Part shown: positions 1 to 64,000 of the stretch, piece after piece
How the letters are laid out: every line of letters starts with the position of its first letter
How positions within the stretch are numbered: the stretch's first letter is position 1
DNA from: Candidatus Argoarchaeum ethanivorans
GTDB lineage: Archaea; Halobacteriota; Methanosarcinia; Methanosarcinales; EX4572-44
Direction of reading: 5' to 3'
NCBI GenBank assembly: GCA_905067555.1
Contig: CAJHIS010000002.1
Location: 3,900-67,899 of the forward strand
Length of the DNA: 64,000 nucleotides
Made by a program: the position numbers and the translations under genes
Notes under the pieces: generated by a model
Databases searched by the model: none
What the model saw: only the letters and a program-made list of their open reading frames with translations
What the model was told of the DNA's origin: nothing

Positions 1-852
1 TACCGTGAATGCACAGGGAGTCTTATTCTCATACATTTGATTGCATGCCAGCACCTCTTCAACACCATGCTCGGCAAACAGCCACGGGTAATCAAAGCTC
101 CACGATACGCCAAATACCGATTCAGGGTCCACCACATAACTATCACTTGGGATACTGCCTTTTCCATCTAACAGGGTAAAATAGAAATTGCCACCACGAA
201 TCTCCTGAACCTCCGGAACATCGAGAGGAACCTGCTTCAGCTTAAAAAGAGGCATCCCGTCAATGACCTCCACCTCTTTCATCGCCTCGATATGCCTTGC
301 AATAATTTTGATGCAGCGCTGGGTCATGCCAAATGAGAGGATATGCGGCAGACCATCAAGAAGTTCTGCCCTCAATGGTTTACCATTCAAATTTTTGATA
401 CTGACCATTCGCACAAGCCCTGCAACAGGCAGGTTCACAAGAGGAAAAAAGTTAACAGATACCTGAAGACCAAGCGCACGATTGACCTCTTCTAACTCCA
501 AATCCCAGGCAGAAACAATCATCCTCTGGGAAACCATCTCGTCTTTTGACTGTTTGAACGGCTCATACAAAACCTCACCGTCCACCTTCAGAAAAGTCCT
601 GAACCCCTGGTTACCTACCATCTGGCAGGCTTTATTAAAGGAGAAAAACTCCATAATCGCATTATCCTTATCCCGTACCCCAATACTGGACACACACTGC
701 CCCCGGTTCACGTAATAAGCCCACAACGGAACACCCCACTTTCCGCCAATTCCCGGGAAAAAACTTGAAAACGGCTTAGCCCAGTTATAATTCTCAATAA
801 CAAATCGCTTCTCACTATCAAGATAATATCTAACGTTCTCTTCACTCACCAT
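1..852 (-). CDS. Conserved hypothetical protein, N-terminal 284 aa, open to the window edge. Tentatively glycoside phosphorylase/hydrolase-like (COG3459-type); the family call is weak.
   Basis: Absent from the ORF track because it has no stop in the window. Hand translation of the minus strand from ATG 852..850 gives MVSEENVRYYLDSEKRFVIENYNWAKPFSSFFPGIGGKWGVPLWAYYVNRGQ... with no stop down to nt 1. Confidence 0.6.
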   Translation of the reverse strand, partial: MVSEENVRYYLDSEKRFVIENYNWAKPFSSFFPGIGGKWGVPLWAYYVNRGQCVSSIGVRDKDNAIMEFFSFNKACQMVGNQGFRTFLKVDGEVLYEPFKQSKDEMVSQRMIVSAWDLELEEVNRALGLQVSVNFFPLVNLPVAGLVRMVSIKNLNGKPLRAELLDGLPHILSFGMTQRCIKIIARHIEAMKEVEVIDGMPLFKLKQVPLDVPEVQEIRGGNFYFTLLDGKGSIPSDSYVVDPESVFGVSWSFDYPWLFAEHGVEEVLACNQMYENKTPCAFTV

Positions 853-1078
853 AGACAAAACCAAACTGGTTTAATGCTTCTTATGGTTTATATATGATTT
901 TGGAGGCACCATCTGTCCTTCTGCTGACTCCATTTTTTCAGCCATTTTCCACAGGTTAGCCTCATTGCTGTAACATTTGATCATTTCTGGTTTATGATTG
1001 CTCTTTGTGCAGAGCTTTTTACCCCGGCTTCAGTACATTCTATGCCTTGATTCACCGCATAACTGTTTTTCGTAGCAG

Positions 1079-1915
1079 CTACAGGAATTTATACCACACG
1101 TTCATACTTTCAAGACGCCCTGATATGTTGGTGTTGTTCAGTAGTGTCCCACTGTATTGATACCCCATACTCGAGAATGTAATGTTCATGCCATAGGAGA
1201 TTGCGCGGGCAATGGTATATGAGAGTTTCAGCCCCAGCCGTCGCATCTCCTCTTCCATCACCGAAAGCAAAAATGTGGCAAGTCTGTTTCTGCGATACTC
1301 GGGAAGTGTCGCAAAGTCAGTCATCTCGACGTGACAATCCTCTTTGCATATCTCTGATGATGCCAGCGACACGATTTTTTCATCGCATTCCACTGCAAAG
1401 TAAACTACATTGTCAGCCATGGTTTCACGAAGATAGTTGGGGTCATGAATGGGAAATGGATACGTCTCAAATATATGGCGATACGCTTCAGCCATCTCTT
1501 CGGAATCGTCCGGTCGGCAAATCCGCCATCGCATTGGTTCAGGCAGGGTGGGAGAATCTGCCAATGCGGTTTTTTCCTCTGCCGTTTTCAGAACAGACTG
1601 TATCATTTCCTGATCAGAAGAGTTCTGGCGATTCTTTTGCAGGAATTTTCCAAGAAAAAGACCCGTTTCTTCACCATCGTAAAAAGATGGGATGCGGGCT
1701 TCTACTTTGTAATCATTTTTACGAAACAGCGAACCTGCTGACTCCGGGACTTTCACAAATATCTTTGAGTACCGATGGTACCCAGCAAGATTGTTTAAGC
1801 GGTTTACAATATCCGGATAATCTCTGCACGATAATTTCATCAGGTAAATTCTATCATTGAACGTTCCGTGCTGGATATATGAATTTCCGAGCTTCTCAAC
1901 TTTGTCTGGCATCAC
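1079..1915 (-). CDS. ablB: Beta-lysine N6-acetyltransferase (GNAT), AblB
   Basis: 278-aa ORF with a C-terminal GNAT-like region. It overlaps the stop of the upstream lysine 2,3-aminomutase gene by 4 nt, the classic ablAB arrangement of methanogens. Confidence 0.8.
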
Positions 1916-3225
1916 TGGTCATTTCTTCTTTTCATTCTATCTGTATTCATCGGGACAAGAGATATGGTCTTATCATGATCTGCCAGTAACTTCTCGATAC
2001 CAACTGCCTTGTATTCATCAGCCGGGTCCAGTTCCAATTGCAACTGGCATTCATCGCAATTTCTATCGCAAAAAGTTGGTTCATAAGAATCAGGCTCTTT
2101 GTACGAGGTGATGACCCCTTCATAATTTCTCAGGATGACTTTGTTGGTGGACCATGATATCAAATACTGAGGCGTAATGCGGATCTTCCCGCCCCCACCC
2201 GGCGCATCGATCACATACTCTGGTACGGCAAAGCCGCTCGTGTGCCCGATCAGGGACTCGATGATCTCTATACCCTTACCAACAGGGGTGCGGAAATGAG
2301 TCAATCCCTCAGATAGATCGCATTGATATAAGTAATAAGGTCTGATTCTGTTTTGAACCATTTTTTGCACCAGTTTCTTTATCAGTATGGGGCAGTCGTT
2401 CACGCCTGCCAGTAGGACTGATTGGTTACCAAGTGGTATCCCTGCATCTGCCAGCATACTGAGCGCTTCTCTTGAAGAGGCTGTCACCTCTCGTGGGTGG
2501 TTGAACTGGGTATTGATCCATATTGGATGGTGTTTTTTGAGCATATTTACCAGATCATAGGTTATACGATAAGGCAGGACTACAGGCATTCTGGTTCCTA
2601 TCCTGATCACCTCGACATGCGAAATCGTCTGTAGCTCGGTAAGAATCCAATCAAGATAGTCATCTGATAACATCAGCGGGTCTCCGCCCGAAAGCAAGAC
2701 ATCCCTGACCGCGGGTGTGTTTTTGATGTACTCAATCCCTTTTAGTACCTCAGATCTGTTCGGAATAGAATCCACATCGCCAACTCGCCGCTTCCGTGTA
2801 CAATGACGGCAGTACATGCCACAGATATTGCTTATGAGAAAGAGTACCCGATCCGGGTATCTATGGGTGATTCCCGGGACCGGACTGTCTGTATCCTCCG
2901 CGAGCGAGTCTTTTATATCATATTTACTAATAATCAATTCACGAGGGTCAGGAAATGCCTGTATAAATATCGGGTCATTCTTGTAGTCATCGAAATCGAT
3001 CAACGATAGGTAATAAGGAGTGATAGAGAGCGGGAATTTTTCAAGAACTTTTTCATAGACCTGTTTCTCTTCTTCATCGAATTTGATGGAGGTAATATCT
3101 TCAAACGTATCGATATCCTTTATGGCATGGCTCAATTGCCATTTATAGTTCTTCCAGTTAGAATGGCTCGCATCGTCTGCTATTGTTTCAGAAATTTCCT
3201 TCTGTTTTTCAGTATATATTTCCAT
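1912..3225 (-). CDS. ablA: Lysine 2,3-aminomutase (radical SAM), AblA/KamA
   Basis: 437 aa with the radical-SAM motif [12 protein letters not shown] and KamA-like regions ([13 protein letters not shown]). Confidence 0.9.
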
Positions 3226-3683
3226 TTGTTCACCTTCTGTTCGAGATTATATGATTTTATCTTAATTTATATATTATTTCAAAATTAATATGAATATCAT
3301 TTTTTTCGTCGTGTTTAAATACTACATCCCCATACGAGCCAAGATCCAACATAATCATTCAAAATCAAAGGTGTTTGTTGATCCGGGCTCTGCACAGTCT
3401 GTCTTAGTACTAAAATTGCCTGGCTTAAACTGGTTTTTTCAGAGTTAAGGGTTTAACATCGAGTTCCCCGGTATCTTTCAGTGCTTAAAATTCTTGATAT
3501 GTATCTTATTGAACGCCATATACAGCTACTGCTAAATGGCTTATCACATATAATTTATTCCCCAGCTATAGACTGCAAACTCCACTGGTTGTTATATTTA
3601 CCTATCTGATCTCTGCCATCCTTTTTTCGTTTGGCTGTTCCTGAAACAACTTTATTAATAAACAGAATACAACATGCTGTAAC

Positions 3684-3965
3684 ATGAAGAAATGCGTGCA
3701 TATATTTGTCCATGGTCTTGTGCAGGGTGTGTGTTTCAGAGCCTACACAGAGAAGCAGGCAATGAATCTCAACCTCACAGGCTGGGTGCGGAATCGAAGG
3801 GATGGGCGTGTTGAAATAATGGCAGAAGGAAGCGAACCAGAGCTTAAAGAGTTTATAGACTGGTGCAGCGTCGGAGCTCCACACTCACGCGTCGATACTG
3901 TAGATATATCATGGGTTCAGTGTGAACAGGATTTTAACACATTTGATGTGACTCAAACCAAATAG
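3684..3965 (+). CDS. acyP: Acylphosphatase
   Basis: 93 aa with VHGLVQGVCFRAYT and GWVRNRRDGRVE, typical acylphosphatase signatures. Confidence 0.85.
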   Translation: MKKCVHIFVHGLVQGVCFRAYTEKQAMNLNLTGWVRNRRDGRVEIMAEGSEPELKEFIDWCSVGAPHSRVDTVDISWVQCEQDFNTFDVTQTK

Positions 3966-4003
3966 GAATAATAATAGAGAGCTGCTCACGTTGTGTGCGG
4001 TTC

Positions 4004-4022
4004 TGCACAACGAAGTTGTGCA
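4004..4022. repeat. Palindromic hairpin repeat, type A (tgcacaac-gaa-gttgtgca)
   Basis: Perfect 8-bp arms around a 3-nt centre, just downstream of the acyP stop. The same sequence recurs at many other intergenic sites in this window. Confidence 0.85.
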
Positions 4023-4126
4023 GTTTGAAGAATATCCCCTAAGTAGCCGCGCACGAATAACCTGAACATTTAAGGTAATATATCTCGAAACTACTTCCTG
4101 CCAACCCATTTCATCACAAAATTAAC

Positions 4127-4163
4127 AATCTCCGTGTCTCTCCGTGTACTCTGTGGTTTAATC
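4127..4163 (+). repeat. 10-bp-phased CTNGTG motif cluster (aatctccgtg tctctccgtg tactctgtgg ttt), site 1 of 4
   Basis: Three phased units followed by a T/A-rich run. The last unit is one arm of an 11-bp inverted repeat, ctctgtggttt (4149-4159) / aaaccacagag (4199-4209). Similar clusters occur at 15611, 31361 and 49681. Confidence 0.6.
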
Positions 4164-4351
4164 TATAAGATAATTTAAATAATATATCCTGAGAAATAAA
4201 ACCACAGAGGCAGAGAAAAGATGGATCAATCACACAATCAGGAGATTGAACTGTGACGACATCACAGGAGATCAACAACTTTATACATTATTACAATACA
4301 ATAGCTTGTGACAGAACATCCAGAATGCTGATACATGAAAGTCAAGTTAAA

Positions 4352-4965
4352 ATGATGAAAACTGCACTATTTATTCCAGTCGCACTGATGCTCGTGTTTT
4401 TCGCACCTCTTTCAGGTGCAGAAGTAATGACATTAAACGTGAGCCCACTGGTAGTTGACACTGGCGATTTGATGATATTTACTTCCCTGAAGGCGAAAAA
4501 AAATTTTCTGTGACTGCTGAAAATATAAAAAATCTTGATGTAACCTTGTATCCAGCACCCTTTTGGAGTACTATCAAAATCAATTGTTCCGGGCAAAACA
4601 TGACAACCACGGTTCTTGGAAAAACAATTACAACGCCACTAGATCAATCAATAGATGAAACTGGCTCTGTAAGTTTTTCCATGTCATTTCCAATAGAGAT
4701 ATTTGGAATGAGTCTTGATTTCTTTGGTGAGAAAGATATTACTGTCTCAGGAGATGCGGCAGATGGTGCATTAACTGTAAACTTAAAGCTTGCAGCTTGT
4801 CTTCGCGGGGATATGGACTGTGATGACGAAATCACTTCTACAGATGCCGCAATTACACTGCAACATGCGGTCAGTGGTGAATATGACACCATTGCTGATG
4901 TCAGTGGCAATGGAAGAGTTACATCACTCGACGCACTCATGATCTTGCAGATGGCTGATAGGTGA
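4352..4965 (+). pseudogene. Secreted dockerin-domain protein, split over two frames (signal-peptide ORF to 4513, dockerin ORF from 4510). Apparent -1 frameshift at an A8 tract.
   Basis: ORF1 carries the signal peptide MMKTALFIPVALMLVFFAPLSGAEV and stops at 4513. The second frame is open from 4459 and ends in a dockerin-like repeat (GDMDCDDEITSTDAAITLQ...DVSGNGRVTSLDALMILQ). The A8 run lies at 4496-4503. Confidence 0.6.
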
Positions 4966-5092
4966 TAGACTTAGACGTTCTCGTTATTAGCACTTTAATT
5001 AAGAGGGGGGCAAAATGGGAAATATAAACGCATTCGTTTATCTTGCTCTTTGAAATTTGATATCATGCGCCATTTCTACCAATGGAACTCAA

Positions 5093-6343
5093 TTATTTTT
5101 TTCTCTTTTTATATAATACAATTCCAACTACCAGAGCCGCCGCTATAATAATTACTATTGGAAGCAGTAGCGATGTAGATGATTCTTTTGCCGGACAAAC
5201 TACCAGTTGTGCTGTTCGTGAGAATAATACAACGGTGTCCTTGTTTGTCTCAACTCCCCGCAGTTCCACATCAAGGAGGTATTTTTTTGGAGGTGCATCT
5301 TCTTTGACCTGCACGCGTATCAACGCTTCACCACTTTCTCCCGGTTTAAGTTTTCCTATGAAGTCTGATTTTTCATCAAAATCAAACGGTTGTGTCGAAT
5401 CCTTGAACACGCGAAGGCTTGCTGCATCAACTTCCTCGCTTCCAGTGTTTTTAACGTTGATTAGAAGACTTACGTATGTGCCAGGATATACTTCTGCCGG
5501 GCTTGTTTTTACTGATTCTATCACCAGATAGGGTGAGCCTTTAATTGGAATGTTAAGAGGCAGGAGTTTTGTTCTGTACTGGTTGTCTTCATCGTCATCT
5601 TCTTTGTAAGTGATGGTGATTGTGGCATTATACTCACCTGGTTGAAGTCCTTCCGCTGTGTCGATGTAGAAGTATGCAGTTTTACTTTCACTTTCATTGA
5701 TTGTGCCAAGTGCATCTTCATCAGAGTATGCATAGCTTGCATCAAAACCTTCTGGCAAAGAGAGCGCTATCTTCACGTTCTCTGCATCTTCACTTCCTAT
5801 ATTTGCAATGTCAACTTTGAGTAATGCTTCATCTGTATCCTGCACGAGGCGTTCCGGTGAGGTACGAAGCGCTCCGATTGTAAAATCCGGTTTGCTTGGG
5901 TCTACGTAAAGTGTGAAGTATTTTTCAGTATAACCCCCGCTGCCGTCATTCCAACGCAGGCTTACATTATGTTCGCCTTTAAGAGCATCACCTGCCACCT
6001 TGAGCTTGTAGTGAAGCACATAGTACTCTTCCATTTCATTGCTTGGAACAACTCTGCCAAGACTTTTTTTTGGACTATCTCCTGCCTCGAAGAGAAATGG
6101 ATAGCCTGCATCGAGGTAGAATTCAAGTTCATCGATCGTTCCAATCTTGGTTACAACAACCCTCCAGCGAAGGTCAAGGTATTTACCAGAGTCTGCCGGG
6201 TCAGGATCCTGGTTCATAAGGTACACGTGGACAGTGCTTCCAACTTTCCCAGTAATTGGAGTGCTTTCTGCCGGTAGAGCAAGAATGCTCATGCAGAAAA
6301 CCAGTACAAGGATTGTTAATATTTTGTTTAATACTTTTTTCAT
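5093..6343 (-). CDS. Cell-surface protein with repeated CARDB/S-layer-like beta-sandwich domains (COG1361-like), signal peptide and C-terminal TM anchor
   Basis: 416 aa with an N-terminal signal sequence (MKKVLNKILTILVLVFCMSILALPA) and repeated motifs such as ...V.N.GSE.A.NV. The C terminus is hydrophobic followed by KKRKK. It is the last gene of an operon with two RND-type exporter halves. Confidence 0.65.
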   Translation of the reverse strand: MKKVLNKILTILVLVFCMSILALPAESTPITGKVGSTVHVYLMNQDPDPADSGKYLDLRWRVVVTKIGTIDELEFYLDAGYPFLFEAGDSPKKSLGRVVPSNEMEEYYVLHYKLKVAGDALKGEHNVSLRWNDGSGGYTEKYFTLYVDPSKPDFTIGALRTSPERLVQDTDEALLKVDIANIGSEDAENVKIALSLPEGFDASYAYSDEDALGTINESESKTAYFYIDTAEGLQPGEYNATITITYKEDDDEDNQYRTKLLPLNIPIKGSPYLVIESVKTSPAEVYPGTYVSLLINVKNTGSEEVDAASLRVFKDSTQPFDFDEKSDFIGKLKPGESGEALIRVQVKEDAPPKKYLLDVELRGVETNKDTVVLFSRTAQLVVCPAKESSTSLLLPIVIIIAAALVVGIVLYKKRKK

Positions 6344-6357
6344 AATACATCTCCATT

Positions 6358-7500
6358 TTAATTTTTTGTAAATATTGTAAATATTTTGGATATACTCAGG
6401 GTGTCAGCTATTAATATAAAGGATGGTACAGCTGTTATCGCTGCCACCATACATGCAGCTACACCATAGCTCATCATCGTACCCATAGCTCCCATGAAAG
6501 TTAGCTGTCCCATCGACATTGCCTGGAAACCGATAAGTGCGGCAAGTGTTGTGGTAGACATTGGCATAATCACTCTACTTAGTGTGAGTTCCATTGCATC
6601 TGTGGGAAGTTGATGTGCACGTTCAAAGCGATAGCGAGTTGTTACCTGTATGCCAAAGTCGATGCCGATGCCCATGATCATGGAAATCACCCCTGATGTA
6701 TTTGATGATAAACCCATGCCTGTAAGTCCAACATAACCCATTGCCCACAGCGTTCCAAACAAAATGGTAGTAAGTGGGATGAATCCATATTTGGGGGATC
6801 GAAACAGCACCAGAACGACAATAAGAATTCCTATCAGCGAATAAGTGGAAGTTCGTTTCATATCCGGCTTAATAGCTTTTTCCATCGCCTGTCCTTCCAT
6901 TGATGCCCCGCCAAGACTCATTTTTATCCCGGCAGGGTGTGGCGTGGCTTGTATGATTTTTTCAAGCTCAATCTCGATATTCTTAAGGTTCGCATCAATA
7001 TCTATTAAACGTATCTTAACAAGAGACATTGTGTAATCATCGCTGATATACCCATCCAGCAATCCATTTTTACTGGTGAGTTCCCTGACTTTTCTAAGAG
7101 ATTGCGGAAGCCTTCCATCATTGATACTTTTTATCGTCGTTGAGGCACTTGAAACTTCCATCACATCTTCCGTATGCCTGGCTAACTGTGAGATTTGCTC
7201 AACATACCGTAGTATCTGCGGATCACGAAGATCTCTTATTTCATCTGAGCCACTGTATGCAGGGTCTACCTCAATTACGATATATATAAAGTTTACGCTT
7301 CCAAACTTATCCTCTATATCAAACAGTGTAGCAATAGCCTCGATATCTTCTGGAAGGTAGTCTTTAAGATCAGCTTTTTCAGTTGTAACAGTGCCAATCA
7401 TCACAAATGCGAAGAAAGATAACAGTATGACAAACAGCAGTATAAGATATGGGTGGTGTGCAACAAAGTGAGCATATCTATCAATATAGTCCTGTATCAT
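6358..7500 (-). CDS. RND/MMPL-superfamily exporter, half-size subunit (COG1033-type)
   Basis: 380 aa with one N-terminal TM segment, a large soluble loop and then a block of about 5 TM segments. It overlaps the upstream paralog by 4 nt. Confidence 0.7.
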   Translation of the reverse strand: MIQDYIDRYAHFVAHHPYLILLFVILLSFFAFVMIGTVTTEKADLKDYLPEDIEAIATLFDIEDKFGSVNFIYIVIEVDPAYSGSDEIRDLRDPQILRYVEQISQLARHTEDVMEVSSASTTIKSINDGRLPQSLRKVRELTSKNGLLDGYISDDYTMSLVKIRLIDIDANLKNIEIELEKIIQATPHPAGIKMSLGGASMEGQAMEKAIKPDMKRTSTYSLIGILIVVLVLFRSPKYGFIPLTTILFGTLWAMGYVGLTGMGLSSNTSGVISMIMGIGIDFGIQVTTRYRFERAHQLPTDAMELTLSRVIMPMSTTTLAALIGFQAMSMGQLTFMGAMGTMMSYGVAACMVAAITAVPSFILIADTLSISKIFTIFTKN

Positions 7501-8678
7501 CTGGGTCGCCTCACATGTATTTCCCGTTTAGCAGCAAACCTTTTTAACAACTTTTCAGTTCTGTGATGCTCGAAGTCTTCTTCAAGTATCATGAGCACCG
7601 GATTAGCAAAAAGTGCAGCCATGAGCGAATAGAAAATCCCGAGTGCAAGGGTCTGCCCAAGATGCTGCATCATTGGCACAGAGGAAAATGACAGCACACC
7701 AAAACCTACAATAGTGGTTAAACCTGAACCTATAATTGCTGTGCCAATCCCGTGAACAGCAGTTTCAACCGAGTCGCTCTGGTTTCGTCCCTTGTCTCGT
7801 TCCTCCTTGTATCTTGTAACCATAAACACGCCGTATTCCACTCCGAGCCCAAGGATCATTGAACTTAAACATACCGTGGCAATAGAAAGTGGTATGCCAA
7901 GCCAACCAAGTGTGCCCATTGTCCAGATAAGTCCAAGCGAAAGTGGGATAAATATTAGCAGTCCACGTGTGAAGGACTGCTCCATCACAAACAGCAACAA
8001 TAGTATAATGCACGCTGCAATCAACAATGTGGTTAAAGCATCACTTTTCAAAAGATCAAAGATAGAGACACGAAGAACAGGACTTCCGGTGGTGCCAAAC
8101 TTTACCCCGGGGGGCTTTGGAGTGTAATCAATCTTCTCATGTACGATATCAATAAAACTTTGAATCTTTACATCATCAGAACCAATATCTGCTGAGACAT
8201 ACATCAAAGTCATGCGATAATCGCGACTAAAAAACTTTTCAATCGCTGGATTCTTTTCAATCACCAGTGAGACATTATCATCTGATATCTCATCCATGGA
8301 ACGGAAAAAACTTGCAGGAGAAGTGACACTTTGAACCATGCTCTCATCCCTGAGACTCTCGTCCAGAAACAAAAGAGATTCTATTACCTGTGAATCGCGT
8401 ATGTCACGCACCGCTTTTTTGGAATTTACAGACTCGTCAATCTTTACCGCAATTACAACCGTATCCTGTCCGCCGAACTTATCATTTATCCTGTCATTCA
8501 ACTTGAAGATTGGAAGATCTCCTGGCATCTCAGAACGCACATCTGAGTTAATCGTCATATCCTTGAGCCCGCTACCAAGTAAGATCGTTATTAGAATTAT
8601 AATTACCATAAGCTCGCGCGTGTACTTTTTTTGACACCGTGCAATTGCTATTAAGACTTTATCGAAGAGTGTTGGCAT
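7497..8678 (-). CDS. RND/MMPL-superfamily exporter, half-size subunit (COG1033-type)
   Basis: 393 aa with the same architecture as 6358..7500 (a paralogous half). ATGA-type overlap with the next gene. Confidence 0.7.
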   Translation of the reverse strand: MPTLFDKVLIAIARCQKKYTRELMVIIILITILLGSGLKDMTINSDVRSEMPGDLPIFKLNDRINDKFGGQDTVVIAVKIDESVNSKKAVRDIRDSQVIESLLFLDESLRDESMVQSVTSPASFFRSMDEISDDNVSLVIEKNPAIEKFFSRDYRMTLMYVSADIGSDDVKIQSFIDIVHEKIDYTPKPPGVKFGTTGSPVLRVSIFDLLKSDALTTLLIAACIILLLLFVMEQSFTRGLLIFIPLSLGLIWTMGTLGWLGIPLSIATVCLSSMILGLGVEYGVFMVTRYKEERDKGRNQSDSVETAVHGIGTAIIGSGLTTIVGFGVLSFSSVPMMQHLGQTLALGIFYSLMAALFANPVLMILEEDFEHHRTEKLLKRFAAKREIHVRRPR

Positions 8679-8783
8679 TTCGTCTATCCATTAGAAAACT
8701 TATTATATCAAAGCGATACATCACATAGTAATTGCACATATTTAAAATTATGTGCTAAAAATTCGCAATAATCAGGTGTAATC

Positions 8784-9251
8784 ATGCTGGATGAAGTTGA
8801 CAGAAAGATCATAATGTTGCTGCAGGAAAACGGGCGAATCACAGATGTTGAACTTTCAAAAAAAATTGGCGTCTCACATGACACAGCAAAAAGACGGCGT
8901 CTAAAACTCGAAGAAGAAGGATACATGAAAATTCAGGCACTGATGAACCCATGCAGGTTCGGATACACCAGTGTCTTCTTACTTGGGATAAAACTCATAC
9001 CAGGTGCGGATGTCAGAAAAACAGCAGAAAAACTTGCAGCACATCGTGATTTCGTTTTCGTAGCCCTCTCACTTGGACCAACACACGCGATAATTGCAGT
9101 CTGCATGGCACAGGATCAGCTCACCTTAACCAGACTCACAGAGAGGCTTCGCACATGGAAGGAGATCGCAGAGATCGATATGAACATCATCTACGAAGTA
9201 CTGAAGGAAACATTCCACACTATACCTGTAAACAACGTAAACTCCATCTAA
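8784..9251 (+). CDS. Lrp/AsnC family transcriptional regulator
   Basis: 155 aa with MLDEVDRKIIMLLQENGRITDVELSKKIGVSHDTAKRRRLKLEEEGY, the HTH_AsnC pattern. Divergent from the exporter operon. Confidence 0.85.
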   Translation: MLDEVDRKIIMLLQENGRITDVELSKKIGVSHDTAKRRRLKLEEEGYMKIQALMNPCRFGYTSVFLLGIKLIPGADVRKTAEKLAAHRDFVFVALSLGPTHAIIAVCMAQDQLTLTRLTERLRTWKEIAEIDMNIIYEVLKETFHTIPVNNVNSI

Positions 9252-9438
9252 TGGAGTTGTGTTTCTTCCTTCAACGATGACACCTGTAGACACCTGAATC
9301 AAACGACCGGGGAAACCAGCCACGAGGTTACTATGAGCCCCAGGAGACAGAACCGGTTTCCATAAAGTTGTTATTTCTAAGCACGTTGTGTGCAGAACAC
9401 AATATTTAATAAAGGTATAATATATTCACTTAAGTGGT

Positions 9439-9509
9439 ATTCCGATAGGGTAGCGGATATCCTTGAAGCCTGCGAAGCCTCAGACCCGGGTTCAAGTCCG
9501 GTTGGGACT
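9439..9509 (+). tRNA. tRNA-Arg(GCG)-like gene with non-canonical features (possible pseudogene or a homopolymer assembly error)
   Basis: Hand fold: acceptor ATTCCGA/TTGGGAC (6 of 7 pairs, A1.C72 mismatch); D arm GGGT-AGCGGAT-ATCC; anticodon arm GAAGC-CTGCGAA-GCCTC (one A.C mismatch, U33 present, anticodon GCG). The T loop GGTTCAAGTCC is present, but the 3' T-stem strand is one C short (CCGGG...CCGG). A TATA-like tataatatat lies about 20 nt upstream. Confidence 0.45.
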
Positions 9510-9636
9510 ACAGGCTTTACATTGGATAAACCTCTTTGCACAGGGGCCCATAGAATAAGCATTCCCATGATACACCCGGCTGCACAACTTAAATGACATA
9601 ATATCAATCATTAAATCAAAAGAGATGACCTAAACA

Positions 9637-10470
9637 ATGATCATATCAATAGCAAGTGGAAAGGGCGGCACAGGAAAGACTACAGTGGCTGTAAATCTTG
9701 CACTGTCGCTCTCGAATGTACAGTTACTGGATTGTGATGTCGAAGAACCAAATGCACACATCTTCCTTAAACCGGAGATAAAAGATGTAAAGTCGGCAGA
9801 CGTGCTTATGCCAGAGGTTAATAACGATTTGTGTGACTACTGTGGTAAATGTGCGTCTGCATGTGAATACAACGCGATCGTTGTGCTGCCAACACAGGTT
9901 ATGGTGTTTCCTGAACTGTGTCACGGCTGTGGTTTATGCAGAATGGTCTGCCCGCGAGATGCAATCAGCGAGATGCCACGTGAGATCGGTGTTATCAAGA
10001 GGGGGAGAAGTGGCAACAACGTGGAACTCGTGTACGGGCTGCTGAATATTGGTGAGGGGATGGCAACACCATTGATAGACCAGGTTAAAGAGCATGCCGA
10101 TCCGGGAAAGACTGTAATTATTGATGCGCCCCCCGGAACAGCGTGCCCGGTGATTGCAGCAGTTTCGGGCAGCGATTACTGTATTCTTGTAACAGAGCCA
10201 ACGCCGTTTGGGTTGTACGACCTGAAACTGATAGTAGAAGTGCTTAAAGTGCTGAAAATTCCTTCTGGCGTGATCGTAAATAAGGCGGGGATCGGGGACA
10301 AGAATGTCTACAACTACTGCGAAGAAGAGGGGATTCCGATCTTGCTTGAGATTCCTTATGATAAGAAGATCGCAGAGTATTATTCGGAAGGCCTGCCGTT
10401 TGTGAATGCAATTCCAGAGTGGAAGACCCGATTTTCCGGAATGATTGATGAAATTGGGAGGGAATTATGA
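9637..10470 (+). CDS. MinD/ParA-superfamily P-loop ATPase with inserted 2x[4Fe-4S] ferredoxin domain (COG1149-type)
   Basis: 277 aa with the deviant Walker A SGKGGTGKTT and Cys clusters CDYCGKCASACEYN and CHGCGLCRMVCP. Confidence 0.85.
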   Translation: MIISIASGKGGTGKTTVAVNLALSLSNVQLLDCDVEEPNAHIFLKPEIKDVKSADVLMPEVNNDLCDYCGKCASACEYNAIVVLPTQVMVFPELCHGCGLCRMVCPRDAISEMPREIGVIKRGRSGNNVELVYGLLNIGEGMATPLIDQVKEHADPGKTVIIDAPPGTACPVIAAVSGSDYCILVTEPTPFGLYDLKLIVEVLKVLKIPSGVIVNKAGIGDKNVYNYCEEEGIPILLEIPYDKKIAEYYSEGLPFVNAIPEWKTRFSGMIDEIGREL

Positions 10471-11339
10471 AGCAGATAACAATCATAAGTGGAAAAGGCG
10501 GCACAGGGAAAACAACACTTGTCGCATCGTTTGCAGCCCTTGCAAAAAACGTTGTTATTGCTGACTGTGATGTGGACGCACCTGATCTCCATTTGCTGCT
10601 GCATCCGGAAAACATAAGAAAAGAGGAGTTCAGAGGCTTAAAAGTTGCAGCAATGGATAAAACAAAATGTATAGAATGCGGGAACTGCGAAGAAGCATGC
10701 AGATTTAAGGCAATATCTGACACCGAATCTGGTTATGCAGTCAACCCGGCGCGCTGCGAGGGCTGTGGCGTATGTGTCTTCGTGTGCGATCAGGATGCGA
10801 TCACTCTTACAGAACGCGTCTCGGGTCATGCATTCATCTCGAAAACGAAATATGGAACAATGGCACATGCACAGTTAAATGTTGCAGAAGAAACATCCGG
10901 AAAACTGGTAACCGTTGTCAGGAACAACGCACAGCGCGTCGCAGAAGAGGAAGAGTCTGAACTTATCCTGATTGATGGATCACCAGGAATCGGCTGCCCG
11001 GTGATTGCATCCCTGACCGGAGTAGACCTTGCACTTGTTGTTACCGAACCAACGATGTCGGGACTGCATGACCTCAAGCGAATCATGGATGTGACCAGGC
11101 ATTTTGGGATTGCAACTGTTGTCTGCATCAACAAGTGTGACATCAATGAAGAGAACAGCAGGAAGATTACTGAGTTCTGCAAGGAGTATGGGGTTGCGAT
11201 TGTTAGAAATATTCCTTATGATCCAGTGGTCACCGATGCGATGGTTGCAGGCATGCCGGTTGTTGAATTCTCCGATTGCGCAGTATCGGACGCAATAAGA
11301 GGGATTTGGACGAGTATAAAGTCAACCACACCTCCCTGA
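10467..11339 (+). CDS. MinD/ParA-superfamily P-loop ATPase with inserted 2x[4Fe-4S] ferredoxin domain (paralog)
   Basis: 290 aa with SGKGGTGKTT, CIECGNCEEACRF and CEGCGVCVFVCD. It overlaps the upstream paralog by 4 nt. Confidence 0.85.
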   Translation: MKQITIISGKGGTGKTTLVASFAALAKNVVIADCDVDAPDLHLLLHPENIRKEEFRGLKVAAMDKTKCIECGNCEEACRFKAISDTESGYAVNPARCEGCGVCVFVCDQDAITLTERVSGHAFISKTKYGTMAHAQLNVAEETSGKLVTVVRNNAQRVAEEEESELILIDGSPGIGCPVIASLTGVDLALVVTEPTMSGLHDLKRIMDVTRHFGIATVVCINKCDINEENSRKITEFCKEYGVAIVRNIPYDPVVTDAMVAGMPVVEFSDCAVSDAIRGIWTSIKSTTPP

Positions 11340-11378
11340 TCACAACTACTCTCGCTATTAACAATGGCACCTCAGCAC

Positions 11379-11428
11379 TGCACAACTTCGCTTTCGCAGA
11401 GATAACTCTCGAGTGCGAAGCAGTCGAG
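11379..11428. repeat. Hairpin-repeat cluster (degenerate type A plus ctcgagtgc-gaa-gcagtcgag)
   Basis: Reads tgcacaacttcgctttcgcagagataact followed by ctcgagtgcgaagcagtcgag. It sits between convergent genes. Confidence 0.7.
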
Positions 11429-11514
11429 TGCAAGAAAATAACGTGTAATGTATTCTCACCATGTATCAAAGTTCAGCAGCAAGAGAACGAGGTGCATTTA
11501 TATTTTCTTATACG

Positions 11515-12174
11515 TTAAAAAAGCAGGAAAATATAACTGGATATAAAATAAAGTCCTGCCAGCACCAGTACAATCCCGGAAACTCTCCTGATAATCAAAC
11601 TGTATTTAATAAACGGTTTTAATGTGAAACGTGAGGTGTATGCAATCACAAGAAGGGGCAGCCCCAGGCCCAGCGAATAGATAACTAAAAGGAAGCCCCC
11701 ATAAAGTATGTCTCCTTCCACTGCTACCATTGTGAGTATCGCACCAAGTATTGGACCGATGCAGGGTGTCCAGACAATACCAAGCGAAAAACCGAGTACG
11801 AAACCCCCAGCCACTCCCCCGACATTGGTCGCAGAAAGTCTCTTGATTACACCAGTTCCTGTGTCTGGCACAAGTGCACGAATTTTTTGTTCTATCACAT
11901 CAAATATCATATATATGCCGAGAAATACAATCAGAATCCCACCGGTAATATAAAGTATAGTTTGATACTGCTGAAATACTGAGCCAAAAGCAGAAGCAAG
12001 CACACCCATCGCAGCAAATGAGATGGAAAGCCCAATAACTATTGTAATTGGTACAAATTTACTCGACTTGGTTGAGTATGCTGCAATCAGCGGAATCACC
12101 GGAAGTACGCAGGGTGATAAAACGCTTAATACACCAAAGAAGAAGGCAATAAATGGCGATGGCGCCGCCATCAT
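11515..12174 (-). CDS. ccdA: CcdA/DsbD-type thiol:disulfide electron-transfer membrane protein (cytochrome c biogenesis family)
   Basis: 219 aa, polytopic, with conserved Cys in TM1 (SPCVLPVIP) and TM4 (WTPCIGP). Confidence 0.8.
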   Translation of the reverse strand: MMAAPSPFIAFFFGVLSVLSPCVLPVIPLIAAYSTKSSKFVPITIVIGLSISFAAMGVLASAFGSVFQQYQTILYITGGILIVFLGIYMIFDVIEQKIRALVPDTGTGVIKRLSATNVGGVAGGFVLGFSLGIVWTPCIGPILGAILTMVAVEGDILYGGFLLVIYSLGLGLPLLVIAYTSRFTLKPFIKYSLIIRRVSGIVLVLAGLYFISSYIFLLF

Positions 12175-12683
12175 TTTTTATATCCCCGCTTAAGCCATAG
12201 CCAGCATATAAAGATCCCTGTTATTGTAGCTATTACGCCAAATCCAGGTGTTTGTGACTGCCCCTGCTTTTGCGATGGATCAGGCAATTTAAGTGCCTGC
12301 TGCATCTCTTTTATCAGAGTATCAGAATCATGATATCCAACCAAGCGGGAAACTTCTTCTCCCTGTAAGTTCGTGAACACAATCGTTGGGATGTATCGAA
12401 TACCGTATTGTCCTGCAAGCTGTTGTGACCCGGCAATTGGAACAAAATTTTTAGACATGTCAATTACCTGTGCATCTGTAAATACCTCCTTCTGCTTTAT
12501 GCACGCTGGACAACTGTCAGATTCAAAAAAAATCATTTCCAATTTGTTTTGAGATTCTGCAATCCGGATACCTTCCTGGTAGGTGTGCCACTCTATCACC
12601 GGCTGTGCACTCGCTACCACGTGGCACATCGTTAGGAGCAGCACTACGAGAATTAGAACAATTTTTCCTTTAATTTTAATCAT
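12171..12683 (-). CDS. Secreted thioredoxin-fold protein with PGF-CTERM archaeosortase sorting signal
   Basis: 170 aa with a signal peptide, a CxxC motif (DSCPACIKQ) and a C-terminal PGFGVIATITGIFICWLWLKRGYKK. It overlaps the ccdA start by 4 nt. Confidence 0.75.
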   Translation of the reverse strand: MIKIKGKIVLILVVLLLTMCHVVASAQPVIEWHTYQEGIRIAESQNKLEMIFFESDSCPACIKQKEVFTDAQVIDMSKNFVPIAGSQQLAGQYGIRYIPTIVFTNLQGEEVSRLVGYHDSDTLIKEMQQALKLPDPSQKQGQSQTPGFGVIATITGIFICWLWLKRGYKK

Positions 12684-12786
12684 CTTTTTGTTTGCATCGT
12701 GATGACAGTATATAAGTACTCGCTTTATCCAGTATCTCCAAAAACCTTCTTCGATTTCTTTAGTTCAGCGGCACCATTCAAGAAAC

Positions 12787-13012
12787 TGCACAACTTGATT
12801 GCTAACGCACTCGATTGCTCCGCAATCGAGAATTAAAGGTTACCGGTATTGTGTTTGCTGCACTCGATTGCTAGCGCAATCGAGAGTTGTTTTCGCACAC
12901 GGAGTGTGCGTTTCTGCACAACGAAGTTGTGCAGTTACTGGTTATTTTCCGCACAACGAAGTTGTGCAGTTACTGGTTATTTTCCGCACAACGAAGTTGT
13001 GTGGTTGTGCAG
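12787..13012. repeat. Large cluster of stacked hairpin repeats, including a 35-bp tandem repeat (about 2.6 copies)
   Basis: Type B hairpins at 12810-12830 and 12863-12884; gcacacggagtgtgc at 12895-12909; type A copies at 12915-12933, 12951-12967 and 12986-13003 with a 35-bp period (tgcacaacgaagttgtgcagttactggttattttc). Confidence 0.9.
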
Positions 13013-14215
13013 CTTCTTAAAAACCTTGAGCTTAAAATCGATTACTGCTGCCATAAAATTAACTGCTGCATCAAAAGGCGAATTGTGAATACTGAAATAA
13101 GAATGAACATCGCCATCAGAAAGCCACTTGGTGCACATATAATAATAGTGATCCGAGGTTTGCAGATACCGCCAGATTTTGATCAACTCACAGTCTCCGG
13201 TCATTTTCACATACGGCTCAAGAAGCTTTATCTCCTCAAAACACCTTCGCTGCATGTCGTTTCCAAGCCATGCACTGGTGTCACGTTCCATATCTGCCCA
13301 TGAGATCGTGGAAAAATCACCAACATCAATCTCACCGTGAGAAGGGTACATGGATACAACCTCTGAAGGCGTGTTAAAGCTTAAACCAGCAGAAAGCACT
13401 TCGTCTGGCAGGTGTCTTAAAAACTCAAATATTCCAGTGTCTGTCCATTGATGCTCTCCGAATGTCTCATAATCCATAAAGATATTAAACGTGTCTCCCT
13501 CGGCCGAAGACACCCAGTGAGCCCATTTATCAGCAGTAAGCGGATACTCGCTCCACCATCGTGCTGAGAAACGATACGCGATATCATCACTCAACCGATA
13601 GTTTCGAAACAATACAGAGAGGTCGGTCTCGGAAGCTGTATACACATAGTTTGGTGAACGATTGCTTAATGCGTGCTCTATGCCTTCAGTCAATATTGCC
13701 TTGTAACCAAGACCTGACACTGCACGAGCAATGGAATTATTATACAATACCTCGGTGTTTCTAAACACCTTTGGAGCATAACGAAACTCATCCTGCATCA
13801 GTGCATTGTGCTCGCGTATTTGCTCTTTAAACTCGTCTTTTGATTCAAACAAACCAGATAGAGAATGATAATAGGTCTCATCAATGAACTCAACACAACC
13901 GGAATCCGCCATCTGCACAAAGGTTTCAAGAAGGTCTTTGTCCCATCGCTGCAACTGGTTAATTAACGTGCCGGTGACAGAATAACTCACCTTAAACTCT
14001 TTGGAGTGTGTATCGATTAACTCCAGAATTAGTTTATTAGCAGGCCAGTAACATTTGGATGAAACCTTTTTGAGTAACGTCTTATTGATGTGGTCGTCAA
14101 AGTATCGGTCAAAAGAAGAGCGGTTATCTGGCCAGAACCACCTGAGGCGATAAGGCTGATGCACCTGAAAATAAAAACAGACAGACCGCAAAAGTTTAGA
14201 CCCGCCTCCGTGCAT
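12977..14215 (-). CDS. Glycoside hydrolase family 57 protein (alpha-amylase-like)
   Basis: GH57 signatures FQVHQPYRL, NTEVL and MDYETFGEH. The likely start is ATG 14215 (MHGGGSK...), because the track ORF start at 14332 lies inside the upstream paralog. The last codons run into the hairpin repeat cluster. Confidence 0.75.
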   Translation of the reverse strand: MHGGGSKLLRSVCFYFQVHQPYRLRWFWPDNRSSFDRYFDDHINKTLLKKVSSKCYWPANKLILELIDTHSKEFKVSYSVTGTLINQLQRWDKDLLETFVQMADSGCVEFIDETYYHSLSGLFESKDEFKEQIREHNALMQDEFRYAPKVFRNTEVLYNNSIARAVSGLGYKAILTEGIEHALSNRSPNYVYTASETDLSVLFRNYRLSDDIAYRFSARWWSEYPLTADKWAHWVSSAEGDTFNIFMDYETFGEHQWTDTGIFEFLRHLPDEVLSAGLSFNTPSEVVSMYPSHGEIDVGDFSTISWADMERDTSAWLGNDMQRRCFEEIKLLEPYVKMTGDCELIKIWRYLQTSDHYYYMCTKWLSDGDVHSYFSIHNSPFDAAVNFMAAVIDFKLKVFKKLHNHTTSLCGK

Positions 14216-15278
14216 AATCCGAAAGAATTGAAAACGCATTGACTGCAGAATCAAATGGATGCTTCTTAGTTGTATCCATCGTAGATAGAATATCCACCTG
14301 CTGCAAATACCCAAAAATATCATCCCGCACAAAATCCATGCTGCTGAGGCGTTTTAGTTCATTGAAGTACACATGCTGCATGTGATTTGAAAGGCAGTGT
14401 TTAAGATCAAAACGAGAAAAATTTATATCTCCCTCGTAGGAAGCTGCTTCAAACGTGGATACTGCGTCAGCAACTGTCAATAACTGAATGCCGTGGAGAG
14501 AGAATTCATCAGAGATATTGGAAAAAAACTCAAGCGAAGAACTTCCTCGCTCTTGCGATCCAAAACTGGCATAATCCATGTAAAGAGTTAGCACGTCTCC
14601 TTTCATCGAATCAATCCACTGCACAAATTTCTTTGCAGTTAATGGATACTCAGACCAGTTCGTATCAGAAAAACGAAACTGGACATCCTCACTCAACCTT
14701 CGATGCCGCAGCAGGAAAGGAATGTTACCATCGTCAAAAACGTAACAGCACTGATCCCCGGGACTGTCACTACCTTCAGACACAGCCGCTGAAAAACCAA
14801 GCTTTAAGAGGCAGCGCGCAATGGTTGCATTATGCACAAGCTCGGTATTAATAAAAGAAGTACTTGTAACGCCAAGGTTTCTTAGAAGGGCACTCTTGTG
14901 CATTTTAACCTGCCGCACAAACTCATCTTCTCTTTCAAAAAGAGAGGAAAGCGAATTATAATAAGGTGACGATGCAAACTCGACACCTGCTCCTTTAAGT
15001 TTTTTAAACGAATCGATCAGTTGTGGATGCCACTTGCACTGATCAAACAGCGTGCCTGATATGTTAAATGTGCAGACAAGCTTCGTATCTCCAACCACCT
15101 TATTGGATTGAATATAACCCCTGCACACCTTCTCAAAAACAGAGTAGTTAAAAGCCTGGTCAAAATAGAGATCAACAGACGCAGCATCCCTGCTGTAGCC
15201 CTCCCGCGGCCAATACCATCTAACCCTAAACGGCTGATGCACCTGAAAACACAGACAGACAGCTTTCATAAAACACAT
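14196..15278 (-). CDS. GH57-family paralog with a diverged region IV
   Basis: 360 aa with FQVHQPFRV and NTELV, but MDYASFGSQ where the paralog has MDYETFGEH. An alternative start is ATG 15269. It overlaps the downstream paralog by about 20 nt. Confidence 0.7.
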   Translation of the reverse strand: MCFMKAVCLCFQVHQPFRVRWYWPREGYSRDAASVDLYFDQAFNYSVFEKVCRGYIQSNKVVGDTKLVCTFNISGTLFDQCKWHPQLIDSFKKLKGAGVEFASSPYYNSLSSLFEREDEFVRQVKMHKSALLRNLGVTSTSFINTELVHNATIARCLLKLGFSAAVSEGSDSPGDQCCYVFDDGNIPFLLRHRRLSEDVQFRFSDTNWSEYPLTAKKFVQWIDSMKGDVLTLYMDYASFGSQERGSSSLEFFSNISDEFSLHGIQLLTVADAVSTFEAASYEGDINFSRFDLKHCLSNHMQHVYFNELKRLSSMDFVRDDIFGYLQQVDILSTMDTTKKHPFDSAVNAFSILSDYARRRV

Positions 15279-15610
15279 CCGGAATTATTTGAAATATTTA
15301 TCGAGACAACCTCGAACCTCGCGCGCGATATCAGGATACGATCTAAACAAGAGTTGATTAATAATCACACCAGTTACAATATCTTTTTTATTAACGCTTC
15401 TCATGGCAACAGGCAGCCCAGTTGAGTGATGAACAGCCATTGTGACAGGCTCTAACTCCTTTGCTGAAGAACCCTTTGAAATCTTTAAACCTTGCGTGAG
15501 ATTACAGCACTATAAGCATTAATAAATGAGCTACATTACTATAAAAAGTTAACCGCGACGGTAATGTTCAGGTAATGTATTTGTCCTGTATTATGTTCAA
15601 TTTCTTATGT

Positions 15611-15638
15611 CAATCTTGTGAACTCTCGTGGTTTTTTT
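15611..15638 (+). repeat. 10-bp-phased CTNGTG motif cluster, site 2 of 4 (caatcttgtg aactctcgtg gttttttt)
   Basis: Same unit as at 4127, 31361 and 49681. It lies about 120 bp upstream of glyS and is followed by a T7 run. Confidence 0.55.
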
Positions 15639-15757
15639 ACATCGGCTCGAAATACATACCTGAAACCAAACATCTGGCAACCATGATTTTCTGTGTTGCG
15701 TAACTGTTAAATTGGTTTCGGTGTTAGTGGGTGTTATTCATGAGGTGCTGTGTATCT

Positions 15758-17467
15758 ATGGATTTATATGATAAAGTGATTGAACTCTCGAAGCGGCGTG
15801 GATTTTTATGGAATTCTTTTGAAATATACGGCGGTGCTGCTGGCTTTTATGACTATGGGCCATACGGAGCTATGCTAAAACGATGCGTTGAAAATATATG
15901 GAGAGATTTTTTTGTGGTACAGGAAGGCTTTTTTGAGATAGAATCGCCAACTATTGGTATTGAAGACATATTTGTAGCATCTGGTCACGTGAGCGGGTTC
16001 TCTGACCCGTTAACAGAATGCCTCAAGTGTGGTGAAGCTTTCAGAGCAGATCACCTGATAAACAACATAGTAAGTGGTGCTGATGGATTATTGAGTGATG
16101 AACTTGAAAGGCTAATCAAACTGCATAACATCAGATGCCCGGAGTGCGGAGGCAATCTCGATAAAGTGTATGATTTTAATTTGATGTTTAATACAAGCAT
16201 TGGGTCTGGAGCAGGACGCAAAGCATATCTTCGGCCAGAAACTGCACAGGGCATGTTCGTTGATTTTCCAAGGCTTCTGCGATTTTATCGTGAAAAGCTC
16301 CCCTTTGGTGCGACACAAATAGGAAAAGCCTATCGAAACGAGATTTCACCGAGACAGGGTGTTCTTCGACTTCGGGAATTCACTCAAGCAGAAGCTGAGA
16401 TTTTTATTGATCCGGTGGATAAAACCCATCCAAGCTTCAAGGAAGTAGCAAAGAAAAAACTCACATTGTACCCTGCGAGCGTGCAGGAAGAAGGGGGCGA
16501 GCCGGTTACTATGCAGCTTGATGAAGCAGTATCAAGCGGTATCATAGCACACGAGTGTATAGCATACTACATCAACCTGACCTGTGAGTTTCTCGTTGCC
16601 TGTGGTATTGACCCGCACCGGTTGCGGTTAAGACAGCATCGCAGTGATGAGATGGCACATTATGCTGCTGACTGCTGGGATGCCGAGGTATACATGGATC
16701 GCTTTGGTTGGGTGGAAGTTGTTGGTATTGCAGATAGAACTGATTATGACCTGAAGGCACACATGAAGCTGAGCAAGGCACAATTGACCGTATTTAAAGA
16801 ATACAAAACAGCTCAAAAAAAGGATGTTGTTAAAATAAAGCCAAATATGGCATACATTGGACCGACATTCAAAAACAAAGCCAGGGAAATAATCAACGCT
16901 CTTCAAAATATTTCTCCGGGAGACATTAAAAACGGTACGGCAACCGTTGATGTCAATGGTGAAGCAATTACTCTCGGGAGTGAGGCATTTTTAATTGAAA
17001 GACGTGTTGAGGAAATACGTGGCGAAAACATAGTTCCTCATGTCATAGAGCCAAGTTTTGGGATTGATCGAATAATTTATGCCATTCTTGAGCACAGCTA
17101 CTTTGAAGAGATGGTAGAAGATGAAAATAGAGTAGTACTCAAGCTTCCAATGAAAATTGCACCAGTAAAGGCTGCCGTTCTTCCACTGTTGACAAGAGAT
17201 GAGCTAATCGAACCTTCAAATAGAATCGTCTCCATGCTTAAGAAAATTGGCATTCAAACTGTATTTGATGATAGTGGAACTATTGGACGCAGATACAGGC
17301 GAAATGATGAGATTGGCACACCTTATGCAATAACCATTGATTACGAGACACTAAAAGATGAAACTGTAACCATAAGAGATAGAGATACGATGAAACAGGT
17401 ACGAGTTCCGATCAATGGAATTGATTTGAAGATTTCTAATGCCCTAACCCAAGTGCCACCACTATGA
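15758..17467 (+). CDS. glyS: Glycine--tRNA ligase (archaeal/eukaryotic-type class II)
   Basis: MDLYDKVIELSKRRGFLWNSFEIYGGAAGFYDYGP... and the class II motifs (YLRPETAQG, FRNEISPR). I chose ATG 15758 over the upstream GTG 15731 given in the track. Confidence 0.9.
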   Translation: MDLYDKVIELSKRRGFLWNSFEIYGGAAGFYDYGPYGAMLKRCVENIWRDFFVVQEGFFEIESPTIGIEDIFVASGHVSGFSDPLTECLKCGEAFRADHLINNIVSGADGLLSDELERLIKLHNIRCPECGGNLDKVYDFNLMFNTSIGSGAGRKAYLRPETAQGMFVDFPRLLRFYREKLPFGATQIGKAYRNEISPRQGVLRLREFTQAEAEIFIDPVDKTHPSFKEVAKKKLTLYPASVQEEGGEPVTMQLDEAVSSGIIAHECIAYYINLTCEFLVACGIDPHRLRLRQHRSDEMAHYAADCWDAEVYMDRFGWVEVVGIADRTDYDLKAHMKLSKAQLTVFKEYKTAQKKDVVKIKPNMAYIGPTFKNKAREIINALQNISPGDIKNGTATVDVNGEAITLGSEAFLIERRVEEIRGENIVPHVIEPSFGIDRIIYAILEHSYFEEMVEDENRVVLKLPMKIAPVKAAVLPLLTRDELIEPSNRIVSMLKKIGIQTVFDDSGTIGRRYRRNDEIGTPYAITIDYETLKDETVTIRDRDTMKQVRVPINGIDLKISNALTQVPPL

Positions 17468-17954
17468 CAACTATGGCTATGCCAAGTCCTACCATTCGTA
17501 TGATATGAGACAATATGTTTTGTCTGGCAAGTCTTCCGGAATATGTGCCAAGTACTACAAGCGTTAGAATACTTAATGTGATTGAGGCTTCGAGCGTATG
17601 TGTTTCCAGTACGAGGAATGGTGCAATTGGAACAAGTGAGCCTGCAAAACTTGAGCCGCCATGTACAAAGGAATCAATCAATATCTTTCTTTTTATTTCT
17701 CGTTCAAGGTGTGTGTTTTCAAGACTGCGAAGCATTGGTTTTGAGAGCATGGCAAGTTTTTGGTACTCAACAGCTCCCTCAGCAAGATATGAGCCTACAC
17801 CATTTGTTAAGGCAAGTGCTACTGCTCCACCGATGGCAGCATTAATTACAAAAGAATTGCTTACTGTGGCAGCCGAAGCGCCAATTACCACCCCGAGTAT
17901 AGCGAGAAGCCCATCTATTGAGCCCAAGATAACATATCGTCCATGGTCAGCCAT
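17436..17954 (-). CDS. VIT1/CCC1-family (DUF125-type) membrane protein, possible Fe/Mn transporter
   Basis: 172 aa with GSIDGLLAILGVVIGASA and a multi-TM profile. Its 3' end overlaps the glyS 3' end by 32 nt (convergent). Confidence 0.6.
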   Translation of the reverse strand: MADHGRYVILGSIDGLLAILGVVIGASAATVSNSFVINAAIGGAVALALTNGVGSYLAEGAVEYQKLAMLSKPMLRSLENTHLEREIKRKILIDSFVHGGSSFAGSLVPIAPFLVLETHTLEASITLSILTLVVLGTYSGRLARQNILSHIIRMVGLGIAIVVIVVALGLGH

Positions 17955-18299
17955 TATAATAAAACAGATCTATCTACAGTTTACCGCAATAAGATATAAA
18001 TCCACCTATACCAAAAAACAGGTGCAAACATTTTAGCATAAGTCTGAACAGCTTGTGGATGAGCTGGACAGGATGCATATTGCGCTTGCGAAGGATAGAG
18101 GGGGTGAACGTGGGCTTTTGGGTTAGTGGTGAAAAAGATGAATTCACCATTAAGCCGGTTAGTCACCTATCTAAACGAAATCGCATCCGAGAGATTGGTA
18201 TTTTGGTGAGGGCTGTGTTGTGGATGGTAGTTTTGGCTATCGATTTTTCGTATATGTTTGGAACTCAAGTTTTTCTATGGCTGATTGAACAACTTTTAT

Positions 18300-19190
18300 C
18301 TATTCACTTTTCATTTTCAAAAATGCCAAATTGCTTTCGCACCTTTCAATTAGACTTTTAAATCCTGAACCCTCCATTTCTTCCATAATATCCTGTGGAA
18401 TTATAATGTATTGCCATTCTCTTGGTTGGACTATCGGCGGGATTGTTTTAATTTTTGAAATATCTCTACATCTTTGCTCAGCAGCAATCGCCTTTCTTTT
18501 TACATCAATATCGTTTTTAGTATCTTTTGCTGATTTGGTTTCAATTATATACATCATGTCTTCAGTTTTGACTAAAAAATCAGGATAATAAGGCACTAAA
18601 TACCCCATCGAATTGATGTAAAGAATTGATAATTTATGAACATATTGATTCAATTTGATATAATAAAATACAGTAGGATCGTTCTCTAAAATATCAACTG
18701 TAAATTTTCGTTCAAGTCCTCCTTTATACGGAAAATCAATAGATGGGTAAAGGCATTTTTTTGTTTCGATGGCACGTTCCATTCTGATTTTTAAATCTTT
18801 AAATTTTGATAGTCGAATCCACTCGGCTTCAATGACATCATATGGTTTACAATTTTGTAGAAAAGTGTTGATAGCTTCTCTTAATTTGTTTGTAATAAAA
18901 TAGACTAATTGTTGGTTTCTTAATTTTTCAACATTTTTTTCATTTGAAAAATCAATTTTTCTTCCAAAAAAATGTCGTGAAACATACTGGTCTATCACCC
19001 CTGCAATCTCTGGCGCATAACGTGATAAGCTCACACGGCTGTCTTTTCTTGAGCATATTAGTTCCTGAACTGTATTTCGGATAAATCCACCATAAGTAAA
19101 ATTTGAATCGAGTAACTCCCATTCTGAACGGAAATGCGTGGTTGGGTGATAGTCGGTTATAAGCGGGCTGTGTCTTTCTGTCGCTTTTTC
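18300..19190 (-). pseudogene. Orphan PD-(D/E)xK nuclease fragment resembling the C-terminal endonuclease domain of type III-restriction/helicase-nuclease proteins
   Basis: A GTG-initiated 244-aa ORF (18300..19034) contains YYPDFLVKTEDMMYIIETKSAKD (PD...E.K). The same frame stays open for 52 more codons upstream (to the TGA at 19191-19193) with no ATG, GTG or TTG. There are no helicase motifs, which suggests a truncated gene. Confidence 0.5.
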
Positions 19191-19254
19191 TCACTGCGGA
19201 ATTGCAGCCGTTCTTCCTGGATGGTGGGTTCGGGGTGTTCAGATGACATTTTAA

Positions 19255-20121
19255 TCAGACATTTGCCGGGCTAAAATCGTATAAATCTTTTTGGTCAAGT
19301 TCATGAATGAATCGATTGCAATCATCACTAAATGTTTTCCGGCTTTTCCAATGGTCAGTAATGAAAACACTCCACACATCTTCACTATTTTTCAGATAAT
19401 TTTTTAATTGTTTTCTTTTACATTGACGAAGGATTGTTCTTACTTTTTCAACCAGTGTATTTTGTAAATTCTTATCCAGATTATCCCAAATATCATCCAT
19501 TACTTCTTCCGTCAAATTCCGAACTTTAAATTTATTTCTTCCGGTTATTGAACGTGACATCAATGTAGTGAAAATAAACGGAGCAATTCTTTTTACTGGG
19601 CTACTATCTGTGAATTTTAGTATCAAAGGCGCTTTGGATTTTATTTCAACTGGTTTTGAAAACAACTCTTTTAAATTGGGGTCTCTGAATGGTCGTCCAT
19701 GAATCTGTTCAATCCCTCCATCCAAAATCACTTGTGGGTAATTGATTCCTTCCTTTGACAATCGCTCATTGAGATGCATTAAATTGTCCCGTCCGAATAT
19801 GCCAACATCCAATTCCAAACTTTCAGTAGGAATGTCTATACCTTTCTCAATTAAATGTCGTACTTGGATTGAGTCATACCTGCTTAAATTACTCCCGATT
19901 TTAAACTTTCCACTTTTACATTCTGCGAATAACCCCATGTTCTCAGACATGAAAAGAATATCCGGATTAATTGAATCAGGAACACCGATTATTGGTTCGA
20001 TTCTCGAAAGTTTATACCCTGCTTTAAAAAGATGGTTTGGGTATGATTCGAGATTATATGCAAGTCCTAATACTGCATTTATAATATCAAGATGGTCAAA
20101 AGACTGATCCGTGTTCGTCAA
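19255..20121 (-). CDS. Hypothetical protein with a putative N-terminal PD-(D/E)xK nuclease motif
   Basis: 288 aa with ...NPDILFMSENMGLFAECKSGKF... (D-x12-E-C-K) and a basic helical C-terminal half. I recognise no family. Its start overlaps the upstream ORF by 26 nt. Confidence 0.6.
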   Translation of the reverse strand: MTNTDQSFDHLDIINAVLGLAYNLESYPNHLFKAGYKLSRIEPIIGVPDSINPDILFMSENMGLFAECKSGKFKIGSNLSRYDSIQVRHLIEKGIDIPTESLELDVGIFGRDNLMHLNERLSKEGINYPQVILDGGIEQIHGRPFRDPNLKELFSKPVEIKSKAPLILKFTDSSPVKRIAPFIFTTLMSRSITGRNKFKVRNLTEEVMDDIWDNLDKNLQNTLVEKVRTILRQCKRKQLKNYLKNSEDVWSVFITDHWKSRKTFSDDCNRFIHELDQKDLYDFSPANV

Positions 20122-21190
20122 AGATCATCACTCCTGGATCTAAATAATGTTGAATATTTGTATATAATCTAAAAACCATATTTCCACAAGCATTTTCTGG
20201 TAGATATAACCGACCATATTTTTGCATCAAATCCATGCTAAATTTATCACCTGTATGAACGTCAACTCCGGCAATTCTTAAGAAATCATCAGTCTGATCA
20301 TGGATAACACCCCATAATTTGAAGGGGTGCGTCGAATTGATAATTTTTTCGGAGATACGGTGAATATCATAATTTTTAGAGAATTTTATTTCGAATGGGC
20401 TTCCACTCACAACTTGACCACATGCTGATTTCGTTAAAGACATCCTGTTATTTTCAATCTCTTTCATTTTAGTACTATAATCATCTATGATTCTGTCAAC
20501 AAAACGAATATGTTCTTCGATATCGGTTCCTTTATTCACCGTGATTTTACCATCGAAAAAAACCTCGTCTAAAAATTTGATTTTGTGATCGTCTATATTA
20601 AGCACCCTTGTGGAGGTTTTTGTTGAAGGATAATTGTTCTCCTGTAATAACTTGAAAAGATTTTTTGATGGTTTTGTCCCTCTTGACCATAATCTCATGG
20701 TTAAGCGGGAAATATCATCTTCCACTAATTCATCTTCGTCGAATATTTCTTGTTTGAATTTTATCGAGAAACCAACATTGGCTAACGTACTTTCAATGTT
20801 ATCTAGCATTTGATGAGGCATCCATAAACTATCAAGTAAAAGCAGGTTTGTGAATTTATCCACGAATTTACCAATCGTTTTACTGTTCTCCATATTGTAT
20901 AACTTCCAGAATCTATCAAAAAACGTGTCTAAATATAAAACAAATTTTTGACTGTTATTGCGCACAATTAGGCCAAATAAGAATTTATCGTCAGTTGGTT
21001 TTATCTCTATATGATATCCATCGAATGTTAATGGTATTTTGTCAATGTTGCAGTTTGATTCAATAATATTAGTTTTTACATTATACTCTGAATATTCTCC
21101 ATGTTCTTCCAATGATCGGAGATTTGCGTCAATGGTCCTTTCCATTTGCTTATGAAGTTCACCCCTGGATTTTATCATCTTCTTGACCAC
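20096..21190 (-). CDS. Hypothetical protein, no recognisable family (C-terminal RLYTNIQH resembles an Rx4-6H HEPN-type motif; weak)
   Basis: 364-aa ORF in AT-rich DNA and first gene of the island operon. There are no P-loop or helicase motifs. Confidence 0.55.
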   Translation of the reverse strand: MVKKMIKSRGELHKQMERTIDANLRSLEEHGEYSEYNVKTNIIESNCNIDKIPLTFDGYHIEIKPTDDKFLFGLIVRNNSQKFVLYLDTFFDRFWKLYNMENSKTIGKFVDKFTNLLLLDSLWMPHQMLDNIESTLANVGFSIKFKQEIFDEDELVEDDISRLTMRLWSRGTKPSKNLFKLLQENNYPSTKTSTRVLNIDDHKIKFLDEVFFDGKITVNKGTDIEEHIRFVDRIIDDYSTKMKEIENNRMSLTKSACGQVVSGSPFEIKFSKNYDIHRISEKIINSTHPFKLWGVIHDQTDDFLRIAGVDVHTGDKFSMDLMQKYGRLYLPENACGNMVFRLYTNIQHYLDPGVMIFDEHGSVF

Positions 21191-21420
21191 CTATTAAATT
21201 AAAATAACATTTTAAATATAAATATTCTTTATATTTACGATTTTATATGCCACAATCTTTCACTTCTTCCATCACGCACATTATACATAACATATATGTT
21301 TCACTTCTCGTTCATAATTATTCCCACCAATCTTCACATCATTCAAAAGTGTGTATAAAGACACATGGTTAATAAATTTAATTCAGTCTGGAATAGATTT
21401 TTAGATAGTCATGAGAATCC

Positions 21421-21921
21421 CTATAATATGGTTTTAATACCTGTTGTAACGATTGTAACGATGATTCCTGCAAGCAGTATCCCTGCTGTTATTGCCGGAA
21501 GCGAGTGTTTGAATTTTATTCCAAAAACAAATGCTGCTGCACACCCTGTCCATGCTCCTGTTACTGGTAAAGGGACAGCTACAAATAATGCAAGTGCGAG
21601 AGTGCCATATTTCTCAAACCGTTTGTTGTGAGTTCGGTGTGTGCGCGAAAACAACCAGTTGAAGAATTTATCCCACAGACGATACCTTCGCAGGTAGTTT
21701 GACACTGGCTCTAAAAACAGCAGCAGTGGTACGACTGGCAGGAAGTTTCCAATCACTGCAAGAACGTAAGCATTGAGCGGGCTGAAATGATATATTCCAA
21801 TTGCTACAGGTATCCCGCCGCGAAGTTCAGATATGGGAAGCATTGAGATAATGATTGTTGCAAGCCAGTGGGGCAGACTTGAGAATAGTTCGGTAAGTGC
21901 TGTAAGAATCTCAGCACTCAT
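21421..21921 (-). CDS. Small multidrug-export-like membrane protein (COG2426 / Sm_multidrug_ex family)
   Basis: 166 aa with LPISELRGGIPVAIG and 4-5 TM segments. It overlaps the rfcS stop by 4 nt. Confidence 0.65.
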   Translation of the reverse strand: MSAEILTALTELFSSLPHWLATIIISMLPISELRGGIPVAIGIYHFSPLNAYVLAVIGNFLPVVPLLLFLEPVSNYLRRYRLWDKFFNWLFSRTHRTHNKRFEKYGTLALALFVAVPLPVTGAWTGCAAAFVFGIKFKHSLPAITAGILLAGIIVTIVTTGIKTIL

Positions 21922-22904
21922 AAAGCCTCGTTTGTGATTGCAAAGTATGCAAGCAGCGCCTCCAGTTGTATTCGCTCATTTGCACCTTCTGTTAGTCGAA
22001 AGTCCACCTCTCCAATCTTATCAAATAACTTCAGTTTGAGCTTGTCAGGGAGGTTCACTTCAAACATGGCACGATGAAGCTGGATTAACACATCTTCACC
22101 AGAGAGGCCCTGTTCCAAGAGCAAGTTGTCGAGTTTTGAGCGAGCCGACAGGAAATTACCCTTTATGGAAACTGTGATAAGCTCTGCTATCTCTGCCGGA
22201 TGGGCTGTTGCTGTTATCTGGTATATCGTGTCCATATTTATCGTTTTATCTATCATCGCCGCTTCCTGAAGTGCATTGATCGCATGGCGCATGTCTCCAT
22301 GTGCTACATATTTTATTGCATCGAGTCCATCACTCGTTATGTTAAGCCCTTCCTGTTCTACAATGTATTGTATTCGCTCTTCCACTGCTTCATCAGATAT
22401 TGGTTTGAATCGGTATATTGCACAGCGGGATTGTATTGGCTCTATAATCTTGGAAGAATAGTTACAGGAGATGATAAAACGGCAGCTGCTGGTATATTTT
22501 TCCATGGTACGCCTCAGTGCAGACTGTGCGTCAGATGTCAGAGCATCGGCTTCATCAAGAAAGATAATCTTAAAATCAGCTTTGCCGAGCGGCACAGTGC
22601 GTGCAAAATTTTTAATCTTATATCGCACCACATCGATGCCGCGTTCATCACTGGCATTAAGCTCGATGAAGTTGCTTTGCCACTCTTCCCCGAACAACTC
22701 CCGTACGATAGAAATAGCAGATGCTGTTTTGCCGACACCCGGCGGTCCTGAAAACATGAGGTGGGGCAGGTTCCGCGATACCACATAAGAACGCAAGCGT
22801 TTAATGATCTCCTTCTGCCCTACGATATCTTCCAGTTTGTTTGGTCTATATTTTTCAATCCAGATAATTTCTTTCAACTTAATACCTCTTATGAGTAACA
22901 CCAA
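21918..22904 (-). CDS. rfcS: Replication factor C small subunit
   Basis: EKYRP, GPPGVGKT, FLDEADALT and SRC motifs. The true start may be TTG 22877, which is preceded by agaggt. Confidence 0.92.
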   Translation of the reverse strand: MVLLIRGIKLKEIIWIEKYRPNKLEDIVGQKEIIKRLRSYVVSRNLPHLMFSGPPGVGKTASAISIVRELFGEEWQSNFIELNASDERGIDVVRYKIKNFARTVPLGKADFKIIFLDEADALTSDAQSALRRTMEKYTSSCRFIISCNYSSKIIEPIQSRCAIYRFKPISDEAVEERIQYIVEQEGLNITSDGLDAIKYVAHGDMRHAINALQEAAMIDKTINMDTIYQITATAHPAEIAELITVSIKGNFLSARSKLDNLLLEQGLSGEDVLIQLHRAMFEVNLPDKLKLKLFDKIGEVDFRLTEGANERIQLEALLAYFAITNEAL

Positions 22905-23001
22905 CTCACAGATTATAAGAACTTCGATTGAATAATCTCATGGTTTTAGTGTCACCACCACCATAAAGGTTATTACCTTACCATCCGTTTTGTTTTGTTT
23001 A

Positions 23002-24114
23002 ATGAGTGTAATTGAAGATTATTTTAAAAAGGTGCAAGACCAGTTAAGCTTTGATGATTTTTTGAAGCGCGTCGAGGAGAAAAGAGAAGTCATGGCAGGT
23101 CTGTGCGATGATGATACTTTATGTAGCATGGTATTACAGGAGCTCGGTGTCGACTCGATAAAAAAAATTTCAGAGATAACAGTTGATTCCGGAAAGGTTA
23201 GTATAAAAGCAAAGGTATTATCTGTATCAGAGGTTAGAGAATTCTCACGTGACAAGGGAAATGCAGGGCATGTATCAAATCTTATTGTAGGAGATGAAAC
23301 TGGCAGCATCAGGACGGTATTGTGGGACGATGCAGCGGACTTAGTAAAAACCAAAGAAATACAGAAGGATAGCAACCTGAACATATTCGGCAGTGTGCGA
23401 AATGGACAGAATGGACTTGAAATACATGTTGGGCGTGGTGGCAGAATAGACCTGCTTGACCAGGACATTAGTGCACATGTAAACAAGTGTCAGGTGGCAG
23501 ACATTGGTGAAGGAACGGCAAGCGTCAATCTCACAGCAAAAATAATTGATGCAGGCAATCTCAGGTTCTTCAAACGCAGGGATGGAAGCGAAGGAAAGGT
23601 GAGAACTGTAACACTGGGTGATCAAACCGGTAAAATAAACCTCACACTCTGGGACGAATCTGCAGAGACAATGCTTGTGGAAGACGAGGTTATTGAAATA
23701 ACAAATGCTTACTCAAAAAAGAATAATTACACCAACAACATAGAGCTGCAGTTAAGCCGTGATAGCCTGATAAACAAGACTGAAGCTCCCATAGACTATA
23801 ATGAGAAAATAACACCCATCAATGACATTGAGTTAGACAACACTTACAGCATACAGGGCTTTGTGAGCGGTATTGGTGAAATCAGAGAATTCACACGCAG
23901 GGACGGCAAAACAGGGCAGGTTGCAAACATCCACGTTTCAGACGATACAGGACGTGTAAAAGCAACACTCTGGGGAGATCAGGCTAACATAATCGATGAA
24001 GTCGATATTGGAAGTGAAGTAACGATCACCGGTGCAATGGCAAAGACAGGGCTAAACGAAGAAATCGAACTTAACCTTGACTGGAATAGTAAAATCAAAA
24101 TACTGCGAAAATAA
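23002..24114 (+). CDS. rpa: RPA-type ssDNA-binding protein with three tandem OB folds and no zinc finger (Methanosarcina RPA1-like)
   Basis: Three repeats of the pattern V..REF.R.DG..G.V....VGD.TG.I..TLWD. I took the start at MSVIEDYF (23002), inside the track ORF 22990..24114. Confidence 0.8.
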   Translation: MSVIEDYFKKVQDQLSFDDFLKRVEEKREVMAGLCDDDTLCSMVLQELGVDSIKKISEITVDSGKVSIKAKVLSVSEVREFSRDKGNAGHVSNLIVGDETGSIRTVLWDDAADLVKTKEIQKDSNLNIFGSVRNGQNGLEIHVGRGGRIDLLDQDISAHVNKCQVADIGEGTASVNLTAKIIDAGNLRFFKRRDGSEGKVRTVTLGDQTGKINLTLWDESAETMLVEDEVIEITNAYSKKNNYTNNIELQLSRDSLINKTEAPIDYNEKITPINDIELDNTYSIQGFVSGIGEIREFTRRDGKTGQVANIHVSDDTGRVKATLWGDQANIIDEVDIGSEVTITGAMAKTGLNEEIELNLDWNSKIKILRK

Positions 24115-24116
24115 CT

Positions 24117-24155
24117 CTCGACTACGAAGTAGTCGAGCTACGTAAAGTAGTCGAG
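24117..24155. repeat. Hairpin repeats, type C (ctcgactac-gaa-gtagtcgag plus a partial second copy)
   Basis: A perfect 9-bp stem with a GAA loop at 24117-24137, then ctacgtaaagtagtcgag. It lies between the rpa stop and the next gene. Confidence 0.85.
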
Positions 24156-24165
24156 GAGTGATAAT

Positions 24166-25215
24166 ATGACATCAGAAGACGGACTTTCAATAATCATCAG
24201 GTACAAAACTGAGATTATAACAGTTACTGCTGTTTTTTTGCTGTTTTTGCTGTTTTTTTTTGTGCTCTCCCCACTTCTTGATGGTATCGTGCTTGGGATC
24301 GTATTTGCTTATGTTGCCCGCCCAATAAAGGCCGTCCTTAATCATCGTTTCAAAACTGGTTCTGCAATTATTGCTACTTCAGCAATTACAGTGCCTATTT
24401 TTTTGATTCTTGGTCTTGGTCTCATTGAAATTAGTAATAAAATCGTATGGGCAGTGCGTAATAAGGATGTGTTGATAACCGAACTCAATACACTCTCTTC
24501 AAGGCTGGACATTCCTGAAGTGATATATACTCAGATTCATTCTGTTTTTATAAATCTTTCAAATACTCTTATTCCTGCCCTGGCACAACTTCCTTTGTTT
24601 GACTATGCCAAGGTTATTGGTTTGACCACTGTTAATGTTGTGATTTCTGTCATAGTGTGTTTTTATCTCTTAAGAGACAGCGAAGAGGGTATAAATCGTT
24701 TTCTTGATCTGATACCATCAAACAGACTGGATATCACAAAAAAATTCCTTGCCGAACTTGATGGGATTCTTACTGCCATTTATATTGGTAATGCATATAC
24801 TGCAATCATTGTTGCTGTTGTATCGCTGTTTATATTTTTGTTCTTTGGTTTTTCAAGTGTGCTTGCACTGTCAGCTTTGATCTTTCTTGCAGCCCTCATA
24901 CCATTGTTTACTGGATGGATGATACTTCTGCCACTTGCGATTTATAAGTACCTTCTCGTGGGACCTGTCGAGGCAGTAATGTTTTTTATTGTTGCATCCA
25001 TCATTATCTATGGTCCCCCTGAACTTATTATTCGCCCCTACATTATTGGTAAGAAATCTGGCATTCATCCACTGTTAATCATTCTCACCTTTATCGGTGG
25101 TGGTTTTGTTGGGGGTATTTCAGGATTCTTCCTTGCCCCAATGCTTCTTGGTGCCCTCATTGCTGCATATCGCGTATATATACCCTGGAAAAAAGGTTAC
25201 ATACAGTCGGATTAA
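24166..25215 (+). CDS. AI-2E family transporter (PerM/UPF0118)
   Basis: 349 aa and polytopic, with a typical AI-2E topology and C-terminal region. Confidence 0.7.
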   Translation: MTSEDGLSIIIRYKTEIITVTAVFLLFLLFFFVLSPLLDGIVLGIVFAYVARPIKAVLNHRFKTGSAIIATSAITVPIFLILGLGLIEISNKIVWAVRNKDVLITELNTLSSRLDIPEVIYTQIHSVFINLSNTLIPALAQLPLFDYAKVIGLTTVNVVISVIVCFYLLRDSEEGINRFLDLIPSNRLDITKKFLAELDGILTAIYIGNAYTAIIVAVVSLFIFLFFGFSSVLALSALIFLAALIPLFTGWMILLPLAIYKYLLVGPVEAVMFFIVASIIIYGPPELIIRPYIIGKKSGIHPLLIILTFIGGGFVGGISGFFLAPMLLGALIAAYRVYIPWKKGYIQSD

Positions 25216-25258
25216 TCAGATACTTATTTCACTTTGCAGAGCATAAGATGGAGTTATC

Positions 25259-25864
25259 ATGCCAGAACTAATCGATACTTACTGTACAAACTGTAAGTAC
25301 GTTACTATTCACACAATACTCAAAGGAGCACCAAACCAAGTGGTACAATGTACAGAGTGCGGTAGCATTCATCCCATGACTGTCAAAAAAGAAAAAATGC
25401 ATGCAATTAAAGTGGTTGTAAGCGGCGTTGATAAAACAACACATTACACCATCTTAAAACCAGCAGACGAAGAGCTAAAAATAGGGGATGAATTTATCAT
25501 AAAAACAGGAAACGAGGGTGCGACCATCGTTCATGTAACTTCCATTGAATCTGAAGCTCGCAGATTGTCACGTGCTACTGTAAAAAACATCAAGACGGTC
25601 TGGACTCGAGATATAGAAGAGATTACCTTAAAGGTGGCAATCAATCTTGGACAGAAAACAAAATCCATCAAATATAAAGTACAAGGAGATAAAGAATTTA
25701 TCATTGGTTCAACAGAACATTACAAGACTGGTGCATACATAATAAAAAAAATAAAACTCCGGGACAGGGGTTTTGTGTTTAGAGAAGGTAAGAGAGTACT
25801 TGCAAAAGATATACAGCGCATCTTTGCTGAAGCCGGGAGGAGGAAAGATATGCAGCAAGATTAA
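25259..25864 (+). CDS. Conserved archaeal zinc-ribbon protein (HVO_0476-like; family call tentative)
   Basis: 201 aa with an N-terminal CTNC...CTEC zinc ribbon. Confidence 0.5.
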
Positions 25865-25875
25865 CTGGAGACGTA

Positions 25876-26508
25876 ATGGAATTTAGCAGAAAAAGAACAC
25901 GACTTGTAGATGGACTTAAGTATCATGGCATAGATCGCCGTGTGCTTGATGCAATGGATAAAGTGCCGAGGCACATATTTGTGTCAGATTCACAAAAGGA
26001 ATATGCATACCAGGACACTCCTTTAAGCATTGGATCTGGGCAGACCATATCAGCACCGCACATGGTTGCAATCATGTGCAATCTTTTAGACCTTGAGGAA
26101 GGTATGCGTGTTCTTGAGATCGGAACAGGCTCGGGATATCATGTAGCAGTAATTGCAGAACTGGTTGGAAAAACAGGGCACGTGTATACAGTAGAGCGCA
26201 TCGAACAACTCGCACATTTCGCAAGAAATAATCTCAAAAAAACAGGATATGCTAATGTTACTGTAATAATCGAAGACGGTTCTCTTGGGCTTCCGGAATA
26301 TGCGCCCTATGATCGAATCAGTGTTGCTGCAGCAGCACCAGAAGTGCCACAGACGCTTATCGACCAGCTTACGGAGGGCGGAAAAATGGTAATACCAGTA
26401 GGTTCATTCCCGCAAGAACTATATCTTGTAACAAAAAATATTGAAATAACAATGGTAAAAAAAGGGGGCGTTTCCTTTGTACCTCTAAAAGGCAAATATG
26501 GATTTTAG
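25876..26508 (+). CDS. pcm: Protein-L-isoaspartate O-methyltransferase
   Basis: 210 aa with [10 protein letters not shown] and the SAM motif [10 protein letters not shown]. Confidence 0.9.
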
Positions 26509-26638
26509 TTTCTCTTACCAGAGGTACACTGGAAAAATAAAGGGACATAAAAAATGTTAAATTGAACAACCAAAAATGCAGTCAAATCATTTGAAAGTTG
26601 TTCATTAAAATAAAAAATAAATGTTATAAAAATATTTA

Positions 26639-26658
26639 GAACATAAAATTTTATGTTC
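26639..26658. terminator. Perfect 20-bp AT-rich palindrome (gaacataaaattttatgttc) between convergent genes; possible bidirectional terminator
   Basis: Read directly from the sequence. It lies between the pcm 3' end and the 3' end of the small zinc-ribbon ORF. Confidence 0.4.
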
Positions 26659-26683
26659 CAGCAATTAAGTCTTAATGATTATA

Positions 26684-26854
26684 TCAATATCGTCTGAAGC
26701 TACCTCTGCCCCTTTTTTCAGCTTTTTTCTTGTCTCTGCACTCTTTGCAGCGTTTAGGTTCGTCAAATCCTTTCTCTTCAAAAAATTCTTGCTCTCCTGC
26801 TGTGAAAATGAACTCTTCACCACAATCCTGGCAATTTAATGTCTTATCTTCCAT
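26684..26854 (-). CDS. Small zinc-ribbon protein (56 aa; CxxC...CxxC, zf-trcl-like)
   Basis: Hand translation gives MEDKTLNCQDCGEEFIFTAGEQEFFEEKGFDEPKRCKECRDKKKAEKRGRGSFRRY. It falls below the apparent length cutoff of the ORF track. Confidence 0.6.
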   Translation of the reverse strand: MEDKTLNCQDCGEEFIFTAGEQEFFEEKGFDEPKRCKECRDKKKAEKRGRGSFRRY

Positions 26855-27350
26855 ATTTCAGTTCCTTTTTAATTTTTTATCAGTATTTTAACATCAGTCG
26901 TATTCACATGTATGATCGATAATCAAAAAGACTTCGAAGGATGCAAAAACACTCGACCGTTCAGTATTCTTCCAGGTTTGTCTGATGTTAACTTACTTCA
27001 CCCATATTAACTCATCACTACTTAATAAAGCTATCCTAACAGCATCTCCAAAGAATATGTCTATATGATTTTGCAGTTGTATTTCTACTTTCTTCATAGG
27101 ATATCTTATGGATATCCCTTGTATACAAAGATTATGATAAATCTGCTTGGGGTTCAATCGAATAAAAATGACTAATCTCAGATTAAAGAAGAATTGAAAG
27201 AAAATTTAAAAGTTTTTCAGAGATACTGCAAATGTCGAAAGTTTTTTATAGTCGTCAGACGTATGGCATATTTACGGCAGACATAGGTATGCTGTTGTGG
27301 TACCATTGTCGCTGTTGTATACCCATACAGTGGACATGTGAGTAAAACAA

Positions 27351-27584
27351 ATGCAAAGAGTAACAATTAGACTCCCAGAGCAACAATCAACAATGATCGA
27401 CTGGTTAGTTGGAAATGGTGAATTTTCGTCCGTAAGCGAAGCAATCAGGACGGCTATAAGAGATATGATCGATCAACGCACTGAAAAAATAAAAGGTAGG
27501 TTAAACCTCGTTGGAGAAATGCAAAAAACATCTCCAGAGAGTGCTATGACCTACCTAATAAACCAAACAAAAAGAGGTGAATAG
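27351..27584 (+). CDS. cdrS: Ribbon-helix-helix (CopG) regulator, CdrS-like, immediately upstream of ftsZ
   Basis: [40 protein letters not shown] is an RHH pattern. Its stop lies 2 nt before the ftsZ start, matching the cdrS-ftsZ2 arrangement known in Euryarchaeota. Confidence 0.7.
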
Positions 27585-27586
27585 GA

Positions 27587-28693
27587 ATGAAATCATTTAT
27601 AATTGAATCACAGAAATATGATAAAAAAGAGAAAATAGTGCGAACGCTTGCAGATGACGATCTTGCCAAACAGCCAATAATACCCCAGATAATCGTGGTG
27701 GGCTGTGGTGGCGGCGGAGGCAACACAATTAATAGACTACACACCATTGGTATCGCAGATGCTCAAACCATCGCTATAAATACCGACCGGGTGCATCTTG
27801 CAAATATAAAAGCTAACAAGCGGGTACTAATTGGAAAAAAGCTAACAAAAGGACTTGGAGCCGGCGGATACCCAGAAGTAGGACGCAAAGCTGCAGAGGC
27901 GGCAAAACATGAACTTGAACACATGTTAACCGGTGCAAACCTTGTGTTTATAACAGCAGGAATGGGTGGCGGCACAGGTACAGGCTCAGCACCTGTAGTA
28001 GCACAGATAGCCAAAGAACGGGGCGCAATAGTAGTGGGAATGGTCACAAGCCCATTTAATGTAGAGCGTGAACGAAGGATCAAAGCAGAAGAAGGGCTCG
28101 AAGAATTGCGAAAAATAGCAGATACTGTAATAGTACTGGAAAATGAACGATTGCTTAACTATGTGCCAAACCTGCCGATAGATCAAGCATTTTCAGTGAT
28201 GGATCAACTAATTGCTGTAACAGTAAAAAGCATATCAGAAACCATCACTCAACCATCACTAATTAACATCGATTACGCAGATGTACACGCCATAATGAAA
28301 GATGGTGGTGTAGCAGTCATGCTTGTAGGAGAAGCAAAAGGACAGGATAAAACCAATGAAGTCTTGCGGCAGGCACTCAACCATCCACTGCTCGATATAA
28401 ACTACTCTGGTGCAACAGGTTGCCTGCTTCACATGACTGGCGGTCCCGACATGTCTCTCCAGGAAGCAGAACAGATTGCAGATGCTCTTACTTATGAACT
28501 TGATCCACGAGCTAATGTTATATGGGGTGCAAGAGTCTCACCAGATTACGATGATAAAATACAGGTACTGGCAATAATGACTGGTATCACATCACCTATG
28601 GTGCTTGGCTCTACTGACAAAATCAAGTCAATACATTCAACTGGCATTATGTCGGAGCCTCTAATAGCTGATGCTTTGATAGATACAATTTAG
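27587..28693 (+). CDS. ftsZ: Cell division protein FtsZ (probably the FtsZ2 type)
   Basis: [13 protein letters not shown] and [15 protein letters not shown] tubulin signature motifs. Confidence 0.92.
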
Positions 28694-28765
28694 CTTTAGC
28701 TTGAAATACATACACCTGAACAAAATTAATTTTTTGTTGATGTGCTGAATTCAATACATATTTCC

Positions 28766-28874
28766 TGCACTTGATTGCTAACACACTCGATTGCTTGCAC
28801 AACTCGATTGCTTGCACAACTCGATTGCTTGCACAACTCGATTGCTTGCACAACTCGACTACTTCGTAGTCGAG
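28766..28874. repeat. Hairpin-repeat cluster with a 17-bp tandem array (ctcgattgcttgcacaa x4) ending in a type C hairpin
   Basis: Tandem copies start at 28786, 28803, 28820 and 28837, followed by ctcgactacttcgtagtcgag at 28854-28874. The leader tgcacttgattgctaacacactcgattgc is homologous to 12787-12818. Confidence 0.9.
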
Positions 28875-28997
28875 GGTTGCCGGTTAGTTTCACTCACGTT
28901 GTGTTACTCTGGATTGTCCCGACCGCGAGCTCTGCTGTATGGTATAGTAATTAAATCAAGTGCAGAAAATAACGAATCCTGACTACAAAACTCGTAC

Positions 28998-29600
28998 CTA
29001 AGCTCTTTTTTTTGATTCGCCGCAGATAACTCCAGTAGCAATTAAATGCGCTGCTCTTAGTGGTTCAGGGATGTTACTACGGGTAGAAGACATCTTTACG
29101 ATTTTTATCGCATCTTTCTTCTGCAATCCTGCACACTGGATATATATTGGCTTCCCTGGATCTCTGGTGAATACTTCAATAACTTCACCTGCACTCTGGA
29201 GCAACTTCCAGCGTTCCTCTATGCAAGATAAATTAGATAAAGCTTTTTTTATTTTTTTAAAATCAGGTTTTTTTCTCATTATCACAATAACCGGTATATT
29301 TGTTCCAGTGTACAGTTTTTTTATATTCAGGATGTTGAATCCTGCATACGTGATGCCGTCAAGAATTATAGCCCGGACCTGTTTATAATGACGGCTATTT
29401 ATAATCATATCAATCAGTTTTTCCGTGCCGTCCATACCATCTTTTGTGATTGTTGTGCGCATCACGCCATCCATCCAGTGGCTGCCTCTAAAAACAGTTC
29501 CGATGATAAGTACATCCTTTTTTACAAGTTTTGAGTCGTCTATTCCAAGTAGCCGTATTTCCGGTTTAATCGTGATTTTGCCGTAGGATTCTGTTACCAT
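28998..29600 (-). CDS. DUF99/UPF0215 family protein (endonuclease V-like fold)
   Basis: 200 aa with IRLLGIDDS... and GITYAGFN, typical of UPF0215. Confidence 0.65.
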   Translation of the reverse strand: MVTESYGKITIKPEIRLLGIDDSKLVKKDVLIIGTVFRGSHWMDGVMRTTITKDGMDGTEKLIDMIINSRHYKQVRAIILDGITYAGFNILNIKKLYTGTNIPVIVIMRKKPDFKKIKKALSNLSCIEERWKLLQSAGEVIEVFTRDPGKPIYIQCAGLQKKDAIKIVKMSSTRSNIPEPLRAAHLIATGVICGESKKRA

Positions 29601-29602
29601 AT

Positions 29603-30853
29603 TTATATGCCTGTGTGGTATCGAAGTATTGCAGCAATTCCACCAAAGGCATTTAGTAGTTGCTCTCCCTCTTCAAAGTCTGCTGATATAAACACTACTT
29701 CTGTACCCATCTGGTCGGAAATTACAGAGAGTTCTTCCACCATATCAACAGCCTGTGTTATTTTTGTTGCGCTTTTGCATTTGCTGCATGGAGGTGTTTC
29801 TATTTCCTGTTTCCCTGGTTTTCTGGCGTATGTTTTTTTCTCCTCGTGTTTGCATACATCACAGACCATGGTAATTCTTATTTTTTTCAGATCCTCTGAT
29901 AGAAGCAGTGTCTGGACTGCCCCCATTTCAAGGTTCTTTCGTACATGTTCTTCCCCGTATGTCGCAGATCCTTTATCTTTTACCAATTCTTTCATGAAGT
30001 TTTGCATGTATTGTTTTTCTTTTATAATATCGAGTCCCTCGAGGATGTCCTGTGCATTTTCAAGCAGTTCATAGAGCCCGGACTCGTCTGTGTACGATGT
30101 GTCGACAAGTCCAAGAATTTTTTGCTGCAGTTCGTGGTGAAGATATTCTCCATGTTCGAACTCCTCTTTTGTGGGAGATGGTCCCCCTATGATAATACCT
30201 TCAAGATCATGGTGATCTACTGTTAGGAATACACTATTTGCCTTATCCCCAATGCGGGTGTAAAACTCGTTGATAGCTATCAGCCGCAGTTGTTGAAAAC
30301 GGTGTGCGCTCTGCCCGCCTTTTCGTTGTTTGCCAGGAACATTTGATGTGAGGCTTGCAGATGCTTCGATGCGTTTACCATGCAAAAGCCCTATATTTGC
30401 CTCTCGCCTGTCAAGTACAAGTAATCCATAGATCCTCTTATCTTCCAGCATTTCTTCAAGCGTCTGCAGGTAGAACTCTGAATTGCAGTGATATTTATAG
30501 GAAATAAGTGGTTCTGGTGGTTCAATGATTGTTGTTTGCATATCTGTTTTGTTTGCCCCGATATCTATAGCCCCTGTAAATATGACAAAGCCGTTTTCTG
30601 GTGCTCTTTGTATATATTTAAGTCTCGAGAGTAGAGAATCAATAGCACTTTGCACGTTTCCGCGTGTGAGGCGTGATTTAATATTACTTGCCTGTCCATA
30701 TTCATCTCTGAGCTGTGATGTTACATCTGAAATCTGTTTGTCGTATGGTATGTAAAGAGAAATCAGTTCTGTACCTCTGCCGTGTTTCTCTCTTAGTTCT
30801 TCGAGTTGTTTTTTAAATTCGTATTTTTTATGAGCATCTACCATATATATCAC
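29603..30853 (-). CDS. prf1: Peptide chain release factor aRF1
   Basis: NIKS motif (ASNIKSR) and GGQ motif (KGGQSAHRF). An alternative start is ATG 30844. Confidence 0.92.
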   Translation of the reverse strand: MIYMVDAHKKYEFKKQLEELREKHGRGTELISLYIPYDKQISDVTSQLRDEYGQASNIKSRLTRGNVQSAIDSLLSRLKYIQRAPENGFVIFTGAIDIGANKTDMQTTIIEPPEPLISYKYHCNSEFYLQTLEEMLEDKRIYGLLVLDRREANIGLLHGKRIEASASLTSNVPGKQRKGGQSAHRFQQLRLIAINEFYTRIGDKANSVFLTVDHHDLEGIIIGGPSPTKEEFEHGEYLHHELQQKILGLVDTSYTDESGLYELLENAQDILEGLDIIKEKQYMQNFMKELVKDKGSATYGEEHVRKNLEMGAVQTLLLSEDLKKIRITMVCDVCKHEEKKTYARKPGKQEIETPPCSKCKSATKITQAVDMVEELSVISDQMGTEVVFISADFEEGEQLLNAFGGIAAILRYHTGI

Positions 30854-30859
30854 TGTAAA

Positions 30860-31587
30860 TTAAACAAACCTAATACATGACTTTCGGGTATCCGGATTCT
30901 GCTGCCAACTCGATTGAGACAAAACATCTACATGCCAAATTTTATAGAGTGGCAATAAGGATCGCTGATATCCATTGTGTTCAATATGCAAAGACCTTTA
31001 CCTAAGTTTATCCATCAACTCTGGCTCTTTTGGATTCATCTCTGATTCCATTCTTTTCTCATCATTGGCAATAAAAGCAACGCCCCAGGGATGGAAAATC
31101 GATTCGAATAGTGGCTACAATTCAAATTTTTCATGATCCATAATTACCTCTATTTTCAAGAGTGGCTTTTCCAGTTTCGCTTTGAGTTGTGTTATTTGTT
31201 TATGCCCTTTAATCTATTTTGGGTACAGAGGTGCCTGTGGAAGCGGTCTACTAATGGCAAAAAATCCAAGCCACTCTCGACGCTATGGTTATTTAGCATG
31301 TTCACAAATTAGGTAAACTATTCACTGGGCGTTCCCTGAAACCCGATTCATATCGCTGTTTTCTTGTGGAAATCTGTGTAATCTCGTGGTTAGTTTGAGC
31401 CAGACAAATCTAAAACCCACAACTTAATCTTGTGGGAGCTAAACATGTACCATTTTTTTATTTATACAAATATCTCTAATGGAAATCAAGGGGTCCCAAG
31501 CAACATCGTTAATAAGCATTATTTCTATTTCAGTTCTGCAAACAACAGGATGATTGGTGTTTTTGGTATGTTCTTGAGGTCGTTTAA
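30860..31587. other. Candidate replication origin (oriC) in the 730-bp non-coding region upstream of orc1/cdc6
   Basis: Four copies of A(G/T)AGTGGC (about 30948, 31110 and 31161 direct; about 31266 inverted). The mini-ORB-like element ttcttgtggaaat lies at about 31361, with related GTGG elements. An A/T-rich stretch, ccatttttttatttatacaaatat, lies at 31450-31473. The region adjoins cdc6. Confidence 0.45.
31361..31395 (+). repeat. 10-bp-phased CTNGTG motif cluster, site 3 of 4 (ttcttgtgga aatctgtgta atctcgtggt tagtt)
   Basis: Same unit family as at 4127, 15611 and 49681. It lies about 195 bp upstream of cdc6. Confidence 0.55.
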
Positions 31588-32820
31588 ATGGCTGTAGTAA
31601 ATAGTATATTCGAAAAATTTCTCTCCAATGTTCAAATCTTTGAAAACAGGGAAGTGTTGCGTCACACATATACTCCTGAACACCTGCCTCACCGTGATGT
31701 ACAGGTGGAAAGCCTTGCTGCTATTCTGGTTGCCGCTCTTCGAAAAGATACTCCGTCAAATGTTTTGATCTATGGCAAGACTGGAACCGGGAAAACAGCT
31801 GTGACAAAGTATGTGGGAATGGAGCTTGAGAAAAGCGGTGAAATTCATGGAGTCCCTTGCTATGTTATTTATATAAACTGTGAAATCGTTGACACACAGT
31901 ACAGGCTGCTAGCGCATCTTGCAAGGCACTTTGACAAAGACATCCCTATGACTGGTTGGCCAACAGATCAAGTGTATGCTGAGTTTAAAGAAGCTCTTGA
32001 TAGTGAAAAAGCAATCGTTATTGTCGTTTTGGATGAGATTGATAAACTCGTTAAAAAGGGAGATGACGTATTATATAATCTTTCCCGGATAAACGGGGAT
32101 CTGCATAAAGCTCGCATGGCTATTATTGGAATCTCCAATGATTTAAATTTCACTGAATTTTTAGATCCAAGAGTTAGAAGCTCGCTTGGAGAAGAGGAAA
32201 TAATTTTTCCCCCGTACGATGCCAAACAGATAAAAGACATCTTGAGTCAGCGCGCTGTTATGGCATTTAAGACAGGAGTTCTCGAAGAAAATGTCATACC
32301 ACTGTGTGCTGCTTTTGCCGCACAAGAGAATGGTGATGCACGCCGTGCTCTTGATCTACTTCGAGTATCTGCTGAACTGGCAGAACGTGAAAAATCATCC
32401 ATGGTACGGGAAGAGCACGTGAGGGCAGCCCATGAAAAAATAGAACTTGATAGAGTTGCTGAAGTGGTATGTACTCTTCCAACCCAGTCAAAGCTTGTGC
32501 TACTTTCAGTATTGAAATTGGTTGAGGGTGGGGGGAATCGTTTCATTACTGGTCAGGTGTACCATACATATTGCAAGATGTGCTTACAGATCCAAATGGA
32601 TGTCCTGACTCATCGTCGTATTACCGATCTGATTTCAGAACTGGATATGCTTGGCATTATCAACGCGATGGTTATAAGTAAAGGCAGATATGGTCGTACC
32701 AAGGAAATTTCTTTGAGCACCCCTCTTGAAAGTACCATGAAAACACTCTTCAAGGATTACAGGCTGCAACCATTAATCAACTTTAAAGCACCTGTGGTAG
32801 CACAGACGAAATTTTATTAA
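31588..32820 (+). CDS. cdc6: Orc1/Cdc6 replication initiator
   Basis: 410 aa with Walker A GKTGTGKT, Walker B VVLDEID and a C-terminal winged helix. Confidence 0.92.
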   Translation: MAVVNSIFEKFLSNVQIFENREVLRHTYTPEHLPHRDVQVESLAAILVAALRKDTPSNVLIYGKTGTGKTAVTKYVGMELEKSGEIHGVPCYVIYINCEIVDTQYRLLAHLARHFDKDIPMTGWPTDQVYAEFKEALDSEKAIVIVVLDEIDKLVKKGDDVLYNLSRINGDLHKARMAIIGISNDLNFTEFLDPRVRSSLGEEEIIFPPYDAKQIKDILSQRAVMAFKTGVLEENVIPLCAAFAAQENGDARRALDLLRVSAELAEREKSSMVREEHVRAAHEKIELDRVAEVVCTLPTQSKLVLLSVLKLVEGGGNRFITGQVYHTYCKMCLQIQMDVLTHRRITDLISELDMLGIINAMVISKGRYGRTKEISLSTPLESTMKTLFKDYRLQPLINFKAPVVAQTKFY

Positions 32821-32827
32821 ATAGTTA

Positions 32828-33096
32828 ATTTTTTAAAAACGTATAGGAAAGTATAAACACACTTCATTTTCTTGCTATTGAAATTCGATACATGACTTGC
32901 TGCACTCGATTGCTTCACAATCGAGAACTAAAAGCTACCTGTTATTTTCTACACAACGAAGTTGTGTAGTGCTTGCGTAATCAAGAATCAGAGGTTGTCG
33001 ATAATTCTGCGAAAGCGAAGTTATGCAGTGCTTCTTGTAATCGAGAGTTATTTCCACGCATGGATTGCGTGGTTCTGCGAAAGCGAAGTTGTGCAG
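32828..33096. repeat. Composite repeat element: T-run plus cgtataggaaagtataaac box plus at least 6 stacked hairpins
   Basis: The first ~90 bp (32828-32915) are closely similar by eye to 39754-39838. Hairpins lie at 32905-32925, 32949-32969, 32972-32985, 33007-33028, 33054-33072 and 33075-33096. It sits between convergent cdc6 and the signal peptidase gene. Confidence 0.85.
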
Positions 33097-33100
33097 TTCT

Positions 33101-33676
33101 TCATAAATTTGGTAAAGGTAGCACTGAATGAGCAAAGAGGGGTAGATATCCAATATAAGGAATGCGACAGACTGCAATTCCTACAACCCACTCCTTTTTT
33201 ACAGGTGTATGATAACAGATGTTTCCCTCCTGATCATAGTATCGATTGGTTATCTTGTTATCCCCTTTTGTAATATAGCCATCATGGGGTGCAGGAGGCC
33301 CATTCTCCCACATGGGTTCACCCTTTTTAACAAAGTACATGGCCCGGTGAATGATAGGCGTTATATCAGCACGCCCGTTTTTTTTATATAAAATGACATT
33401 TCCGTAGTTGTTAAAAGAATTGTAACCCTGCTCCTTTCCATCCATGTATGTGATAATTTCCCCACGATTCAGAGTTTTTATAAAAATAATATCTCCAACT
33501 TCCATATTATGTTCCATGCTTCCGGATTCCACTGCTACCATCGGATGATATGTTCCAAATACGACCTTGGATGCAGATGTAAACACTATAAGAATAAACA
33601 CCACAAAAATTAGATCGTTGGCAAACCTGACCCAATAATTATCACTTTTTCTAAATTTTTTTATTGCATCTTTCAT
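33101..33676 (-). CDS. Signal peptidase I, archaeal Sec11/S26B type
   Basis: 191 aa with an N-terminal TM segment and the catalytic-Ser motif ESGSMEH. Confidence 0.8.
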   Translation of the reverse strand: MKDAIKKFRKSDNYWVRFANDLIFVVFILIVFTSASKVVFGTYHPMVAVESGSMEHNMEVGDIIFIKTLNRGEIITYMDGKEQGYNSFNNYGNVILYKKNGRADITPIIHRAMYFVKKGEPMWENGPPAPHDGYITKGDNKITNRYYDQEGNICYHTPVKKEWVVGIAVCRIPYIGYLPLFAHSVLPLPNL

Positions 33677-33721
33677 TTAAAAACCTTTTGTGTTGTCGCA
33701 TAACAATAAATCACCAATCAT

Positions 33722-33833
33722 TGGCGCCGAGGTTGGGATTTGAACCCAAGCATCCCGCAAGGGACAGCAAGTCTCGAGCCTGCCGCGTTTAGACTCCTAT
33801 TTTTATTGGATTAGTCCGCTCTGCCACCTCGGC
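33722..33833 (-). tRNA. tRNA-Ser(CGA) with a 22-nt insertion in the D-loop (putative non-canonical intron) and a genomically encoded CCA
   Basis: Acceptor GCCGAGG/CCTCGGC with discriminator G followed by CCA. Anticodon arm GCAGG-CTCGAGA-CTTGC, a long variable arm, and T arm TTGGG-TTCAAAT-CCCAA. The D region reads GGCAGAGCGGAC[TAATCCAATAAAAATAGGAGTC]TAAACGC, with a CTAA duplication at both boundaries. Confidence 0.8.
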
Positions 33834-33940
33834 ACTGTGTTTTAGTGGTGCTGTGCGGAAGATTGAATTTATTTATGCTAAAATGTGCATGTTTCAATCG
33901 CTACAACTTTGTACTGGTACATTAATGTATTGCTGCTAAG

Positions 33941-35083
33941 ATGAACTTTCGAACCAAACAATTTGTAAGAAGCAGATTCCAACATTATTATAAGACTCAC
34001 AAGATATACCTGCCACCAGGCTTTGATGTACGTGAGTGGGGTTTTATCATGTTTGACGAACTCCCTGAAGTGCGTATGCGTCGCCACAAAGCTTTCGGCT
34101 CAAGAGGAGAACTGAGTGATTATCTAAGCGGAATGGTTCCTTCTCATGCATATTATTCCACTGCCTATTATACGTATCCTGCTGCACGAAACATGAAGGA
34201 AAAGGGATGGCAGGGTGCTGATTTAATCTTTGATCTTGATGCAGACCATCTCAGAAAACAGGGCGCAGATTATGCAGAAATGCTTGAAAATGTCAAAACA
34301 GAAACCATAAAACTTTTAGATTTCCTGACAGAAGACTTTGGATTCGGGAGTGAGCATATCGAAGTGGTATTTTCCGGGGGCAGAGGTTACCATATTCATG
34401 TACGAGACAAATCTGTGCTCAAACTTGAAAGTGGTGCAAGACGTGAGATTGTAGATTACCTTACATGCACCGGGTTTGATTATAAAAAGATTTTTAAAAA
34501 TGATTCGACATGGAGCATGCGTATCGCAGAAAAGGTGATTGATTATTTTTACAAGCTCAGGTTTTCAGTGGATAAAAATGAAGCACTCCATAGCTTGCAG
34601 AGGTTTACTGAGATCGGTAAAAAGAGGAGTAGCAGAGTGATGGATACACTGTATGAATTTAATACGCGTGATGAACTTGAAACATATTTTCGTCATGGCG
34701 GCTTTGGCTTTAAACAGCACATAGCGCTTAATGTGAAACAGGTTGCTGAGAGCCTCATAAACCTTGAGGGTATTGCTTCGCTGAGTGGTGAGACTGACGA
34801 GCCTGTAACAACCGATATTAAACGATTAATTCGTCTTCCTTTAAGTCTTCATGGCGGCAGTGGGTTTACAGTAACCCCTGTTGCGATAGATGCTCTTGAA
34901 TCATTCAATCCATTAATTGATGCGGTTACGTTTGGAAACGACATGACCAGTGTTATTGGCATAAAACCCTTTGAAATCCAGATGTACAATAATACGTACA
35001 CAGTAGAACCCGGAACATCTGTTCTTCCGGAGTGTGCTGCAATATATGCAATGTGTCGAGGAGCCTGCGAGTATGGTGAATAG
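33941..35083 (+). CDS. priS: DNA primase small (catalytic) subunit PriS
   Basis: 380 aa with the catalytic DLIFDLDADH and SGGRGYH motifs. Confidence 0.9.
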   Translation: MNFRTKQFVRSRFQHYYKTHKIYLPPGFDVREWGFIMFDELPEVRMRRHKAFGSRGELSDYLSGMVPSHAYYSTAYYTYPAARNMKEKGWQGADLIFDLDADHLRKQGADYAEMLENVKTETIKLLDFLTEDFGFGSEHIEVVFSGGRGYHIHVRDKSVLKLESGARREIVDYLTCTGFDYKKIFKNDSTWSMRIAEKVIDYFYKLRFSVDKNEALHSLQRFTEIGKKRSSRVMDTLYEFNTRDELETYFRHGGFGFKQHIALNVKQVAESLINLEGIASLSGETDEPVTTDIKRLIRLPLSLHGGSGFTVTPVAIDALESFNPLIDAVTFGNDMTSVIGIKPFEIQMYNNTYTVEPGTSVLPECAAIYAMCRGACEYGE

Positions 35084-35699
35084 AAGAACGATTGATGATG
35101 CTGTTCGGATGGAAAAAGAAAGTTCAAAACTATCTGCGCTGGATGATGATTTCTACCAGCAGTCTCGCGCATTTCTACAGAGCCTGTATGAAGAACTGAA
35201 AAACTATGAACCTGATAGTTCAAAATATAATATTATTCAGCGTGGATTAAAAAACACCAGAGATCAAATAGAGAAACTCTTTGAGCTTAGAATGTGGAAA
35301 CTACTGAAAAAATCAGCACTTAAAGGTGAAGATGATGCCACATTTGACACAACAACATTAACTGTTGAAGAACGAAAAACATACAACGAACTGAGAAAAA
35401 CAATAACCTCGCACCAGCAACTGATATTTAATATTACAGAACAGAAGAAACCTAATATAGAGCCAGTAACCGAAGACGCCGCGCAGGAACAAAACATTAA
35501 AACTGAAACGTCTGACAATAGTAAAAGGAATATAACCGATGAATACATTGTTGTCAGAGTTTTGCAGGATATTCCGCAGTTTCGAGGGATTGATATGCAT
35601 GATTATACTCTAACAAAGGACGATGTTGCTGTTTTACCAGGTATAAATGCAGATGCATTATGCAAACGTGATATTGCAGTTAAAATTAATTTAAGTTGA
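35073..35699 (+). CDS. GINS subunit (Gins51/Gins15-type)
   Basis: The start MVNRRTIDD... at 35073 overlaps the priS stop by 11 nt. The A-domain is helical (LFELRMWKLLKK) and the C-terminal B-domain reads VRVLQDIPQFRGIDMHDYTLTKDDVAVLP. priS-gins synteny is conserved. Confidence 0.75.
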   Translation: MVNRRTIDDAVRMEKESSKLSALDDDFYQQSRAFLQSLYEELKNYEPDSSKYNIIQRGLKNTRDQIEKLFELRMWKLLKKSALKGEDDATFDTTTLTVEERKTYNELRKTITSHQQLIFNITEQKKPNIEPVTEDAAQEQNIKTETSDNSKRNITDEYIVVRVLQDIPQFRGIDMHDYTLTKDDVAVLPGINADALCKRDIAVKINLS

Positions 35700-35711
35700 G
35701 AATAATAAACT

Positions 35712-36941
35712 ATGTCGAGCTTGTTGCCTTTCTTCAAAGATCAATGGATACTTGCGGTTTCAGATCTCACTTTTAGCATCAAACAAAAGTTCAAAGAGGA
35801 CAGTGATATGCAGGATGTGTGGGTAAGGGGCGAGATCTCAAACCTGACAAACCATCGATCAGGCCACAGCTATTTTACCCTGAAAGATGCGAAAAGCCAG
35901 ATTCAATGCGTGATGTTCAAATGGTATGCAAAACGGCTTAAATTCAAACCGTCACCTGGTATGAAAGTAATAGTTTTTGGAAGCGTCGAAATCTATGAAC
36001 AACGGAGCCAGTACCAGATCCAGGTTATGACAATTCGACCGGATGGCATTGGAGAGCTTTATAAAGCGTTTGAACAGCTCAAAATCAAACTTGAAGCGGA
36101 AGGGCTCTTTAGCGAAGTACACAAAAAACCACTGCCAAAATACCCATTAACGATTGCAGTGGCATCCTCTCCTACAGGCGCTGTTATCCATGACATTATA
36201 AATATTACCAGGCGCCGTTATCCAGTGCATATCATTCTTGCACCAACGCTGGTACAGGGAGCAGAAGCAAGAGAGAGCATTGTAAAGTCTATTCAACTGC
36301 TCAACCAAATGAATGTGGACGTGATTATTCTTGCACGCGGTGGCGGCTCAATCGAGGATCTTTGGCCATTTAACGAGGAAGAAGTAGCAAGAGCAATATA
36401 CCATTCAGAGATTCCCATAGTATCAGCCATTGGGCATGAAACTGATTACACCATTGCAGACTTTACAGCAGACCTTAGAGCACCCACCCCGTCTGCTGCT
36501 GCAGAACTAACCGTACCAGACGTAAGCGATATACGACAACAATTGAGTCAATATGATGTGATTCTTGACCACACGATAAAAGAAAAAATAAGCGGTATCT
36601 CTCAGAGGATTGCTCAATACGAATCCATTGTGTCCATTAAACGATTAGATGAACGTGTAAACATCAAACAGCAGAGAATGAAAGAAATGAACAAGCACCT
36701 GCAGCGGTTGATGCATCATAAAATTGATATAACAAACAGTCACTTTGATTCAGTGTATACATATCTCAATGCAGTAAGTCCGCTACACACCATTAAGCGC
36801 GGATACAGCATAACACTGAAAGGCAAAACCATTGTGAGCAGCATAACACAGATTAAAAAGGGGGATAATATTGAAATCATGGTAAAAGATGGTATGATTG
36901 AAAGTACAGTCAATGCAAAGAATAAGAGAGAGGTTGTATGA
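35712..36941 (+). CDS. xseA: Exodeoxyribonuclease VII large subunit
   Basis: 409 aa with an N-terminal OB fold (VWVRGEISNLTNHRSGHSYFTLKD) and ARGGGSIEDLW. Confidence 0.88.
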   Translation: MSSLLPFFKDQWILAVSDLTFSIKQKFKEDSDMQDVWVRGEISNLTNHRSGHSYFTLKDAKSQIQCVMFKWYAKRLKFKPSPGMKVIVFGSVEIYEQRSQYQIQVMTIRPDGIGELYKAFEQLKIKLEAEGLFSEVHKKPLPKYPLTIAVASSPTGAVIHDIINITRRRYPVHIILAPTLVQGAEARESIVKSIQLLNQMNVDVIILARGGGSIEDLWPFNEEEVARAIYHSEIPIVSAIGHETDYTIADFTADLRAPTPSAAAELTVPDVSDIRQQLSQYDVILDHTIKEKISGISQRIAQYESIVSIKRLDERVNIKQQRMKEMNKHLQRLMHHKIDITNSHFDSVYTYLNAVSPLHTIKRGYSITLKGKTIVSSITQIKKGDNIEIMVKDGMIESTVNAKNKREVV

Positions 36942-36944
36942 TAA

Positions 36945-37199
36945 ATGAATGAAGATATAAGAGAGAGCAAAGAAAACGAGATTGATGTTTGGAACTTAAG
37001 CTTTGAAGAATCACTAACAAAATTGGAAGAGATAGTCAAACAGCTTGAAGATGGAAACCTTCCACTCGAAGACAGTCTCAGTTTGTTTGAGTGCGGCATC
37101 AGATTCTCCCGACGATGCAGAGAACTATTAGAGAATGCCAAACACCGGGTAGATATACTTACTGAAGAAGGATTTGAGCCTTTTGAAGATGAGGTTTGA
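36945..37199 (+). CDS. xseB: Exodeoxyribonuclease VII small subunit
   Basis: 84 aa with SFEESLTKLEEIVKQLEDGNLPLEDSL, typical of XseB. Confidence 0.85.
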   Translation: MNEDIRESKENEIDVWNLSFEESLTKLEEIVKQLEDGNLPLEDSLSLFECGIRFSRRCRELLENAKHRVDILTEEGFEPFEDEV

Positions 37200-37520
37200 T
37201 TTGTAAGTTACTAAAATCACCCTACAGTGTCTCATTCTACTTTTATGCGTTAGGTGAGGGTTTCTACGGCAAAGTGGTAGTGGCACTGAATGATAGAACG
37301 TTACACTACAATGCGACAGACAAAGTGGACTCTATAATGGTTGGGAAATGGTTATTTTGCGACACAATCACTTATATGCACTGATTTGGACTTACAAAAT
37401 CCAACCCCAAAATGACGCTATAGATATAACGATATGAACTACAAGATTACCCTGAAAACTTTTTCATTCTTAATTTTTCGTGTATTGGGATTCATAGGAG
37501 CTTACACAAACTCTCATGAC

Positions 37521-38147
37521 TCATTTTGACTTACCATATTTAGACACTGTTTTCCAGCTCTTGCGCACAAAGGGAGGGAACTCCTTGTGAGAGTGTATCC
37601 AATCTTCAAGAAATCTTTTTGTTTTAGGATCTGACGGGTAACCGCTGCCAATCAACAAGCCCATTTTCATGCTCAATTCTTTTACCAGAGCGTCTCGCTT
37701 TACCTTTGCAATGATGGATGCAGCAGACACAACAGGATATTTCTGATCTGCGTGATGCTCTGAGATTATCTCTATCTTGTGTCCATATTTCTCACCAACC
37801 AATCTACCAAACCGCTCTGGTTTGACATCGGCAGCATCAAGGTATGCAAACTCTGGTTTTAGTTCTTTAAGCACCCTTGCAAAGCAGATTACCATCACCA
37901 CATTCATGGTCATTGCCTTACGAAATTCATCGATCTGTGCTGCACTCACCTCAAGCACAAATGTCTTATCTGCTATATTTTTAATCTGTTCTGATAATTT
38001 TTCACGCTTCTTTGGGGTGAGCTTTTTCGAATCATCCACGCCAAGCTTTTTTAACCTCCCCACATCTGTTGTCAGTACGCCGCCAACACACATAGGTCCA
38101 ACAACCGGCCCCTTGCCTGCCTCATCCACGCCCGCTATTAGTGTCAT
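37521..38147 (-). CDS. rnhB: Ribonuclease HII
   Basis: GVDEAGKGPVVGPM and the DSK motif. Confidence 0.9.
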   Translation of the reverse strand: MTLIAGVDEAGKGPVVGPMCVGGVLTTDVGRLKKLGVDDSKKLTPKKREKLSEQIKNIADKTFVLEVSAAQIDEFRKAMTMNVVMVICFARVLKELKPEFAYLDAADVKPERFGRLVGEKYGHKIEIISEHHADQKYPVVSAASIIAKVKRDALVKELSMKMGLLIGSGYPSDPKTKRFLEDWIHSHKEFPPFVRKSWKTVSKYGKSK

Positions 38148-38165
38148 CCAGTCACCTATTTATCC

Positions 38166-38792
38166 TTAGCAGTTTTTGATTAATGTTCCGCCGCGATCCT
38201 GTTCAATAGCTGTAATAATTGGTTCAGCACGTAATCCACAGACCACGCGGCAGGTAAGACCGTTTGTTAAAAGAAAGCCTGGGAGGGCACGGTCAACACA
38301 GGTGTCAAGACCGGGGAGCTTTGAAGCACATATTTCCTCAACGAGATCTTCCTTAATATATATACCCTGCACATCAGTAGCTTTAATAAAATTAGATTTA
38401 TATTCGTTGGCAATCCATGCAGCAATAGTATCACCAGTTACATCCCAGCTGTGTTGTTCCATACAATCTTCCATACAAAATAGGTGGTACGGTAAAAGCA
38501 CAAACACTCCATTACCATCCGGTTTTCCCCTCACCAAACTGGTACCTGTCCTGTCACACAATAGCAAACCATATTGTTCCATTGCAAGAAGAGCCATCCA
38601 GTGAGATGCATCAGACGAGAGGTGCATACGGGCATCCACGTTTCTTACCATATCAGCAAAAATGCCGCCTCCTGGTACAAGAAGAATACACTGTTTGCTC
38701 CTGTCTGCGTAATCTGCAAGATCGCTGACCACATCCCTTGCACAATCGATCAGACTTCCACCAAACTTCACAACAAACATCAATACAAGCAA
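38166..38792 (-). CDS. Amino-acid-kinase-family protein, possibly methanofuran biosynthesis kinase MfnE
   Basis: VVKFGGSL and LVPGGGIFAD motifs, about 205 aa. The likely start is ATG 38780. The MfnE assignment rests on size and family only. Confidence 0.55.
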   Translation of the reverse strand: MLVLMFVVKFGGSLIDCARDVVSDLADYADRSKQCILLVPGGGIFADMVRNVDARMHLSSDASHWMALLAMEQYGLLLCDRTGTSLVRGKPDGNGVFVLLPYHLFCMEDCMEQHSWDVTGDTIAAWIANEYKSNFIKATDVQGIYIKEDLVEEICASKLPGLDTCVDRALPGFLLTNGLTCRVVCGLRAEPIITAIEQDRGGTLIKNC

Positions 38793-38853
38793 TGGCAGCC
38801 TTCACACAAATACTTTCTTAAAGTAACTCCTGTTGTATGTGAATGATTTAAGA

Positions 38854-38927
38854 TGGGCTCGCGGAGATTTGAACTCCGGATCTCCGCCGTGTAAAGGCGA
38901 TGTCATGACCAACTAGACCACAAGCCC
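38854..38927 (-). tRNA. tRNA-Val(UAC)
   Basis: GGGCTTGTGGTCTAGTTGGTCATGACATCGCCTTTACACGGCGGAGATCCGGAGTTCAAATCTCCGCGAGCCCA folds as a canonical cloverleaf with anticodon loop TTTACAC. Confidence 0.9.
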
Positions 38928-39356
38928 TACTGTGAGCCCCAACCGCACTACCCCATAATGAATTATGAGGAATCTCATTGCTGCAAGCCTAAGCTTTCCA
39001 CAAGGATTTTATCTCCTTTCAATTTAATTAACATTAATTGTTAGTTTCTATCTCTATAAAAGGTTAACTGTTTCAGTTTTAAGAAGCCGTTAAATTAGCT
39101 TTTTGACTTAAAAGTCTATCTCTTTTTTGGGTATGACCTGGTTTGCAGGTATGCTGCCCTCTCAGTATCCCCAAAGGAAATTTATATGGAGCTTGAGCTT
39201 TAAAGCATTGAAACATCATGGGTTCAGTGGTAGTTGTCTACTGGGACCCGGGTTTTCTTCCCAAAAAAGATAGTATCTCAAGCTTTAGCACTCTCGATAT
39301 TTTTGTTAATTCCTGTGGATTCGGAGATACGGTCTTCATAGCAATACTTATATGCT

Positions 39357-39539
39357 ATGTATCTAAAGAATGTTAGTATGAGAACTGGTGTTGATAGTAC
39401 TGATTACTCAGACGATGTGCTTGATGTTCAGCTTGGTATTAAAAAATATAAATGTCTTGATTGCGGAAATACTTTTAATGGCGCTGGGAAGACTGTTGTC
39501 TGCCCATCCTGCCATTCATCAAATGTAGTGCTAAAATGA
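39357..39539 (+). CDS. Small zinc-ribbon protein
   Basis: 60 aa with CLDCGN...CPSCHS. The true start may be the internal Met (MRTGVD). Confidence 0.5.
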   Translation: MYLKNVSMRTGVDSTDYSDDVLDVQLGIKKYKCLDCGNTFNGAGKTVVCPSCHSSNVVLK

Positions 39540-39576
39540 TGATTAAATGGAACCGGGAATCAATAGATAAATAACT

Positions 39577-39753
39577 ATGATGGCAGGTCAGTATGGAATT
39601 TGTGCCATCTGCGGAACAGTCGCACCGCTGCACACATGCCCACTTTGTGGCAGACTTGTATGTAGTAACTGCCTTACAGCAGAGGGGATATGCCTCTGGT
39701 GCAGCAGGGGCAGAATGATACAGCAATACAGGCTGAAAAATAGCGAATTCTAA
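39577..39753 (+). CDS. Small Cys-rich zinc-finger protein (58 aa)
   Basis: Hand translation gives MMAGQYGICAICGTVAPLHTCPLCGRLVCSNCLTAEGICLWCSRGRMIQQYRLKNSEF. It falls below the apparent length cutoff of the ORF track. Confidence 0.5.
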   Translation: MMAGQYGICAICGTVAPLHTCPLCGRLVCSNCLTAEGICLWCSRGRMIQQYRLKNSEF

Positions 39754-39905
39754 TTTTTTTAAACGTATAGGAAATTATAAACGCAACAACACTCTCTTGC
39801 TATTGAAATTCGATACATGACTTACTGTATTCGATTGCTGCATAATCGAGAGTTATTTTCACACACGAAGTGTGTGGTTCTGCACAACGAAGTTGTGCAG
39901 TTTTT
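39754..39905 (+). repeat. Composite repeat element: T7 run, cgtataggaaattataaac box, three stacked hairpins and a terminal T5 run (candidate sRNA gene or MITE-like element)
   Basis: Hairpins at 39830-39850 (type B), 39860-39876 (cacacacgaagtgtgtg) and 39881-39899 (type A), then ttttt. It is homologous to 32828-32925 and to 12863-12933. Confidence 0.8.
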
Positions 39906-39913
39906 GATATTAG

Positions 39914-40846
39914 TTACCATTCATTCGACAGATCATCCGGGTGTGACAGCAGTTCATTCACATACAGCGGTTTGTTTGTTTTAGCCATGTATAATCGCAC
40001 CCACCACAAAGTGGTTAATGGCTGAACGATGATTATAGAAACGAACGTGCTGATAAATCCTCCAACTTTTGGCACAGACCCAATAACCAGATTCGAGACA
40101 ATGGCTATTGCAACGGTAAAAATTAAGAGCAGTATCACATCAAGTTTGTGTGATACAAAAAACCCAAATCCTGTTTTAATAGCATCGATCGGGTGAAGGG
40201 ATTCGATTACTAATATGTATGGTGCAATAAAAAGAACAGTGATTACTATAACCATATATGTTATCCAGAGAAATATCCCGAGAATAAGAGTTCCTATACC
40301 GGCACCACCTTGACCACTAAACAGTGCAGGGGATAAAAGTGCTGCAGGTAATAGGAATACGATTCCAACAAGCAGAAACAAGCCGATTAAGATGTCTGTT
40401 AACAAAAGGCTGATAACGTGTTTTTTAGCATAGTTCATCATATCTGCAAAACCTGTGCTGCCTTTTTCTGTTGCTGCCTTTGCCATCTCGATTGCACCAG
40501 CTTTAAAAAACGTTCTGATAATGAATAAGCCGATAATGATAATTAAAAAAGATAGAATCAGATGAGCGATATATGGTTTGATCAGCAGCAAGAGAGAAGC
40601 AGCCCCCACTGCCGGCATCTCTTGACCCTCTGACATAGATCTACTGATTATCTGCACTCTGTCAAAAAATTGAGCGGTTGTATCAAATCCAATAACAAAT
40701 GCAACTGCAACGCCAACCATGCCTACAAACAGCATAGAAAAAAGAGAGTCCAGAATGAAAGGCAGTGCAATGTTTAGATTGTTCTTCCAGGTTTCAAAAC
40801 CCTTTTCAATGATTTTTCCGAATTCTTCACTCATACATCCACACAA
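39914..40846 (-). CDS. Polytopic membrane protein, unknown function
   Basis: 310 aa with at least 6 predicted TM segments. The likely start is MSEEFGK at 40834. Confidence 0.6.
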   Translation of the reverse strand: MCGCMSEEFGKIIEKGFETWKNNLNIALPFILDSLFSMLFVGMVGVAVAFVIGFDTTAQFFDRVQIISRSMSEGQEMPAVGAASLLLLIKPYIAHLILSFLIIIIGLFIIRTFFKAGAIEMAKAATEKGSTGFADMMNYAKKHVISLLLTDILIGLFLLVGIVFLLPAALLSPALFSGQGGAGIGTLILGIFLWITYMVIVITVLFIAPYILVIESLHPIDAIKTGFGFFVSHKLDVILLLIFTVAIAIVSNLVIGSVPKVGGFISTFVSIIIVQPLTTLWWVRLYMAKTNKPLYVNELLSHPDDLSNEW

Positions 40847-41007
40847 GCGATATTTAATAGAACCTTAACTCATCACTTATCCTTCTTAACACTTCTCCTT
40901 TCGTTAGCTGTTGGGCAAAATTCACCGATATCCCTGTGGCGACACATCGCCCATACCTACCCATAATACCTACCCATAGGTTTAATAGGCTTTTCGTGTA
41001 ATGATGC

Positions 41008-41565
41008 TTGTTTATGTGGCAGGAAATATCACGTTTCGGAAAAAAACTTGTTGATACAGGACTGGTAGGATCTTACTTTGGGAATATCAGCATTAGAGAG
41101 GGCAGCAAAATAATAATAACCAGGCACAACGTGCCACTTGATAAGATAACTGAAAACGAGGTGGTAGAAGTCGAGCTTGATAGCTCAACAGACATCAACA
41201 GCACCGCATCCTCTGAAACGATCGTTCATAGAAAAATATACCAGATGACTCCGGCACTTGCTATCATCCATGCTCATGCACCATTTGCAGTCATACAATC
41301 ACTTGTTGAATCAAGAGACCGCATAATCCCTGTTGATGTCGCAGGACAATTGGTTCTGCATGAAATACCTGTTGTACGTGGTGGCATAGGAAGTTTTGAA
41401 CTTGCAGTAAATGCCGGAACAGCACTTAAGGATTACAAGGGAATTATTATACACGGTCACGGAAGCTTTGCTGCTGGTGAAACACTCGAGGAAGCCTTTG
41501 CCATCACCACACAGGTAGAGTACAGCTGCAATATCAAGTACTATGTTGAGCTTGCAAAAAAATAA
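41008..41565 (+). CDS. Class II aldolase/adducin-family protein (fuculose-1-phosphate aldolase-like)
   Basis: 185 aa with GNISIR, SSETIVHRKIY and HAHAP motifs. Confidence 0.75.
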   Translation: MFMWQEISRFGKKLVDTGLVGSYFGNISIREGSKIIITRHNVPLDKITENEVVEVELDSSTDINSTASSETIVHRKIYQMTPALAIIHAHAPFAVIQSLVESRDRIIPVDVAGQLVLHEIPVVRGGIGSFELAVNAGTALKDYKGIIIHGHGSFAAGETLEEAFAITTQVEYSCNIKYYVELAKK

Positions 41566-41590
41566 AAAAAAATAGACACTTTCTAAAATC

Positions 41591-42523
41591 ATGATATTTG
41601 AAAAAATTCGTACAGTCCCTCGCTCCAATGAGCTTCTTGATAAAGCATTTCGCCGCGGAAGCCGTGCTAAAAATGGCAAGATTAGTTACAACACCAAGCG
41701 TGAAGCAGAGGCGTCGATGATTATGACAGCAGGTAATATCCTCTCAGATAATCTTGCTAACGTTGTGCGTGATTTTCCAAGCTTCAACGAGATTTCTCCA
41801 TTCTACAATGAGCTTGCCGATGTTATTGTTGGAGTGGATAAAATTAGAGTGAGTCTTTCGAGTATCCAGTGGGCAAGCAAAAAAATAAAAGAGATTTCAA
41901 GATCTAATATCAGCAAAATATATCACAAAGAAGACCCAAAACTCACACGCCAGTCTGCAATCGGACGAATGAGTTCTGTGGTGAATAGAATATCAAAAGA
42001 TCTTGAATTTTTAGATGAAACACGAAATAAGCTTCGGAAACTTCCGGATATACGAGACGAGCCAACCATTGTAGTGGCAGGGTATCCTAATGTTGGAAAA
42101 TCAAGTTTTGTGAAGATTGTATCAAGTGCTAATCCTGAAATAGCCACCTACCCTTTCACTACCAAGGGACTTCTGGTAGGACATTTCGCAAGGGATGGCA
42201 CACGCTACCAGATCGTTGATACACCTGGGTTATTTGATCGCCCATTAAAAGAACGAAACACGATAGAGCGTCAGGCAATCCTTGCACTTGCTCATCAATG
42301 TAATATCATCCTATTCATATTTGACCCGAGTGAAACCTGTGGATATGTGCTGGAAGAACAACAAAAGCTCCAAGAGGAACTGGTAAACACATTTAGCGCA
42401 CCAATAGTAACCGTGTACAACAAAAAAGATATGGTACAGAAGAATTATCCACTTTCCATGTCCACGCTTACAAAAGAAGGGACAGACGCCATACTGGAGC
42501 TTCTGATAGAAAAGATCAGTTGA
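41591..42523 (+). CDS. NOG1-family GTPase
   Basis: 310 aa with an N-terminal NOG1 helical domain, G1 GYPNVGKSS and G3 DTPG. Confidence 0.8.
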   Translation: MIFEKIRTVPRSNELLDKAFRRGSRAKNGKISYNTKREAEASMIMTAGNILSDNLANVVRDFPSFNEISPFYNELADVIVGVDKIRVSLSSIQWASKKIKEISRSNISKIYHKEDPKLTRQSAIGRMSSVVNRISKDLEFLDETRNKLRKLPDIRDEPTIVVAGYPNVGKSSFVKIVSSANPEIATYPFTTKGLLVGHFARDGTRYQIVDTPGLFDRPLKERNTIERQAILALAHQCNIILFIFDPSETCGYVLEEQQKLQEELVNTFSAPIVTVYNKKDMVQKNYPLSMSTLTKEGTDAILELLIEKIS

Positions 42524-42530
42524 ATAAACT

Positions 42531-43631
42531 TCAGGATATTACTTCTTGCAGGCGTCTTTGTTCGATAGCAAGTTTAATCTCTCGTGCGATGCGTCTTCCT
42601 GTTGACATGTTATCATAAAGTAAATCAGCATAAGGCGAGCCTGAAATAAAAAAATTTGTGCCAGCAACGATTCTTGCCGAAAGTTCAAACACCCTAAATT
42701 CAAGCTTATCGGTAAGCACTGTTTCAAGACAGAAGGGGCCAATCATGCCGCCAAAGAGTTTGATTGATTCTTCAACGACAGCCTCACCCATCTCAAAAAT
42801 CTTCGGCATCAGGGATTCACGTGCTACAAGGGGCATGTTTCCAGTCACAACAAAAGTAGGATTGATGCCTGATGATTCCAGTTCCTTTGGAGAGCCTAAC
42901 CTAAAAATCTCATCAGCATTGGATTCGACACGCCGATCCATGCTCAGCATCTCAAGAGTTCCGTTGCTCAACTGGTAGCCTTTTTTCACAATGGGCGAGT
43001 AAAAATAATGCAGGTAATACCTGGTTCCCAGAATAAACTCCTGGATCGTGTATGGTTGTGTGTTGTCTATCCCATCTTCAAACTCCTGGTGAGTTTTTGC
43101 AACAAAAAAACCCCTGCCGCCCTTTGCACCGTGATATTTTACCATCACCGGCCCTTTAATATCTAAAGGATCTGAAATTTTTCGCGGCATAGTAATTCCT
43201 GCACGCCCAAGCCATGTCCGCTGCTTTTCTCTATCAATTTCCCATTCAAGTACTCTGCGATTGCCAAAAGTCGGAACATCAAGCTTTTCAAAGTTCTTGT
43301 GTCCAAGATACTCAACAAGCGAACCATGAGGTATTAAAATAACGTTCTTTTCAGTTAATTCGTCAGCATGATTTAAAAAATCAGTATAAGAATCAACACA
43401 TAAAAACTCATCAGGCTTTGCCCTTGGAAAAGCATCATAAAAACGTGGTGCATTCCCTATACATAATCCCAATGTTTTAAACCCCTCGCGTCGTGCACCA
43501 TCAAAAATTTGAAGGCTGCTGTGAGAGCAAACCGTGGCAATGGTTACGTCACTCAGATCATAACCCCCAATCAATTCAGCAATTCTGTTCAAATCAATCA
43601 TAAAATTAACCCTATGATAACTATGTATCAC
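42531..43631 (-). CDS. purP: 5-formaminoimidazole-4-carboxamide ribonucleotide (FAICAR) synthetase PurP
   Basis: ATP-grasp protein with IATVCSHSSLQIFDGARREGF. The likely start is MIDLNR at 43601. Confidence 0.85.
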   Translation of the reverse strand: MIHSYHRVNFMIDLNRIAELIGGYDLSDVTIATVCSHSSLQIFDGARREGFKTLGLCIGNAPRFYDAFPRAKPDEFLCVDSYTDFLNHADELTEKNVILIPHGSLVEYLGHKNFEKLDVPTFGNRRVLEWEIDREKQRTWLGRAGITMPRKISDPLDIKGPVMVKYHGAKGGRGFFVAKTHQEFEDGIDNTQPYTIQEFILGTRYYLHYFYSPIVKKGYQLSNGTLEMLSMDRRVESNADEIFRLGSPKELESSGINPTFVVTGNMPLVARESLMPKIFEMGEAVVEESIKLFGGMIGPFCLETVLTDKLEFRVFELSARIVAGTNFFISGSPYADLLYDNMSTGRRIAREIKLAIEQRRLQEVIS

Positions 43632-43787
43632 TCCTATAAAACAACTGTGATAGTGTTTGTTTTAAGCCTTGATTACTGCCTAATCAAGAGTTATCTTAAT
43701 GTCGCAAGCATCAGAAAACCCAAACAGGGATTGAAACTACGAAGTATATGGCCGAGCCATTTAACACTTCCAAGCTAAAAATCAGAA

Positions 43788-43872
43788 CGCCGAGGAGGAG
43801 ATTTGAACTCCTGCGGGACGAAGTCCCACCGGTTTTCAAGACCGGCGCCGTAGGCCGCTTGGCTACCTCGGC
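43788..43872 (-). tRNA. tRNA-Ser(UGA)
   Basis: GCCGAGGTAGCCAAGCGGCCTACGGCGCCGGTCTTGAAAACCGGTGGGACTTCGTCCCGCAGGAGTTCAAATCTCCTCCTCGGCG is a class II tRNA with a long variable arm. Confidence 0.9.
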
Positions 43873-43875
43873 AGC

Positions 43876-44032
43876 TTTTTTAACGTATAGGAAAGTATAA
43901 ACGCAACCATGTTCTCTTACCTTGATTACTTCGTAATCAAGAATTGTTTTCTGTACAACGAAGTTGTACAGTGCTTCTCGCAATCGAGAATTAAAGGTTA
44001 TAGGTTATCTCTGCAAAGCGCAAGCTTTGCAG
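43876..44032. repeat. Composite repeat element (T-run, cgtataggaaagtataaac box, four hairpins)
   Basis: cttgattacttcgtaatcaag at 43921-43941; ctgtacaacgaagttgtacag at 43951-43971; a half type B hairpin at 43977-43988; ctgcaaagcgcaagctttgcag at 44011-44032. The linker aattaaaggtta matches 12831-12842. Confidence 0.85.
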
Positions 44033-44036
44033 TTTC

Positions 44037-44717
44037 TTAAGTAGCTGTTTTGATGTTGTTTTCGGTGTAGGTTTCTGTATATATTACCTCTGTAATATTA
44101 GTGTATTTGATAATCTCCTCAGCAAGCTTTCGTTTTGAGACAGCCCATTGTGGCATTTGAGATATTTTAATTGGTACATCCATGGTAGCTGTGCTGTTGT
44201 TTATGTCAACTCCAGGAGTTTCTTTGGTGTAAAGATGCATTAATCTTTTTATTTTTTCAAGTTCATCCTCGATTTTTTCTTCTATTTTGTACGTGTAATA
44301 CAGCGTTTCGTTTGATAATAGGTTATTAAAATCTACCTGCACCCGCCGCCCTATAACCCGGTGAACAGTGCCGTATTTTCCGTCTATCTGTACCATTGCC
44401 CCAACTTCTATTTTTTCTTTGAATTGGTTGATGTTGTAGCTTTTTATAAGCTCCGGGTCATATTCACCGAACCCCTTTTCTGGTGGTATGGAAACCGCTC
44501 CATTATAACCCACTTCTTTTCCAATTACATCTTCTTCAAGTCCTTCTAATGCATACCCTGCACCAACGATGATTATTTCTTCATTATAGGAATAGGCGTC
44601 GTCATATATGTCGTTGTCTCTGGCTATTTGCTCGTCTGTTGTGTCAAAGATTTCTCCATTTTCATCTTTAATTTGTCCTGTATAGGTTAGTTTGATAAAA
44701 TCACCTTTTTGAATCAT
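44037..44717 (-). CDS. FKBP-type peptidyl-prolyl cis-trans isomerase (long archaeal type)
   Basis: MIQKGDFIKLTYTG...GEIFDTT... with an IF-domain insert and a C-terminal domain. Confidence 0.85.
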   Translation of the reverse strand: MIQKGDFIKLTYTGQIKDENGEIFDTTDEQIARDNDIYDDAYSYNEEIIIVGAGYALEGLEEDVIGKEVGYNGAVSIPPEKGFGEYDPELIKSYNINQFKEKIEVGAMVQIDGKYGTVHRVIGRRVQVDFNNLLSNETLYYTYKIEEKIEDELEKIKRLMHLYTKETPGVDINNSTATMDVPIKISQMPQWAVSKRKLAEEIIKYTNITEVIYTETYTENNIKTAT

Positions 44718-44850
44718 AATACGATACCTCTCTTTGTTAGTGGTGGATTTACTATAAAAGTTTTGCTATGTTGGCAGAGCCACTATGCGTAGGAAAGTAT
44801 AAATACTACCCTACTGCGCAGCAAGCTCCACGTGAATGAACTTTGAGCAT

Positions 44851-45867
44851 CTACTTCATTATAGCTGCACATATTTCATCCACTTTATCTCTAAACTCGC
44901 TTTGTTCAATTCCAAGAAGATTTGCTAAGAACATCGCACCTCCGGCTCCAACACCATCTTTCACATCGCCAGCTTCATACATTCGTAATCCTTTAAACCT
45001 TGCTTTACTAAAACCAGGATCGCTAATATAAGCCCTGTAACCTAGCGTGGAGACGGTGTCTAAAAAGTTAGCGGTTTTATCTTCTGCAATGAATTTGGTG
45101 GTGGCTATAGCTATGTCCCCCTCGATGTCAAGGTGCTTGATTATTGCAAGTACTGCCATCATTTGTGTGCCTCCCGCGAGTATTGTATCCACACCAGACA
45201 ATCCCTTGACAAGTCCTACGACGGTTGGCATCATCGAATCCCCGAAGAGTTCTACTGCTTTTAGTGGATCGTCTTTCAAATCTCCAAAGAAGATGCTACT
45301 TTTATTCATCGCCTCGTCTACAACTTGATTTTTTATCTCGACCGGGTTCTTTGAAAAACTGCTGCTGACCATTGCATCATATCCAATTGCCCGAAGGACA
45401 CCAAGAGCAGTCGTGGTGCCACCAGGGACACTCTCACCAATAACAACAAAATCGAATGTTTTGCTGAGCTGTATTCCAAGCAGAAAGGATTGTTCGACTA
45501 TTGTAGCAGGACTATCAACTGCTCTCCCTGTTCTGATATCTGCCGATGGTGAAGCGCCAACATTTAACAACGGTATTTCAGGGCGTACCCGAAGTCCTGC
45601 ATCCACGAAAAGACATGGGACACCTGTAAGCTCCATAGATGCACGGGTGATTACTGCTGGCGTTGGGGTTTTATTTGTCATGGGTGGCTCATCAATGGAG
45701 TGGGTCGCACCAAACGTAACAATTTCAGCATCGCCGGCAGGTGTATACTCCGGAGTTCTCCCCGCACCTGAGATGCCCGGCACCTTGGCTATATCTGTTG
45801 TTGAAAGTACGCATAAAAATAAAGGTCTTTTTGGAGAATAATTGGAAGAAGGAACTGTCCAGTTCAT
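44851..45867 (-). CDS. cobT: UPF0284/TIGR00303 family protein (archaeal CobT-type NaMN:DMB phosphoribosyltransferase)
   Basis: 338 aa with VPGISGAGRTPE and GESVPGGTTTA. Confidence 0.7.
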   Translation of the reverse strand: MNWTVPSSNYSPKRPLFLCVLSTTDIAKVPGISGAGRTPEYTPAGDAEIVTFGATHSIDEPPMTNKTPTPAVITRASMELTGVPCLFVDAGLRVRPEIPLLNVGASPSADIRTGRAVDSPATIVEQSFLLGIQLSKTFDFVVIGESVPGGTTTALGVLRAIGYDAMVSSSFSKNPVEIKNQVVDEAMNKSSIFFGDLKDDPLKAVELFGDSMMPTVVGLVKGLSGVDTILAGGTQMMAVLAIIKHLDIEGDIAIATTKFIAEDKTANFLDTVSTLGYRAYISDPGFSKARFKGLRMYEAGDVKDGVGAGGAMFLANLLGIEQSEFRDKVDEICAAIMK

Positions 45868-46103
45868 AATATGATAGCAGTATCTTGTATCATATATAAA
45901 TTATGATGGCACTTGCGAATCATCTGGATGACACTGTATAAAAATCCGAGTGTTTTATCACCGCAGAGATTGCAAAGGGCGCAGAGTTTTAAGACCGTTC
46001 CAATCCTCGCTCTGGTTTTCTGATGCCTCTCTCGTTCTCAGCGTACTCTGCGGTAAAACTTGCAGATACAGTGATAACACTTGGATTTTCCGATTGCGTC
46101 TGC

Positions 46104-47198
46104 TTAACCTATTACACCGGTGGCTTCTGCAAGATTTATAGCAGCTTTTTCATTCAAACCCCTACTCAAAATGGTATAACGCTCAGGACGAATATTATGT
46201 GCATACAGGAGTGCCTGGATGATGTGTTCTTTTCTAATCCCAAGTTCAGAAGCAGTCGTGGGTGCACCAATCTGGGATAACGCATTCTTTATGCTTTGCC
46301 AGTCACCACCGTGCAAATACATCATCATAATAGTTCCAAGACCACACTGCTCACCATGAAGTCCTGAATCAGGTGCAATCCTTGAAAGGGCATGAGCAAA
46401 CTTGTGCTCAGAACCACTCGCGGGGCGACTTGAACCAGCAATACTCATAGCAACACCGCTTGACACCAGTGCCTTTATAACCATCCATGCCGACTCTTCG
46501 AGCCCGGGTTTGATTGAATCGCTGGAGTTCATTATAATCTGAGCCGTCATCGAAGACAGCGTGGATGCATACTCACTGAACGCCTCTCCACACAAGCGAT
46601 GTGCAAGCTCCCAATCCCGAACTGCAGTATAATTTGAAATAATATCAGCACATCCGGAAGCAAGAAGCCGATGCGGCGCTCCTGCAATTATCTTTGTATC
46701 AGCAACAACGGCAAGAGGGGATTTAGCCTCCACTGATACCATTTGCCCATTCCTGCTAACAGATGCAGTAGAAGATACAATGCCATCATGCGAAGCAGCG
46801 GTGGGTACACTGATAAATGGAATTGACAACGTCTTGGATACAACCTTTGCAACATCGATGGATTTACCGCCACCGATACCAAGTATAAAATTTGTTTTAA
46901 CTTCCATGCAAAAGTTTTCAACTTTTTTTATCTGTTCATCGCTTGCTTTATCAACTGCAACCGTGTGAACATTGTAGGATGAATCTTCGAGTACACTCTT
47001 TGCCTTGCTCCCAAAAATTTCTCTCGTGTTCTCGCCACTAACAATAACTGCAGTACCATCAAGCTTAAGTTCAATACAAACCTTAGCAAGATCGTTAATT
47101 ACACCATGCCCGAGGATTACACTTCTTGGCAGCTGCATCCATTTATGTTTATAATTAATATCCAATATCAGTACCTCATAAAACCATGCTTGACTCAA
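46104..47198 (-). CDS. egsA: sn-Glycerol-1-phosphate dehydrogenase
   Basis: Fe-ADH-fold protein with GIGGGKSIDVAK and G1PDH-like His residues. The likely true start is MQLPRSV at 47138. Confidence 0.85.
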   Translation of the reverse strand: MSQAWFYEVLILDINYKHKWMQLPRSVILGHGVINDLAKVCIELKLDGTAVIVSGENTREIFGSKAKSVLEDSSYNVHTVAVDKASDEQIKKVENFCMEVKTNFILGIGGGKSIDVAKVVSKTLSIPFISVPTAASHDGIVSSTASVSRNGQMVSVEAKSPLAVVADTKIIAGAPHRLLASGCADIISNYTAVRDWELAHRLCGEAFSEYASTLSSMTAQIIMNSSDSIKPGLEESAWMVIKALVSSGVAMSIAGSSRPASGSEHKFAHALSRIAPDSGLHGEQCGLGTIMMMYLHGGDWQSIKNALSQIGAPTTASELGIRKEHIIQALLYAHNIRPERYTILSRGLNEKAAINLAEATGVIG

Positions 47199-48022
47199 TT
47201 AAACAATTCATCTATACATACTATCTATCAGGCATCATCAACGATACCCCATATAATATCGTTGATACCATAACCTATGCTATAATACTTGGTATAAGTA
47301 TCTTTGCAGTCTTAAAACTATTGTCCTGCCTGAACGTAGATGTTGACAGAAAATTTATACTTGCAATCGTACCCTACATATTAGCAGGCTCAGCACTTCG
47401 AGTGATAAAAGATACAGGTCTTGTCCAGGCACCATGGAAATACATGCTGGTAACACCACCTATTTATTTTGTAGTATTCGCGGTAACAGTACTGCTGCTG
47501 GTACTATCGATAAAAATAGCTTCAAAAACACGCAACGATTATTATGTGATATTTGCAATACTTGGCGTCATTTGGTTTGCAGTAAACTTAACCATCCTTG
47601 TAACAATAAAAACACCAGAGAGACTGGATATTCCGCCGCTGATTATAATACTTGGAATAGCTGCAACAACTATTGTTTACCAGATAGCAAAAAAAATCAA
47701 TTTTCACTACTTGACAGATAAACTCAACATCAGTATTCTTGCAGCCCACCTGCTTGATGCGTCTTCAACTTTTGTTGGAATTGACATGTTAGGGTATTAC
47801 GAAAAACATGTAGTTCCAACATGGTTAATAAACCAGATAGGCACAGCAGCGGTGATGTATCCACTCAAACTTGGAATATTTATACCAGTAATATACCTTC
47901 TTGACACAGAATTCAAAGAAGAAAAGTACCACACACTCAAAAATCTCATCAAACTGGTAATACTTGTGCTTGGGTTATCTCCTGCTGTCAGAAATACATT
48001 GCGGATGACACTTTTGGTATAA
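47186..48022 (+). CDS. DUF63 family membrane protein
   Basis: 278 aa and polytopic, with an N terminus typical of DUF63. Confidence 0.6.
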   Translation: MLDSIKQFIYTYYLSGIINDTPYNIVDTITYAIILGISIFAVLKLLSCLNVDVDRKFILAIVPYILAGSALRVIKDTGLVQAPWKYMLVTPPIYFVVFAVTVLLLVLSIKIASKTRNDYYVIFAILGVIWFAVNLTILVTIKTPERLDIPPLIIILGIAATTIVYQIAKKINFHYLTDKLNISILAAHLLDASSTFVGIDMLGYYEKHVVPTWLINQIGTAAVMYPLKLGIFIPVIYLLDTEFKEEKYHTLKNLIKLVILVLGLSPAVRNTLRMTLLV

Positions 48023-48206
48023 ACGGGGGCTGTCAAATTAGCTTTAATATATATCATCTTTACTTTCCTCGTAACCAGGTCTCTTCATCGTATCCAAGCA
48101 CATTCATCGCGTGCTCGGCATGACCAGAAGCATGGCAATCACGAAGATAGTATGGCTTATCTCAGGTGCAATAGCAGTTCAATTTTAGTATTTTTATACT
48201 TCTTGC

Positions 48207-49199
48207 TCACAACCACCCTTTTCTGTTGAAGTATATCACCATACTTATTGACATAGTTGCCATTACCATTAAAATAAAGACATACCCATAAGGTAAATAG
48301 AGTTCTGGCATGTTCAATGGATTATCTGTTCCACCGCCCTGGAAATTCATGCCGTATATTCCAGTAACGAAGGTGAGAGGTATAAATATTGTTGCGATGA
48401 TTGTCAGCACTTTCATTATTTCATTCATTTTATTAGCTAAGGACGAGTGATAAACCTCAAGTGCCTCACCAGCATTTGCTCGTATATTCTCTATTGAATC
48501 CAGCAGAGAAACGGTGTGGTCGTAAACATCCCTGAAGTAAATCCTGGTTTCCGGTTTAATTAGCAGTGTATCGATTCTATTTAACTTGCTCACGGCATCC
48601 CGCTGCCCTCTGACGATGCTGTGAATATGTCTAACCTGCCTTATAAGTTGCCTGATCTTCTTCATACTTCGCCCAGTCGGGTTTTCGAGGATCTCTTCAT
48701 CAATCTCATCTATTTTATCCTCAAAATCTTCTATAACTGTGATGTAATTATCAACAACACCGTCCAATATCCTGTAAAGCAAAAAATCTTCTTTTCCCTT
48801 CAGTATAAATGGCTTTTTTCTTAGAATTTTCTCTTTTAACTCATCTATAATGTTTAATTGCTTTTCATGGATTGTTATCAGAACATACTTGCTGACAAAA
48901 ATGCTTAACTGCCTGGTTGAAATATCTCCTTCCACAACATTTATTGTCTTCGCAATGACGAATAGATACTCATCATAATCATCCACCTTGGGTCTTTCAT
49001 CCATCTGTACACTGTCTTCGATTGCTAAAGGATGGAATTCAAAGAGGTTTTTGAGTGGAGAAAGCTCTTTGATTGTCGGTTCAGTAATGTCTATCCAGAG
49101 CACAAAATTTTCTTCTTGCAGTGCAGGAATCTCTTCGAGTGATTTTAATTCGTAGATATGCTGCATCATATCCGAGTATTTAACCGCTGTAATCTTCAT
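48207..49199 (-). CDS. corA: Magnesium/cobalt transporter CorA
   Basis: 330 aa with the YGMNF (GMN) motif before the last TM segment. Confidence 0.9.
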   Translation of the reverse strand: MKITAVKYSDMMQHIYELKSLEEIPALQEENFVLWIDITEPTIKELSPLKNLFEFHPLAIEDSVQMDERPKVDDYDEYLFVIAKTINVVEGDISTRQLSIFVSKYVLITIHEKQLNIIDELKEKILRKKPFILKGKEDFLLYRILDGVVDNYITVIEDFEDKIDEIDEEILENPTGRSMKKIRQLIRQVRHIHSIVRGQRDAVSKLNRIDTLLIKPETRIYFRDVYDHTVSLLDSIENIRANAGEALEVYHSSLANKMNEIMKVLTIIATIFIPLTFVTGIYGMNFQGGGTDNPLNMPELYLPYGYVFILMVMATMSISMVIYFNRKGWL

Positions 49200-49357
49200 T
49201 TTTTATCATCAACGTTTTTTTCCGTTCCATATTCTGTAACAGCTTTAGCCTTACAAACGTCAAGACGTTTCTTTTTAGGAAGCAGCACAAGCATAGTTAA
49301 CATTAAGAATATCCAGAAAAAGCTTCCTGTATTTTCGATTACATCTCTATTTACCAT
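49196..49357 (-). CDS. Possible 53-aa single-TM peptide translationally coupled to corA
   Basis: Hand translation gives MVNRDVIENTGSFFWIFLMLTMLVLLPKKKRLDVCKAKAVTEYGTEKNVDDKK. Its TGA stop overlaps the corA ATG (ATGA). Confidence 0.3.
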   Translation of the reverse strand: MVNRDVIENTGSFFWIFLMLTMLVLLPKKKRLDVCKAKAVTEYGTEKNVDDKK

Positions 49358-49680
49358 CTTGTTCTGGTCCTCACTGTTTGATCTATATTCTATCTTACAG
49401 TACTCACATATATCAACTTGCCTGTATCAAGGCTGTCATGTCATCTGGTGTTGCTGTAAGTTCAGGTGTTGTGGAAAATGTGGTTATTAGAAATTTTTAC
49501 TACATAAAAAAAGGTTCATTTGTGAAACAGCCAGATTTATCACCGTACATGGCTACTATCTTCTTTCGGAGATACTGTTAAGTGCAAAACATATATAAAA
49601 CGTTCTCTTGATTTAATACATACCCTGCTACAACCTGACCACGCTTCAACCAAAACCTAACTCACCTCACACTCTATCCA

Positions 49681-49718
49681 CGCTTGTACCAATCTCGTGA
49701 CCTCCTGTGATTTTTTCC
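49681..49718 (+). repeat. 10-bp-phased CTNGTG motif cluster, site 4 of 4 (cgcttgtacc aatctcgtga cctcctgtga tttttt)
   Basis: Same unit family as the other three sites. It lies about 80 bp upstream of the MBL-fold gene and is followed by a T6 run. Confidence 0.55.
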
Positions 49719-49789
49719 ACACCAGCTCAAAACACATACAAAAACGTAAATATCATTAAAAACAGAAGAAAGTAAACACTGCTAATTGA

Positions 49790-50437
49790 ATGGAGATATT
49801 GATGAAAATTACTATTATTTATGATAACAATGTTTACACCGAGGGTCTCAAGTCTGACTGGGGTTTTTCATGCCTCGTAGAGGTGTACGGAAAAAAAATA
49901 CTTTTTGATACGGGTGCAGAAGGCTCTATACTTCTTGATAATATGAAAAAACTCAACATAGATCCATCTATAATTGAAGAAATTTTTATTTCTCATTCCC
50001 ATTGGGATCATACTGGCGGGCTTTCAGATTTTCTTGCAGTAAATCCAGTCAAAGTTTATATTCCTGCCTCATTTTCTAAACCACAGAGTGCAGGAGAAGT
50101 GGTTAAAGTAAAAGAGCCACTTAAAATACATGAGAACATTTTTTCAACTGGTGAACTTGGAGGCATAGAACAATCCCTCGTGGTTAAAACAGAACAGGGG
50201 GTGGTTGTGATTGCAGGTTGTTCACATCCCGGTGTCAGGGAAATCCTAGAAAAAGCATCACATTTTGGAAGGGTTTATGCACTTATCGGGGGGCTGCACG
50301 CATTCAAAGAGTTTAATCTGCTTAGAGATTTAGCATTAATCTGCCCAACCCACTGCACCCAGTTCAAATCAGAAATAGAGTCACTGTATCCTGATAAGTG
50401 TGTCAAAGGGGGTGCAGGTAAAGTGATACAAATATAA
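49790..50437 (+). CDS. MBL-fold metallo-hydrolase (MJ0301-like family)
   Basis: HSHWDHTGGL metal-binding motif, 215 aa. An alternative start is ATG 49802. Confidence 0.7.
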   Translation: MEILMKITIIYDNNVYTEGLKSDWGFSCLVEVYGKKILFDTGAEGSILLDNMKKLNIDPSIIEEIFISHSHWDHTGGLSDFLAVNPVKVYIPASFSKPQSAGEVVKVKEPLKIHENIFSTGELGGIEQSLVVKTEQGVVVIAGCSHPGVREILEKASHFGRVYALIGGLHAFKEFNLLRDLALICPTHCTQFKSEIESLYPDKCVKGGAGKVIQI

Positions 50438-50490
50438 TAGGCGTTTTAAGCTGATGTAAAAAAACCACAAAATTGCAGGGAGATTGACAC

Positions 50491-50590
50491 CTGCACAACT
50501 TCGTTGTGCAGAGATAACTAATAACTCAAACGGTGATGTTTTAACAGTAACTATCAACAATTACACGTGTTGTGCAGAGATAACCAATAA
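50491..50590. repeat. Hairpin repeat (type A) plus a duplicated gttgtgcagagataac..aataact half-copy
   Basis: tgcacaacttcgttgtgca at 50491-50509, and a second half-copy at 50568-50590. Confidence 0.8.
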
Positions 50591-50639
50591 CTTAAAACCG
50601 ATCAGAGTTACTGTGTTTAAGTTATTTATGCACAACTCC

Positions 50640-51779
50640 TCACCTCAGCATATATTCATCAATATTCTTTTCCACCATTTCTCTCTTTCTTCTATGCTCT
50701 TTGAGATAATTATTAACTTTTTCTATGAAATATTCTTTAAGTTCTCCTGTTAACATGCTTCCGTCTCTGTAATCCTGTGCTATTTGTGCAAGTTTCCTGT
50801 CGTCTTCCTCAAAGAAATACTTTAAATAAAGAAAAGATACGTCTACATCCGGGTCGCCTCCTTTTTCCCTGTGTTCTTTGATGCTTGGCTGTCCACCCGA
50901 AAATGCATATTTATGTACCTTACTGGCAACTGCATCTTCATCATCACTCAGCCATATAGCATTATTTCCACTGGAACTCATTTTCGGCCCTTCAAGCCCT
51001 GGTGCCAATTTTTTGTGAATTGCAGCCGGCTTTTGAAAGCCAAACCTCTCTGCTATATCTCTTGTCAGCCTCATAAATGGATCCTGGTCTATCCCTATCG
51101 GCACTAACGTTTGATGGGACCCCTCTATAAATTGTGGGTATAGTATGTGTGCTGCCTGCATCGCTGGATAAAATACCCATCCAATGTTATTTTCCGGTTT
51201 CAATCCAAAAACAGCTTTTGCTGTAGAGTATGTGATCTTCTTGGCAACCTGTGAAGCGTACCTGTATATTTTTGTGTGCTCGAAATCCTTGTGAACGATC
51301 GTTTTCTCCGGATCAAACCCCATTGCCAGTATATCCAGTATATTATCATCTGCAAATCTTTCCACATCCCCAACGTTTAGATACTCCTTTATATAGAATT
51401 TCTCGTCGTCTGATACAGGTATGTACACCGTGCATCCATACGCATCCTGGAAGTATTTTGGTATAGCATATAGAGTCAAATGTCCTATATGCATTCTCTC
51501 GGAGGGCCCTCTCCCACTAACTACAGAAACCTTTTCTTTGTTATCGTAAGCATTAAGCCATTTATCCAGATCCCTGTGAGAAAAACACATACCCCTTTTA
51601 ACAGGAGGCGGCAGCGGCAGCTTCAATCTTGAAAACAGATGGTTATCTATAGACTGGGTGCCAAATTCTTCTATCAACCTATTATAGTCAATATCCCCCT
51701 CGACTTCCCATGGAGTTATAGACATATAATTAGCATCCTCTCCGTTCTGAAGAACAGAGAATTCGTGAGGTTTTTCCAT
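50640..51779 (-). CDS. trpS: Tryptophan--tRNA ligase (archaeal/eukaryotic type)
   Basis: 379 aa with HIGH-type MHIGHL, KMSSS and N-terminal PWEVEGDIDYNRLIEEFG. Confidence 0.88.
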   Translation of the reverse strand: MEKPHEFSVLQNGEDANYMSITPWEVEGDIDYNRLIEEFGTQSIDNHLFSRLKLPLPPPVKRGMCFSHRDLDKWLNAYDNKEKVSVVSGRGPSERMHIGHLTLYAIPKYFQDAYGCTVYIPVSDDEKFYIKEYLNVGDVERFADDNILDILAMGFDPEKTIVHKDFEHTKIYRYASQVAKKITYSTAKAVFGLKPENNIGWVFYPAMQAAHILYPQFIEGSHQTLVPIGIDQDPFMRLTRDIAERFGFQKPAAIHKKLAPGLEGPKMSSSGNNAIWLSDDEDAVASKVHKYAFSGGQPSIKEHREKGGDPDVDVSFLYLKYFFEEDDRKLAQIAQDYRDGSMLTGELKEYFIEKVNNYLKEHRRKREMVEKNIDEYMLR

Positions 51780-52030
51780 TATCTATAAACCCTACTTCTT
51801 TTGTCCACTCTAAAAACCAAGATTACATCATCTTCTTGAATAACCCTATAAAGCATCCTAAAATCTCCAATTCTGATCCTATAAACATCCCTTTCTCCCT
51901 TTAATTTCTTAACATCATAAGGAAATGGATCATTCTGGAGTTCCTTTATTCTTTTAAAAATTCTTTCTTTGCTACCATTTTCTAATTTTGATAGAAACTT
52001 TAGGACTTTTGTTGCAAATTCTACCTTCAT
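51779..52030 (-). CDS. relE: RelE/ParE-family type II toxin
   Basis: 83 aa with ...YRIRIGDFRMLYRV..DDVILVFRVDKRSRVY. Its stop overlaps the trpS ATG by 1 nt (TAATG). Confidence 0.8.
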   Translation of the reverse strand: MKVEFATKVLKFLSKLENGSKERIFKRIKELQNDPFPYDVKKLKGERDVYRIRIGDFRMLYRVIQEDDVILVFRVDKRSRVYR

Positions 52031-52299
52031 AACTCAAGAATTCTTTCAGCATCTTCTAAAGAGGTTGTTTTACCTGTGGCATACTCTCTCATGGCTTCGT
52101 TTAAATCTGCTTTATCCTCTTCGCTTAGTACAAGCACGTATTCAGATAATATCTCTTCCATGTTCTTCGTCCTCTTATTTAATTCATCCAGATCATGCTT
52201 CAATAAAAGCAATCCTTCCAATTTTTTATTAATATTCCCTAATATTTGTTGAACTTCGCCACTCATGGCTTCATCCCCCAGAAGGCACACTACTGCCAA
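52027..52299 (-). CDS. Putative antitoxin of the RelE module
   Basis: A small acidic helical protein that overlaps the toxin start by 4 nt. The likely start is MSGEVQQ at 52266. Confidence 0.6.
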   Translation of the reverse strand: MAVVCLLGDEAMSGEVQQILGNINKKLEGLLLLKHDLDELNKRTKNMEEILSEYVLVLSEEDKADLNEAMREYATGKTTSLEDAERILEL

Positions 52300-52351
52300 A
52301 ACTTAAAAGTTTCGTTAAATTGTGCCGTATCTCTATAAAATTATATATTTT

Positions 52352-52612
52352 CTATTCCTCGCTCAGACTCTCTGCAAGTTCGGTATCAATTATTATATAG
52401 TCCCTGGCTGAGCGTACTGATGCAAAAGGTATGTACATAATATTACCTTTCATTTTGAACTTGGTATCAGTGGCATGGTTTGGCTTTACTACCAGGTCTT
52501 TAAGTTCACCAGTTTTAGTATTTATTATTATATTTACAGCTGTTCCAAGTTCCACTCCATCCATGCTGGTTACAGATTTACGAGACATACTTTTTGCAAA
52601 TACTTTTTCCAT
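52352..52612 (-). CDS. PRC-barrel domain protein
   Basis: 86 aa with V.S.DG.ELG......I...TGE...LVV, a PRC-barrel pattern. Confidence 0.7.
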   Translation of the reverse strand: MEKVFAKSMSRKSVTSMDGVELGTAVNIIINTKTGELKDLVVKPNHATDTKFKMKGNIMYIPFASVRSARDYIIIDTELAESLSEE

Positions 52613-52624
52613 GTTTTCTTCCTC

Positions 52625-55447
52625 TTATCTGTATCCTATATATGATTTTTGTTCTTTTGGTTTACCGCCTTTAAACTGGTCTTTGAGGCGTTCATAGTAA
52701 TCCATTATGTTCTCTGCAAGACTTGGGCGTACTTTTTTGAGTGCTTCTCTGAAGTGTTCCATTTCTATTTTTTCCGTGTTTATATTTTCTCTTAAAGCCA
52801 ACATTACTGCTTCTCTGCAGACTGCCTCTATGTCTGCTCCCGTATAGCCCTCTGTTACCTCTTTAAGCTCTTCGAAATCAACATCACTTGAAAGCGGTGT
52901 GTCTCTGGTATGTATCTTAAATATCTCAAGACGTCCTGTTTTAGATGGTGATTCAAGCAGCACCATTCGATCAAAGCGTCCGGAGCGTATTAATGCAGGG
53001 TCTATAATATCAGGACGATTGGTGGCTGCTATGATAATCACATCTTCAAGTACTTCAAGACCATCAATCTCAGTTAGCAATTGGTTGACCATTCTTTCAG
53101 TTGCTCTGTTGGTTTCGCTGCCACGTACCTGAGCTATAGCATCAATCTCATCAAAGAAGATAATCGATGGCGAGACCTGTTTTGCTTTTTTGAATATGTT
53201 TCTAATGGCCTTCTCAGACTCTCCCATCCACTTGGATAGCAGTTGTGGTCCACGTATGCTGATAAAATTGGCTGCTGTCTCGTTTGCTACCGCTTTTGCA
53301 ATAAGTGTTTTGCCTGTACCGGGAGGTCCATAAAGGAGAATTCCTTTTGGTGGGCGAATACCCATTTTTTTGAATTTTTCAGGCTGTGTAAGTGGCCATT
53401 CAACCGTTTCAAGTATTTCCTGCCGTACTTTTTCGAGACCGCCAACGTCCTTCCATGTGTTTGTTGGAATTTCAATCAGTGCTTCCCGCATGGCTGATGG
53501 TTCAACTTCTTTTAGTGCATCATCAAAATCCTTTTGTACAACTCTCATGCTTTCAAGAAGCTCTTTTGGTATTTCTTCATCAAGGTTTATCTGTGGAAGG
53601 TATCTGTGCAGTGCATTCATCGCTGCTTCTTTGGCAAGGGCCGAAACATCTGCACCAACAAAACCATGTGTTGTTGAGGCGAGGTGGTCTAACATGGCGG
53701 CTGTTGAGTCTTCAATGACCTTTTTGATATATTCTGGCGAGACCACATTTAGGTCTAACAGTGTCTCTTTGATTTTTCGTATTTTTTCGTCCTTTTGTTG
53801 TAGTATTTTATCCGGAAATGTGTTTCTGATGTCTTCAGGTTCTCTGATGCTTTTAATGTGTTTGATTTCGCTTATGTCTGCTGCTATGGATTCTAGTATG
53901 CTTTTTTTCTCTTTTATTGCTTCATTTATTTCATTGATAGCAGCTATGTCTTTCTCCAATTTTTTAATATCGTTTTTATTATTCTCTATTTCTTTTTCTA
54001 AATCTTCAATCCTGGATTTCAGATGCTTTATCTGACCCTGCTTATTACTTATCACACTTAAAATTCTCTGAATTAACGGACCTTCAGCCTTTACCCTCTC
54101 CTCCTCCAATCTCTCAAGTTCACCTTTAATCTCCTTTAACTCACGCTCAATATCACTCTTCTCCAATTCAAGAGACTCTATCTTAGAAATATTCTTAGAG
54201 ATGCGCACAGTAGAATTTTTCTCAAAAGATGATAGTTCCTCCAAAAGCACCTTTGCTACAACATCCTTTTCCCAGTGATAAATAGGCATCCCTTGCGTGT
54301 GTATCTGGAATATTTCTTTTCGTTCTTCTCTATTAGGCACGCCGATTTCTATTTCACGATCAAATCTGCCTGGTCTCCGAAGTGCAGGATCTACTGCATC
54401 GATTCGGTTGGTAGCACCGATTACCACCACTTCTCCCCGTTCCTCAAGACCGTCCATCATCGTTAGAAGCTGAGCCACAACACGCCTCTCTACTTCACCT
54501 GTCACTTCTTCTCTTTTTGGTGCTATTGAATCGAGCTCGTCTATGAAGATTATGGCTGGAGCATTCTGGCTTGCTTCTTCAAATATTTCACGCATGTTAT
54601 GTTCGCTCTCGCCATAGTATTTGGACATTATTTCAGGTCCTGCTATAGATATAAAATGTGCACCAGATTCGTTCGCTACCGCCTTTGCAATAAGTGTTTT
54701 GCCTGTGCCGGAAGGCCCATGTAGTAGAATACCTTTTGGAGGCTCAATGCCAAGTTTGTTGAATATCTCGGGGTGTTTCATCGGCAGCTCTATCATCTCA
54801 CGCACCCGCTGTATTTCTTTACTTAAGCCGCCGACGTCTTCATAAGTTATGCCAGTAGCCATGCTTTCAAAACCACTAATGGGCTTTTCATGCAGTATCA
54901 GCTCTGTTTCACTGGTGATTAATACTACTCCATCCGGCACTGTTTCTGCAGCTATAAGAGGTATAGCTTGTCCTGTTACTACTCGTCCAAGGAAAGGATG
55001 TTCCATAGTGCTCATCACAGGTATTACATCACCTCTGGCTATCGGTCGCTTCAATACTTGTTTTTTAACCATCCCGGGAGCGTCCCCGCCAAACTGAATT
55101 CTTGCACCCTCGGTTGGGGCAAGTACTACTTTTACTGCATCATGAACATCGGCTTTTTGCACTTTGACAACATCACCAATACTTGCTTCAGCGTTCTGTC
55201 GTATGAATCCATCTACACGGATAGTCCCCTGGTCCCAGTCTGTTCTATCTGCTCGCCATACTTTTGCACCAGTGATTTTTTTACCCACTATTTCGATGAT
55301 GTCTCCAGGCGAAAGCTTGAGGGTGAGCAGGGTCTGGGGATCAAGTCTTGCAATACCTCGACCTGAATCATTTGGATATGCTTTTGCAATTTTAAGTTTA
55401 ATTTGTTGAATATGGCATTCCTCCTGAGATGTAAATATATAACTCAA
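52625..55447 (-). CDS. cdc48: CDC48/VCP-type AAA+ ATPase with a coiled-coil insertion of about 195 aa in the D1 lid
   Basis: 940 aa with an N domain, D1 ([12 protein letters not shown]), D2 ([12 protein letters not shown]) and a charged heptad-rich insert between IHTQGMPI (about aa 388) and THGFVGAD (about aa 593). Confidence 0.9.
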
Positions 55448-55942
55448 TCATGTACTACATTATATATATTATTTTCTTTTATAGCTTCACACGTGAGGCT
55501 GTCAAATCAGGTTTAAGAGTTCCGGTTTCTAATTTGACAGGTCTTTTTTGTTCTATTGAGGCTTCTTTGGTTTTGTCATGGAAAGGTGTATTGCCTAAGC
55601 AGACCTAAAATTTTTATCTGGTTTTTTGTAATTATATTAGTCTGATCCAGTCGAAAATGTGGGTAGTGTACCAACTTTCGTGACCTATCACAATTTTCCA
55701 TTTTTTTATGCGCCCTACTGGTAGTGATTTTGAATGACACATCAAAATTATGTAAAATCGCCATCAATCCCAATGATTGTTAATTCAACGTCATGGTTTG
55801 TGGGACACTACCATTTAATGGGTTCCACAGGTACTGGAAAAATGAAAAACGTACGCAGCCTTTTCGAGAACTGCAGAATCAGAAAAAAAATAAAAAAAAT
55901 AAAAAATGGATGTACAGTTTATATCAAGATAGTTATACTGCT

Positions 55943-56073
55943 TCAGTTAACTGCTATGCCTGTTGCGCCATAGGAGCTGCCTGAGACTTTAACATCCGTT
56001 GAGTCACAACTTGGGCATTTTGTCTCATCACTGTACCATATTTTTCCGCATTTTTTACAATATCTTCGTGCCA
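55943..56073 (-). pseudogene. Small zinc-ribbon ORF apparently frameshifted at an A-run
   Basis: MARRYCKKCGK then shifts frame. With one extra A in ggaaaatatgg the product would read MARRYCKKCGKIWYSDETKCPSCDSTDVKV..., giving two CxxC pairs. Confidence 0.35.
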
Positions 56074-56387
56074 TCTACTTTACCTCCCATTATCAGGGCA
56101 TATTATCATTATCGTTAATGGTATATAAGGATTATCCATTATAAATAATGAATAACTATTATAATAATTATTCATAACATTAACAGGTCTAACGCATATC
56201 GAAATAATAGCACAGTCGAATTTTTTAGTGAAATTATTAAATCCTTAAATTTCACCAAGCAGAGCACAACAGAAAATGGGAGGGACACCAGAGACCTGAG
56301 CAATGATCGAAACTGTCCTTGAACTCTGTGTGCTATTGCGATTCTAAGCGATGATAAACACCCGGATTTTTAGATAGTGCAGAAATA

Positions 56388-56948
56388 TTATCTTACTGCC
56401 GACAACGCTGTTATAATCATTTCTTTGTATCTTGTCAGATCTGTTTGATAGTGTGCTGATGCCTGCCTGGCTACTGGATTCTCTTTATCATTGAGTCGTT
56501 GTAGTGTCTGATGTGCAGTATCTACTATCCACTGGTCTATGGTGTCCTCTTCGATTACCTGAATTGTCTCAGGTCGCACAGACGTCATAATTGCTCCTTC
56601 TGGTGTAGTGTAGATGTTCGGTTTGCCGATAACTGCTACAAAACCTGGCGGTTCTATTCTAACGACTGCATCTGCTGCTTCCTGTTGATACTGCCCTGCA
56701 TATATGAAAAACGCTCCTGTTGGGTCAGTGATCCTGGCTCGCCAGTATTCTGTTTCATTCCCGATGTTCTCTTTTTCTATCAGGGTGCCGGTGATGTAGA
56801 GTCTGTTAATCCTGGCTCCTGTTTGCGTAATAAGGTATTGTTTTGAGTACTGGTCATCTTCTTCTTTGTATGTGAGGTTTGATTCCTGCAGTTCTTGCGC
56901 AAATATGCGTTTTGCTGGTTCTCGTACATATTGCAGATTTTCTTCCAT
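56388..56948 (-). CDS. RPA-associated protein (COG3390, OB-fold; RPAP)
   Basis: 186 aa whose start abuts the stop of the upstream rpa gene, the same operon layout as haloarchaeal rpa-rpap pairs. Confidence 0.7.
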   Translation of the reverse strand: MEENLQYVREPAKRIFAQELQESNLTYKEEDDQYSKQYLITQTGARINRLYITGTLIEKENIGNETEYWRARITDPTGAFFIYAGQYQQEAADAVVRIEPPGFVAVIGKPNIYTTPEGAIMTSVRPETIQVIEEDTIDQWIVDTAHQTLQRLNDKENPVARQASAHYQTDLTRYKEMIITALSAVR

Positions 56949-58262
56949 TTACAACGCCTCCTCGTTCGTGTTTTTGGATTGCTCGATTGCTACGCAATCG
57001 AGAGTTGAGTGTGTAGTGCTGCCCTCTGTTTGCGTTGTATGCAGTTGTGATAGAAGTTCATCCACTGCCTCTTTTGTTATCTTTGGTAATGCTTTTATCT
57101 CACTCACTATCAGGTGTCGATCAATCTTTGTTCCGATTATTGTATAATATCTACCGATGATTTTTGATTTTATTCTGTCTGTTACTATGTTGTGATCAAG
57201 TGCTTCTATTGCCATGTCTTTTGCTTCAACGAGAGTTATGTTTGTTAGTTCTTCGCTCAATTCTTTGTTTATGATAGCTTCCTGTGTGGTCTTACCATCG
57301 TCTATCACAGCTTTTATCCGAAGATCGTACACACCTTCGACCTTGCCGTGTTCAGTACAAACTCCTTTAGCTAGTGCCCTGTTGCATTCCGGACATCTTT
57401 TTATCAGTCCTGAGCCGTTTTGCACGTCAACGATAACACCTGTAAATTCTGCTGTTTGGATGCTTACTTCCACATCTTCTTCTATTTCAGTGATGCTTGT
57501 CGCTTTGTTCAGTTTTATACTATATCTGCCCTGCCAAACATCTGTTACTGCACTCTCTATTAGATAGGATTTGCCTTCCTCCAATGGTTCAGGAATTGTT
57601 ACTCCCTGAAATATGGTAAATCTTATAATTCCAGTTTCATCTCCAACAAGACCTACCTGAACAATAGATTCATTGTTTGCATCCCACAATTGAGTGACTT
57701 TTACCCTAAGAGTTACCCACTGCCCTTCCTGATTTATATCCTGTATGGATATGATATCGCCAGTGCCTACTTCCACATCTTCTTCTATTTCAGTGATGCC
57801 TGTCGCTTTGTTCATGTTTATCTGGTATTTGTCCTGCCAAACACCTGTTACTGCCGTTTTTACCAGGTAGGATTTGCCTTCCTCCAATGGTTCAGGAATT
57901 GTTACTCCCTGGAACATGGTAAATTTTATAATTCCAGTTTCATCTCCAACAAGACCTACCTGAACGATTGATTCATTGTTTGCTTCCCACAATTGGACAA
58001 CTTTTACCTTGAGAGTTACCCACTGCCCTTCCTGGTTTATGTCTTGTATAGCTGTGATGTCATTTGTAGAACCAGCATAGTACTGGCTTCTATCAATATC
58101 ATGTTCTTTCAGAAAATAATTAACCACGCTTCGTTTAGCTTCTCCAATTGGCACTTTAAATTCACTCGTTAGTTTCTCAAGTCGTTCCCCAGTTTCCTTT
58201 TCAGACAACTCTACTCCAAGTTGTGAAAACCGATTTACTATTTCTTGAACTGTATTTGACAT
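56949..58262 (-). CDS. rpa: RPA ssDNA-binding protein: two near-identical tandem OB folds plus a zinc-finger OB fold
   Basis: 437 aa. Residues 72-165 and 173-266 are near-identical repeats, followed by CPECNRALAKGVCTEHG. The C-terminal tail is encoded by a type B hairpin repeat. Confidence 0.85.
   Translation of the reverse strand: MSNTVQEIVNRFSQLGVELSEKETGERLEKLTSEFKVPIGEAKRSVVNYFLKEHDIDRSQYYAGSTNDITAIQDINQEGQWVTLKVKVVQLWEANNESIVQVGLVGDETGIIKFTMFQGVTIPEPLEEGKSYLVKTAVTGVWQDKYQINMNKATGITEIEEDVEVGTGDIISIQDINQEGQWVTLRVKVTQLWDANNESIVQVGLVGDETGIIRFTIFQGVTIPEPLEEGKSYLIESAVTDVWQGRYSIKLNKATSITEIEEDVEVSIQTAEFTGVIVDVQNGSGLIKRCPECNRALAKGVCTEHGKVEGVYDLRIKAVIDDGKTTQEAIINKELSEELTNITLVEAKDMAIEALDHNIVTDRIKSKIIGRYYTIIGTKIDRHLIVSEIKALPKITKEAVDELLSQLHTTQTEGSTTHSTLDCVAIEQSKNTNEEAL
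56981..57001. repeat. Type B hairpin repeat (ctcgattgctacgcaatcgag) inside the 3' end of the rpa CDS
   Basis: Read directly from the sequence. It encodes ...STLDCVAIEQS... near the C terminus. Confidence 0.85.
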
Positions 58263-58286
58263 AATTTCGATCTCCTTTGTTTAACT

Positions 58287-59246
58287 CTAAGATGATTTTA
58301 TATGTTCATATCCTTTATCATTCAGGCACTCTATAATAATCTTGCCTGCTGAAACTGTCTTCTCAAGAACAATACCTTTTTCTACCACGTCTCCAATCAC
58401 TGTAAAATCAACTTTTTTCTGAAGCTCTGCCACTTTATCCTTTTGAACAGTAAATAACAGCTCAAAATCACCACCTTCATACAGACTCAGTGATAACGCC
58501 TCTTCCTTGGAAAATAGCTGTTTGATATCTTTGTTAACTGGTATTTTTTCGGCACTTATGCTAAATCCTATGTTGTTGTTTGCACGCGACAACTCATGCA
58601 ATGATGCAGCCAAACCATCGCTAATATCTATCATAGCAGTAGCCATTTTAGTCTTACCAATAATAATAGCTTCAGTGATTCTTGGTACTGGCTCAAACAG
58701 TCGGCAGGCTACTTTTTCAGGGCACCTCATGTCGTGCGTTAGTGCAAATAGTGCAGCACCAGCCCCGCCAAGACTTCCTGTCACGCACACAACATCACCA
58801 ACTTTAATCCCGGTTCTGTAAATGATATTTGAAGGATTTACCTTTCCAAGTGCTGTTCCAACAATGGTAAGCTCACTATGACTGTCTATATCGCCTCCAA
58901 TAACCTTGCATGAAACAGTATCTGCACAGGCTGTAATACCCTCCATCATTTCATCAACAAGATTGACGGTTGTGGACTCTGGTAAGCCTAAAGAAAAAAG
59001 TAGTCCCACAGGCTTTGCGCCCATCGCTGCAACATCACTGAGATTTACTGCAGCACTCATCCATCCGATTTGATACCAGCTCATCTGTTCTGGAAAATCA
59101 GTTTTTCGATGAAGCATATCAGTACTTACAACAAGGAATTCGCTCCCGCATTCAATAACAGCACAATCGTCTCCAGCAGTTGTATTTTTTAACAGTGCTG
59201 AAATGTGTTCAACAAGAAGCCGTTCGCCAAGTTCAACAATGCGCAT
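58287..59246 (-). CDS. thiL: Thiamine-monophosphate kinase
   Basis: 319 aa of the AIR-synthase-related family, with GDDCAVIE and the STDML..KTDFP pattern. Confidence 0.8.
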   Translation of the reverse strand: MRIVELGERLLVEHISALLKNTTAGDDCAVIECGSEFLVVSTDMLHRKTDFPEQMSWYQIGWMSAAVNLSDVAAMGAKPVGLLFSLGLPESTTVNLVDEMMEGITACADTVSCKVIGGDIDSHSELTIVGTALGKVNPSNIIYRTGIKVGDVVCVTGSLGGAGAALFALTHDMRCPEKVACRLFEPVPRITEAIIIGKTKMATAMIDISDGLAASLHELSRANNNIGFSISAEKIPVNKDIKQLFSKEEALSLSLYEGGDFELLFTVQKDKVAELQKKVDFTVIGDVVEKGIVLEKTVSAGKIIIECLNDKGYEHIKSS

Positions 59247-59351
59247 CAGGTAAAGTGATGTACACCATCAATAATATATCTTGCCAGGGAATCAATTTCC
59301 ACCCACAAAGATTATTAGTAGGCAGGCATATAAGTTTGATGTCGGCACCAC

Positions 59352-59413
59352 TGCACAACTTCGTTGTGCAGAGATACAAATAACCTTTGACTCTTGATTA
59401 CGAAGCAATCGAG
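59352..59413. repeat. Hairpin repeats (type A plus a type B/C hybrid) immediately upstream of tRNA-Cys
   Basis: tgcacaacttcgttgtgca at 59352-59370 and cttgattacgaagcaatcgag at 59393-59413. Confidence 0.85.
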
Positions 59414-59417
59414 TCGC

Positions 59418-59489
59418 GCCAAGGTGGCGGAGTGGCTACGCTATCGCCTGCAGAGCGATCACATTCCGGTTCGAATCCGGACCTTGGCT
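59418..59489 (+). tRNA. tRNA-Cys(GCA)
   Basis: GCCAAGGTGGCGGAGTGGCTACGCTATCGCCTGCAGAGCGATCACATTCCGGTTCGAATCCGGACCTTGGCT with anticodon loop CTGCAGA and discriminator U. Confidence 0.9.
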
Positions 59490-59524
59490 TTCACTTAAAG
59501 ATTTTTATTTAATTTGGATAGTTA

Positions 59525-61612
59525 ATGTCTGCACATTCATCACCACAGAAGTGGAAAGAATTCTTAAAGTCATCCTACAAAGATGAAATTACCAATCTTG
59601 CTGAAGAGTATCCTGATGTTAGAAGTCTTAGTATATCTTTTTTTGACATAGAACAGTTCGATCCGGAACTGGCAGATGAACTTCTAAACTTCCCGGATGA
59701 GGTGCTAAGAGACGCCAAACAAGCACTACTTGATATTGGTGATACGAAAGGAGTTGATTTTTCAAAAGCTCACCTGCGAGTAAGAGATCTTGCATCACAC
59801 GTTCGGATACGCAGCATTCGAAGTAATCATATCGGAAAACTGATTGCGGTTGAAGGGTTGATTCGAAAAGCTACTGAGGTACGCCCAAAGATCACCCGTG
59901 CAGTATTCCACTGCCCTTATGAACACGAGACAGTGGTTATGCAGGGTGAGAAATTCGTAGAGCCTTATGAATGTGATGATGCCAACTGCTCCCGAAAAAA
60001 AGGACCTTTTATTCTCTCGAAAGAAAAATCCACTTTTCTGGATGCACAAAAGATTCGCATACAGGAATCACCGGAAGGTCTTAGAGGTGGTGAGCAGCCG
60101 CAGACACTCGACGTTCTTGTAGTTGATGACCTTGCTGGAATAACTGCTCCCGGGGATCGCATAATTATTACAGGGGTGCTTCGCTCTTACCAGCGCGTAA
60201 ATTACAACACCAAAACCACATTCTTTGACATAGTGCTTGATGGCTTATCCATCGATGTGGAAGACAAGGAATTCGAGGATATCGTACTATCATCTGAAGA
60301 CATTGAAATGATAAAAACTCTTGCCGCTGACACCGGGATTTATGAGAAAATGATACGAAGCATAGCTCCGAGCATCTATGGCTACAGTGAAGTAAAAGAA
60401 GCAATATCCCTTCAACTGATGAGCGGTGTATCCAAGAAACTTCCGGACGGCTCACGGATCAGAGGTGATATTCATATACTGCTTATCGGAGACCCTGGCA
60501 TTGCAAAATCACAGCTTCTACGATACACTGTCAAAATTGCACCCCGTGGTATTTATACAAGCGGTAAAAGCTCAACATCGGCAGGGCTTACAGCCGCAGC
60601 AGTAAAGGATGAATTCGGAGATGGACGATGGACTCTTGAAGCCGGTGCATTAGTACTTGCAGATAAAGGAATTGCAGGTGTTGATGAAATGGATAAAATG
60701 AAGCCTGATGATCGTGCATCACTGCATGAAGCAATGGAACAACAAACCATAAGCATAGCAAAGGCAGGAATAATGGCGACCTTGCAATCCCGCTGCTCGC
60801 TGCTTGGTGCTGCAAACCCGAAATATGGACGCTTTGACCAGTATGACAACATCGCCAAACAAATAAACATGCCGCCAACACTTCTGTCGCGATTCGACCT
60901 GATATTTATTCTTACGGATAAGCCAACGATAGAACGAGACACGCAAATATCCAATCATATTTTAAAAGCACATTACGCGGGTGAACTTAGCATGCAGAAA
61001 GAACACGTCCCAAACTCAGGCATAACCAGTAAGCAGATAGAACATGCAATGAAAGTAATACAGCCAGAAATAGAGCCTGAACTGATGCGAAAATATATTG
61101 CCTACGCCAAACGCAACATTTATCCTCTTATGAGCGATGATGCCAGGGAAAAAATCATCAACTTCTATCTTGGACTCAGGAAACAGGGGGAAGACCCCAA
61201 TTCACCAGTTCCGGTTACTGCAAGGCAGCTTGAAGCTTTAGTAAGACTTGCAGAGTCGAGTGCACGTATCCGCCTGAGCAATGAAGTAAATGTAGATGAC
61301 ATAGAACGAGTGATACGCATAGTAACCACAAGCCTTGAGCAGGTGATGACAGACCCGGAGACTGGTATGCTTGATGCCGACATTATTTCTGTTGGTACAA
61401 GCAAAAGCCAGAGAGACAAAATACACATACTTAGAGATATAATAAGAGAGCTTCAGCATGCACATGATGGTGTAGCACCCCGTGAAGATGTGATAGAGCA
61501 TGCAGAAGAACAAGGTATTAATAGAGACAAGGTGGAAGACATACTATCAAAACTTAAGAACTCGGGAGAAATATACGAGCCTAAAAATGGATACGTTAAA
61601 ATATCGCAATAA
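59525..61612 (+). CDS. mcm: MCM replicative helicase
   Basis: 695 aa with Walker A GDPGIAKS, Walker B DEMDKM, the arginine finger SRFDL and a zinc motif in the N-terminal domain. Confidence 0.93.
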   Translation: MSAHSSPQKWKEFLKSSYKDEITNLAEEYPDVRSLSISFFDIEQFDPELADELLNFPDEVLRDAKQALLDIGDTKGVDFSKAHLRVRDLASHVRIRSIRSNHIGKLIAVEGLIRKATEVRPKITRAVFHCPYEHETVVMQGEKFVEPYECDDANCSRKKGPFILSKEKSTFLDAQKIRIQESPEGLRGGEQPQTLDVLVVDDLAGITAPGDRIIITGVLRSYQRVNYNTKTTFFDIVLDGLSIDVEDKEFEDIVLSSEDIEMIKTLAADTGIYEKMIRSIAPSIYGYSEVKEAISLQLMSGVSKKLPDGSRIRGDIHILLIGDPGIAKSQLLRYTVKIAPRGIYTSGKSSTSAGLTAAAVKDEFGDGRWTLEAGALVLADKGIAGVDEMDKMKPDDRASLHEAMEQQTISIAKAGIMATLQSRCSLLGAANPKYGRFDQYDNIAKQINMPPTLLSRFDLIFILTDKPTIERDTQISNHILKAHYAGELSMQKEHVPNSGITSKQIEHAMKVIQPEIEPELMRKYIAYAKRNIYPLMSDDAREKIINFYLGLRKQGEDPNSPVPVTARQLEALVRLAESSARIRLSNEVNVDDIERVIRIVTTSLEQVMTDPETGMLDADIISVGTSKSQRDKIHILRDIIRELQHAHDGVAPREDVIEHAEEQGINRDKVEDILSKLKNSGEIYEPKNGYVKISQ

Positions 61613-62234
61613 AGAAGGGTTATTCTTGTTTGAAATACCAGATAAAAAACAGCTCATTGATATAGCAGTAACCAAACACAGAAACCTGGTAGACCAGTAC
61701 ACCAGTGAATGTGAAGACATGAAAAGCAGTGAGATTTTATTGACAGAACAGATAAAGAAAGAAAAAGAAGAGCTTGCGGCACGCAGTAATCGAAAAGAAG
61801 TGTTGGAAGAGAAGAGAAAACTTTTGTGCTACCAGGCAGAAAAAATGCTGCAGCAACTGTTTGACATACTGCCAACAACAGAAAATACCGGGGCCGGTCA
61901 ATTGAAACAGATGCACAAAACACTCATCCAGAAAGGAATTGAGCTTGATAAAATAAAAAATTTACAAAAAGAGAGAGCACTGGTAGATGAAATAAAAACC
62001 GTGCTTGAAACAATACCACAAAATAATGAAGTGAGCAAAATAATTGCCTTAATAAACAAAAAATTTGAAGGCGTAGTTACTTCCCAGACAGAACTGCAAA
62101 CAATCTCCAACATCAAAGAACAAAAGACAGTCGATGAAACACAAATAAAGGACATCAGTGAAAAGATACTGTGGCTTAATGAACGAGTAAACGAACATGA
62201 ACAGGCATTATCTCACTGGCAGGGGGAGTTATAA
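61587..62234 (+). CDS. Coiled-coil protein (COG1340-like)
   Basis: About 215 aa and heptad-rich. I took the start at ATG 61587, which overlaps the mcm 3' end by 26 nt. The track ORF start at 61500 is deeper inside mcm. Confidence 0.55.
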   Translation: MDTLKYRNKEGLFLFEIPDKKQLIDIAVTKHRNLVDQYTSECEDMKSSEILLTEQIKKEKEELAARSNRKEVLEEKRKLLCYQAEKMLQQLFDILPTTENTGAGQLKQMHKTLIQKGIELDKIKNLQKERALVDEIKTVLETIPQNNEVSKIIALINKKFEGVVTSQTELQTISNIKEQKTVDETQIKDISEKILWLNERVNEHEQALSHWQGEL

Positions 62235-63145
62235 TGAATGAAATACTGAGCGAGGGAAAGCTTAGAAGTAAAGTAAATTATCTCAGGCAAGAGCTTGGCC
62301 AGAAAGACAGGGAGCTTAAAAAAATCTTCAGAGACCTTGCCCTGCACAAAAACAATTCAACAGAGCTAAAAGAACAGCGAGACTTACTAAACCAGCAGGT
62401 CAAGCAACTTGCCGGACTGGCAGCAATGTTGAGAGGAAATAGAGATGTGTCAAACAAGCAAATAGCTGTTATTAAACGACGGAGAGAACTGCTTAAAAAA
62501 CCTGCCAACGAACAAAAAAAGATATTGGATGGGTTAAGAGATGAACGAGATAAACTGAATAATATATCTAAAGGAAAATATGAAACACTTGTAAGGTTCT
62601 ATTCTGAAGATCTGACAACATTTAAAACATCAGATATACCTTTAAAGCAGGAAATTGATGTATTCAACAGATTAATAGCGCTTGGGGTTCGCATAACTGT
62701 TGCAGAGCAGGCAAACCGGAAGCACCAGCAATTACAGAAGAAACATAATAGTCTCAAAAAAGTGTATCAGGAACTTGATATTATTCATCAACGAATACAA
62801 AACCTTGCAGATGAATCGCAAAACTACCATGAACAATTGATAAGCACGTATCAAAAAATCGATACCTTGCGAAAAGAATCAGACGAATACCACAAAAAAC
62901 TCATTGAAGTCTATGCGGTTGTAGACCCTTTTAGAAATCGAATAGATCCACTTAAAAGAAACATAGAACAGCAGCGCAAAGAACTTGACGTGTATCTTGA
63001 ACAGTTAAAAGACGTGCAGCTTAAAAAGGACGAGGTTAAAGAGGAGAAAAAGCACCTCCAGGCAAAAACACGTTACCAAGAAACTGGAAAAATGAGTATA
63101 GAAGACCTGCGCATTTTAATGGATCACAAAGAGCTTAAACTATAA
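62234..63145 (+). CDS. Archaeal coiled-coil protein (COG1340-type)
   Basis: 303 aa of long charged heptad repeats. TAATG overlap with the upstream coiled-coil gene. Confidence 0.65.
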   Translation: MNEILSEGKLRSKVNYLRQELGQKDRELKKIFRDLALHKNNSTELKEQRDLLNQQVKQLAGLAAMLRGNRDVSNKQIAVIKRRRELLKKPANEQKKILDGLRDERDKLNNISKGKYETLVRFYSEDLTTFKTSDIPLKQEIDVFNRLIALGVRITVAEQANRKHQQLQKKHNSLKKVYQELDIIHQRIQNLADESQNYHEQLISTYQKIDTLRKESDEYHKKLIEVYAVVDPFRNRIDPLKRNIEQQRKELDVYLEQLKDVQLKKDEVKEEKKHLQAKTRYQETGKMSIEDLRILMDHKELKL

Positions 63146-63224
63146 CTCTCATTTTTTTTGACACATTTGTTTTAATAATTTTAATAAATTGTATAATATA
63201 TTATATTGTGTAGTATATTATTTT

Positions 63225-63263
63225 TATAGTGTTTATTTATAGTGTTTATTTATAGTGTTTATT
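63225..63263. repeat. 13-bp tandem repeat (tatagtgtttatt x3) flanked by a ~35-bp direct repeat
   Basis: Read directly from the sequence. The flanking copies tttgttttaataattttaat(a/g)aatt... lie at 63166 and 63263. Confidence 0.85.
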
Positions 63264-64000
63264 TTGTTTTAATAATTTTAATGAATTATACAGCATATTA
63301 TTCTTGAGTGATTAAATTTGCCTATATTTATAATATATTATTGCATCATCAATTGATTGGGTGTAAGGTAGTATATTAGACTTGTTCGTATACCTTAACT
63401 TAAGTAAAATATATAATAAGTTTGTAAGCAAAAAATTACAGGCTATATGGAATAGAACAGTTTCAGTTTGATGAATAATTTTAACTGTTGTTCTCCACAC
63501 CTCTTTGCCTGTTGAATGGTGATGTTGTCTGCTGATTAGTATGTATTCTTATAGTCATTGTAATAAATTTGTTTGCTGAGAACCTGTTATTTGGCTAAAA
63601 ATAACAGAATAATATTTTTAATAATGTTCATTCATGTATACTATGTAATAATTATTGAAAGATTGGCTATATTAGCTATATGTGGCTATTTATAACTGAA
63701 AGTAATAAAATAAAAACAAATTATTACTAAATAATGTTGCAGAAAATACTGGGAAATTGAGACTGAATATAATACAAAATATTAATTTTATAACATATAA
63801 CTATTTAAATTTTTAATATTATAAATTTCATATTAAATATATAATCTTAAAATATTTATTCTGTATTGAAGTAAAATCTGAGAGTTTGACATTTAGCTTT
63901 GAGTCTTGTATGATCTCCGAACAATATATCTATATGAGATAGCTCAATCCAAGGTAACTAACAAATAATGATTTACCAAGAACTGCATCATTTTTCAGGA

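Follow-up and report, generated by a model that had tools for sequence, protein, structure and literature searches.

The DNA analysed here, hereafter the window, is a 64-kb stretch of the genome of an uncultured ethane oxidiser in the GoM-Arc1/Argoarchaeum group, and its 92–97% identity to Ca. Argoarchaeum ethanivorans and GoM-Arc1 MAGs bears out the archaeal host assumed in a preliminary description of the sequence. It carries 15 perfect hairpins with 9-bp stems (one of them, at 32905, being perfect over 8 bp) and many degenerate copies. The hairpins take the form CT-N6-C, loop, G-N6-AG and occur in about 13 clusters, which are intergenic for the most part. Perfect copies of type A lie at 4003, 12914, 32949, 39880, 43951, 50491 and 59351, of type B at 12810, 12863 and 56982, of type C at 24117, 28854 and 43921, and of type D at 44011; hairpins with one mismatch are found at 11408, 12949, 12984 and 43668, and one with two mismatches at 59393. 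The preliminary description had listed eleven sites, all of which contain family sequence, but had given the stems as 8 bp and the type-B loop as two nucleotides; the stems are 9 bp long (CT...AG) and the loop varies between 3 and 4 nt.

The simplest site is a solitary type-A hairpin, CTGCACAAC-GAA-GTTGTGCAG, at 4003..4023 on the minus strand, where the element is reversed and the GAA loop lies on the plus strand. At 11379..11428 (plus strand), two modules are joined by the linker AGATAACT, a degenerate A/D hybrid (CTGCACAAC-TTCG-CTTTCGCAG) coming first and a C-like hairpin with one mismatch (11408–11428) second. A forward copy of a further module, termed M, lies at 11455..11522 (plus strand), has its core ATTTATATTTTCTTATACGT at 11496–11515 followed by TAAAAAA, and aims into the 3' end of a convergent DsbD-like gene (11515–12174). 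The stack at 12787..13012 (minus strand), between the 3' end of a GH57 gene and the 5' end of a thioredoxin-like gene, comprises B hairpins at 12810–12830 and 12863–12884, an E hairpin (CGCACAC-GGA-GTGTGCG) at 12894–12910 and A hairpins at 12914–12934, 12949–12969 and 12984–13004. The last three belong to a 35-nt tandem array of hairpin plus linker (12911–13001), and outer inverted arms, AAGAAACTGCACAAC and GTTGTGCAGCTTCTT, lie at 12780–12795 and 13004–13018. In the 51-nt gap between an RPA-like gene and an AI-2E transporter gene, a type-C hairpin (CTCGACTAC-GAA-GTAGTCGAG) is followed by a partial second copy (24117..24155, plus strand). Between the convergent ftsZ and Endo_dU genes (28766..28874, minus strand), half-arms CTCGATTGC and TTGCACAA alternate with a 17-nt period over 5.4 copies, after which comes a perfect C hairpin (28854–28874); this region had been listed among the hairpin repeats and does hold family sequence, but 28769–28858 is a tandem array of half-arms rather than of hairpins.

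Larger composites are also present. A complete element of ~258–265 nt occupies an A/T run between cdc6 and a convergent 191-aa gene (32826..33100, minus strand) and consists of an M core (32839–32858), B (32905–32925), A (32949–32969), half of a B/C (~32972–32990), A/D hybrids (~33005–33026 and ~33077–33098) and an E-like hairpin (~33055–33073). Another composite (39754..39905, minus strand) adjoins a gene (39914–40846) at its 3' end and contains an M core (39763–39782), a degenerate B (39830–39850), an E hairpin (CACACAC-GAA-GTGTGTG, 39860–39876) and an A hairpin (39880–39900). A third lies upstream of tRNA-Ser(UGA) (43787–43873, minus strand) at 43876..44032 on the same strand, with an M core (43883–43902), C-like (43921–43941) and A-like (43951–43971) hairpins, half of a B (~43976–43987) and a D hairpin (CTGCAAAGC-GCAA-GCTTTGCAG, 44011–44032). 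Upstream of purP, a solitary B/C-like hairpin with one mismatch (CTTGATTAC-TGC-CTAATCAAG, 43668..43688, no strand assigned) is a site absent from the original list. Of the repeats reported at 50491–50590, one complete hairpin and one half-site are found: a type-A hairpin with an AGATAAC linker (50491–50511) and an orphan right arm with linker (GTTGTGCAGAGATAAC, 50569–50584) make up a plus-strand site (50491..50584) between a convergent MBL-fold gene and a class-I (W/Y) tRNA-synthetase gene. A type-B hairpin at 56982..57002 (minus strand) falls within the final ~18 codons of the ORF at 56949–58262. The last stack, at 59351..59413 (plus strand), consists of an A hairpin (59351–59371), a linker and a B/C hybrid (59393–59413), and stops 4 nt short of tRNA-Cys (59418–59489).

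Family statistics were drawn from a sample of ~720 kb (0.72 Mb) made up of the window and 89 further loci, which covers about one third of each genome. The building blocks are hairpin modules of 21–22 nt, conserved asymmetric linkers and, optionally, the ~85-nt module M, which had escaped the preliminary description. Type A is CTGCACAAC with a GAA/TTC loop, type B is CTYGATTGC-N3-4, type C is CTCGACTAC or CTYGATTAC with a GAA loop, type D is CTGCAAAGC-GCAA and type E is GCACAC-GGA; stems start with CTGCA, CTCGA or CTTGA. Module M, found in 40 copies at ≤4 mismatches, ends in a near-invariant, TATA-like core of 20 nt, TGCGTTTATACTTTCCTATACGT, followed by an A-run. The canonical unit reads CAAGAAA, A(TTC), AAATAAC, B/C/E hairpins, M, TAAAAAA. 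The linkers are as conserved as had been proposed, AGTTATTT, TGCTT and AAATAAC ranking among the commonest 12-mers of the 720-kb sample. Neighbouring A hairpins share the same loop polarity in 21 of 21 cases, and where an A stands next to a C the loop polarity is reversed in 16 of 17, so that the hairpin types cluster in fixed alternating polarity with conserved linkers, as the REP types of a BIME do. Whole units can also be repeated in tandem, with periods of 81 nt (L076) and 86 nt (L071). The split A arms at 12787–13012 had raised the idea that new modules insert into hairpin loops; it was rejected because this is the only left-then-right pair among 41 left and 41 right orphan arms.

Base pairing in the stems is maintained, as judged from covariation, which the preliminary description had likewise missed. 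At position 3 of the B/C stem, T·A (45) and C·G (63) pairs stand against 11 mismatches; at position 6 there are 98 and 15 paired copies and 6 mismatches, and at position 8, 37 and 73 paired copies and 9 mismatches. These counts include orthologous copies and are thus non-independent, and amplification from few master copies may contribute to the pattern alongside continuing selection. A bias towards G·U wobbles was considered as a signature of RNA and dropped: C·A mismatches are as common as T·G ones (5 and 6), and the comparison is uninformative because the hairpins sit in both orientations. The stack at 12787–13012 folds with z = -6.9 as single-stranded DNA, and folding as RNA gave z = -3.7. 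The C-GAA-G triloop is a classic extra-stable DNA mini-hairpin motif. The stability of the DNA loops d(GCGAAGC) and d(cGNAg) has been described (PMC13037366; PMC3201870).

Neither the abundance nor the dispersal of the motifs is a matter of chance or confined to the window. Allowing ≤3 mismatches, the type-A 21-mer has 14 matches in the window against 0.00 in shuffled sequence (n = 100). Type B has 6 against 0.02 and the M core 4 against 0.00; by our own calculation, ~0.06 perfect CT..AG 9-bp hairpins with a 3–5 nt loop would be expected in 64 kb, where 15 are observed. At least 89 further stretches of public genomes contain the exact type-A 21-mer and, among the matches listed, all carriers are GoM-Arc1/Ca. 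Argoarchaeum-type assemblies, apart from three contigs with an Eth-SRB1 bin assignment, of which one or more are archaeal. The 720-kb sample contains 244 perfect CT..AG hairpins of about 9 stem types, and a 21-kb locus picked solely by its cdc6 gene (L103) contains 11. Extrapolating from the densities in the window and in this locus, a ~2-Mb genome would hold hundreds of modules. The family is confined to a genus-level clade, a narrowness that the first reading had not recognised: hairpins were absent across 58 kb from Ca. Ethanoperedens thermophilum and a relative of 82% identity (L105–L107) and across 21 kb of relatives with 77–85% PurP identity, and the type-A 21-mer is missing from ~79 kb of remoter relatives, the closed genome of Ca. 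Ethanoperedens thermophilum among them. The impression that no described family has this consensus holds, since literature searches found no description and Rfam, at gathering thresholds and at E ≤ 0.5, returned tRNAs and one weak lone CRISPR-repeat match unrelated to the hairpins. A viral origin was rejected, IMG/VR giving 0 matches.

The comparison with relatives shows that these repeats move. The 258-nt element downstream of cdc6, with M and six hairpins, is present in the window and in one close relative (L101), and is missing with intact flanks (TTAATTTTTCATAAATT) from five others (L002, L102, L103, L104 and the 82% outgroup L105). Its absence from relatives that include an outgroup identifies it as a polarised gain by insertion. 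It is the only insertion that is cleanly polarised; the other differences could reflect deletion or recombination. An origin-of-replication element, suggested by the copy that follows cdc6, was rejected, as the five relatives lack it there. Elsewhere, clusters vary in module content among genomes with 92–97% identity, and at four window sites the orthologous clusters are made up of different modules. At 11379..11428 in L034 and at 12787..13012 in the Ca. Argoarchaeum locus L041 the modules are others, at 28766..28874 GoM-Arc1-GOS (L030) has an M-like fragment instead, and relatives also differ at 24117..24155, where one has an extra 1.5-kb gene (L009). The site of the solitary hairpin at 43668..43688 is occupied by a stack of >270 nt in L092, a close metagenomic relative, and at 50491..50584 another relative has a 3.2-kb extra gene (L078). 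Outside the window, L025 and L045 differ in the presence of a 95-nt unit of M and A, and L075 and L028 by an 85-nt indel with CTGCA(C/G) at its borders. Sequences and linkers conserved across loci would not be expected of independently evolved terminators, and together with the cdc6 insertion and the module turnover at orthologous sites they uphold the earlier argument for propagation.

Units are flanked on both sides by A-rich heptamers, the left and right of which agree at 4.74 positions against 4.38 in shuffled pairs (p ~0.014, n = 19), and the clean empty site is compatible with a target duplication of 0–5 nt of A-run. Retroposition, which an A-tail and target duplication might suggest, was judged unsupported: with the promoter sitting at the wrong end, a unit's own transcript would fail to copy it. 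Terminal inverted repeats are absent, the unit ends CAAGAAACTGCACAAC and CCTATACGTTAAAAAA not being inverted repeats of each other. A consensus-based phmmer search for Y1 transposases over all ORFs of the window and the 89 loci, i.e., about one third of each genome, gave five matches, two of them IS605-type copies with TnpB and three decayed IS200-like copies. None of the Y1 matches in the 0.72-Mb sample is flanked on both sides by family hairpins, as a RAYT gene would be. Two of the decayed IS200-like copies lie 40–190 nt from an A hairpin and were considered as RAYT candidates; they were rejected as non-syntenic and as having unrelated end hairpins of their own. The left- and right-end hairpins of the IS copies in L026, L059, L051 and L053 are unlike types A–E, and an all-against-all search of the sample for multi-copy segments of 0.3–3.5 kb found no parent IS.

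The proposal that the hairpins sit mainly at gene 3' ends or between convergent genes holds as a trend in density, which is 1.4/kb in convergent, 1.06/kb in tandem and 0.37/kb in divergent intergenic regions; it is not absolute, as the genes on either side of 59351–59413 are divergent. Which way a hairpin points does not depend on the direction of transcription: the sense strand of tandem intergenic regions carries GAA in 32 and TTC in 47 cases, a polarity on which intrinsic-terminator-type hairpins were rejected. A palindromic hairpin folds on either strand, so the absent orientation bias is compatible with a role at the RNA level. Module M is the only candidate promoter of tRNA-Ser in the window: within 43876..44032, its TTTATAC ends 22 nt ahead of the mature 5' end and is the sole TATA-like sequence upstream of the gene. 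In L023, L033 and L066, M lies 25–45 nt ahead of start codons. With a crude gene caller, 14 of 36 M copies are co-oriented with the next gene and 22 aim into a convergent gene, and M was on this count rejected as a genuine promoter family for downstream genes; the native tRNA promoters of the clade look unlike it. Between the stack at 59351..59413 and tRNA-Cys there is no TATA-like sequence, which probably places the stack within the 5' leader of the tRNA. Hairpins lie within probable leaders of tRNA-Cys (window), tRNA-Leu (L001) and tRNA-Met (L025), a location that had been overlooked.

The repeats are thus a mosaic mobile family of small modular DNA repeats in an archaeal host, for which the earlier label 'REP/BIME-like' is valid solely as an analogy. 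What they share with the REP/BIME elements of E. coli and Pseudomonas are ~21-nt palindromes in high copy number, almost all extragenic and with a bias towards the 3' ends of genes, mosaics in which hairpins of several types are joined by conserved linkers and keep a fixed polarity towards one another (A–C opposite in 16 of 17), a species- or genus-specific consensus and fast turnover between close relatives. They also match REPs in being extragenic palindromes of 20–40 nt with >100 copies per genome, a per-genome number that is an extrapolation here. Unlike REP/BIME elements, they have an archaeal host and perfect stems of higher AT content, and many of their units carry the promoter-like M. 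In REPs, one end of the palindrome bears a conserved tetranucleotide, GTAG or CGTC (PMC3733652); here this terminal tag is missing, GTAG being found only next to the loop of type C. No hairpin-flanked RAYT gene was found in 0.72 Mb, and a 2018 survey assigned Archaea only the ordinary IS200 subclass of Y1 transposases (PMC6006769).

Other known systems fit in part. The BOX element of Streptococcus pneumoniae is organised as boxA–boxB(n)–boxC, and Correia elements carry terminal inverted repeats of 26 bp together with a TA duplication. The family resembles BOX and the Correia/NEMIS elements of Neisseria in placing a variable number of hairpin modules between conserved end modules, in being non-coding, in its capacity to create promoters or alter the expression of neighbours, and in possible co-transcription with them. 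It has no known sequence similarity to either, its promoter is an archaeal TATA box, and the terminal inverted repeats and TA duplication of Correia are not seen. Archaeal MITEs (Sulfolobus SM1–SM4 and haloarchaeal) and IS200/IS605-derived palindrome-associated elements are likewise small, non-autonomous, intergenic and polymorphic in presence, and IS200/IS605 copies reside in these same genomes. Unlike in MITEs, no terminal inverted repeats, clear fixed-length target duplication or related autonomous IS were found, and the subterminal hairpins of the resident IS605 copies (e.g., CCCCATGC..GTGGGG) are unrelated to A–E. Finally, RepRanger reported stable intergenic hairpins without a U-tail as widespread in archaea, counting any stable intergenic palindrome in six archaeal genomes that include no Methanosarcinales or GoM-Arc1 (PMC12306157); those 'REPs', unlike the present family, have no defined propagating sequence family, grammar or insertion polymorphism (PMC12306157).

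Could the repeats instead be RNA elements selected by the host, i.e., terminators, 3'-UTR stabilisers against 3'-to-5' decay or insulators, with M and hairpins forming a 'terminator plus promoter' cassette and copy number resulting from selection? Density does peak where gene 3' ends meet (1.4 vs. 1.06 vs. 0.37/kb), M is flanked by T-runs (TTTTTTA on the incoming gene's strand), the linkers are U-rich in one orientation (GUUAUUUU, UUUCUU), hairpins lie in the probable tRNA-Cys, tRNA-Leu and tRNA-Met leaders, the stems covary, and bacterial REPs are known to stabilise mRNA 3' ends (PMC3733652). Such a function is nevertheless unlikely, considering that orientation shows no preference relative to transcription (32 vs. 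47), that the U-rich context is confined to one strand and that 22 of 36 M copies aim into a convergent gene. The 20-nt M core is, moreover, conserved far beyond the needs of a promoter, close relatives that lack the cdc6 element or have unlike stacks at the same site are otherwise unchanged, and whole sister lineages do without the family. It is still less probable that the stacks are sRNA genes, in which M read on the reverse strand (AGGAAAG-TATAAAC, a purine-rich BRE and then TATA) would drive structured sRNAs ending at the UUUCUU run. BRE-like purines can be read upstream of the reverse-strand TATA box, the stacks fold well and T-rich runs follow the last hairpin in this orientation, but M is lacking in 7 of the 11 window clusters first listed, stack composition varies strongly between orthologs, no Rfam family matches, and the forward-strand TATA is closer to the archaeal consensus and demonstrably fits tRNA-Ser.

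IHF and gyrase bind bacterial BIMEs, and this could be taken to favour double-stranded sites for a dimeric DNA-binding protein (a global regulator, a nucleoid-associated or a restriction-modification-like protein), the half-site symmetry of which would mimic covariation. The perfect 9-3-9 palindromes have an operator-like geometry, and the stem feet read as halves of CTGCAG and CTCGAG palindromes. We regard this as very improbable given that at least five stem sequences share the geometry with loops of 3–5 nt, that the hairpins lie mainly away from promoters, and that half-arm tandem arrays, presence/absence behaviour and copies inside coding 3' ends occur. Degenerate CRISPR arrays or an assembly artefact, to which the regular spacings of 35 nt (12911–13001) and 17 nt (28769–28858) and the breaking of related assemblies' contigs at the repeats (L091, L101) might point, have a negligible probability: unique spacers are absent, the 'spacers' being the conserved linkers themselves, the hairpins match no CRISPR family, and the artefact is effectively refuted by the same sequences in independent NCBI, ENA, JGI and Logan assemblies.

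We therefore favour, with a probability of about 0.72, a lineage-specific family of small non-autonomous mosaic repeats that is a functional analogue of bacterial REP/BIME or BOX-type elements. Whole units insert into A/T runs at gene-poor spots, mostly just beyond gene 3' ends, and then grow, shrink and reshuffle locally, as tandem arrays and as indels bounded by short repeats (CTGCA); stem pairing is kept through compensatory changes. A trans-acting enzyme may recognise the hairpin extruded as single-stranded DNA, the likeliest candidate being an HUH/Y1 transposase of the IS200/IS605 type encoded in these genomes. Effects on the host would be by-products: M may supply a TATA-box promoter (for tRNA-Ser in the window and some protein genes in relatives), the T/A run of M and the hairpins may occupy terminator positions, and insertions may also reshape protein C-termini and tRNA leaders. 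A further-reaching proposal, possible but doubtful, is that the repeats are the visible half of an archaeal non-RAYT system of hairpin transposition, in which an enzyme (a diverged Y1/HUH or one of another class) would recognise the extra-stable C-GAA-G DNA hairpins and paste units into the oligo-T/A runs acting as terminators in archaea, M being a portable archaeal promoter already recruited for a tRNA gene. If true, the family would represent a new class of mobile element in archaea, one that brings its own regulatory cargo.

To our knowledge, REP/BIME-type elements and their domesticated transposases count as an essentially bacterial phenomenon. Finding a clear analogue with high copy number and recent activity in an archaeon means that this lifestyle exists there, and the absence of the known tags and of an identified RAYT raises the question of what mobilises the family. 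In practical terms, contigs end at the repeats, which thus break short-read assemblies, and the family consensus offers a precise marker for assigning contigs to the genus that already flags archaeal DNA misbinned in a Desulfobacteraceae MAG. With a TATA-type promoter and copies at tRNA leaders, gene 3' ends and synteny breakpoints, the family probably shapes gene expression and genome rearrangement in this uncultured, slow-growing ethane oxidiser.

Palindromes are densely stacked at 12600–13200, as read from the window sequence, and a mechanical scan across the window returned 20 perfect hairpins whose stems reach 8 bp or more. Sixteen of these form a single family with the pattern CT-N6-C / loop / G-N6-AG, 15 being perfect over 9 bp and the one at 32905 over 8 bp. 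Type A hairpins (CTGCACAAC-GAA or -TTC) appear in the scan at 4003, 12914, 39880, 50491, and 59351, with compensated variants at 32949 (CTACACAAC) and 43951 (CTGTACAAC). Type B (CTCGATTGC, loop of 3–4 nt) is found at 12810, 12863, 32905, and 56982, type C (CTCGACTAC or CTTGATTAC) at 24117, 28854, and 43921 and, with 8 perfect pairs, at 43668, and type D (CTGCAAAGC-GCAA) at 44011, while the shorter type E (GCACAC-GGA-GTGTGC) lies at 12894 and 39860. Allowing up to 3 mismatches, type A occurs 14 times in the window against 0.00 expected from shuffle controls; for type B the observed and expected values are 6 and 0.02. Two clusters form tandem arrays, one of 35 nt × 2.6 (12911–13001, hairpin A plus linker) and one of 17 nt × 5.4 composed of alternating half-arms (28769–28858). 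All eleven sites named in the preliminary description are real, with some of its details corrected, and its observation of recurrent, stacked palindromes is confirmed as a whole.

Covariation was assessed at three variable stem positions in 119 type B and C hairpins. Position 3 is paired as T·A in 45 and C·G in 63 copies (11 mismatched), position 6 is paired in 98 and 15 copies (6 mismatched), and position 8 in 37 and 73 (9 mismatched). The variable positions are thus overwhelmingly paired, where about half would be expected to mismatch under independence, so that at least four compensatory double changes separate the perfect subtypes; to judge from these stem sequences, the hairpin structure is in all appearance maintained. 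Mismatches of the C·A and T·G kinds have equal frequencies; with elements lying in either orientation, this gives no discrimination between selection at the DNA and RNA levels. Folded as single-stranded DNA, the stack at 12780–13020 reaches −57.4 kcal/mol (z = −6.9), and the element at 32826–33104 folded as RNA gives z = −3.7. The d(cGNAg) triloop forms the loop of an “extraordinarily stable” DNA mini-hairpin (PMC13037366; PMC3201870). The dominant loop context of the family, C-GAA-G, matches this motif and is suggestive, as opposed to proof, of single-stranded DNA or cruciform formation.

The modules are arranged by rule. The commonest 12-mers in the pooled sample, which comprises the window and 89 loci (720 kb), are hairpin A and its asymmetric flanks; adjacent A–A modules share loop polarity in 21 of 21 cases, and adjacent A–C modules have opposite polarity in 16 of 17. 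Many units also contain M, a module of about 85 nt (approximately CATGTATCGAATTTCAGTAGCAAGAGAACGAGGTGC-GTTTATACTTTCCTATACGT-TAAAAAA) that the preliminary description had overlooked. With up to 4 mismatches, M is present in 40 copies in the pooled sample and four in the window (11496, +; 32839, −; 39763, −; 43883, −), and its core of 20–23 nt is conserved at more than 90% per column, far above the surrounding sequence. The canonical unit reads CAAGAAA – A(TTC) – AAATAAC – [B/C/E] – M – TAAAAAA, and whole units of 81 and 86 nt form head-to-tail arrays in the related loci L076 and L071. A further hairpin-like motif (AACCACGAGATT...AATCTCGTGGTT) recurs beside M modules or type A hairpins at several loci (L073 ~7870–7910; L071 ~2040–2100; L051 7085–7130). 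A separate dispersed repeat at 55495–55666 shows about 90% identity over 80–140 nt to four unrelated loci (L007, L021, L062, and L070).

Exact matching against 185,579 species-representative genomes located the type A 21-mer in at least 89 stretches, bearing out the proposal of a dispersed family. The matches listed derive from Ca. Argoarchaeum ethanivorans Eth-Arch1, “Ca. Ethanoperedens thermophilum” GoM-Arc1-LC-WB58, and GoM-Arc1-GOS, the exceptions being three small contigs binned as Desulfobacteraceae Eth-SRB1 (L038, L077, and L078; RPGP01) that bear the archaeal repeat. DNA identity between the window and matching assemblies is 92–97%, and the window itself matches a metagenome contig in ENA. 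Since L078 is 97% identical to window positions 48462–51387, at least that Eth-SRB1 contig represents misbinned archaeal DNA. In the pooled 720 kb, 244 perfect CT..AG 9-bp hairpins use only about nine stem sequences (A 122, B 66, D 15, and C-like 33). A 21-kb locus chosen solely for encoding Cdc6 (L103; 96% Cdc6 identity, GC 41%) contains 11 family hairpins and one M core. None were found in the 82%-identity relative L105 (GC 48%), in a region of the closed Ca. Ethanoperedens thermophilum genome (L106; GC 47%), in L107, or in five loci with PurP 77–85% identical, and the family is absent from IMG/VR viral contigs. These counts and the absence from distant relatives indicate a family that is abundant and confined to a genus-level clade.

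Comparison of related genomes for presence and absence, as the preliminary description had proposed, revealed a polymorphic site polarized as a gain. Downstream of cdc6 (31588–32820, Pfam), an element of ~258 nt at 32826–33100, consisting of M and six hairpins, is shared with L101 (Cdc6 98% identical), and the site is empty in L002, L102, L103, and L104 (TTAATTTTT|CATAAATT) with otherwise collinear flanks. Because the 82% outgroup L105 likewise lacks the element, as do these several ingroup genomes, it was gained. The insertion point is an A/T run directly after the cdc6 stop codon, and the junction allows a duplication of 0–5 nt. Elsewhere, a 95-nt M + A unit distinguishes L025 from L045, and an 85-nt B/A/E indel with ends CTGCA(C/G) separates two nearly identical Argoarchaeum contigs. 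The clusters at 11379, 12787, 24117, and 28766 have other module sets at the orthologous sites of relatives, with flanks 92–97% identical, and the single hairpin at 43668 corresponds to a stack of more than 270 nt in a close metagenomic relative. In the 19 units whose ends could be defined, the octamers to the left and right are rich in A and more alike than shuffled pairs (p ~0.014); either a short duplication of the target or a bias toward A-runs could account for this. In relatives, two of the hairpin sites also coincide exactly with extra genes, one for a 427-aa beta-helix/dockerin-like protein (L009 3377–4892, at window 24113–24144) and one for a 786-aa protein (L078 2070–5281, at window 50527–50643), and synteny of L103 with the window breaks at a hairpin stack after xseB (L103 15478–15670); both observations would fit a role of the repeats as recombination hotspots. 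Around cdc6, genes for Cdc6/Orc1, primase small subunit, and GINS are clustered (30853–31588 and 31588–35699), with a 735-nt gap ahead of cdc6 that is a candidate origin of replication.

The neighbors of the repeats are ordinary housekeeping genes (GH57, thioredoxin-like, RPA-like, FtsZ, Endo_dU, Cdc6, PurP, FKBP, class-I tRNA synthetase, and an AIR-synthase-related protein). Type A density per kb is 1.4 in convergent, 1.06 in tandem, and 0.37 in divergent gaps, and loop polarity relative to transcription in tandem gaps (32 vs. 47) shows no meaningful bias. The copies at 56982 and 12984 fall within the final codons of ORFs. Three tRNA genes (tRNA-Cys in the window, tRNA-Leu in L001, and tRNA-Met in L025) have a stack directly against their 5′ ends that leaves no space for a promoter in between, so that these stacks would have to be transcribed as leader. 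M looks promoter-like. At 43883–43902, its TTTATAC stops 22 nt short of the mature tRNA-Ser(UGA) 5′ end, upstream of which there is no other TATA-like sequence; this TTTATAC-to-tRNA spacing is that expected of an archaeal TATA box. M also lies 25–45 nt ahead of protein-gene start codons in L023, L033, and L066. As the native tRNA promoters of the clade are unlike M, the tRNA-Ser promoter is either element-borne or the source of M. Under a rough gene model built on ORFs, 22 of the 36 copies of M, including those at 11496 and 32839 in the window, run toward and into the 3′ end of a gene convergent with them, which argues that promoter supply is a side effect rather than the reason for the copies, and that M is not mainly used as a promoter.

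Several other features were observed. A lone CRISPR direct-repeat-like sequence with no surrounding array lies between purP and tRNA-Ser at 43701–43737 (−) (Rfam CRISPR-DR60, 30.6 bits, E = 0.11, under the gathering score). A conserved stretch at ~33745–33885 (−) and L103 11850–12090 resembles tRNA-Ser(CGA) by eye, with a long variable arm, T-arm TTGGGTTCAAATCCCAA, and acceptor GCCGAGG/CCTCGGC with GCCA after it; its D-arm region is longer by about 25 nt, possibly a non-canonical intron, and neither ARAGORN, with or without the intron option, nor Rfam calls it. A type A hairpin in L103 is flanked on both sides by copies of a 29-nt segment from the 3′ end of this stretch. The ORF at 56949–58262, with a weak OB-fold/SSB-like match, contains a 303-nt tandem duplication (57461–58049; 1.9 copies, 88% identity). 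At 62000–64000, GC falls to 31% and several AT-rich tandem repeats occur, among them a 13-nt unit TTTATAGTGTTTA × 3.2 (63223–63264) and a 28-nt unit × 2.7 (63777–63855).

Among known systems, REP/BIME elements share with the family their small size, palindromes, high copy number, extragenic placement, 3′-end bias, fixed-polarity mosaics with linkers, and clade specificity, and in functional terms the family behaves like them. However, the defining GTAG/CGTC tag of REPs is missing, and no RAYT for the family was found in the sample, which covers about a third of each genome. BOX and Correia elements are similar in modularity and promoter cargo. MITEs differ in that the family has no terminal inverted repeats and no clear-cut target duplication, and neither a parent IS nor a long multi-copy element that could serve as one was found in the sample. 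Unique spacers, as in CRISPR, are missing from the arrays, and the lack of orientation dependence sets the family apart from terminators. The earlier interpretation as a propagating element is supported. Rfam holds no family matching the hairpins, the Ethanoperedens genome paper does not mention palindromic repeats, and searches of the Argoarchaeum and archaeal-REP literature found no description, in agreement with the initial statement that no described family with this consensus was known; the archaeal “REPs” of RepRanger are generic hairpin counts in other taxa.

As to the mobilizing enzyme, an HUH/Y1 protein acting on single-stranded hairpins is the leading guess, albeit a doubtful one. 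A phmmer search of all ORFs in the sample (only about a third of each genome) with a Y1-transposase consensus gave five matches, none of them bracketed by family hairpins and none in the 64-kb window. Two are standard IS605-type tnpA–tnpB units, and the end hairpins of these resident IS200/IS605 elements (e.g., CCCCATGC…GTGGGG) are unlike and unrelated to the family. The other three belong to a different IS200-like element whose copies have decayed, with TGA in frame at the conserved Trp codon (L053 3083–3601, −; L051 7278–7500, +, with a 1-nt deletion causing a frameshift; L064 543–743, −); those in L051 and L053 have a similarly oriented type A hairpin 40–190 nt upstream. In a published survey, archaeal Y1 proteins were of the ordinary IS200 type only, with no RAYT classes (PMC6006769).

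The best explanation, to which we assign a probability of about 0.7, is that the repeats form a non-autonomous mosaic family, restricted to one genus and active in recent times, in which the hairpin structure is maintained. Such a family would insert at A/T runs close to gene ends, and inserted units would evolve on by slippage and recombination, incidentally giving host genes a TATA promoter, T-runs, or leader or C-terminal sequence.

Follow-up and report, generated by a model that had tools for sequence, protein, structure and literature searches.

The locus studied here raises the question of whether the long spacer upstream of an archaeal initiator gene still acts as a replication origin, and which of its sequence elements the initiator would recognise. 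The spacer lies in a 64,000-nt (64-kb) stretch of DNA, the whole of which was analysed and which is called the window below. The source organism is an ethane-oxidising GoM-Arc1 archaeon, and the Cdc6 protein of the window shares 98% identity with its counterpart in Ca. Argoarchaeum ethanivorans. The spacer comprises 734 nt (30854-31587) and is flanked by two divergent genes:

29603-30853, minus strand: aRF1, a peptide chain release factor gene (ORF list; Pfam eRF1_1/2/3, E 1e-24 to 1e-43)
31588-32820, plus strand: orc1/cdc6 initiator gene (Pfam Cdc6_C, Cdc6_lid, AAA_22)

In the ORF list, aRF1 starts with a GTG at 30853, with an ATG in frame at 30844, and a Shine-Dalgarno-like GAGGT precedes orc1/cdc6 at 31576-31580. 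Further replication and division genes (FtsZ, PriS, Gins51, XseA) are found near the spacer, and the MCM gene is located at 59525-61612. The spacer directly adjoins orc1/cdc6, as is the case for an Orc1/Cdc6-dependent oriC. Canonical euryarchaeal origins exhibit, in addition, ORB/mini-ORB repeats that flank an A/T-rich DNA unwinding element (Pyrococcus abyssi oriC, PMC1904270; Haloarcula hispanica oriC1, PMC3936714; Methanomicrobia origins in DoriC/Ori-Finder 2, PMC4164010).

A first-pass annotation, made from the sequence of the window, had proposed a candidate oriC here, based on the usual archaeal origin position and on four copies of A(G/T)AGTGGC. The position argument holds in an evolutionary sense, as the orthologous cdc6 of relatives adjoins a canonical multi-ORB origin, of which the spacer keeps one ORB. 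The repeats on which the proposal relied do not hold, and the full ORB at 31475-31494 had been overlooked. We consider that the locus is probably a vestigial oriC, in which the surviving ORB would serve mainly as an Orc1 operator on the cdc6 promoter.

The spacer had been described as an ORF-free region of 730 bp. According to the ORF list, no ORF of at least 60 aa lies entirely inside it, and an Rfam search of the whole window at gathering thresholds returned four tRNAs only, with no match in the spacer. The description nevertheless misses a decayed gene, which takes up nearly half of the spacer (about 332 nt out of 734) and which harbours most of the A(G/T)AGTGGC copies (AKAGTGGC hereafter):

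30870-31201, minus strand: decayed hypothetical-protein gene (about 207-240 aa) with its 3' flank (tblastn, conceptual translation, DNA identity)
30946-30953, plus strand: AGAGTGGC, copy 1; its minus strand encodes C-H-S at the C-terminus of the pseudogene; changed in both L001 and L003
31108-31115, plus strand: ATAGTGGC, copy 2; in the pseudogene, where it reads *-P-L-F (homologs Q/S-T-L-F)
31159-31166, plus strand: AGAGTGGC, copy 3; in the pseudogene, where it reads K-P-L-L (homologs K-P-L-S); mutated in L003
31270-31277, minus strand: AGAGTGGC, copy 4, inverted; upstream of the pseudogene remnant; mutated in L001 and L003

The minus strand at 30928-31201 carries a long frame with two stop codons, whose conceptual translation matches 12 hypothetical proteins, with E values down to 1e-25; these are about 80-240 aa long and come from Methanosarcinales metagenomes. 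In a tblastn search, one of these homologs (P0001) aligned in three pieces: residues 10-29 to 31201-31142, residues 138-183 to 31141-31004 with a TAG in frame, and residues 183-207 to 31005-30931, past a frameshift near 31005. The internal deletion amounts to about 108 codons in the window, 22 of which are kept in L001 and L003. At the DNA level, 30870-31142 is 84% identical over 274 nt to positions 958-1230 of L037, which comprise an intact gene and its 3' flank. Neither the conceptual pseudogene protein nor the intact family members matched a Pfam family, and the genomic context of the intact members (L037-L040) gave no clue to their function; a link to a transposase is suspected. The spacer also contains short ORFs of 42-59 aa, of which the 59-aa one on the plus strand (31133-31312) was rejected as coding, as it runs antisense to the pseudogene and is broken by stop codons in L003.

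The 3' flank of the pseudogene family is itself well preserved, window positions 30870-30891 being 90-94% identical to the flanks in L038-L040, and it ends about 20-25 nt from the aRF1 start codon. Since it reaches so close to this start, the aRF1 promoter may be built partly from the inserted element.

As the first-pass annotation had stated, four AKAGTGGC copies are present, three direct and one inverted, and each string that it quoted was found where it had been placed. The 64 kb contain seven copies of the motif, where 2.44 would be expected, and four of them fall within 332 nt (30946-31277), a length in which about 0.03 would be expected; the motif was picked post hoc, after the data had been seen, and the enrichment has to be read accordingly. 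The local clustering is real. The three direct copies all lie within the pseudogene, in three unrelated codon contexts. In the two comparison genomes with Cdc6 proteins 98% (L001) and 94% (L003) identical, the four 8-mers have accumulated 2 and 4 substitutions over 32 positions, respectively, for a background of 4.4% and 10.9% in the surrounding pseudogene, and only copy 2 is unchanged in both. In these sister genomes, the AGAGTGGC copies change at the background rate; they belong to the gene fragment and its flank and are free of selection. No copy occurs upstream of cdc6 in L002 or L004-L008. The repeats are thus not kept among cdc6 orthologs, even at 94-98% Cdc6 identity, an outcome that the first-pass annotation had listed among its refuting conditions. 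The segment that the copies had been said to bracket is not A/T-rich (0.53-0.60 AT).

The element that does resemble an initiator site stands closer to cdc6, where it is followed by a putative promoter:

31475-31494, plus strand: ORB with G-string, TCTAATGGAAATCAAGGGGT; 17 of 20 positions agree with the Methanomicrobia ORB; top PWM match in the window
31495-31514, plus strand: 14-nt spacer with BRE-like AGCAACATCG, followed by TTAATA (31509-31514); putative BRE/TATA of cdc6, 79 nt before the ATG

The Methanomicrobia ORB given by Ori-Finder 2, TCCA[GC]T[GT]GAAA[CT][AG]A[AT]GGGGT, was derived from DoriC origins (PMC4164010). With up to 3 mismatches, this pattern has two matches in 64 kb against 0.08 expected. 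A PWM trained on 82 ORBs from Methanoperedens and Methanothrix loci ranked 31471-31498 first in the whole window, with 23.8 bits (training range 11.9-38.1). The ORB TCTAATGGAAATCAAGGGGT stands 113 nt before the cdc6 ATG and exhibits 0-1 substitutions in L001, L002, and L003. Every GoM-Arc1, Methanoperedens, and Methanothrix locus examined has a plus-strand ORB at a distance of 80-130 nt before cdc6 (orthologous ORBs in L001-L004; in Methanoperedens L005-8 and L030; in Methanothrix L009-L030, L033, and L035; and in L041-L045). Conservation among orthologs thus extends to this proximal ORB and not to the AGAGTGGC repeats. Taken on sequence grounds, 31475-31494 appears to be a genuine ORB, a predicted Orc1 site and the positional ortholog of the cdc6-proximal ORB of relatives. 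An ORB adjoining cdc6 is an already known type of feature, and the one in the window is degenerate.

No second full ORB, either with up to 3 mismatches or by PWM, was found in the spacer or within 30 kb on either side of cdc6, so that the locus holds one full ORB and not the two or more of an inverted pair. The other of the two pattern matches, at 50956-50975, falls within an ORF of 379 aa (50640-51779, minus strand). It has a perfect mini-ORB core, TTCCAGTGGAAAT, at 50963-50976, with no G-string or neighbouring sites, and is probably due to chance.

The most regular property of the surviving ORB is its distance from TTAATA. An ORB followed by TTAATA or a close variant is present in 37 of 38 orthologous loci, where the spacing is exactly 14 nt in 35, 14 nt by eye in L004, and 13 nt in L045. 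TTAATA is the sole block besides the ORB that is conserved across genera, the module being common to GoM-Arc1, Methanoperedens, and Methanothrix, and the distal ORBs of relatives are not followed by it. In L002, L004, and L043, the module is found with no full-ORB neighbours. The relatives are all metagenome-assembled, so that repeats may be misassembled; the proximal 165 nt, however, are supported by four independent assemblies. TTAATA and the preceding BRE-like A(C/G)CA(T/A)AA would constitute the cdc6 promoter, with a TATA box at 31509-31514 and a transcription start predicted near 31540 (about 31535-31545). The ORB G-string is located 14 nt from the putative TATA box, which is a suitable position for an operator. 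As this spacing is fixed at 14 nt, bound Orc1 and the transcription pre-initiation complex could well stand in a stereospecific relation, which would amount to autoregulation of cdc6. The strictness of the module in Methanotrichaceae, Methanoperedens, and GoM-Arc1 points to a hard-wired coupling of Orc1 binding to cdc6 transcription.

As for the remaining origin parts, relatives whose Cdc6 is 70-82% identical combine three direct ORBs with an inverted one and with an A/T-rich unwinding region of 200-300 bp. In Methanoperedens (e.g. L005), the inverted ORB lies at about -500 relative to cdc6, followed by about 200 bp with up to 0.87 AT and by direct ORBs at -275, -240, and -100. In L041 (82% Cdc6 identity), an A/T-rich stretch of about 300 bp separates an inverted ORB at -637 from direct ORBs at -279, -240, and -125; the layout is similar in L042 (81%) and L044 (74%). 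In contrast, only one full ORB is found in the window, in L001-L003, in the Ethanoperedens-type L004 and L043, and in L045. The distribution of full origins and single ORBs indicates that the multi-ORB state is ancestral and was reduced in more than one lineage. In L002 (96% Cdc6 identity), the upstream gene is different and homology to the window begins only at about 31424-31453; therefore, only the A/T tract, the ORB, and the promoter travel with cdc6. The pattern of erosion in GoM-Arc1, together with the invariant ORB-TATA spacing, is modestly new.

In both Ethanoperedens-type loci, the single ORB is immediately preceded by CATGATTATTAATTA (3760-4000 in L043, 3860-3910 in L004). L004 also carries an inverted mini-ORB, GATTTCCAT, about 17 nt from its ORB, a reduced layout unlike that of the window. 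A literature search for a described Ethanoperedens origin found none.

Several weaker elements are located between the pseudogene and the ORB:

31358-31374, either strand: mini-ORB-like element (core-only PWM; no G-string), including ttcttgtggaaat (31361-31373) of the first-pass annotation
31380-31389 and 31426-31435, plus strand: AATCTYGTGG direct repeat pair (block 31380-31435), the sole exact matches in the window
31412-31423: inverted GTGG element between the two AATCTYGTGG repeats
31450-31473, either strand: 24-nt A/T-rich tract, abutting the dyad end of the ORB; conserved in L001-L003

The description of ttcttgtggaaat as mini-ORB-like is reasonable if it is taken as a weak mini-ORB. With the core PWM, the plus strand (TTCTTGTGGAAATC) reached 7.5 bits and the minus strand (TTCCACAAGAAAAC, 31358-31371) 10.7 bits, for a training median of 22. 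The element takes ranks 6 and 15 among all core-PWM positions in 64 kb, and ranks 4, 6, 9, and 15 all fall in 31358-31487. The element is unchanged in L001 and L003 and absent from L002. The minus-strand mini-ORB and the plus-strand ORB are 102 nt apart, each with its dyad end pointing towards the other. When the mini-ORB was locally aligned to the mini-ORB that follows the -237 ORB of L042, 18 of 500 shuffles reached the same score, which is consistent with possible descent from it; beyond the mini-ORB, the distal spacer exhibits no significant similarity to the origins of L041, L042, L044, and L005. With up to 2 mismatches, the mini-ORB core is not enriched across the window (41 matches against 40 expected), and single core matches therefore carry little weight.

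The A/T-rich tract that the first-pass annotation had placed next to cdc6 is real and may be the edge remnant of an ancestral unwinding region, but it is only 24 nt long. The whole spacer has an AT content of 0.62 for a window mean of 0.60, and its richest 60-nt stretch reaches 0.73, compared with 0.85-0.95 in Methanoperedens and Methanothrix origins. There is thus no A/T-rich unwinding element in the spacer, no 60-nt segment of which reaches 0.75 AT. Cumulative GC skew across the 64 kb has no extremum at 31 kb, which, in so short a window, does not argue against an origin. A regression of GC3 skew that controlled for gene orientation gave t = -0.85 at 31.2 kb, which is again a weak test over 64 kb only.

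The cttgtgg/ctcgtgg cluster of the spacer had been assigned to a motif family also found upstream of three unrelated genes. CTYGTGG occurs 17 times in the window against 10.5 expected, a number reached in 5 of 100 shuffles, and five of seven other copies checked outside the spacer region lie within genes; such a family is hardly distinguishable from chance. TCTYGTGG is found three times within 75 nt of the spacer, out of six copies in 64 kb, and L002 keeps the second AATCTYGTGG repeat only. An intergenic AATCTTGTGAACTCTCGTGGTTTTTTT at 15612-15631, upstream of a gene starting at 15731, resembles the AATCTYGTGGTT pair at 31380 and 31426; this likeness could reflect a site for a common regulator or chance.

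How these observations are best explained depends on how much of an origin is left. Because the inverted full-ORB pair and the A/T-rich unwinding region are both absent, a canonical origin is doubtful, and in our judgement the locus has likely ceased to be an efficient origin of this kind. In the explanation that we favour, a vestigial oriC, an ancestral Orc1/Cdc6-dependent origin would have been eroded, with the loss of two more direct ORBs, the unwinding region, and the inverted ORB, and these parts would have been replaced by the decayed gene fragment (30870-31201) and by sequence of ordinary composition. Orc1 bound at the surviving ORB would sit against the BRE/TATA and set cdc6 transcription, and this promoter role would be the reason why the proximal ORB alone was retained after the other origin parts had been lost. 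Weak firing may still take place via the ORB and the weak mini-ORB at 31358-31374, residual origin activity being a tentative possibility that we rate clearly below the loss of efficient function. The chief competing explanation goes further, in that the locus would still be the active chromosomal origin in a minimal form, with Orc1 on the ORB (31475-31494, plus strand) and on the inverted mini-ORB (31358-31371, minus strand), melting of the tract at 31450-31473, and loading of MCM between the two sites. The inward-facing dyad ends, 102 nt apart, have the correct geometry for an inverted pair, four of the best core-PWM positions of the 64 kb are gathered here, the mini-ORB is unchanged in L001 and L003, and the adjacent gene is the ortholog of the cdc6 that stands beside canonical origins in relatives; the window contains no other ORB cluster, and a 24-nt A/T tract beside the ORB might suffice for melting. 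Nevertheless, the mini-ORB reaches less than half of the training median and has no G-string, it is absent from L002 despite 96% Cdc6 identity, the 102-nt interval is not A/T-rich except for these 24 nt, and no GC3-skew switch is detectable at 31.2 kb, weak as this test is. We regard a minimal active origin as possible and incline against it.

The two remaining explanations differ in what they make of the 20-mer. If the locus had no present connection with an origin and were a divergent promoter region with genomic debris, the 20-mer would be a transcription-factor site unrelated to Orc1. A single site at a fixed position relative to TTAATA and the missing unwinding region agree with such a view, which is nonetheless very unlikely given that, in relatives, the same motif is found in inverted clusters of several copies around A/T-rich regions and that it matches the ORB consensus derived from DoriC origins (PMC4164010). 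Least probable of all, to the point of deserving almost no credence, is the model of the first-pass annotation, in which the whole 730-bp spacer is an oriC and A(G/T)AGTGGC is a lineage-specific initiator-binding repeat placed around an unwinding segment. In its favour, four of the seven copies in the window are clustered, and AGTGG overlaps the ORB core CCAGTGGAAA. On the other hand, copies 1-3 belong to the pseudogene, all copies but one have changed in L001, in L003, or in both, at a rate no lower than the background, the motif is missing upstream of cdc6 in six further relatives, and the bracketed segment is of ordinary AT content.

Compared with canonical euryarchaeal oriC, the putative vestigial origin of the window shares the site directly upstream of orc1/cdc6, an ORB with G-string (17/20), a mini-ORB-like core, and an ORB dyad end that faces an A/T tract. 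It differs by its single full ORB, the lack of an inverted full ORB and of an extended unwinding region, and a spacer that is nearly half pseudogene. The origins of Methanoperedens and of the loci with 81-82% Cdc6 identity (L005-L008, L030, L041, L042) have an orthologous cdc6, an identical ORB-14 nt-TTAATA layout, and a similar spacer length (about 540-800 nt). Unlike the window, they also exhibit a minus-strand ORB (about -500 to -640), an A/T-rich stretch of 200-300 bp, and plus-strand ORBs at about -275 and -240, all three of which are missing here; the mini-ORB at -227 is possibly a relic of this upstream set. In bacteria, DnaA boxes in the dnaA promoter mediate autoregulation of the initiator, according to Braun et al. 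(1985) as cited in PMC3936714. The likeness lies in an initiator gene whose promoter carries a predicted site for the initiator itself, inside an origin or beside it; the protein family and the promoter type differ, and in the window the regulation is deduced solely from the 14-nt spacing.

A long spacer with repeats beside cdc6 is the usual endpoint of origin prediction in uncultured archaea, and the present locus is an example of how it can mislead: the visible repeats are debris of a dead gene, and the true ORB is a single degenerate copy. Related lineages that exhibit either a full four-ORB origin or a single-ORB relic form a natural series on the minimal needs of an archaeal origin, and the same series bears on whether origins move in slow-growing alkane oxidisers. 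A broader reading, which we consider unlikely, is that the cdc6-linked origin was dismantled at least twice independently in GoM-Arc1 (Argoarchaeum and Ethanoperedens lineages), leaving the promoter-coupled ORB, and that replication starts elsewhere or an ORB-cluster origin is dispensable. Origin-deleted Haloferax and Thermococcus reportedly do without an ORB-cluster origin. Within the window, the extremely A/T-rich, repeat-bearing region at 63146-64000, past the MCM operon, could be a candidate alternative start site.

This region lies directly downstream of the MCM-DUF7121 operon and runs past the end of the window. It comprises more than 850 bp free of ORFs, with up to 0.95 AT over 60 nt, and no other part of the window is as prone to unwinding. 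Its repeats include GTGTTTATTTATA, a 13-bp unit in three tandem copies (63223-63264), and a direct repeat of 39 nt, whose copies span 63166-63204 and 63263-63301; no ORB match was found within 63146-64000. Two public contigs with the same MCM-DUF7121 genes end about 105-125 nt past the DUF7121 gene, i.e. at the A/T-rich region.

Other dispersed elements were observed in the window and its relatives. An intergenic hairpin, CTGCACAAC-TTCG-TTGTGCAG followed by (A)GATAA, is present in one and a half copies in one spacer (50484-50515 and 50569-50590), and the same hairpin is found in L002 (3742-3770), directly upstream of the cdc6 promoter and at the synteny breakpoint. Past cdc6, the window is longer than L001 by about 145 bp (32927-33073). 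L001 itself has, downstream of its cdc6, an element of about 100 bp (5239-5340) that is 85% identical to 39751-39851 of the window, which suggests a small dispersed repeat.

Follow-up and report, generated by a model that had tools for sequence, protein, structure and literature searches.

Short intergenic repeats of Candidatus Argoarchaeum ethanivorans as probable miniature derivatives of an archaeal IS91-type element

Insertion sequences (IS) of the IS91 family have no inverted repeats and produce no target duplications. They carry subterminal palindromes, and they insert beside a T-centred tetranucleotide (CTTG/GTTC), which is found at the oriIS end, downstream of tnpA (PMC13181058). Mini-elements made of the two IS91 ends are mobilised in trans (PMC13181058). 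In Pseudomonas syringae, gene-less miniature derivatives of IS801 measure 229, 360 and 679 nt (PMC3189936).

Here we describe a repeat family in a 64,000-nucleotide stretch (the window) of the genome of Candidatus Argoarchaeum ethanivorans. Judged by sequence comparison, the repeats are very probably internally deleted, non-autonomous copies of an archaeal IS of the IS91 family, that is, of the HUH Y2, rolling-circle type. A mobile element is the best reading of these repeats, and a small-RNA gene is not the primary one.

The full-length relatives of the repeats resemble IS91, IS801 and IS1294 in encoding a Y2_Tnp and a Zn_Tnp_IS91 domain with an invariant HUH motif and two tyrosines. As in IS91, inverted terminal repeats and target duplications are absent, a subterminal palindrome is present, and short derivatives reduced to the ends recall the IS91 mini-IS. 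The tetranucleotides, a T-centred one next to one end and a related CTTG at the other, follow a logic like that of IS91 but differ in sequence and polarity: oligo-T runs ending in TTTN replace CTTG/GTTC as the preferred flank, and the end that adjoins this flank is located upstream of tnpA, whereas in IS91 it is downstream. The hosts, too, differ, being archaea of the Methanosarcinales (GoM-Arc1, ANME-2 and Methanoperedens). Furthermore, the left terminus is a 21-nt, AT-rich box similar to an archaeal BRE/TATA element, and at its C-terminus the transposase has an additional domain that matches the winged helix of archaeal MCM below threshold.

The IS801 miniatures are likewise short, gene-less fragments of an IS91-family element, use a transposase in trans and are bounded by the family tetranucleotides. 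They are one-ended and keep the right end only, whereas the elements described here keep both ends around an internal deletion, and have an expanded hairpin stack, tandem units and a density of about one locus per 5 kb (~2% of the window).

An earlier note, made from the letters of the window, had proposed either a family of small-RNA genes or a miniature inverted-repeat element (MITE). The latter proposal holds in the broad sense of a non-autonomous transposable element, as indicated by two empty sites and by the same ends around a transposase gene. As in MITEs, the elements are small, non-coding, multi-copy and intergenic, derive from an autonomous IS and are polymorphic between strains. They are not MITEs in the strict sense, because their ends are asymmetric (box versus hairpin), with no terminal inverted repeats and no target-site duplication. 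With the REP/BIME sequences of Proteobacteria they share the mosaics of short extragenic palindromes at gene 3' ends, the variable copy number and a probable recognition of single-stranded DNA hairpins by a HUH enzyme. In contrast to REP/BIME, this enzyme would be a Y2 protein of IS91 type and not a Y1 RAYT, the left end is promoter-like and whole units are inserted. Non-autonomous Helitrons are also alike, having asymmetric ends, a 3' subterminal hairpin, a short T/A-rich insertion site without duplication, many gene-less derivatives and tandem arrays. They are unlike the elements here in their RepHel transposase, eukaryotic hosts and much larger size.

The repeat family in the window

The 21-nt box, AACGTATAGGAAA(G/T)TATAAAC, occurs exactly at 32838, 39762 and 43882 (+) of the 64-kb window, where 0 occurrences are expected (100 shuffles gave 0 matches). 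The three collinear box loci reported in the earlier note were thus recovered. A diverged fourth box, with 3 mismatches, is found at 11516-11496 (-). This copy was absent from the list in that note.

Behind the box, the copies at 32828 and 39754 have a leader in common, TCTCTTGCTATTGAAATTCGATACATGACTT, which extends over 62 nt at 89% identity and bears out the observation that their starts are closely similar. The copy at 11516(-) has the same leader in diverged form. In the 43876 copy, the leader is reduced to the first ~7 nt. A further fragment had been noted at 44787-44806; the partial box present there matches over only 14-17 nt. This is either the remnant of an old copy or a match by chance, and the promoter of the FKBP gene does not need it. 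The copy at 39754 is composed as follows.

39754..39760, no strand: T-run directly 3' of the stop codon (39751-39753) of a 58-aa zinc-ribbon ORF; pre-existing, terminator-like target DNA, outside the element
39761..39906, + strand: miniature element, whole insert, +/-1 nt at each end, comprising box, leader, three hairpins and terminal TTTTTG; delimited by comparison of filled and empty sites
39762..39782, + strand: box AACGTATAGGAAATTATAAAC, conserved left terminus of the IS family and probable promoter (BRE/TATA) of its transposase
39783..39822, + strand: leader (GCAACAACACTCTCTTGCTATTGAAATTCGATACATGACT); its homologue in full-length copies is their untranslated 5' left end
39830..39850, + strand: imperfect B-type hairpin, TTCGATTGC-TGC-ATAATCGAG
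39860..39876, + strand: C-type hairpin, CACACAC-GAA-GTGTGTG
39880..39900, + strand: A-type hairpin, CTGCACAAC-GAA-GTTGTGCAG, subterminal palindrome of the right end
39901..39906, + strand: terminal TTTTTG, a degenerate form of the family right terminus TTTCTTG(A)

This copy ends in gtgcagtttttg, and folding returned three predicted hairpins, in line with the three-hairpin body described previously. Compared with shuffles, it reaches z -3.5 when folded as RNA and z -5.2 as ssDNA; the 32828 copy reaches z -2.9. The oligo-T end of the 39754 copy, formerly read as an archaeal terminator, is the element's own degenerate TTT(C)TTG terminus.

The A and C hairpin types of the family are those listed above, and the B type is CTCGATTGC-TTC-GCAATCGAG. 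In the 64 kb, the family comprises four box-bearing copies, 140-270 nt in size, and at least 8 box-less hairpin clusters or fragments, which were placed in the family by hairpin sequence alone. The box-less loci lie mostly at gene 3' ends. Wherever an A hairpin is followed by the T-rich terminus in the window, the distance between them is 0-1 nt. The remaining loci are listed here.

32838..33102, + strand: second copy, with box, leader and at least 6 hairpin modules; 3' end gtgcagTTCTTC
43881..44038, + strand: third copy, with box, truncated leader, B, A, half-B, terminal hairpin (44011-44032) and TTTCTT
11378..11516, - strand: fourth copy, with diverged box (11516-11496), leader, B hairpin (11428-11408) and A-like hairpin (11399-11378)
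44787..44806, + strand: partial box (TAGGAAAGTATAAATAC), 14-17 nt match
12776..13020, + strand: box-less hairpin array of B, B, C, then 3 x 35-nt A units; 3' end gtgcagCTTCTTAA
3967..4028, + strand: box-less right-end fragment, C-like and A hairpins followed by TTTGAAG
28769..28874, + strand: box-less array between convergent genes, half-B units (17-nt tandem x5) and one full B-type hairpin
24111..24137, - strand: single B-type hairpin between two + strand genes
43667..43697, + strand: one B-type hairpin, downstream of tRNA-Ser, where synteny breaks
50491..50590, - strand: A hairpin and partial second copy, in reverse orientation, between convergent genes
56979..57019, no strand: perfect B-type hairpin (56982-57002) inside, near the 3' end of, a predicted ORF (56949-58262, -)
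59351..59413, - strand: A and B hairpins, both reversed; the cluster stops 4 nt short of tRNA-Cys (59418)

The second copy is flanked by the Cdc6/Orc1 gene (31588-32820) on one side and by a convergent ORF on the other, and overlaps the stop codon of the latter (33101-33103). Repeats of a replication origin were considered for this copy, as it follows cdc6, and rejected, as the same modules occur at a dozen loci. The third copy is inserted between the FKBP stop codon and tRNA-Ser. At the left junction of the fourth copy, the TAA stop codon (11515-11517) of a DsbD-like gene is formed. A small ORF starting from an ATG in the leader was also considered and discarded: its frames, which differ from copy to copy, continue antisense into adjacent genes. 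A K-turn or C/D-like motif (CTGA...ATGATGA) is present in the leaders of some lineages and degenerate in the window copies.

Empty sites and turnover of hairpin modules

For the 39754 site, orthologues of the convergent gene at 39914-40846 were retrieved. Four contigs of a sister lineage (L204-L207, 89% amino-acid identity) have the site empty, as ...gaattccaaTTTTTTATATTAGTTACC, given also as TTTTTTATATTAGTTACC and, in a longer form, as ...gaattccaaTTTTTTATATTAGTTACCATTC. The filled site in the window, with the insert in square brackets, is TTTTTTT[AAACG...GTGCAGTTTTTG]ATATTAGTTACC; with wider flanks it is ...gaattctaaTTTTTTT[AAACGTATAGG...GTTGTGCAGTTTTTG]ATATTAGTTACCATTC. A second empty site, ...ctactTAAaaaaaGCTGCCGAGG, was found between FKBP and tRNA-Ser in six related contigs (L197-L202). 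The 43881-44038 insert, with its box and hairpins, is absent from these, and tRNA-Ser begins 8 nt past the FKBP stop codon.

At both sites an insert of ~150 nt is located at the 3' end of a pre-existing T-run, and box, leader and hairpins went in together as one unit. The typical target is the oligo-T that directly follows a stop codon. Most of the T-run ahead of the box is therefore target DNA, and not the start of the element as initially thought. The flanks of the empty sites are contiguous, and the target-site duplications that had been suggested as a check are missing from both filled/empty comparisons, in which the junctions are ambiguous by 1-2 nt, owing to homopolymers, and the compared genomes are ~90% identical.

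The second empty site also bears on the relation between box and tRNA gene. The tRNA-Ser(UGA) gene, at 43787-43873 (-), lies 8 nt from the box, so the latter is, as had been stated, directly upstream of it in reverse orientation. An origin of the box from a tRNA promoter, also suggested in the earlier note, is refuted by the sister genomes, because there the same tRNA gene has no box. Among the matches listed from other genomes, aragorn placed one other box near a tRNA (L110, 75 nt).

Orthologous loci differ in their modules. At the 39754 site, the single unit of the window corresponds to 3 tandem units in GoM-Arc1-GOS (L109) and to a longer single unit in Ca. Argoarchaeum (97%; L203). Orthologues of the 11516 copy in two further contigs (L022 and L032) have different numbers of hairpins, and the 12776 array differs in module content from its Argoarchaeum ortholog. 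Hairpins thus vary in both number and type between genomes whose flanks are 94-97% identical, which leaves no defined RNA conserved among them. The covariation across copies that a structured RNA gene family had been expected to display was modest for the A hairpin (6 double-sided cells, a level reached by 13/500 shuffles).

Full-length relatives and a possible route of transposition

An exact-pattern scan for the box, with one genome per species, returned at least 116 loci in a search space of 596 Gb, in which a few chance matches are expected. Among the matches listed, box loci belong mostly to GoM-Arc1 archaea (Ca. Argoarchaeum ethanivorans, Ca. Ethanoperedens thermophilum and GoM-Arc1-GOS), Methanoperedens and ANME-2. 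Loci of Argoarchaeum and GoM-Arc1-GOS match the window at 92-95% identity. Nearly all archaeal matches listed have a T-run, the box and GCA(T/C)TT..., followed by a repeated sequence specific to the lineage, and the short versions among them end with a hairpin and TTTCTTGA in every lineage. The flank preceding the box is TTTN (TTTT/TTTC/TTTA/TTTG) in 79% of 130 distinct archaeal copies. Solo boxes also stand ahead of host protein genes (dnaJ in L029; also L009). Contigs assigned to Anaerolineales, Nitrospirae, Bacteroidales and Desulfobacteraceae carry the box as well; these bacterial MAG contigs are probably mis-binned, because their elements are of the ANME or Argoarchaeum type. A repeat in a Clostridium MAG was rejected as a family member, since it has the 21-mer in common and nothing else.

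An ORF with a CxxC...FTCKSRLCTSCG motif follows the T-run, box, leader and hairpin at several loci of ANME-2 and Methanoperedens. Across related archaea (Methanoperedens, ANME-2 and other Methanosarcinales), T-run, box and leader are situated 85-210 nt upstream of a 466-468 aa transposase of the IS91 family. The representative ORF in L053, for example, encodes 466 aa with Pfam matches to Y2_Tnp (9.1e-41) and Zn_Tnp_IS91 (2.2e-22). On its 3' side follows ...GCCCCgataGGGGCTTTCTTGA, and aaattGCCCCgataGGGGCTTTCTTGA lies ~20 nt past the stop codon. The family comprises 155 homologues at E <= 1e-10, many of them on contigs of 1.5-1.8 kb, as collapsed multi-copy IS would give. All 16 homologues compared retain the HUH histidines, both catalytic tyrosines and the zinc cysteines without exception. 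The extra C-terminal domain matches the archaeal MCM winged helix below threshold (E 0.0057, 17.1 bits versus a cut-off of 26.1).

As an independent test, 80 metagenome loci were retrieved by the transposase protein alone. In close relatives, the box (0-2 mismatches) was found 85-95 nt upstream of the ORF, and in L117-L122 the intact ORF is followed by a GC hairpin and TTTCTTGA. In relatives at 34-41% identity the box can still be recognised (3-4 mismatches); it lies 100-280 nt ahead of the matched ORF and behind a T-rich stretch, which is a clean TTTTTT run in 4/7. One of these relatives (L140) has gcgccgaaggcgcTTTCTTG as its right end. At least 3 different flanks enclose one and the same 1653-bp copy (AACGTATAGG to CTTTCTTGA, 100% identity). 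It was also assembled into stand-alone contigs, whose starts fall in the first 7 nt of the box and whose ends lie at or 1 nt past CTTTCTTGA. This element has therefore been active recently. The leader of the window copies, GCATTTGTTTATCTTGTCGCTGAAATTTGATACATGATGAC..., recurs in the left end of this copy.

The full element is ~1.55-1.65 kb long. It begins exactly at (A/G)ACGTATAGGAAAGTATAAAC, the box, and continues with the leader, the transposase gene and a subterminal hairpin followed by TTTCTTG(A). Its ends, AACGTATAGGAAAGTATAAAC on the left and hairpin plus TTTCTTGA on the right, are unrelated in sequence and form no terminal inverted repeats. The right terminus TTTCTTGA is constant whatever the left flank, and the right end closes with CTTG or TTTG. 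Partial left ends are joined as ...gatattCTTG^GACGTATAGG in three loci (L117, L119 and L120), and head-to-tail tandem units, each ending in TTTTT, are present in L063 and L109.

In the window copies, the left end (box and leader) is kept and the right end is a hairpin with a T-rich terminus, with a variable hairpin stack in between. Neither the window nor ~250 kb of GoM-Arc1 loci gave a transposase gene when searched by tblastn with 120 homologues. Among the metagenome loci scanned by protein, none had A-type hairpins, and no full-length copy with such an end was found; the contexts of P0043 and P0069 gave a related IS with a GC-hairpin end. The window copies are accordingly tied to the IS91 family through left-end homology and right-end architecture, and their right hairpin, of the A type, differs from that of the full elements and is specific to the lineage.

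A Y2 transposase acting in trans, and encoded elsewhere or lost, would cut one DNA strand 3' of YTTK. One cut would fall at the TTTT/TTTC/TTTG of the flank adjoining the box, the other at the CTTG/TTTG of the right end. This mode of cleavage is suggested by the TTTN flank at the box, by the CTTG/TTTG right end and by the CTTG^GACGTATAGG joints. The cleaved strand would be the tnpA-sense strand, a polarity opposite to that of IS91. The transposase may recognise the hairpins, which are very stable as ssDNA (z -5.2), in single-stranded form and move the strand by a rolling-circle route, while mis-termination and re-initiation at internal CTTG sites could generate the tandem units and hairpin arrays. 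The head-to-tail units, the partial left ends at CTTG^GACGTATAGG and the box-less right-end fragments are indirect signs of such a route.

A second, probable role of the box is that of a BRE/TATA promoter for the transposase, and transcription may accordingly start in the copies as well. A predicted promoter activity of the box in the miniature copies is likely, in view of its BRE/TATA form, its suitable distance to the transposase start and the solo boxes ahead of host genes. Such copies would then probably emit short hairpin RNAs as a by-product.

Alternative explanations and biological meaning

If the repeats were a family of small-RNA genes, each would consist of a BRE/TATA promoter, a structured RNA of 100-250 nt and an oligo-T terminator, with the function in the hairpin RNA. 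The box does have a purine-rich stretch and TATAAA in the right register, and it is placed like a promoter directly upstream of protein genes at some loci (the dnaJ and L009 cases). The bodies fold better than shuffles (z -3.5 and -2.9), the tandem units of L063 and L109 each have a TTTTT end, and Thermococcales offer a precedent of repetitive ncRNA loci with conserved promoters (PMC3124441). Nevertheless, these ends are also those of a transposase-bearing element, the copies are polymorphic insertions and their hairpins change in number and type among genomes with near-identical flanks. The T-rich motif at the 3' side is the terminus of the element, conserved as TTTCTTGA and not as a plain T-run. 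Moreover, Rfam, at gathering and E-value thresholds, had no match to the element, its hits being confined to tRNAs and a CRISPR repeat below threshold. We consider such a gene family improbable.

The hairpins could also be REP/BIME-like palindromes, spread by a RAYT (Y1, IS200/IS605-type) or kept as stabilisers or terminators of mRNA 3' ends, the box being a neighbouring but unrelated promoter. This would suit the two hairpin types of opposite loop polarity and the intergenic mosaics, many of them between convergent genes and many box-less; C-GAA-G loops reportedly give very stable DNA mini-hairpins (Hirao et al.). Yet box, leader and hairpins entered both empty sites as a single unit, and the terminal hairpin with TTTCTTG has the architecture of full IS91-type elements. 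No Y1/RAYT gene was found among the nine neighbouring ORFs scanned, and the hairpins have no GTAG-type head, leaving this origin very unlikely. Lower still, at the edge of what we would entertain, stands a relation to CRISPR, as orphan units giving crRNA-like or CreA-like RNAs. It was raised by the ATTGAAAT of the leader, which resembles an 8-nt crRNA handle and is close to the predicted transcription start, and by a solitary repeat nearby (43701-43737), matching Rfam CRISPR-DR60 below threshold (30.6 bits, E 0.027). However, just 7 nt are in common with that repeat, repeat-spacer periodicity is absent, the motif is CTGAAAT in other lineages, and homology to the IS explains the whole unit.

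Read as an IS91-type archaeal element with terminator-proximal insertion and modular miniatures, the family is of an ordinary kind in a little-described archaeal form. In the literature searched, we found no description of the ends, target and miniature derivatives of an archaeal IS91-type element. For genome scanning, the case is a caution that a perfect unit of promoter, structured RNA and terminator may be the skeleton of a transposon.

A bolder possibility, to which we give limited credence, is an archaeal IS91 branch that targets oligo-T terminators and bears a strong, portable BRE/TATA promoter at its tip, with ori/ter polarity opposite to IS91, and whose miniatures serve as mobile terminator-plus-promoter cassettes, emitting hairpin RNAs and rewiring their neighbours. 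If true, examples would be the reversed box 23-29 nt upstream of tRNA-Ser, the solo boxes ahead of dnaJ-like genes, and the stop codons supplied to the DsbD-like and FKBP genes.

The IS91-type origin would explain the conspicuous intergenic repeats of archaea that oxidise ethane and methane. The repeats also account for assembly breaks, as in the Logan contig L221, whose end falls at the 32828 copy. By landing in terminators with a promoter-like box, the element could plausibly change the regulation of genes and give rise to antisense or hairpin RNAs in these archaea.

Leader motifs and the reach of the elements

The leader, the stretch that follows the 21-nt BRE/TATA-like box, carries CTGA-(10 nt)-ATGATGA in many copies. 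It is found at 1797-2004 of L211, a locus with a related full-length transposase ORF, and in the comparison loci L002, L039, L054, L070, L073 and L113; in the copies of the window it is degenerate. The motif resembles a box D'/C' K-loop. Alternatively, it may reflect pairing of the type ATGATG...CATCAT.

Matches in MAGs binned as bacterial are of two kinds. Uncultured Clostridium MAGs (L003, L014, L042, L056, L069, L097) hold an unrelated multi-copy repeat, which shares its start, a T-run and the 21-mer AACGTATAGGAAATTATAAAC, with the archaeal elements and continues with tgtttatttaataaaaag. Either a chance match was amplified because it lies in a repeat, or this IS end has a distant relative in bacteria. 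Elements of the ANME or Argoarchaeum type also occur on contigs binned as Anaerolineales (L025, L066), Bacteroidales (L057), Nitrospirae (L059) and Desulfobacteraceae Eth-SRB2 (L092). These elements are identical to those of archaeal MAGs from the same studies, and the contigs are probably archaeal and mis-binned.

Replication genes, transposase and tandem repeats

31588-32820, Cdc6/Orc1 gene, within the stretch 30854-33100

The Cdc6/Orc1 gene has 734 nt without genes upstream and a 270-nt element, the 32828 copy, directly downstream, and 30854-33100 could be a replication-origin region. When this organism was assembled independently, a contig of 3363 nt (L221, Logan ERR3799542) broke off within the 32828 element, 78 nt past the cdc6 stop codon, which shows that such repeats fragment assemblies.

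At its C-terminus, the archaeal IS91-type transposase (ORF at 3731-5131 of locus L053) has ~60 residues (404-462) that gave a sub-threshold Pfam match (E 0.0057) to MCM_WH_arc, the archaeal MCM winged-helix domain. A tblastn search of the window with the transposase homologue P0013 matched the end of ORF 59525-61612 (61406-61600, E 8e-7), which we take to be MCM.

Two tandem arrays were also present in the window. The 17-nt unit ACTCGATTGCTTGCACA, which equals half a B hairpin, forms five perfect copies at 28785-28869. ORF 56949-58262 (-) contains two copies of 298-303 nt, 88% identical, at 57461-58061, which suggests a repeated protein domain.

Stop codons and tRNA genes next to element copies and hairpins

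43701-43737, single CRISPR-like repeat GTCGCAAGCATCAGAAAACCCAAACAGGGATTGAAAC, beside the B hairpin 43667-43697
59418-59489 (+), tRNA-Cys

Element junctions coincide with two stop codons, at 11515-11517 in the DsbD-like gene and at 44037-44039 in the FKBP gene. The TAA arises where the T-run meets the AA of the box, or where the element's terminal TT adjoins an A of the flank. The 32828 copy overlaps, at its end, with the stop codon of ORF 33101-33676.

In the sister genomes, the orthologues of 43787-44717 (L197-L202) have only 8 nt between the FKBP stop codon and the start of tRNA-Ser(UGA). Because this gap is too short for a tRNA promoter of its own, the two genes may be co-transcribed there. 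In the window, the inserted element sets them ~160 nt apart, and the insertion brought a reversed TTTATAC to 23-29 nt upstream of tRNA-Ser. Downstream of this tRNA, the CRISPR-like repeat lies exactly at the synteny break with the sister genomes; its match to Rfam CRISPR-DR60 spans the whole model but is sub-threshold, at 30.6 bits (E 0.027).

Upstream of tRNA-Cys, reversed A and B hairpins (from 59351) end 4 nt short of the tRNA, and a TATA-like gcatataag lies ahead of both at ~59327. Given these positions, tRNA-Cys may be made as a transcript whose 5' leader contains the hairpins.

Follow-up and report, generated by a model that had tools for sequence, protein, structure and literature searches.

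The CDC48 gene in the 64,000-nucleotide stretch of Candidatus Argoarchaeum ethanivorans DNA analysed here (the window) encodes a long extra segment in the first AAA module (D1) of its product. This raises the question of whether the segment is a genuine part of the unfoldase, and what it may do there.

The host unfoldase and the borders of the insert

The gene occupies 52625..55447 on the minus strand and encodes 940 aa, its stop codon lying at 52625-52627. Because it opens with TTG and no ATG is found nearby, the exact start is uncertain. The preliminary description had named the product CDC48/VCP, and the ORF list, Pfam, TIGR01243, phmmer and Foldseek all agree with this. Pfam recognises CDC48_N, CDC48_2, two AAA and two AAA_lid_3 domains. 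The score against TIGR01243 (CDC48) is 1010 bits for a cut-off of 802.65, residues 16-926 covering profile positions 2-730; the top PDB sequence match is VAT (5g4f, phmmer E=1e-247), and the full-length structural model matches p97/VAT folds in Foldseek. The N domain (residues 17-191; 54875..55399, minus strand, as are all features below) consists of the double-psi barrel and the beta-clam, matched by CDC48_N (17-100, E=1e-28) and CDC48_2 (118-191, E=4e-13). It is followed by the D1 alpha/beta subdomain (residues 200-388; 54284..54850; Pfam AAA 240-369), which ends in GMP388 and contains Walker A (GPSGTGKT, 244-251), the pore loop (SKYYGESE, 275-282), Walker B (IIFIDELD, 299-306) and, within the same coordinates, the arginine fingers (RPGRFDRE, 358-365). 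The D1 lid, the small alpha-helical subdomain, together with the D1–D2 linker spans residues 580-660 (53468..53710; Pfam AAA_lid_3 and AF2), and the D2 module with the C-terminal tail spans residues 661-940 (52628..53467; Pfam and motif positions), with Walker A at 707-714, the pore loop SKWMGESE at 738-745 and Walker B at 762-769. Walker, pore-loop and arginine-finger motifs are complete in both AAA modules, the second set of fingers reading RSGRFDRM. HbYX-type C-terminal motifs of archaeal Cdc48 serve in docking to the 20S proteasome; the C-terminus here, ...SYIGYR, does not vary within the clade; its penultimate residue is the Tyr, but a Gly stands at the ‘hydrophobic’ position. Judged by its sequence, the gene encodes an intact, motif-complete CDC48/VAT unfoldase of the GoM-Arc1 clade, which has in common with VAT, archaeal Cdc48 and p97 the N domain, the two AAA rings, the Walker and pore-loop motifs, the arginine fingers and the penultimate Tyr.

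What sets the protein apart is how the D1 alpha/beta subdomain is joined to the lid. In VAT and p97 the linker at this place has about 14 residues (one residue more in VAT, by the phmmer alignment), whereas the window protein has 205 there, predicted to form a hairpin on a helical base. The short linker of solved TIGR01243 members is thus lacking, which leaves the family membership unaffected. Homologue linker lengths and DNA comparison with a plain positional orthologue (L001) place the variable region between GMP388 and H594, at residues 389-593 (53669..54283). Among 118 close homologues, the segment from GMP to HGFVGAD measures 14 aa in 97 and 114-240 aa in the remaining 21, and in VAT and human p97 the corresponding segment is likewise about 14 residues long; the net insertion is 191 aa (205 against the canonical 14). 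The excess of about 190-200 aa over archaeal CDC48/VAT and the short canonical linker proposed in the preliminary description are both borne out by these counts, and the range that it gave, 53687-54280, translates exactly into residues 390-587, between IHTQGMPI and the next motif. In the phmmer comparison with PDB chains, query residues 16-393 align to VAT 7-380 and 581-922 to VAT 382-724, leaving about 187 residues without a counterpart in 5g4f. In the DNA, the region takes up 615 bp in the window and 42 bp in L001, and identity in the flanks stays at 92% as far as each border of the indel; the plain 14-residue linker can be written LGEDVDIDAMIDKM. The preliminary description was correct as to the size of the insertion and its position along the protein; it does not lie inside the D1 lid, however, but at the junction of the alpha/beta subdomain and the lid, upstream of the first lid helix. 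That helix (582-592) is itself a sequence variant linked to the insert allele, as seen from the AF2 helices and the allele-linked linker sequences.

Predicted architecture and maintenance of the hairpin

The insert is rich in charged residues (40% D/E/K/R) and has a strong 3.5-residue hydrophobic periodicity across residues 414-532, consistent with the heptad-like coiled coil suggested from the outset. Structure prediction of the monomer gives a confident antiparallel hairpin, both in the AF2 model of the full-length protein (helix 394-453, turn 454-456, helix 457-513; pLDDT 76-88) and in that of the insert by itself (pLDDT 84 overall, 87-98 in the hairpin). The first predicted arm (helix 394-453; 54089..54268), which is also marked by heptad periodicity and conserved columns, leads to a tip made of A454-E455-G456 and followed by P457 (54080..54088), where both the AF2 turn and the length changes in homologues are centred. 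The second arm (helix 457-513; 53909..54079) and its continuation (helix 515-529; 53861-53905) are likewise delineated by AF2 and heptad periodicity. A C-terminal base module (residues 530-579; 53711..53860) is recognised from AF2 and from the invariant columns of A2 and A5, two alignments of the insert; it is made up of a loop modelled with low confidence (530-536) and of short helices at 537-550, 554-565 and 571-579. As modelled, the module has a conserved base of helices, to which its N-terminal end contributes about 25 residues and its C-terminal end about 75, and an antiparallel coiled-coil hairpin as its distal part. Each arm has approximately 60 residues, and the predicted hairpin would be roughly 85-90 A long, a figure derived from standard helix geometry and not from model coordinates.

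Conservation is concentrated in the base rather than in the distal coil in the insert alignments. The first 20 or so residues of arm 1, including F408, belong to the conserved base, and W392 just precedes the arm. In the C-terminal part, the motifs R.(E/F)EDIRN.F and GV(V/I)S..Y.KKVIE are conserved, as are D539, F544 and S570 (A2, A5). These motifs and W392, F408, D539, F544, S570 and S581 are retained in hosts down to 43% identity.

Alignment with VAT and its relatives shows that the segment is not shared widely within the subfamily, and it has no known structure. No Pfam or NCBIfam model matches it above cut-off, no solved structure with a counterpart was found, the PDB chains among the Foldseek matches listed being only 712-761 residues long, and the literature searched does not describe it. 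In structure, the insert model is matched best by SMC/Rad50, the dynein stalk, HP0958 and CT398, which share with it the generic long antiparallel hairpin, and the Foldseek matches to coiled-coil arms all have E > 0.02. In NCBIfam, the ASRP model scores 32 bits for a cut-off of 300, and SMC and Rad50 models 17-25 bits for cut-offs of 567-1087. Homology to SMC/Rad50-type arms, coiled coils that link the halves of an ABC-ATPase head, was rejected because these scores are far under the cut-offs, and the resemblance is one of generic coiled-coil geometry and composition.

Among homologues, the insert ranges from 100 to 226 residues; the deletions behind the shorter variants are nested, with the predicted tip at their centre. 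The short forms of 100-101 aa retain the base only, the distal coil being almost gone; one short-form protein measures 838 aa in all. In the longest form, 14-residue tandem duplications are present in both arms, mirrored about the tip, with scores of 39 and 34 against a maximum of 31 and a mean of 12 in shuffled sequences. A search for DNA repeats detected no tandem repeats behind the length variation, and these were rejected as its source. Length changes keep the two arms matched, and the combination of arm-matched duplications and tip-centred deletions implies selection for keeping a paired hairpin. The mirrored heptad duplications are a natural example of compensatory evolution preserving an antiparallel coiled coil. 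The dN/dS ratios also show purifying selection on the insert: for pairs at informative divergence they are 0.15-0.24 in the insert and 0.02-0.05 in the flanks, a constraint about five-fold weaker than on the core. Insert and flank distances correlate (r=0.88), which indicates that the module has been inherited together with the CDC48 gene; with distances that co-vary in this way, there is no support for the insert having spread laterally among lineages in recent times.

Allelic states at the CDC48 locus

DNA-pattern scans recovered the insert, with the reading frame kept, from 10 species-representative genomes of GoM-Arc1/Argoarchaeum and Methanoperedens as well as from several metagenomes, and an exhaustive profile search added diverged homologous inserts, at the same site, in CDC48 proteins that are only 43-56% identical, one of them from a Pacearchaeota. 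Together, these two approaches define the distribution given here. Word-indexed searches with the insert alone or with a diverse insert profile returned nothing or a single protein (P0126), despite the presence of inserts about 90% identical in the database; we take these misses to be a limitation of the method, the candidates presumably having been filled by generic coiled-coil proteins.

Positional orthologues that are about 93% identical have the plain 14-residue linker, and in every lineage plain alleles are found 5-10% away in the flanks. The insert is therefore optional, the same locus in close relatives having a plain linker. Directly downstream of CDC48 lies a gene for a PRC-barrel protein of 86 aa (52352..52612; Pfam PRC E=3e-9, synteny), which adjoins the CDC48 orthologue in every allele state. 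The downstream order is common to plain, D1-insert and D2-insert forms, being PRC-DTD2-FtsZ-radical SAM in Methanoperedens and PRC-TrpRS in GoM-Arc1. For the loci examined, the possibility that plain and insert forms are two paralogues of one genome was rejected because they have the same downstream genes. Allele-bearing contigs reach 171 kb, with no break at the CDC48 gene. Synteny comparison revealed no neighbouring partner gene that co-varies with the insert, the PRC-barrel gene being kept with and without it. At the corresponding hinge of D2, unrelated insertions are found in sister alleles and also in the protein P0121.

For the pair formed by the window and L001, we rejected the view that the plain allele arose by a recent simple deletion, as the 14-codon linker is no subset of the insert allele. 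The homologous part of the linker reads EDVDIDAMIDKM in the plain form, and its 15-residue counterpart in the insert allele is far more diverged from it than are the 92%-identical flanks. Over the 12-15 codons beside the indel, only about 40% of residues are common to the two alleles, against a DNA identity of 92% elsewhere in the gene. One could imagine from this, tentatively and with the chances clearly against it, that Cdc48 independently evolved a regulatory or adaptor arm resembling the middle (M) domain of Clp/Hsp100 unfoldases, and that the arm has been kept as a long-lived, single-locus presence/absence polymorphism across Methanoperedenaceae. Under that polymorphism both alleles would be old and the remainder of the gene homogenised within each lineage, and the old, diverged indel borders in an otherwise homogenised gene would point to balancing or conflict-driven selection on recruitment or control of the unfoldase.

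Possible roles of the arm

In the phmmer alignment, query residue 389 corresponds to p97 390 and G386 to p97 N387, so that the insertion begins three residues past the N387 equivalent. In p97, N387 touches R155 of the N domain in the ‘down’ state, and an R155C/N387C disulfide, which holds the N domain in one plane with D1, inhibits ATPase activity (PMC3318706). If the position of p97 N387 is a guide, the six arms of a hexamer would come off the D1 ring at its outer rim, beside the N domains. Six projecting arms, as a platform for adaptors or substrates or for oligomerisation, were already suggested in the preliminary description and are plausible. The conserved base may then serve as the functional anchor, and the variable hairpin as a projection that sets its reach, with the arm recruiting a partner or adaptor, setting the N-domain/D1 conformational equilibrium, or both. 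That the insert is such a peripheral docking or regulatory arm, analogous but not homologous to the middle domain of ClpB/Hsp104/ClpC, is a proposal whose chances we put at about even. Against it stand the absence of a co-varying partner gene among the neighbours, the dispensability of the insert in nature, its approximately five-fold weaker constraint and the free shortening of the distal coil.

M-domains of ClpB, Hsp104 and ClpC dock Hsp70 or MecA and repress or activate the motor. By analogy, they are the best functional comparison for the insert, both being coiled coils inserted into the first of the two AAA modules of an unfoldase with a double ring, with peripheral exposure presumed for the element described here. 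The two differ in several respects. The window insert has no sequence or fold relationship to the M-domain, and its host is a classical AAA protein, not a member of the Clp/Hsp100 group; no ClpB, Hsp104 or ClpC chain was among the best 50 Foldseek matches to the insert model, and none at E<=1e-3. The M-domain of ClpB is inserted within the small subdomain, whereas the window insert sits at the hinge, upstream of the first lid helix. The M-domain is a two-winged coil, in contrast to the single long predicted hairpin of the insert, which is optional among orthologues. Coiled coils are also found on other archaeal or actinobacterial AAA unfoldases, the N-terminal coils of PAN, Rpt and Mpa/ARC being landing sites for substrates or adaptors (reviewed in PMC5476697 and PMC7226402). 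Those, however, are N-terminal, parallel, formed by two subunits and situated above the pore, unlike the window insert, an intramolecular antiparallel hairpin inside D1 that would lie at the rim.

Another possibility is that the insert is a tolerated passenger, the hinge being a permissive surface at which a coil expands and shrinks almost neutrally by slippage or recombination in heptad-coding DNA. Presence and absence at one locus among close relatives, the variation in length, the constraint relaxed relative to the flanks and the unrelated insertions at the D2 hinge would all fit this. We nevertheless consider it unlikely, given dN/dS ratios far under 1, motifs and single residues conserved to 43% host identity, and the selection for a paired hairpin implied by the arm-matched duplications of 14 aa and the tip-centred deletions. 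The position next to the N387 equivalent suggests a further alternative, in which the base wedges into the N–D1 interface, blocks the ‘down’ state and thereby tunes the basal ATPase as well as the unfoldase activity, the hairpin being incidental. Such a pure gate of the N domain, for which the inhibitory R155–N387 lock of p97 provides a precedent (PMC3318706), would be in line with conservation lying in the base and with the 100-101-aa forms that retain nothing else, but it seems rather unlikely because the paired arms are maintained and long hairpins are retained in most lineages, suggesting that the coil matters. Distinctly unlikely, in our view, is a device for higher-order assembly, whose arms would pair between hexamers or neighbouring protomers, building a lattice or a state for storage or rest. 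In its favour, prediction gives a long amphipathic hairpin, placed at the periphery of the ring, and the p97 dodecamer entries 7wub and 7vcu are among the Foldseek structural matches. Precedents are known in the M-domains of the ClpC resting decamer and in p97 double hexamers. However, free length variation and the almost complete loss of the distal coil fit poorly with a lattice contact in which geometry is critical.

An artefactual or selfish origin of the insert, be it by chimeric assembly, as an intein or as recent mobile DNA, is exceedingly improbable in spite of its sharp borders and a GC content falling to 0.31-0.33, because at least 10 species have the insert in frame in assemblies independent of one another, and because it co-diverges with its host gene, has a GC3 (0.37) equal to that of the flanks (0.32) and shows neither a Hint/intein domain among Pfam matches nor splice-junction residues. 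The similar GC3 values imply that the low GC stems from a K/E/I/N-rich composition. A chimera is further contradicted by the 96% DNA identity across the gene between the window and Argoarchaeum Eth-Arch1, and mobile DNA by GC3, co-divergence and the outcome of the search for DNA repeats at the insert, which found none, either flanking or in tandem. Inteins are recognised by a Hint domain, an N-terminal Cys/Ser/Thr, a C-terminal His-Asn and a nucleophile at +1. The insert begins with I389-Y390 and ends in ...KKVI578/E579, with no Hint or LAGLIDADG domain among its Pfam matches, and an intein was rejected; a real one was recognised in a Pacearchaeota CDC48 locus (L018), as a positive contrast. 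Split genes were also rejected: proteins ‘starting’ at MP(I/L) are a gene-calling artefact in L018, caused by its upstream intein, and the apparent split in L011 is due to a 13-bp duplication. A duplication of 13 bp at the junction is recorded for NJEL02000003.

The insert is a real, optional accessory domain of CDC48, to which analogy would assign the role of a docking or regulatory arm. Control of Cdc48/p97 normally goes through the N domain and the C-terminal tail, and in the literature searched we found no description of an accessory domain built into D1 in this family. To our knowledge, proteostasis has essentially not been studied in the anaerobic ethane and methane oxidisers that are the hosts. 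Plain, 100-aa and up to 226-aa alleles exist at one locus in near-identical proteins and are ready natural controls that would allow an unusually clean comparison of structure and function, and an arm at the N–D1 junction would offer a natural way into the control of the D1 ring by N-domain position. If the proposed role is true, the arm would be a second, independent invention of the ClpB/Hsp104/ClpC principle, in which a peripheral coil couples partners to the motor.

The host protein and its coiled-coil module

The CDC48 gene of the window (52625-55447, minus strand) encodes 940 aa whose Pfam matches are CDC48_N, CDC48_2, two AAA and two AAA lid domains, the extra segment having no Pfam match. 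The protein scores 1010 bits against the NCBIfam CDC48 family model TIGR01243 (cut-off 803). Its top phmmer match among all PDB chains is VAT (5g4f), split into two pieces (query 16-393 with VAT 7-380, query 581-922 with VAT 382-724), and about 187 query residues are without counterpart in any solved CDC48, VAT or p97. Together these matches bear out the CDC48 assignment of the preliminary description. Since the Walker A/B motifs and arginine fingers are complete and the aromatic pore loops KYYG (D1, the first AAA module) and KWMG (D2, the second) are intact, the protein looks like a working unfoldase.

Positions 53687-54280 correspond exactly to residues 390-587, following IHTQGMPI, where the extra segment had been placed. 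Among the 120 best homologues, gathered and aligned, 97 proteins have 14 residues between GMP and HGFVGAD, 21 have 114-240, and the window protein has 205 (net insertion 191 residues). Human p97 likewise has 14 residues there (query 389 aligns with p97 390 and query 586 with p97 396 in phmmer), so the canonical length is conserved from archaea to humans. The expectation of a short canonical linker was therefore right, and the alternative that the segment is a widely conserved subfamily part of known structure fails, because 97 homologues have the plain linker and the module is without a solved structure.

The insert is 40% charged, with strong 3.5-residue hydrophobic periodicity over residues 414-532. 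In a full-length AlphaFold2 model (44-sequence alignment, mean pLDDT 77) it is predicted to form a helix at 394-453, a turn at A454-E455-G456 and a helix at 457-513 extended by another at 515-529, followed by a low-confidence loop, short helices at 537-550, 554-565 and 571-579, and the first lid helix at 582-592. Hairpin pLDDT is 76-88 in this model and 87-98 in an insert-only model of unchanged topology; the coiled coil first read from the sequence is upheld by charge, periodicity and both models. Foldseek gave no PDB match to the insert at E<=1e-3, the top matches being generic antiparallel coiled coils (Smc5/6, Smc arms, dynein stalk, HP0958). The full model matched p97 and VAT chains, which at about 720-750 residues are all too short to hold an insert counterpart.

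Independently of the model, the alignments also support the hairpin. Shorter natural variants, with net inserts of 165-167, 154, 128 and 100-101 residues, differ from the window protein by nested deletions about the predicted tip; the 904-aa form has a 24-residue deletion, with ten residues gone on either side of the tip, and in the shortest forms the arms are down to about 23 and 27 residues. At 963 aa (net +226), the longest form carries one extra 14-residue block per arm, the two being mirrored on either side of the tip and each a tandem copy of the block beside it (self-similarity at offset 14 scores 39 and 34, where 300 shuffles averaged 12 and never exceeded 31). Such paired two-heptad duplications would be expected if selection keeps the antiparallel coiled coil matched. 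The 891-aa variant is less symmetric than the others and may be re-registered.

Distribution and selection

When one genome per species was scanned for the pattern, the insert turned up in 10: Ca. Argoarchaeum ethanivorans Eth-Arch1 (insert 95% identical), GoM-Arc1-GOS, Methanosarcinales archaeon ex4572_44, and seven assemblies sharing the Methanoperedens-type locus, of which five are labelled Methanoperedens (the Ca. M. nitroreducens ANME-2d type genome among them), one 'Methanobacteriota archaeon' and one 'uncultured archaeon'. The whole gene is 96.2% DNA-identical between window and Argoarchaeum contig. As the insert is in frame in independent assemblies from different samples, the chimeric assembly that the preliminary description wished to exclude is excluded. 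GC falls to 0.31-0.33 across the insert, but with GC3 of 0.37 against 0.32 in the flanks the dip reflects K/E/I/N-rich composition rather than foreign DNA. In three Methanoperedens loci insert GC3 is markedly below that of the flanks (0.24 vs 0.47 in L009, 0.39 vs 0.54 in L013, 0.28 vs 0.44 in L014), unlike in the GoM-Arc1 genes.

Only seven matches came from an exhaustive profile search against 1.84 billion representatives, a lower bound because plain cluster representatives (with the 14-residue linker) stand for most insert-bearing proteins. They include full-length CDC48s 43-56% identical to the window protein, with a homologous insert at the same site: the divergent P0121 (1022 aa), P0123 (954 aa) and P0124 (888 aa), and P0126 from a Ca. 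Pacearchaeota archaeon. The database entry of P0126 starts at MPIEHW because gene calling was upset by a LAGLIDADG-type intein, which lies in D1 of this CDC48 beside the coiled-coil insert (L018 ~2703-4200, JACOYM010000027.1; borders …GPEIM|CVDGETPIL … FLMHN|SKFYGESE). A word-indexed protein search with the insert alone missed known proteins with about 90% identical inserts, probably because generic coiled-coil words saturated the candidate list, and negatives of such searches with low-complexity queries are not to be trusted.

Conserved positions are concentrated at the module's base, which consists of some 25 residues N-terminally (IY.WE.D...L.E...SFEK.S) and some 75 C-terminally (R.FEDIRN.F ... 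GV(I/V)S..Y.KKVIEDS....L..LAS.T). W392, S570 and S581 never vary, and F408, D539 and F544 hardly do, the four proteins from the profile search included. At informative divergences, dN/dS (Nei-Gojobori) is 0.15-0.24 in the insert and 0.02-0.05 in the flanks, which indicates purifying selection, about five-fold relaxed. Protein distances of insert and flanks correlate (r=0.88), the insert evolving 2-3 times faster, so the module has co-diverged with its host gene rather than spread recently between lineages. In four close pairs (window/L006, window/L007, L009/L010, L014/L015) the insert has diverged 2.4-4.3 times less at synonymous sites than the flanks (e.g. 0.042 vs 0.135), possibly through codon-usage effects or more recent shared insert ancestry, and insert dN/dS climbs to 0.4-0.8 on very few substitutions.

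Exit point and possible function

Window residues G386-M387-P388-I389 align with p97 N387-M388-K389-L390 (phmmer). Joining R155C to N387C by a disulfide fixes the p97 N domain in the plane of D1, with inhibition of the ATPase, and N387H is one of the p97 mutations found in disease (PMC3318706). By this alignment the insert starts on the outer D1 rim, three residues past the equivalent of a residue touching the N domain in the 'down' state, and six arms would radiate from that rim. The anatomy is that of a peripheral coiled coil within the first AAA module of a double-ring unfoldase, its conserved base lying beside a regulatory interface and its distal rod differing in length between variants. 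The best explanation, in which our confidence is evenly balanced, is that it works as a docking or regulatory arm in the manner of the middle domain of ClpB/Hsp104/ClpC.

That domain, which docks Hsp70 or MecA and gates the motor, is the closest likeness in presumed way of working. Membership of its family was nevertheless rejected, since Pfam and NCBIfam revealed no sequence similarity, the top 50 Foldseek matches included no ClpB, Hsp104 or ClpC chain, the host AAA clade differs, and the ClpB domain is inserted at another point.

The strongest argument against any specific function is that the insert is so readily dispensed with in nature, and it could be a tolerated passenger; set against purifying selection, deeply conserved base motifs and compensated arm-length changes, the strongest arguments for function, this is unlikely. 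The arm could also be purely a gate of the N domain, near which it would emerge; we consider this rather improbable. That the arms assemble hexamers with one another is decidedly doubtful. An artefact or selfish element is hardly credible for a segment recurring in frame and co-diverging with its gene. A full-text literature search of incomplete coverage found no description of a coiled-coil insertion in archaeal Cdc48, and no Pfam or NCBIfam model covers the module.

Gene surroundings and alleles of the locus

The PRC-barrel gene (52352-52612, minus strand; 86-87 aa across loci) always directly follows the CDC48 orthologue (window, L003-L005, L009-L015, L020), and in Methanoperedens, genes for a DTD2-like tRNA deacylase, FtsZ and a radical-SAM protein come next. 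A link between PRC-barrel proteins and FtsZ-based archaeal division has been described, and these surroundings are possibly a functional neighbourhood. Between PRC-barrel and tRNA synthetase genes the window has an 83-aa ParE-family toxin (Pfam E=2.5e-11) with an upstream 90-aa putative antitoxin (51779-52299, minus strand); the pair is absent from Eth-Arch1 (L006) and GoM-Arc1-GOS (L007), and the plain locus L001 has only a 61-aa antitoxin-like ORF. Upstream of CDC48, a 437-aa protein (56949-58262, with 56388-56948, minus strand) contains two near-identical repeats of about 100 residues (…IQDINQEGQWVTL.VKV.QLW.ANNESIVQVGLVGDETGII…) that look like RPA-type OB folds; its GoM-Arc1-GOS homologue has been called with just 336 aa and may therefore lack one of the repeats. 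Next comes a gene of MCM size (59525-61612, 695 aa), which corresponds to the MCM called in locus L002.

In many Methanoperedens alleles of the orthologue (831 aa; P0099, P0102, P0110; L005 7001-9496), an unrelated insertion of about 94 residues (…NEPFVFNWDNVPGND…), not coiled and without Pfam match, lies between IHLKN and L(A/S)DDVN, the D2 hinge structurally equivalent to the D1 insert site; the tree of flanking sequences places one or two plain sequences within this group. Besides its D1 insert, P0121 (L019 198-3266) has about 95 residues inserted at the D2 hinge, where two CxxC pairs (CRKC…CKKC) resemble a zinc ribbon. In both rings the hinge loop seems to be a hot spot at which accessory domains are gained. 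In ex4572_44 (L011 1914-1939, NJEL02000003.1) a perfect 13-bp tandem duplication (GTAGGGGCATGCC twice), exactly at the 5' border of the insert, splits CDC48 into two ORFs, the first of 392 aa with …IHSRGMP* as its end. This may be a real frameshift, or else an artefact of scaffolding where the assembly graph branches; the latter would be a hint of plain and insert alleles coexisting in that sample.

Among the closest relatives of the window protein, P0005 (737 aa) and P0006 (710 aa) are plain, each 93% identical to it with gap columns left uncounted, and P0005 occupies the same genomic place, followed by the same PRC-barrel and class-I tRNA synthetase (TrpRS-like) genes. Methanoperedens has three forms in one context (CDC48-PRC-DTD2-FtsZ-radical SAM), namely with the D1 insert (P0011), plain (P0068, P0069) and with the 94-residue D2 insertion (P0110). 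For the loci examined, paralogues are ruled out by the shared gene context, and the forms are structural alleles of one orthologue. Insert-bearing sequences make up at least five groups in the flank tree; every group has a plain relative at a distance of only 5-10%, against up to 29% to other insert-bearing groups. Against L001 the window has 615 bp in place of 42 bp, with identity of 91-94% up to both borders. A simple deletion does not account for the plain linker, of whose alignable part (EDVDIDAMIDKM) only about 40% of residues are in common with the insert-allele counterpart, and linker type follows allele state, not lineage (…KM or …DRT in plain, …LAS.T in insert forms). Both allele classes therefore seem old, and as the remainder of the gene looks homogenised within lineages, this suggests either that a polymorphism has persisted for long alongside recombination or that alleles have been replaced repeatedly.
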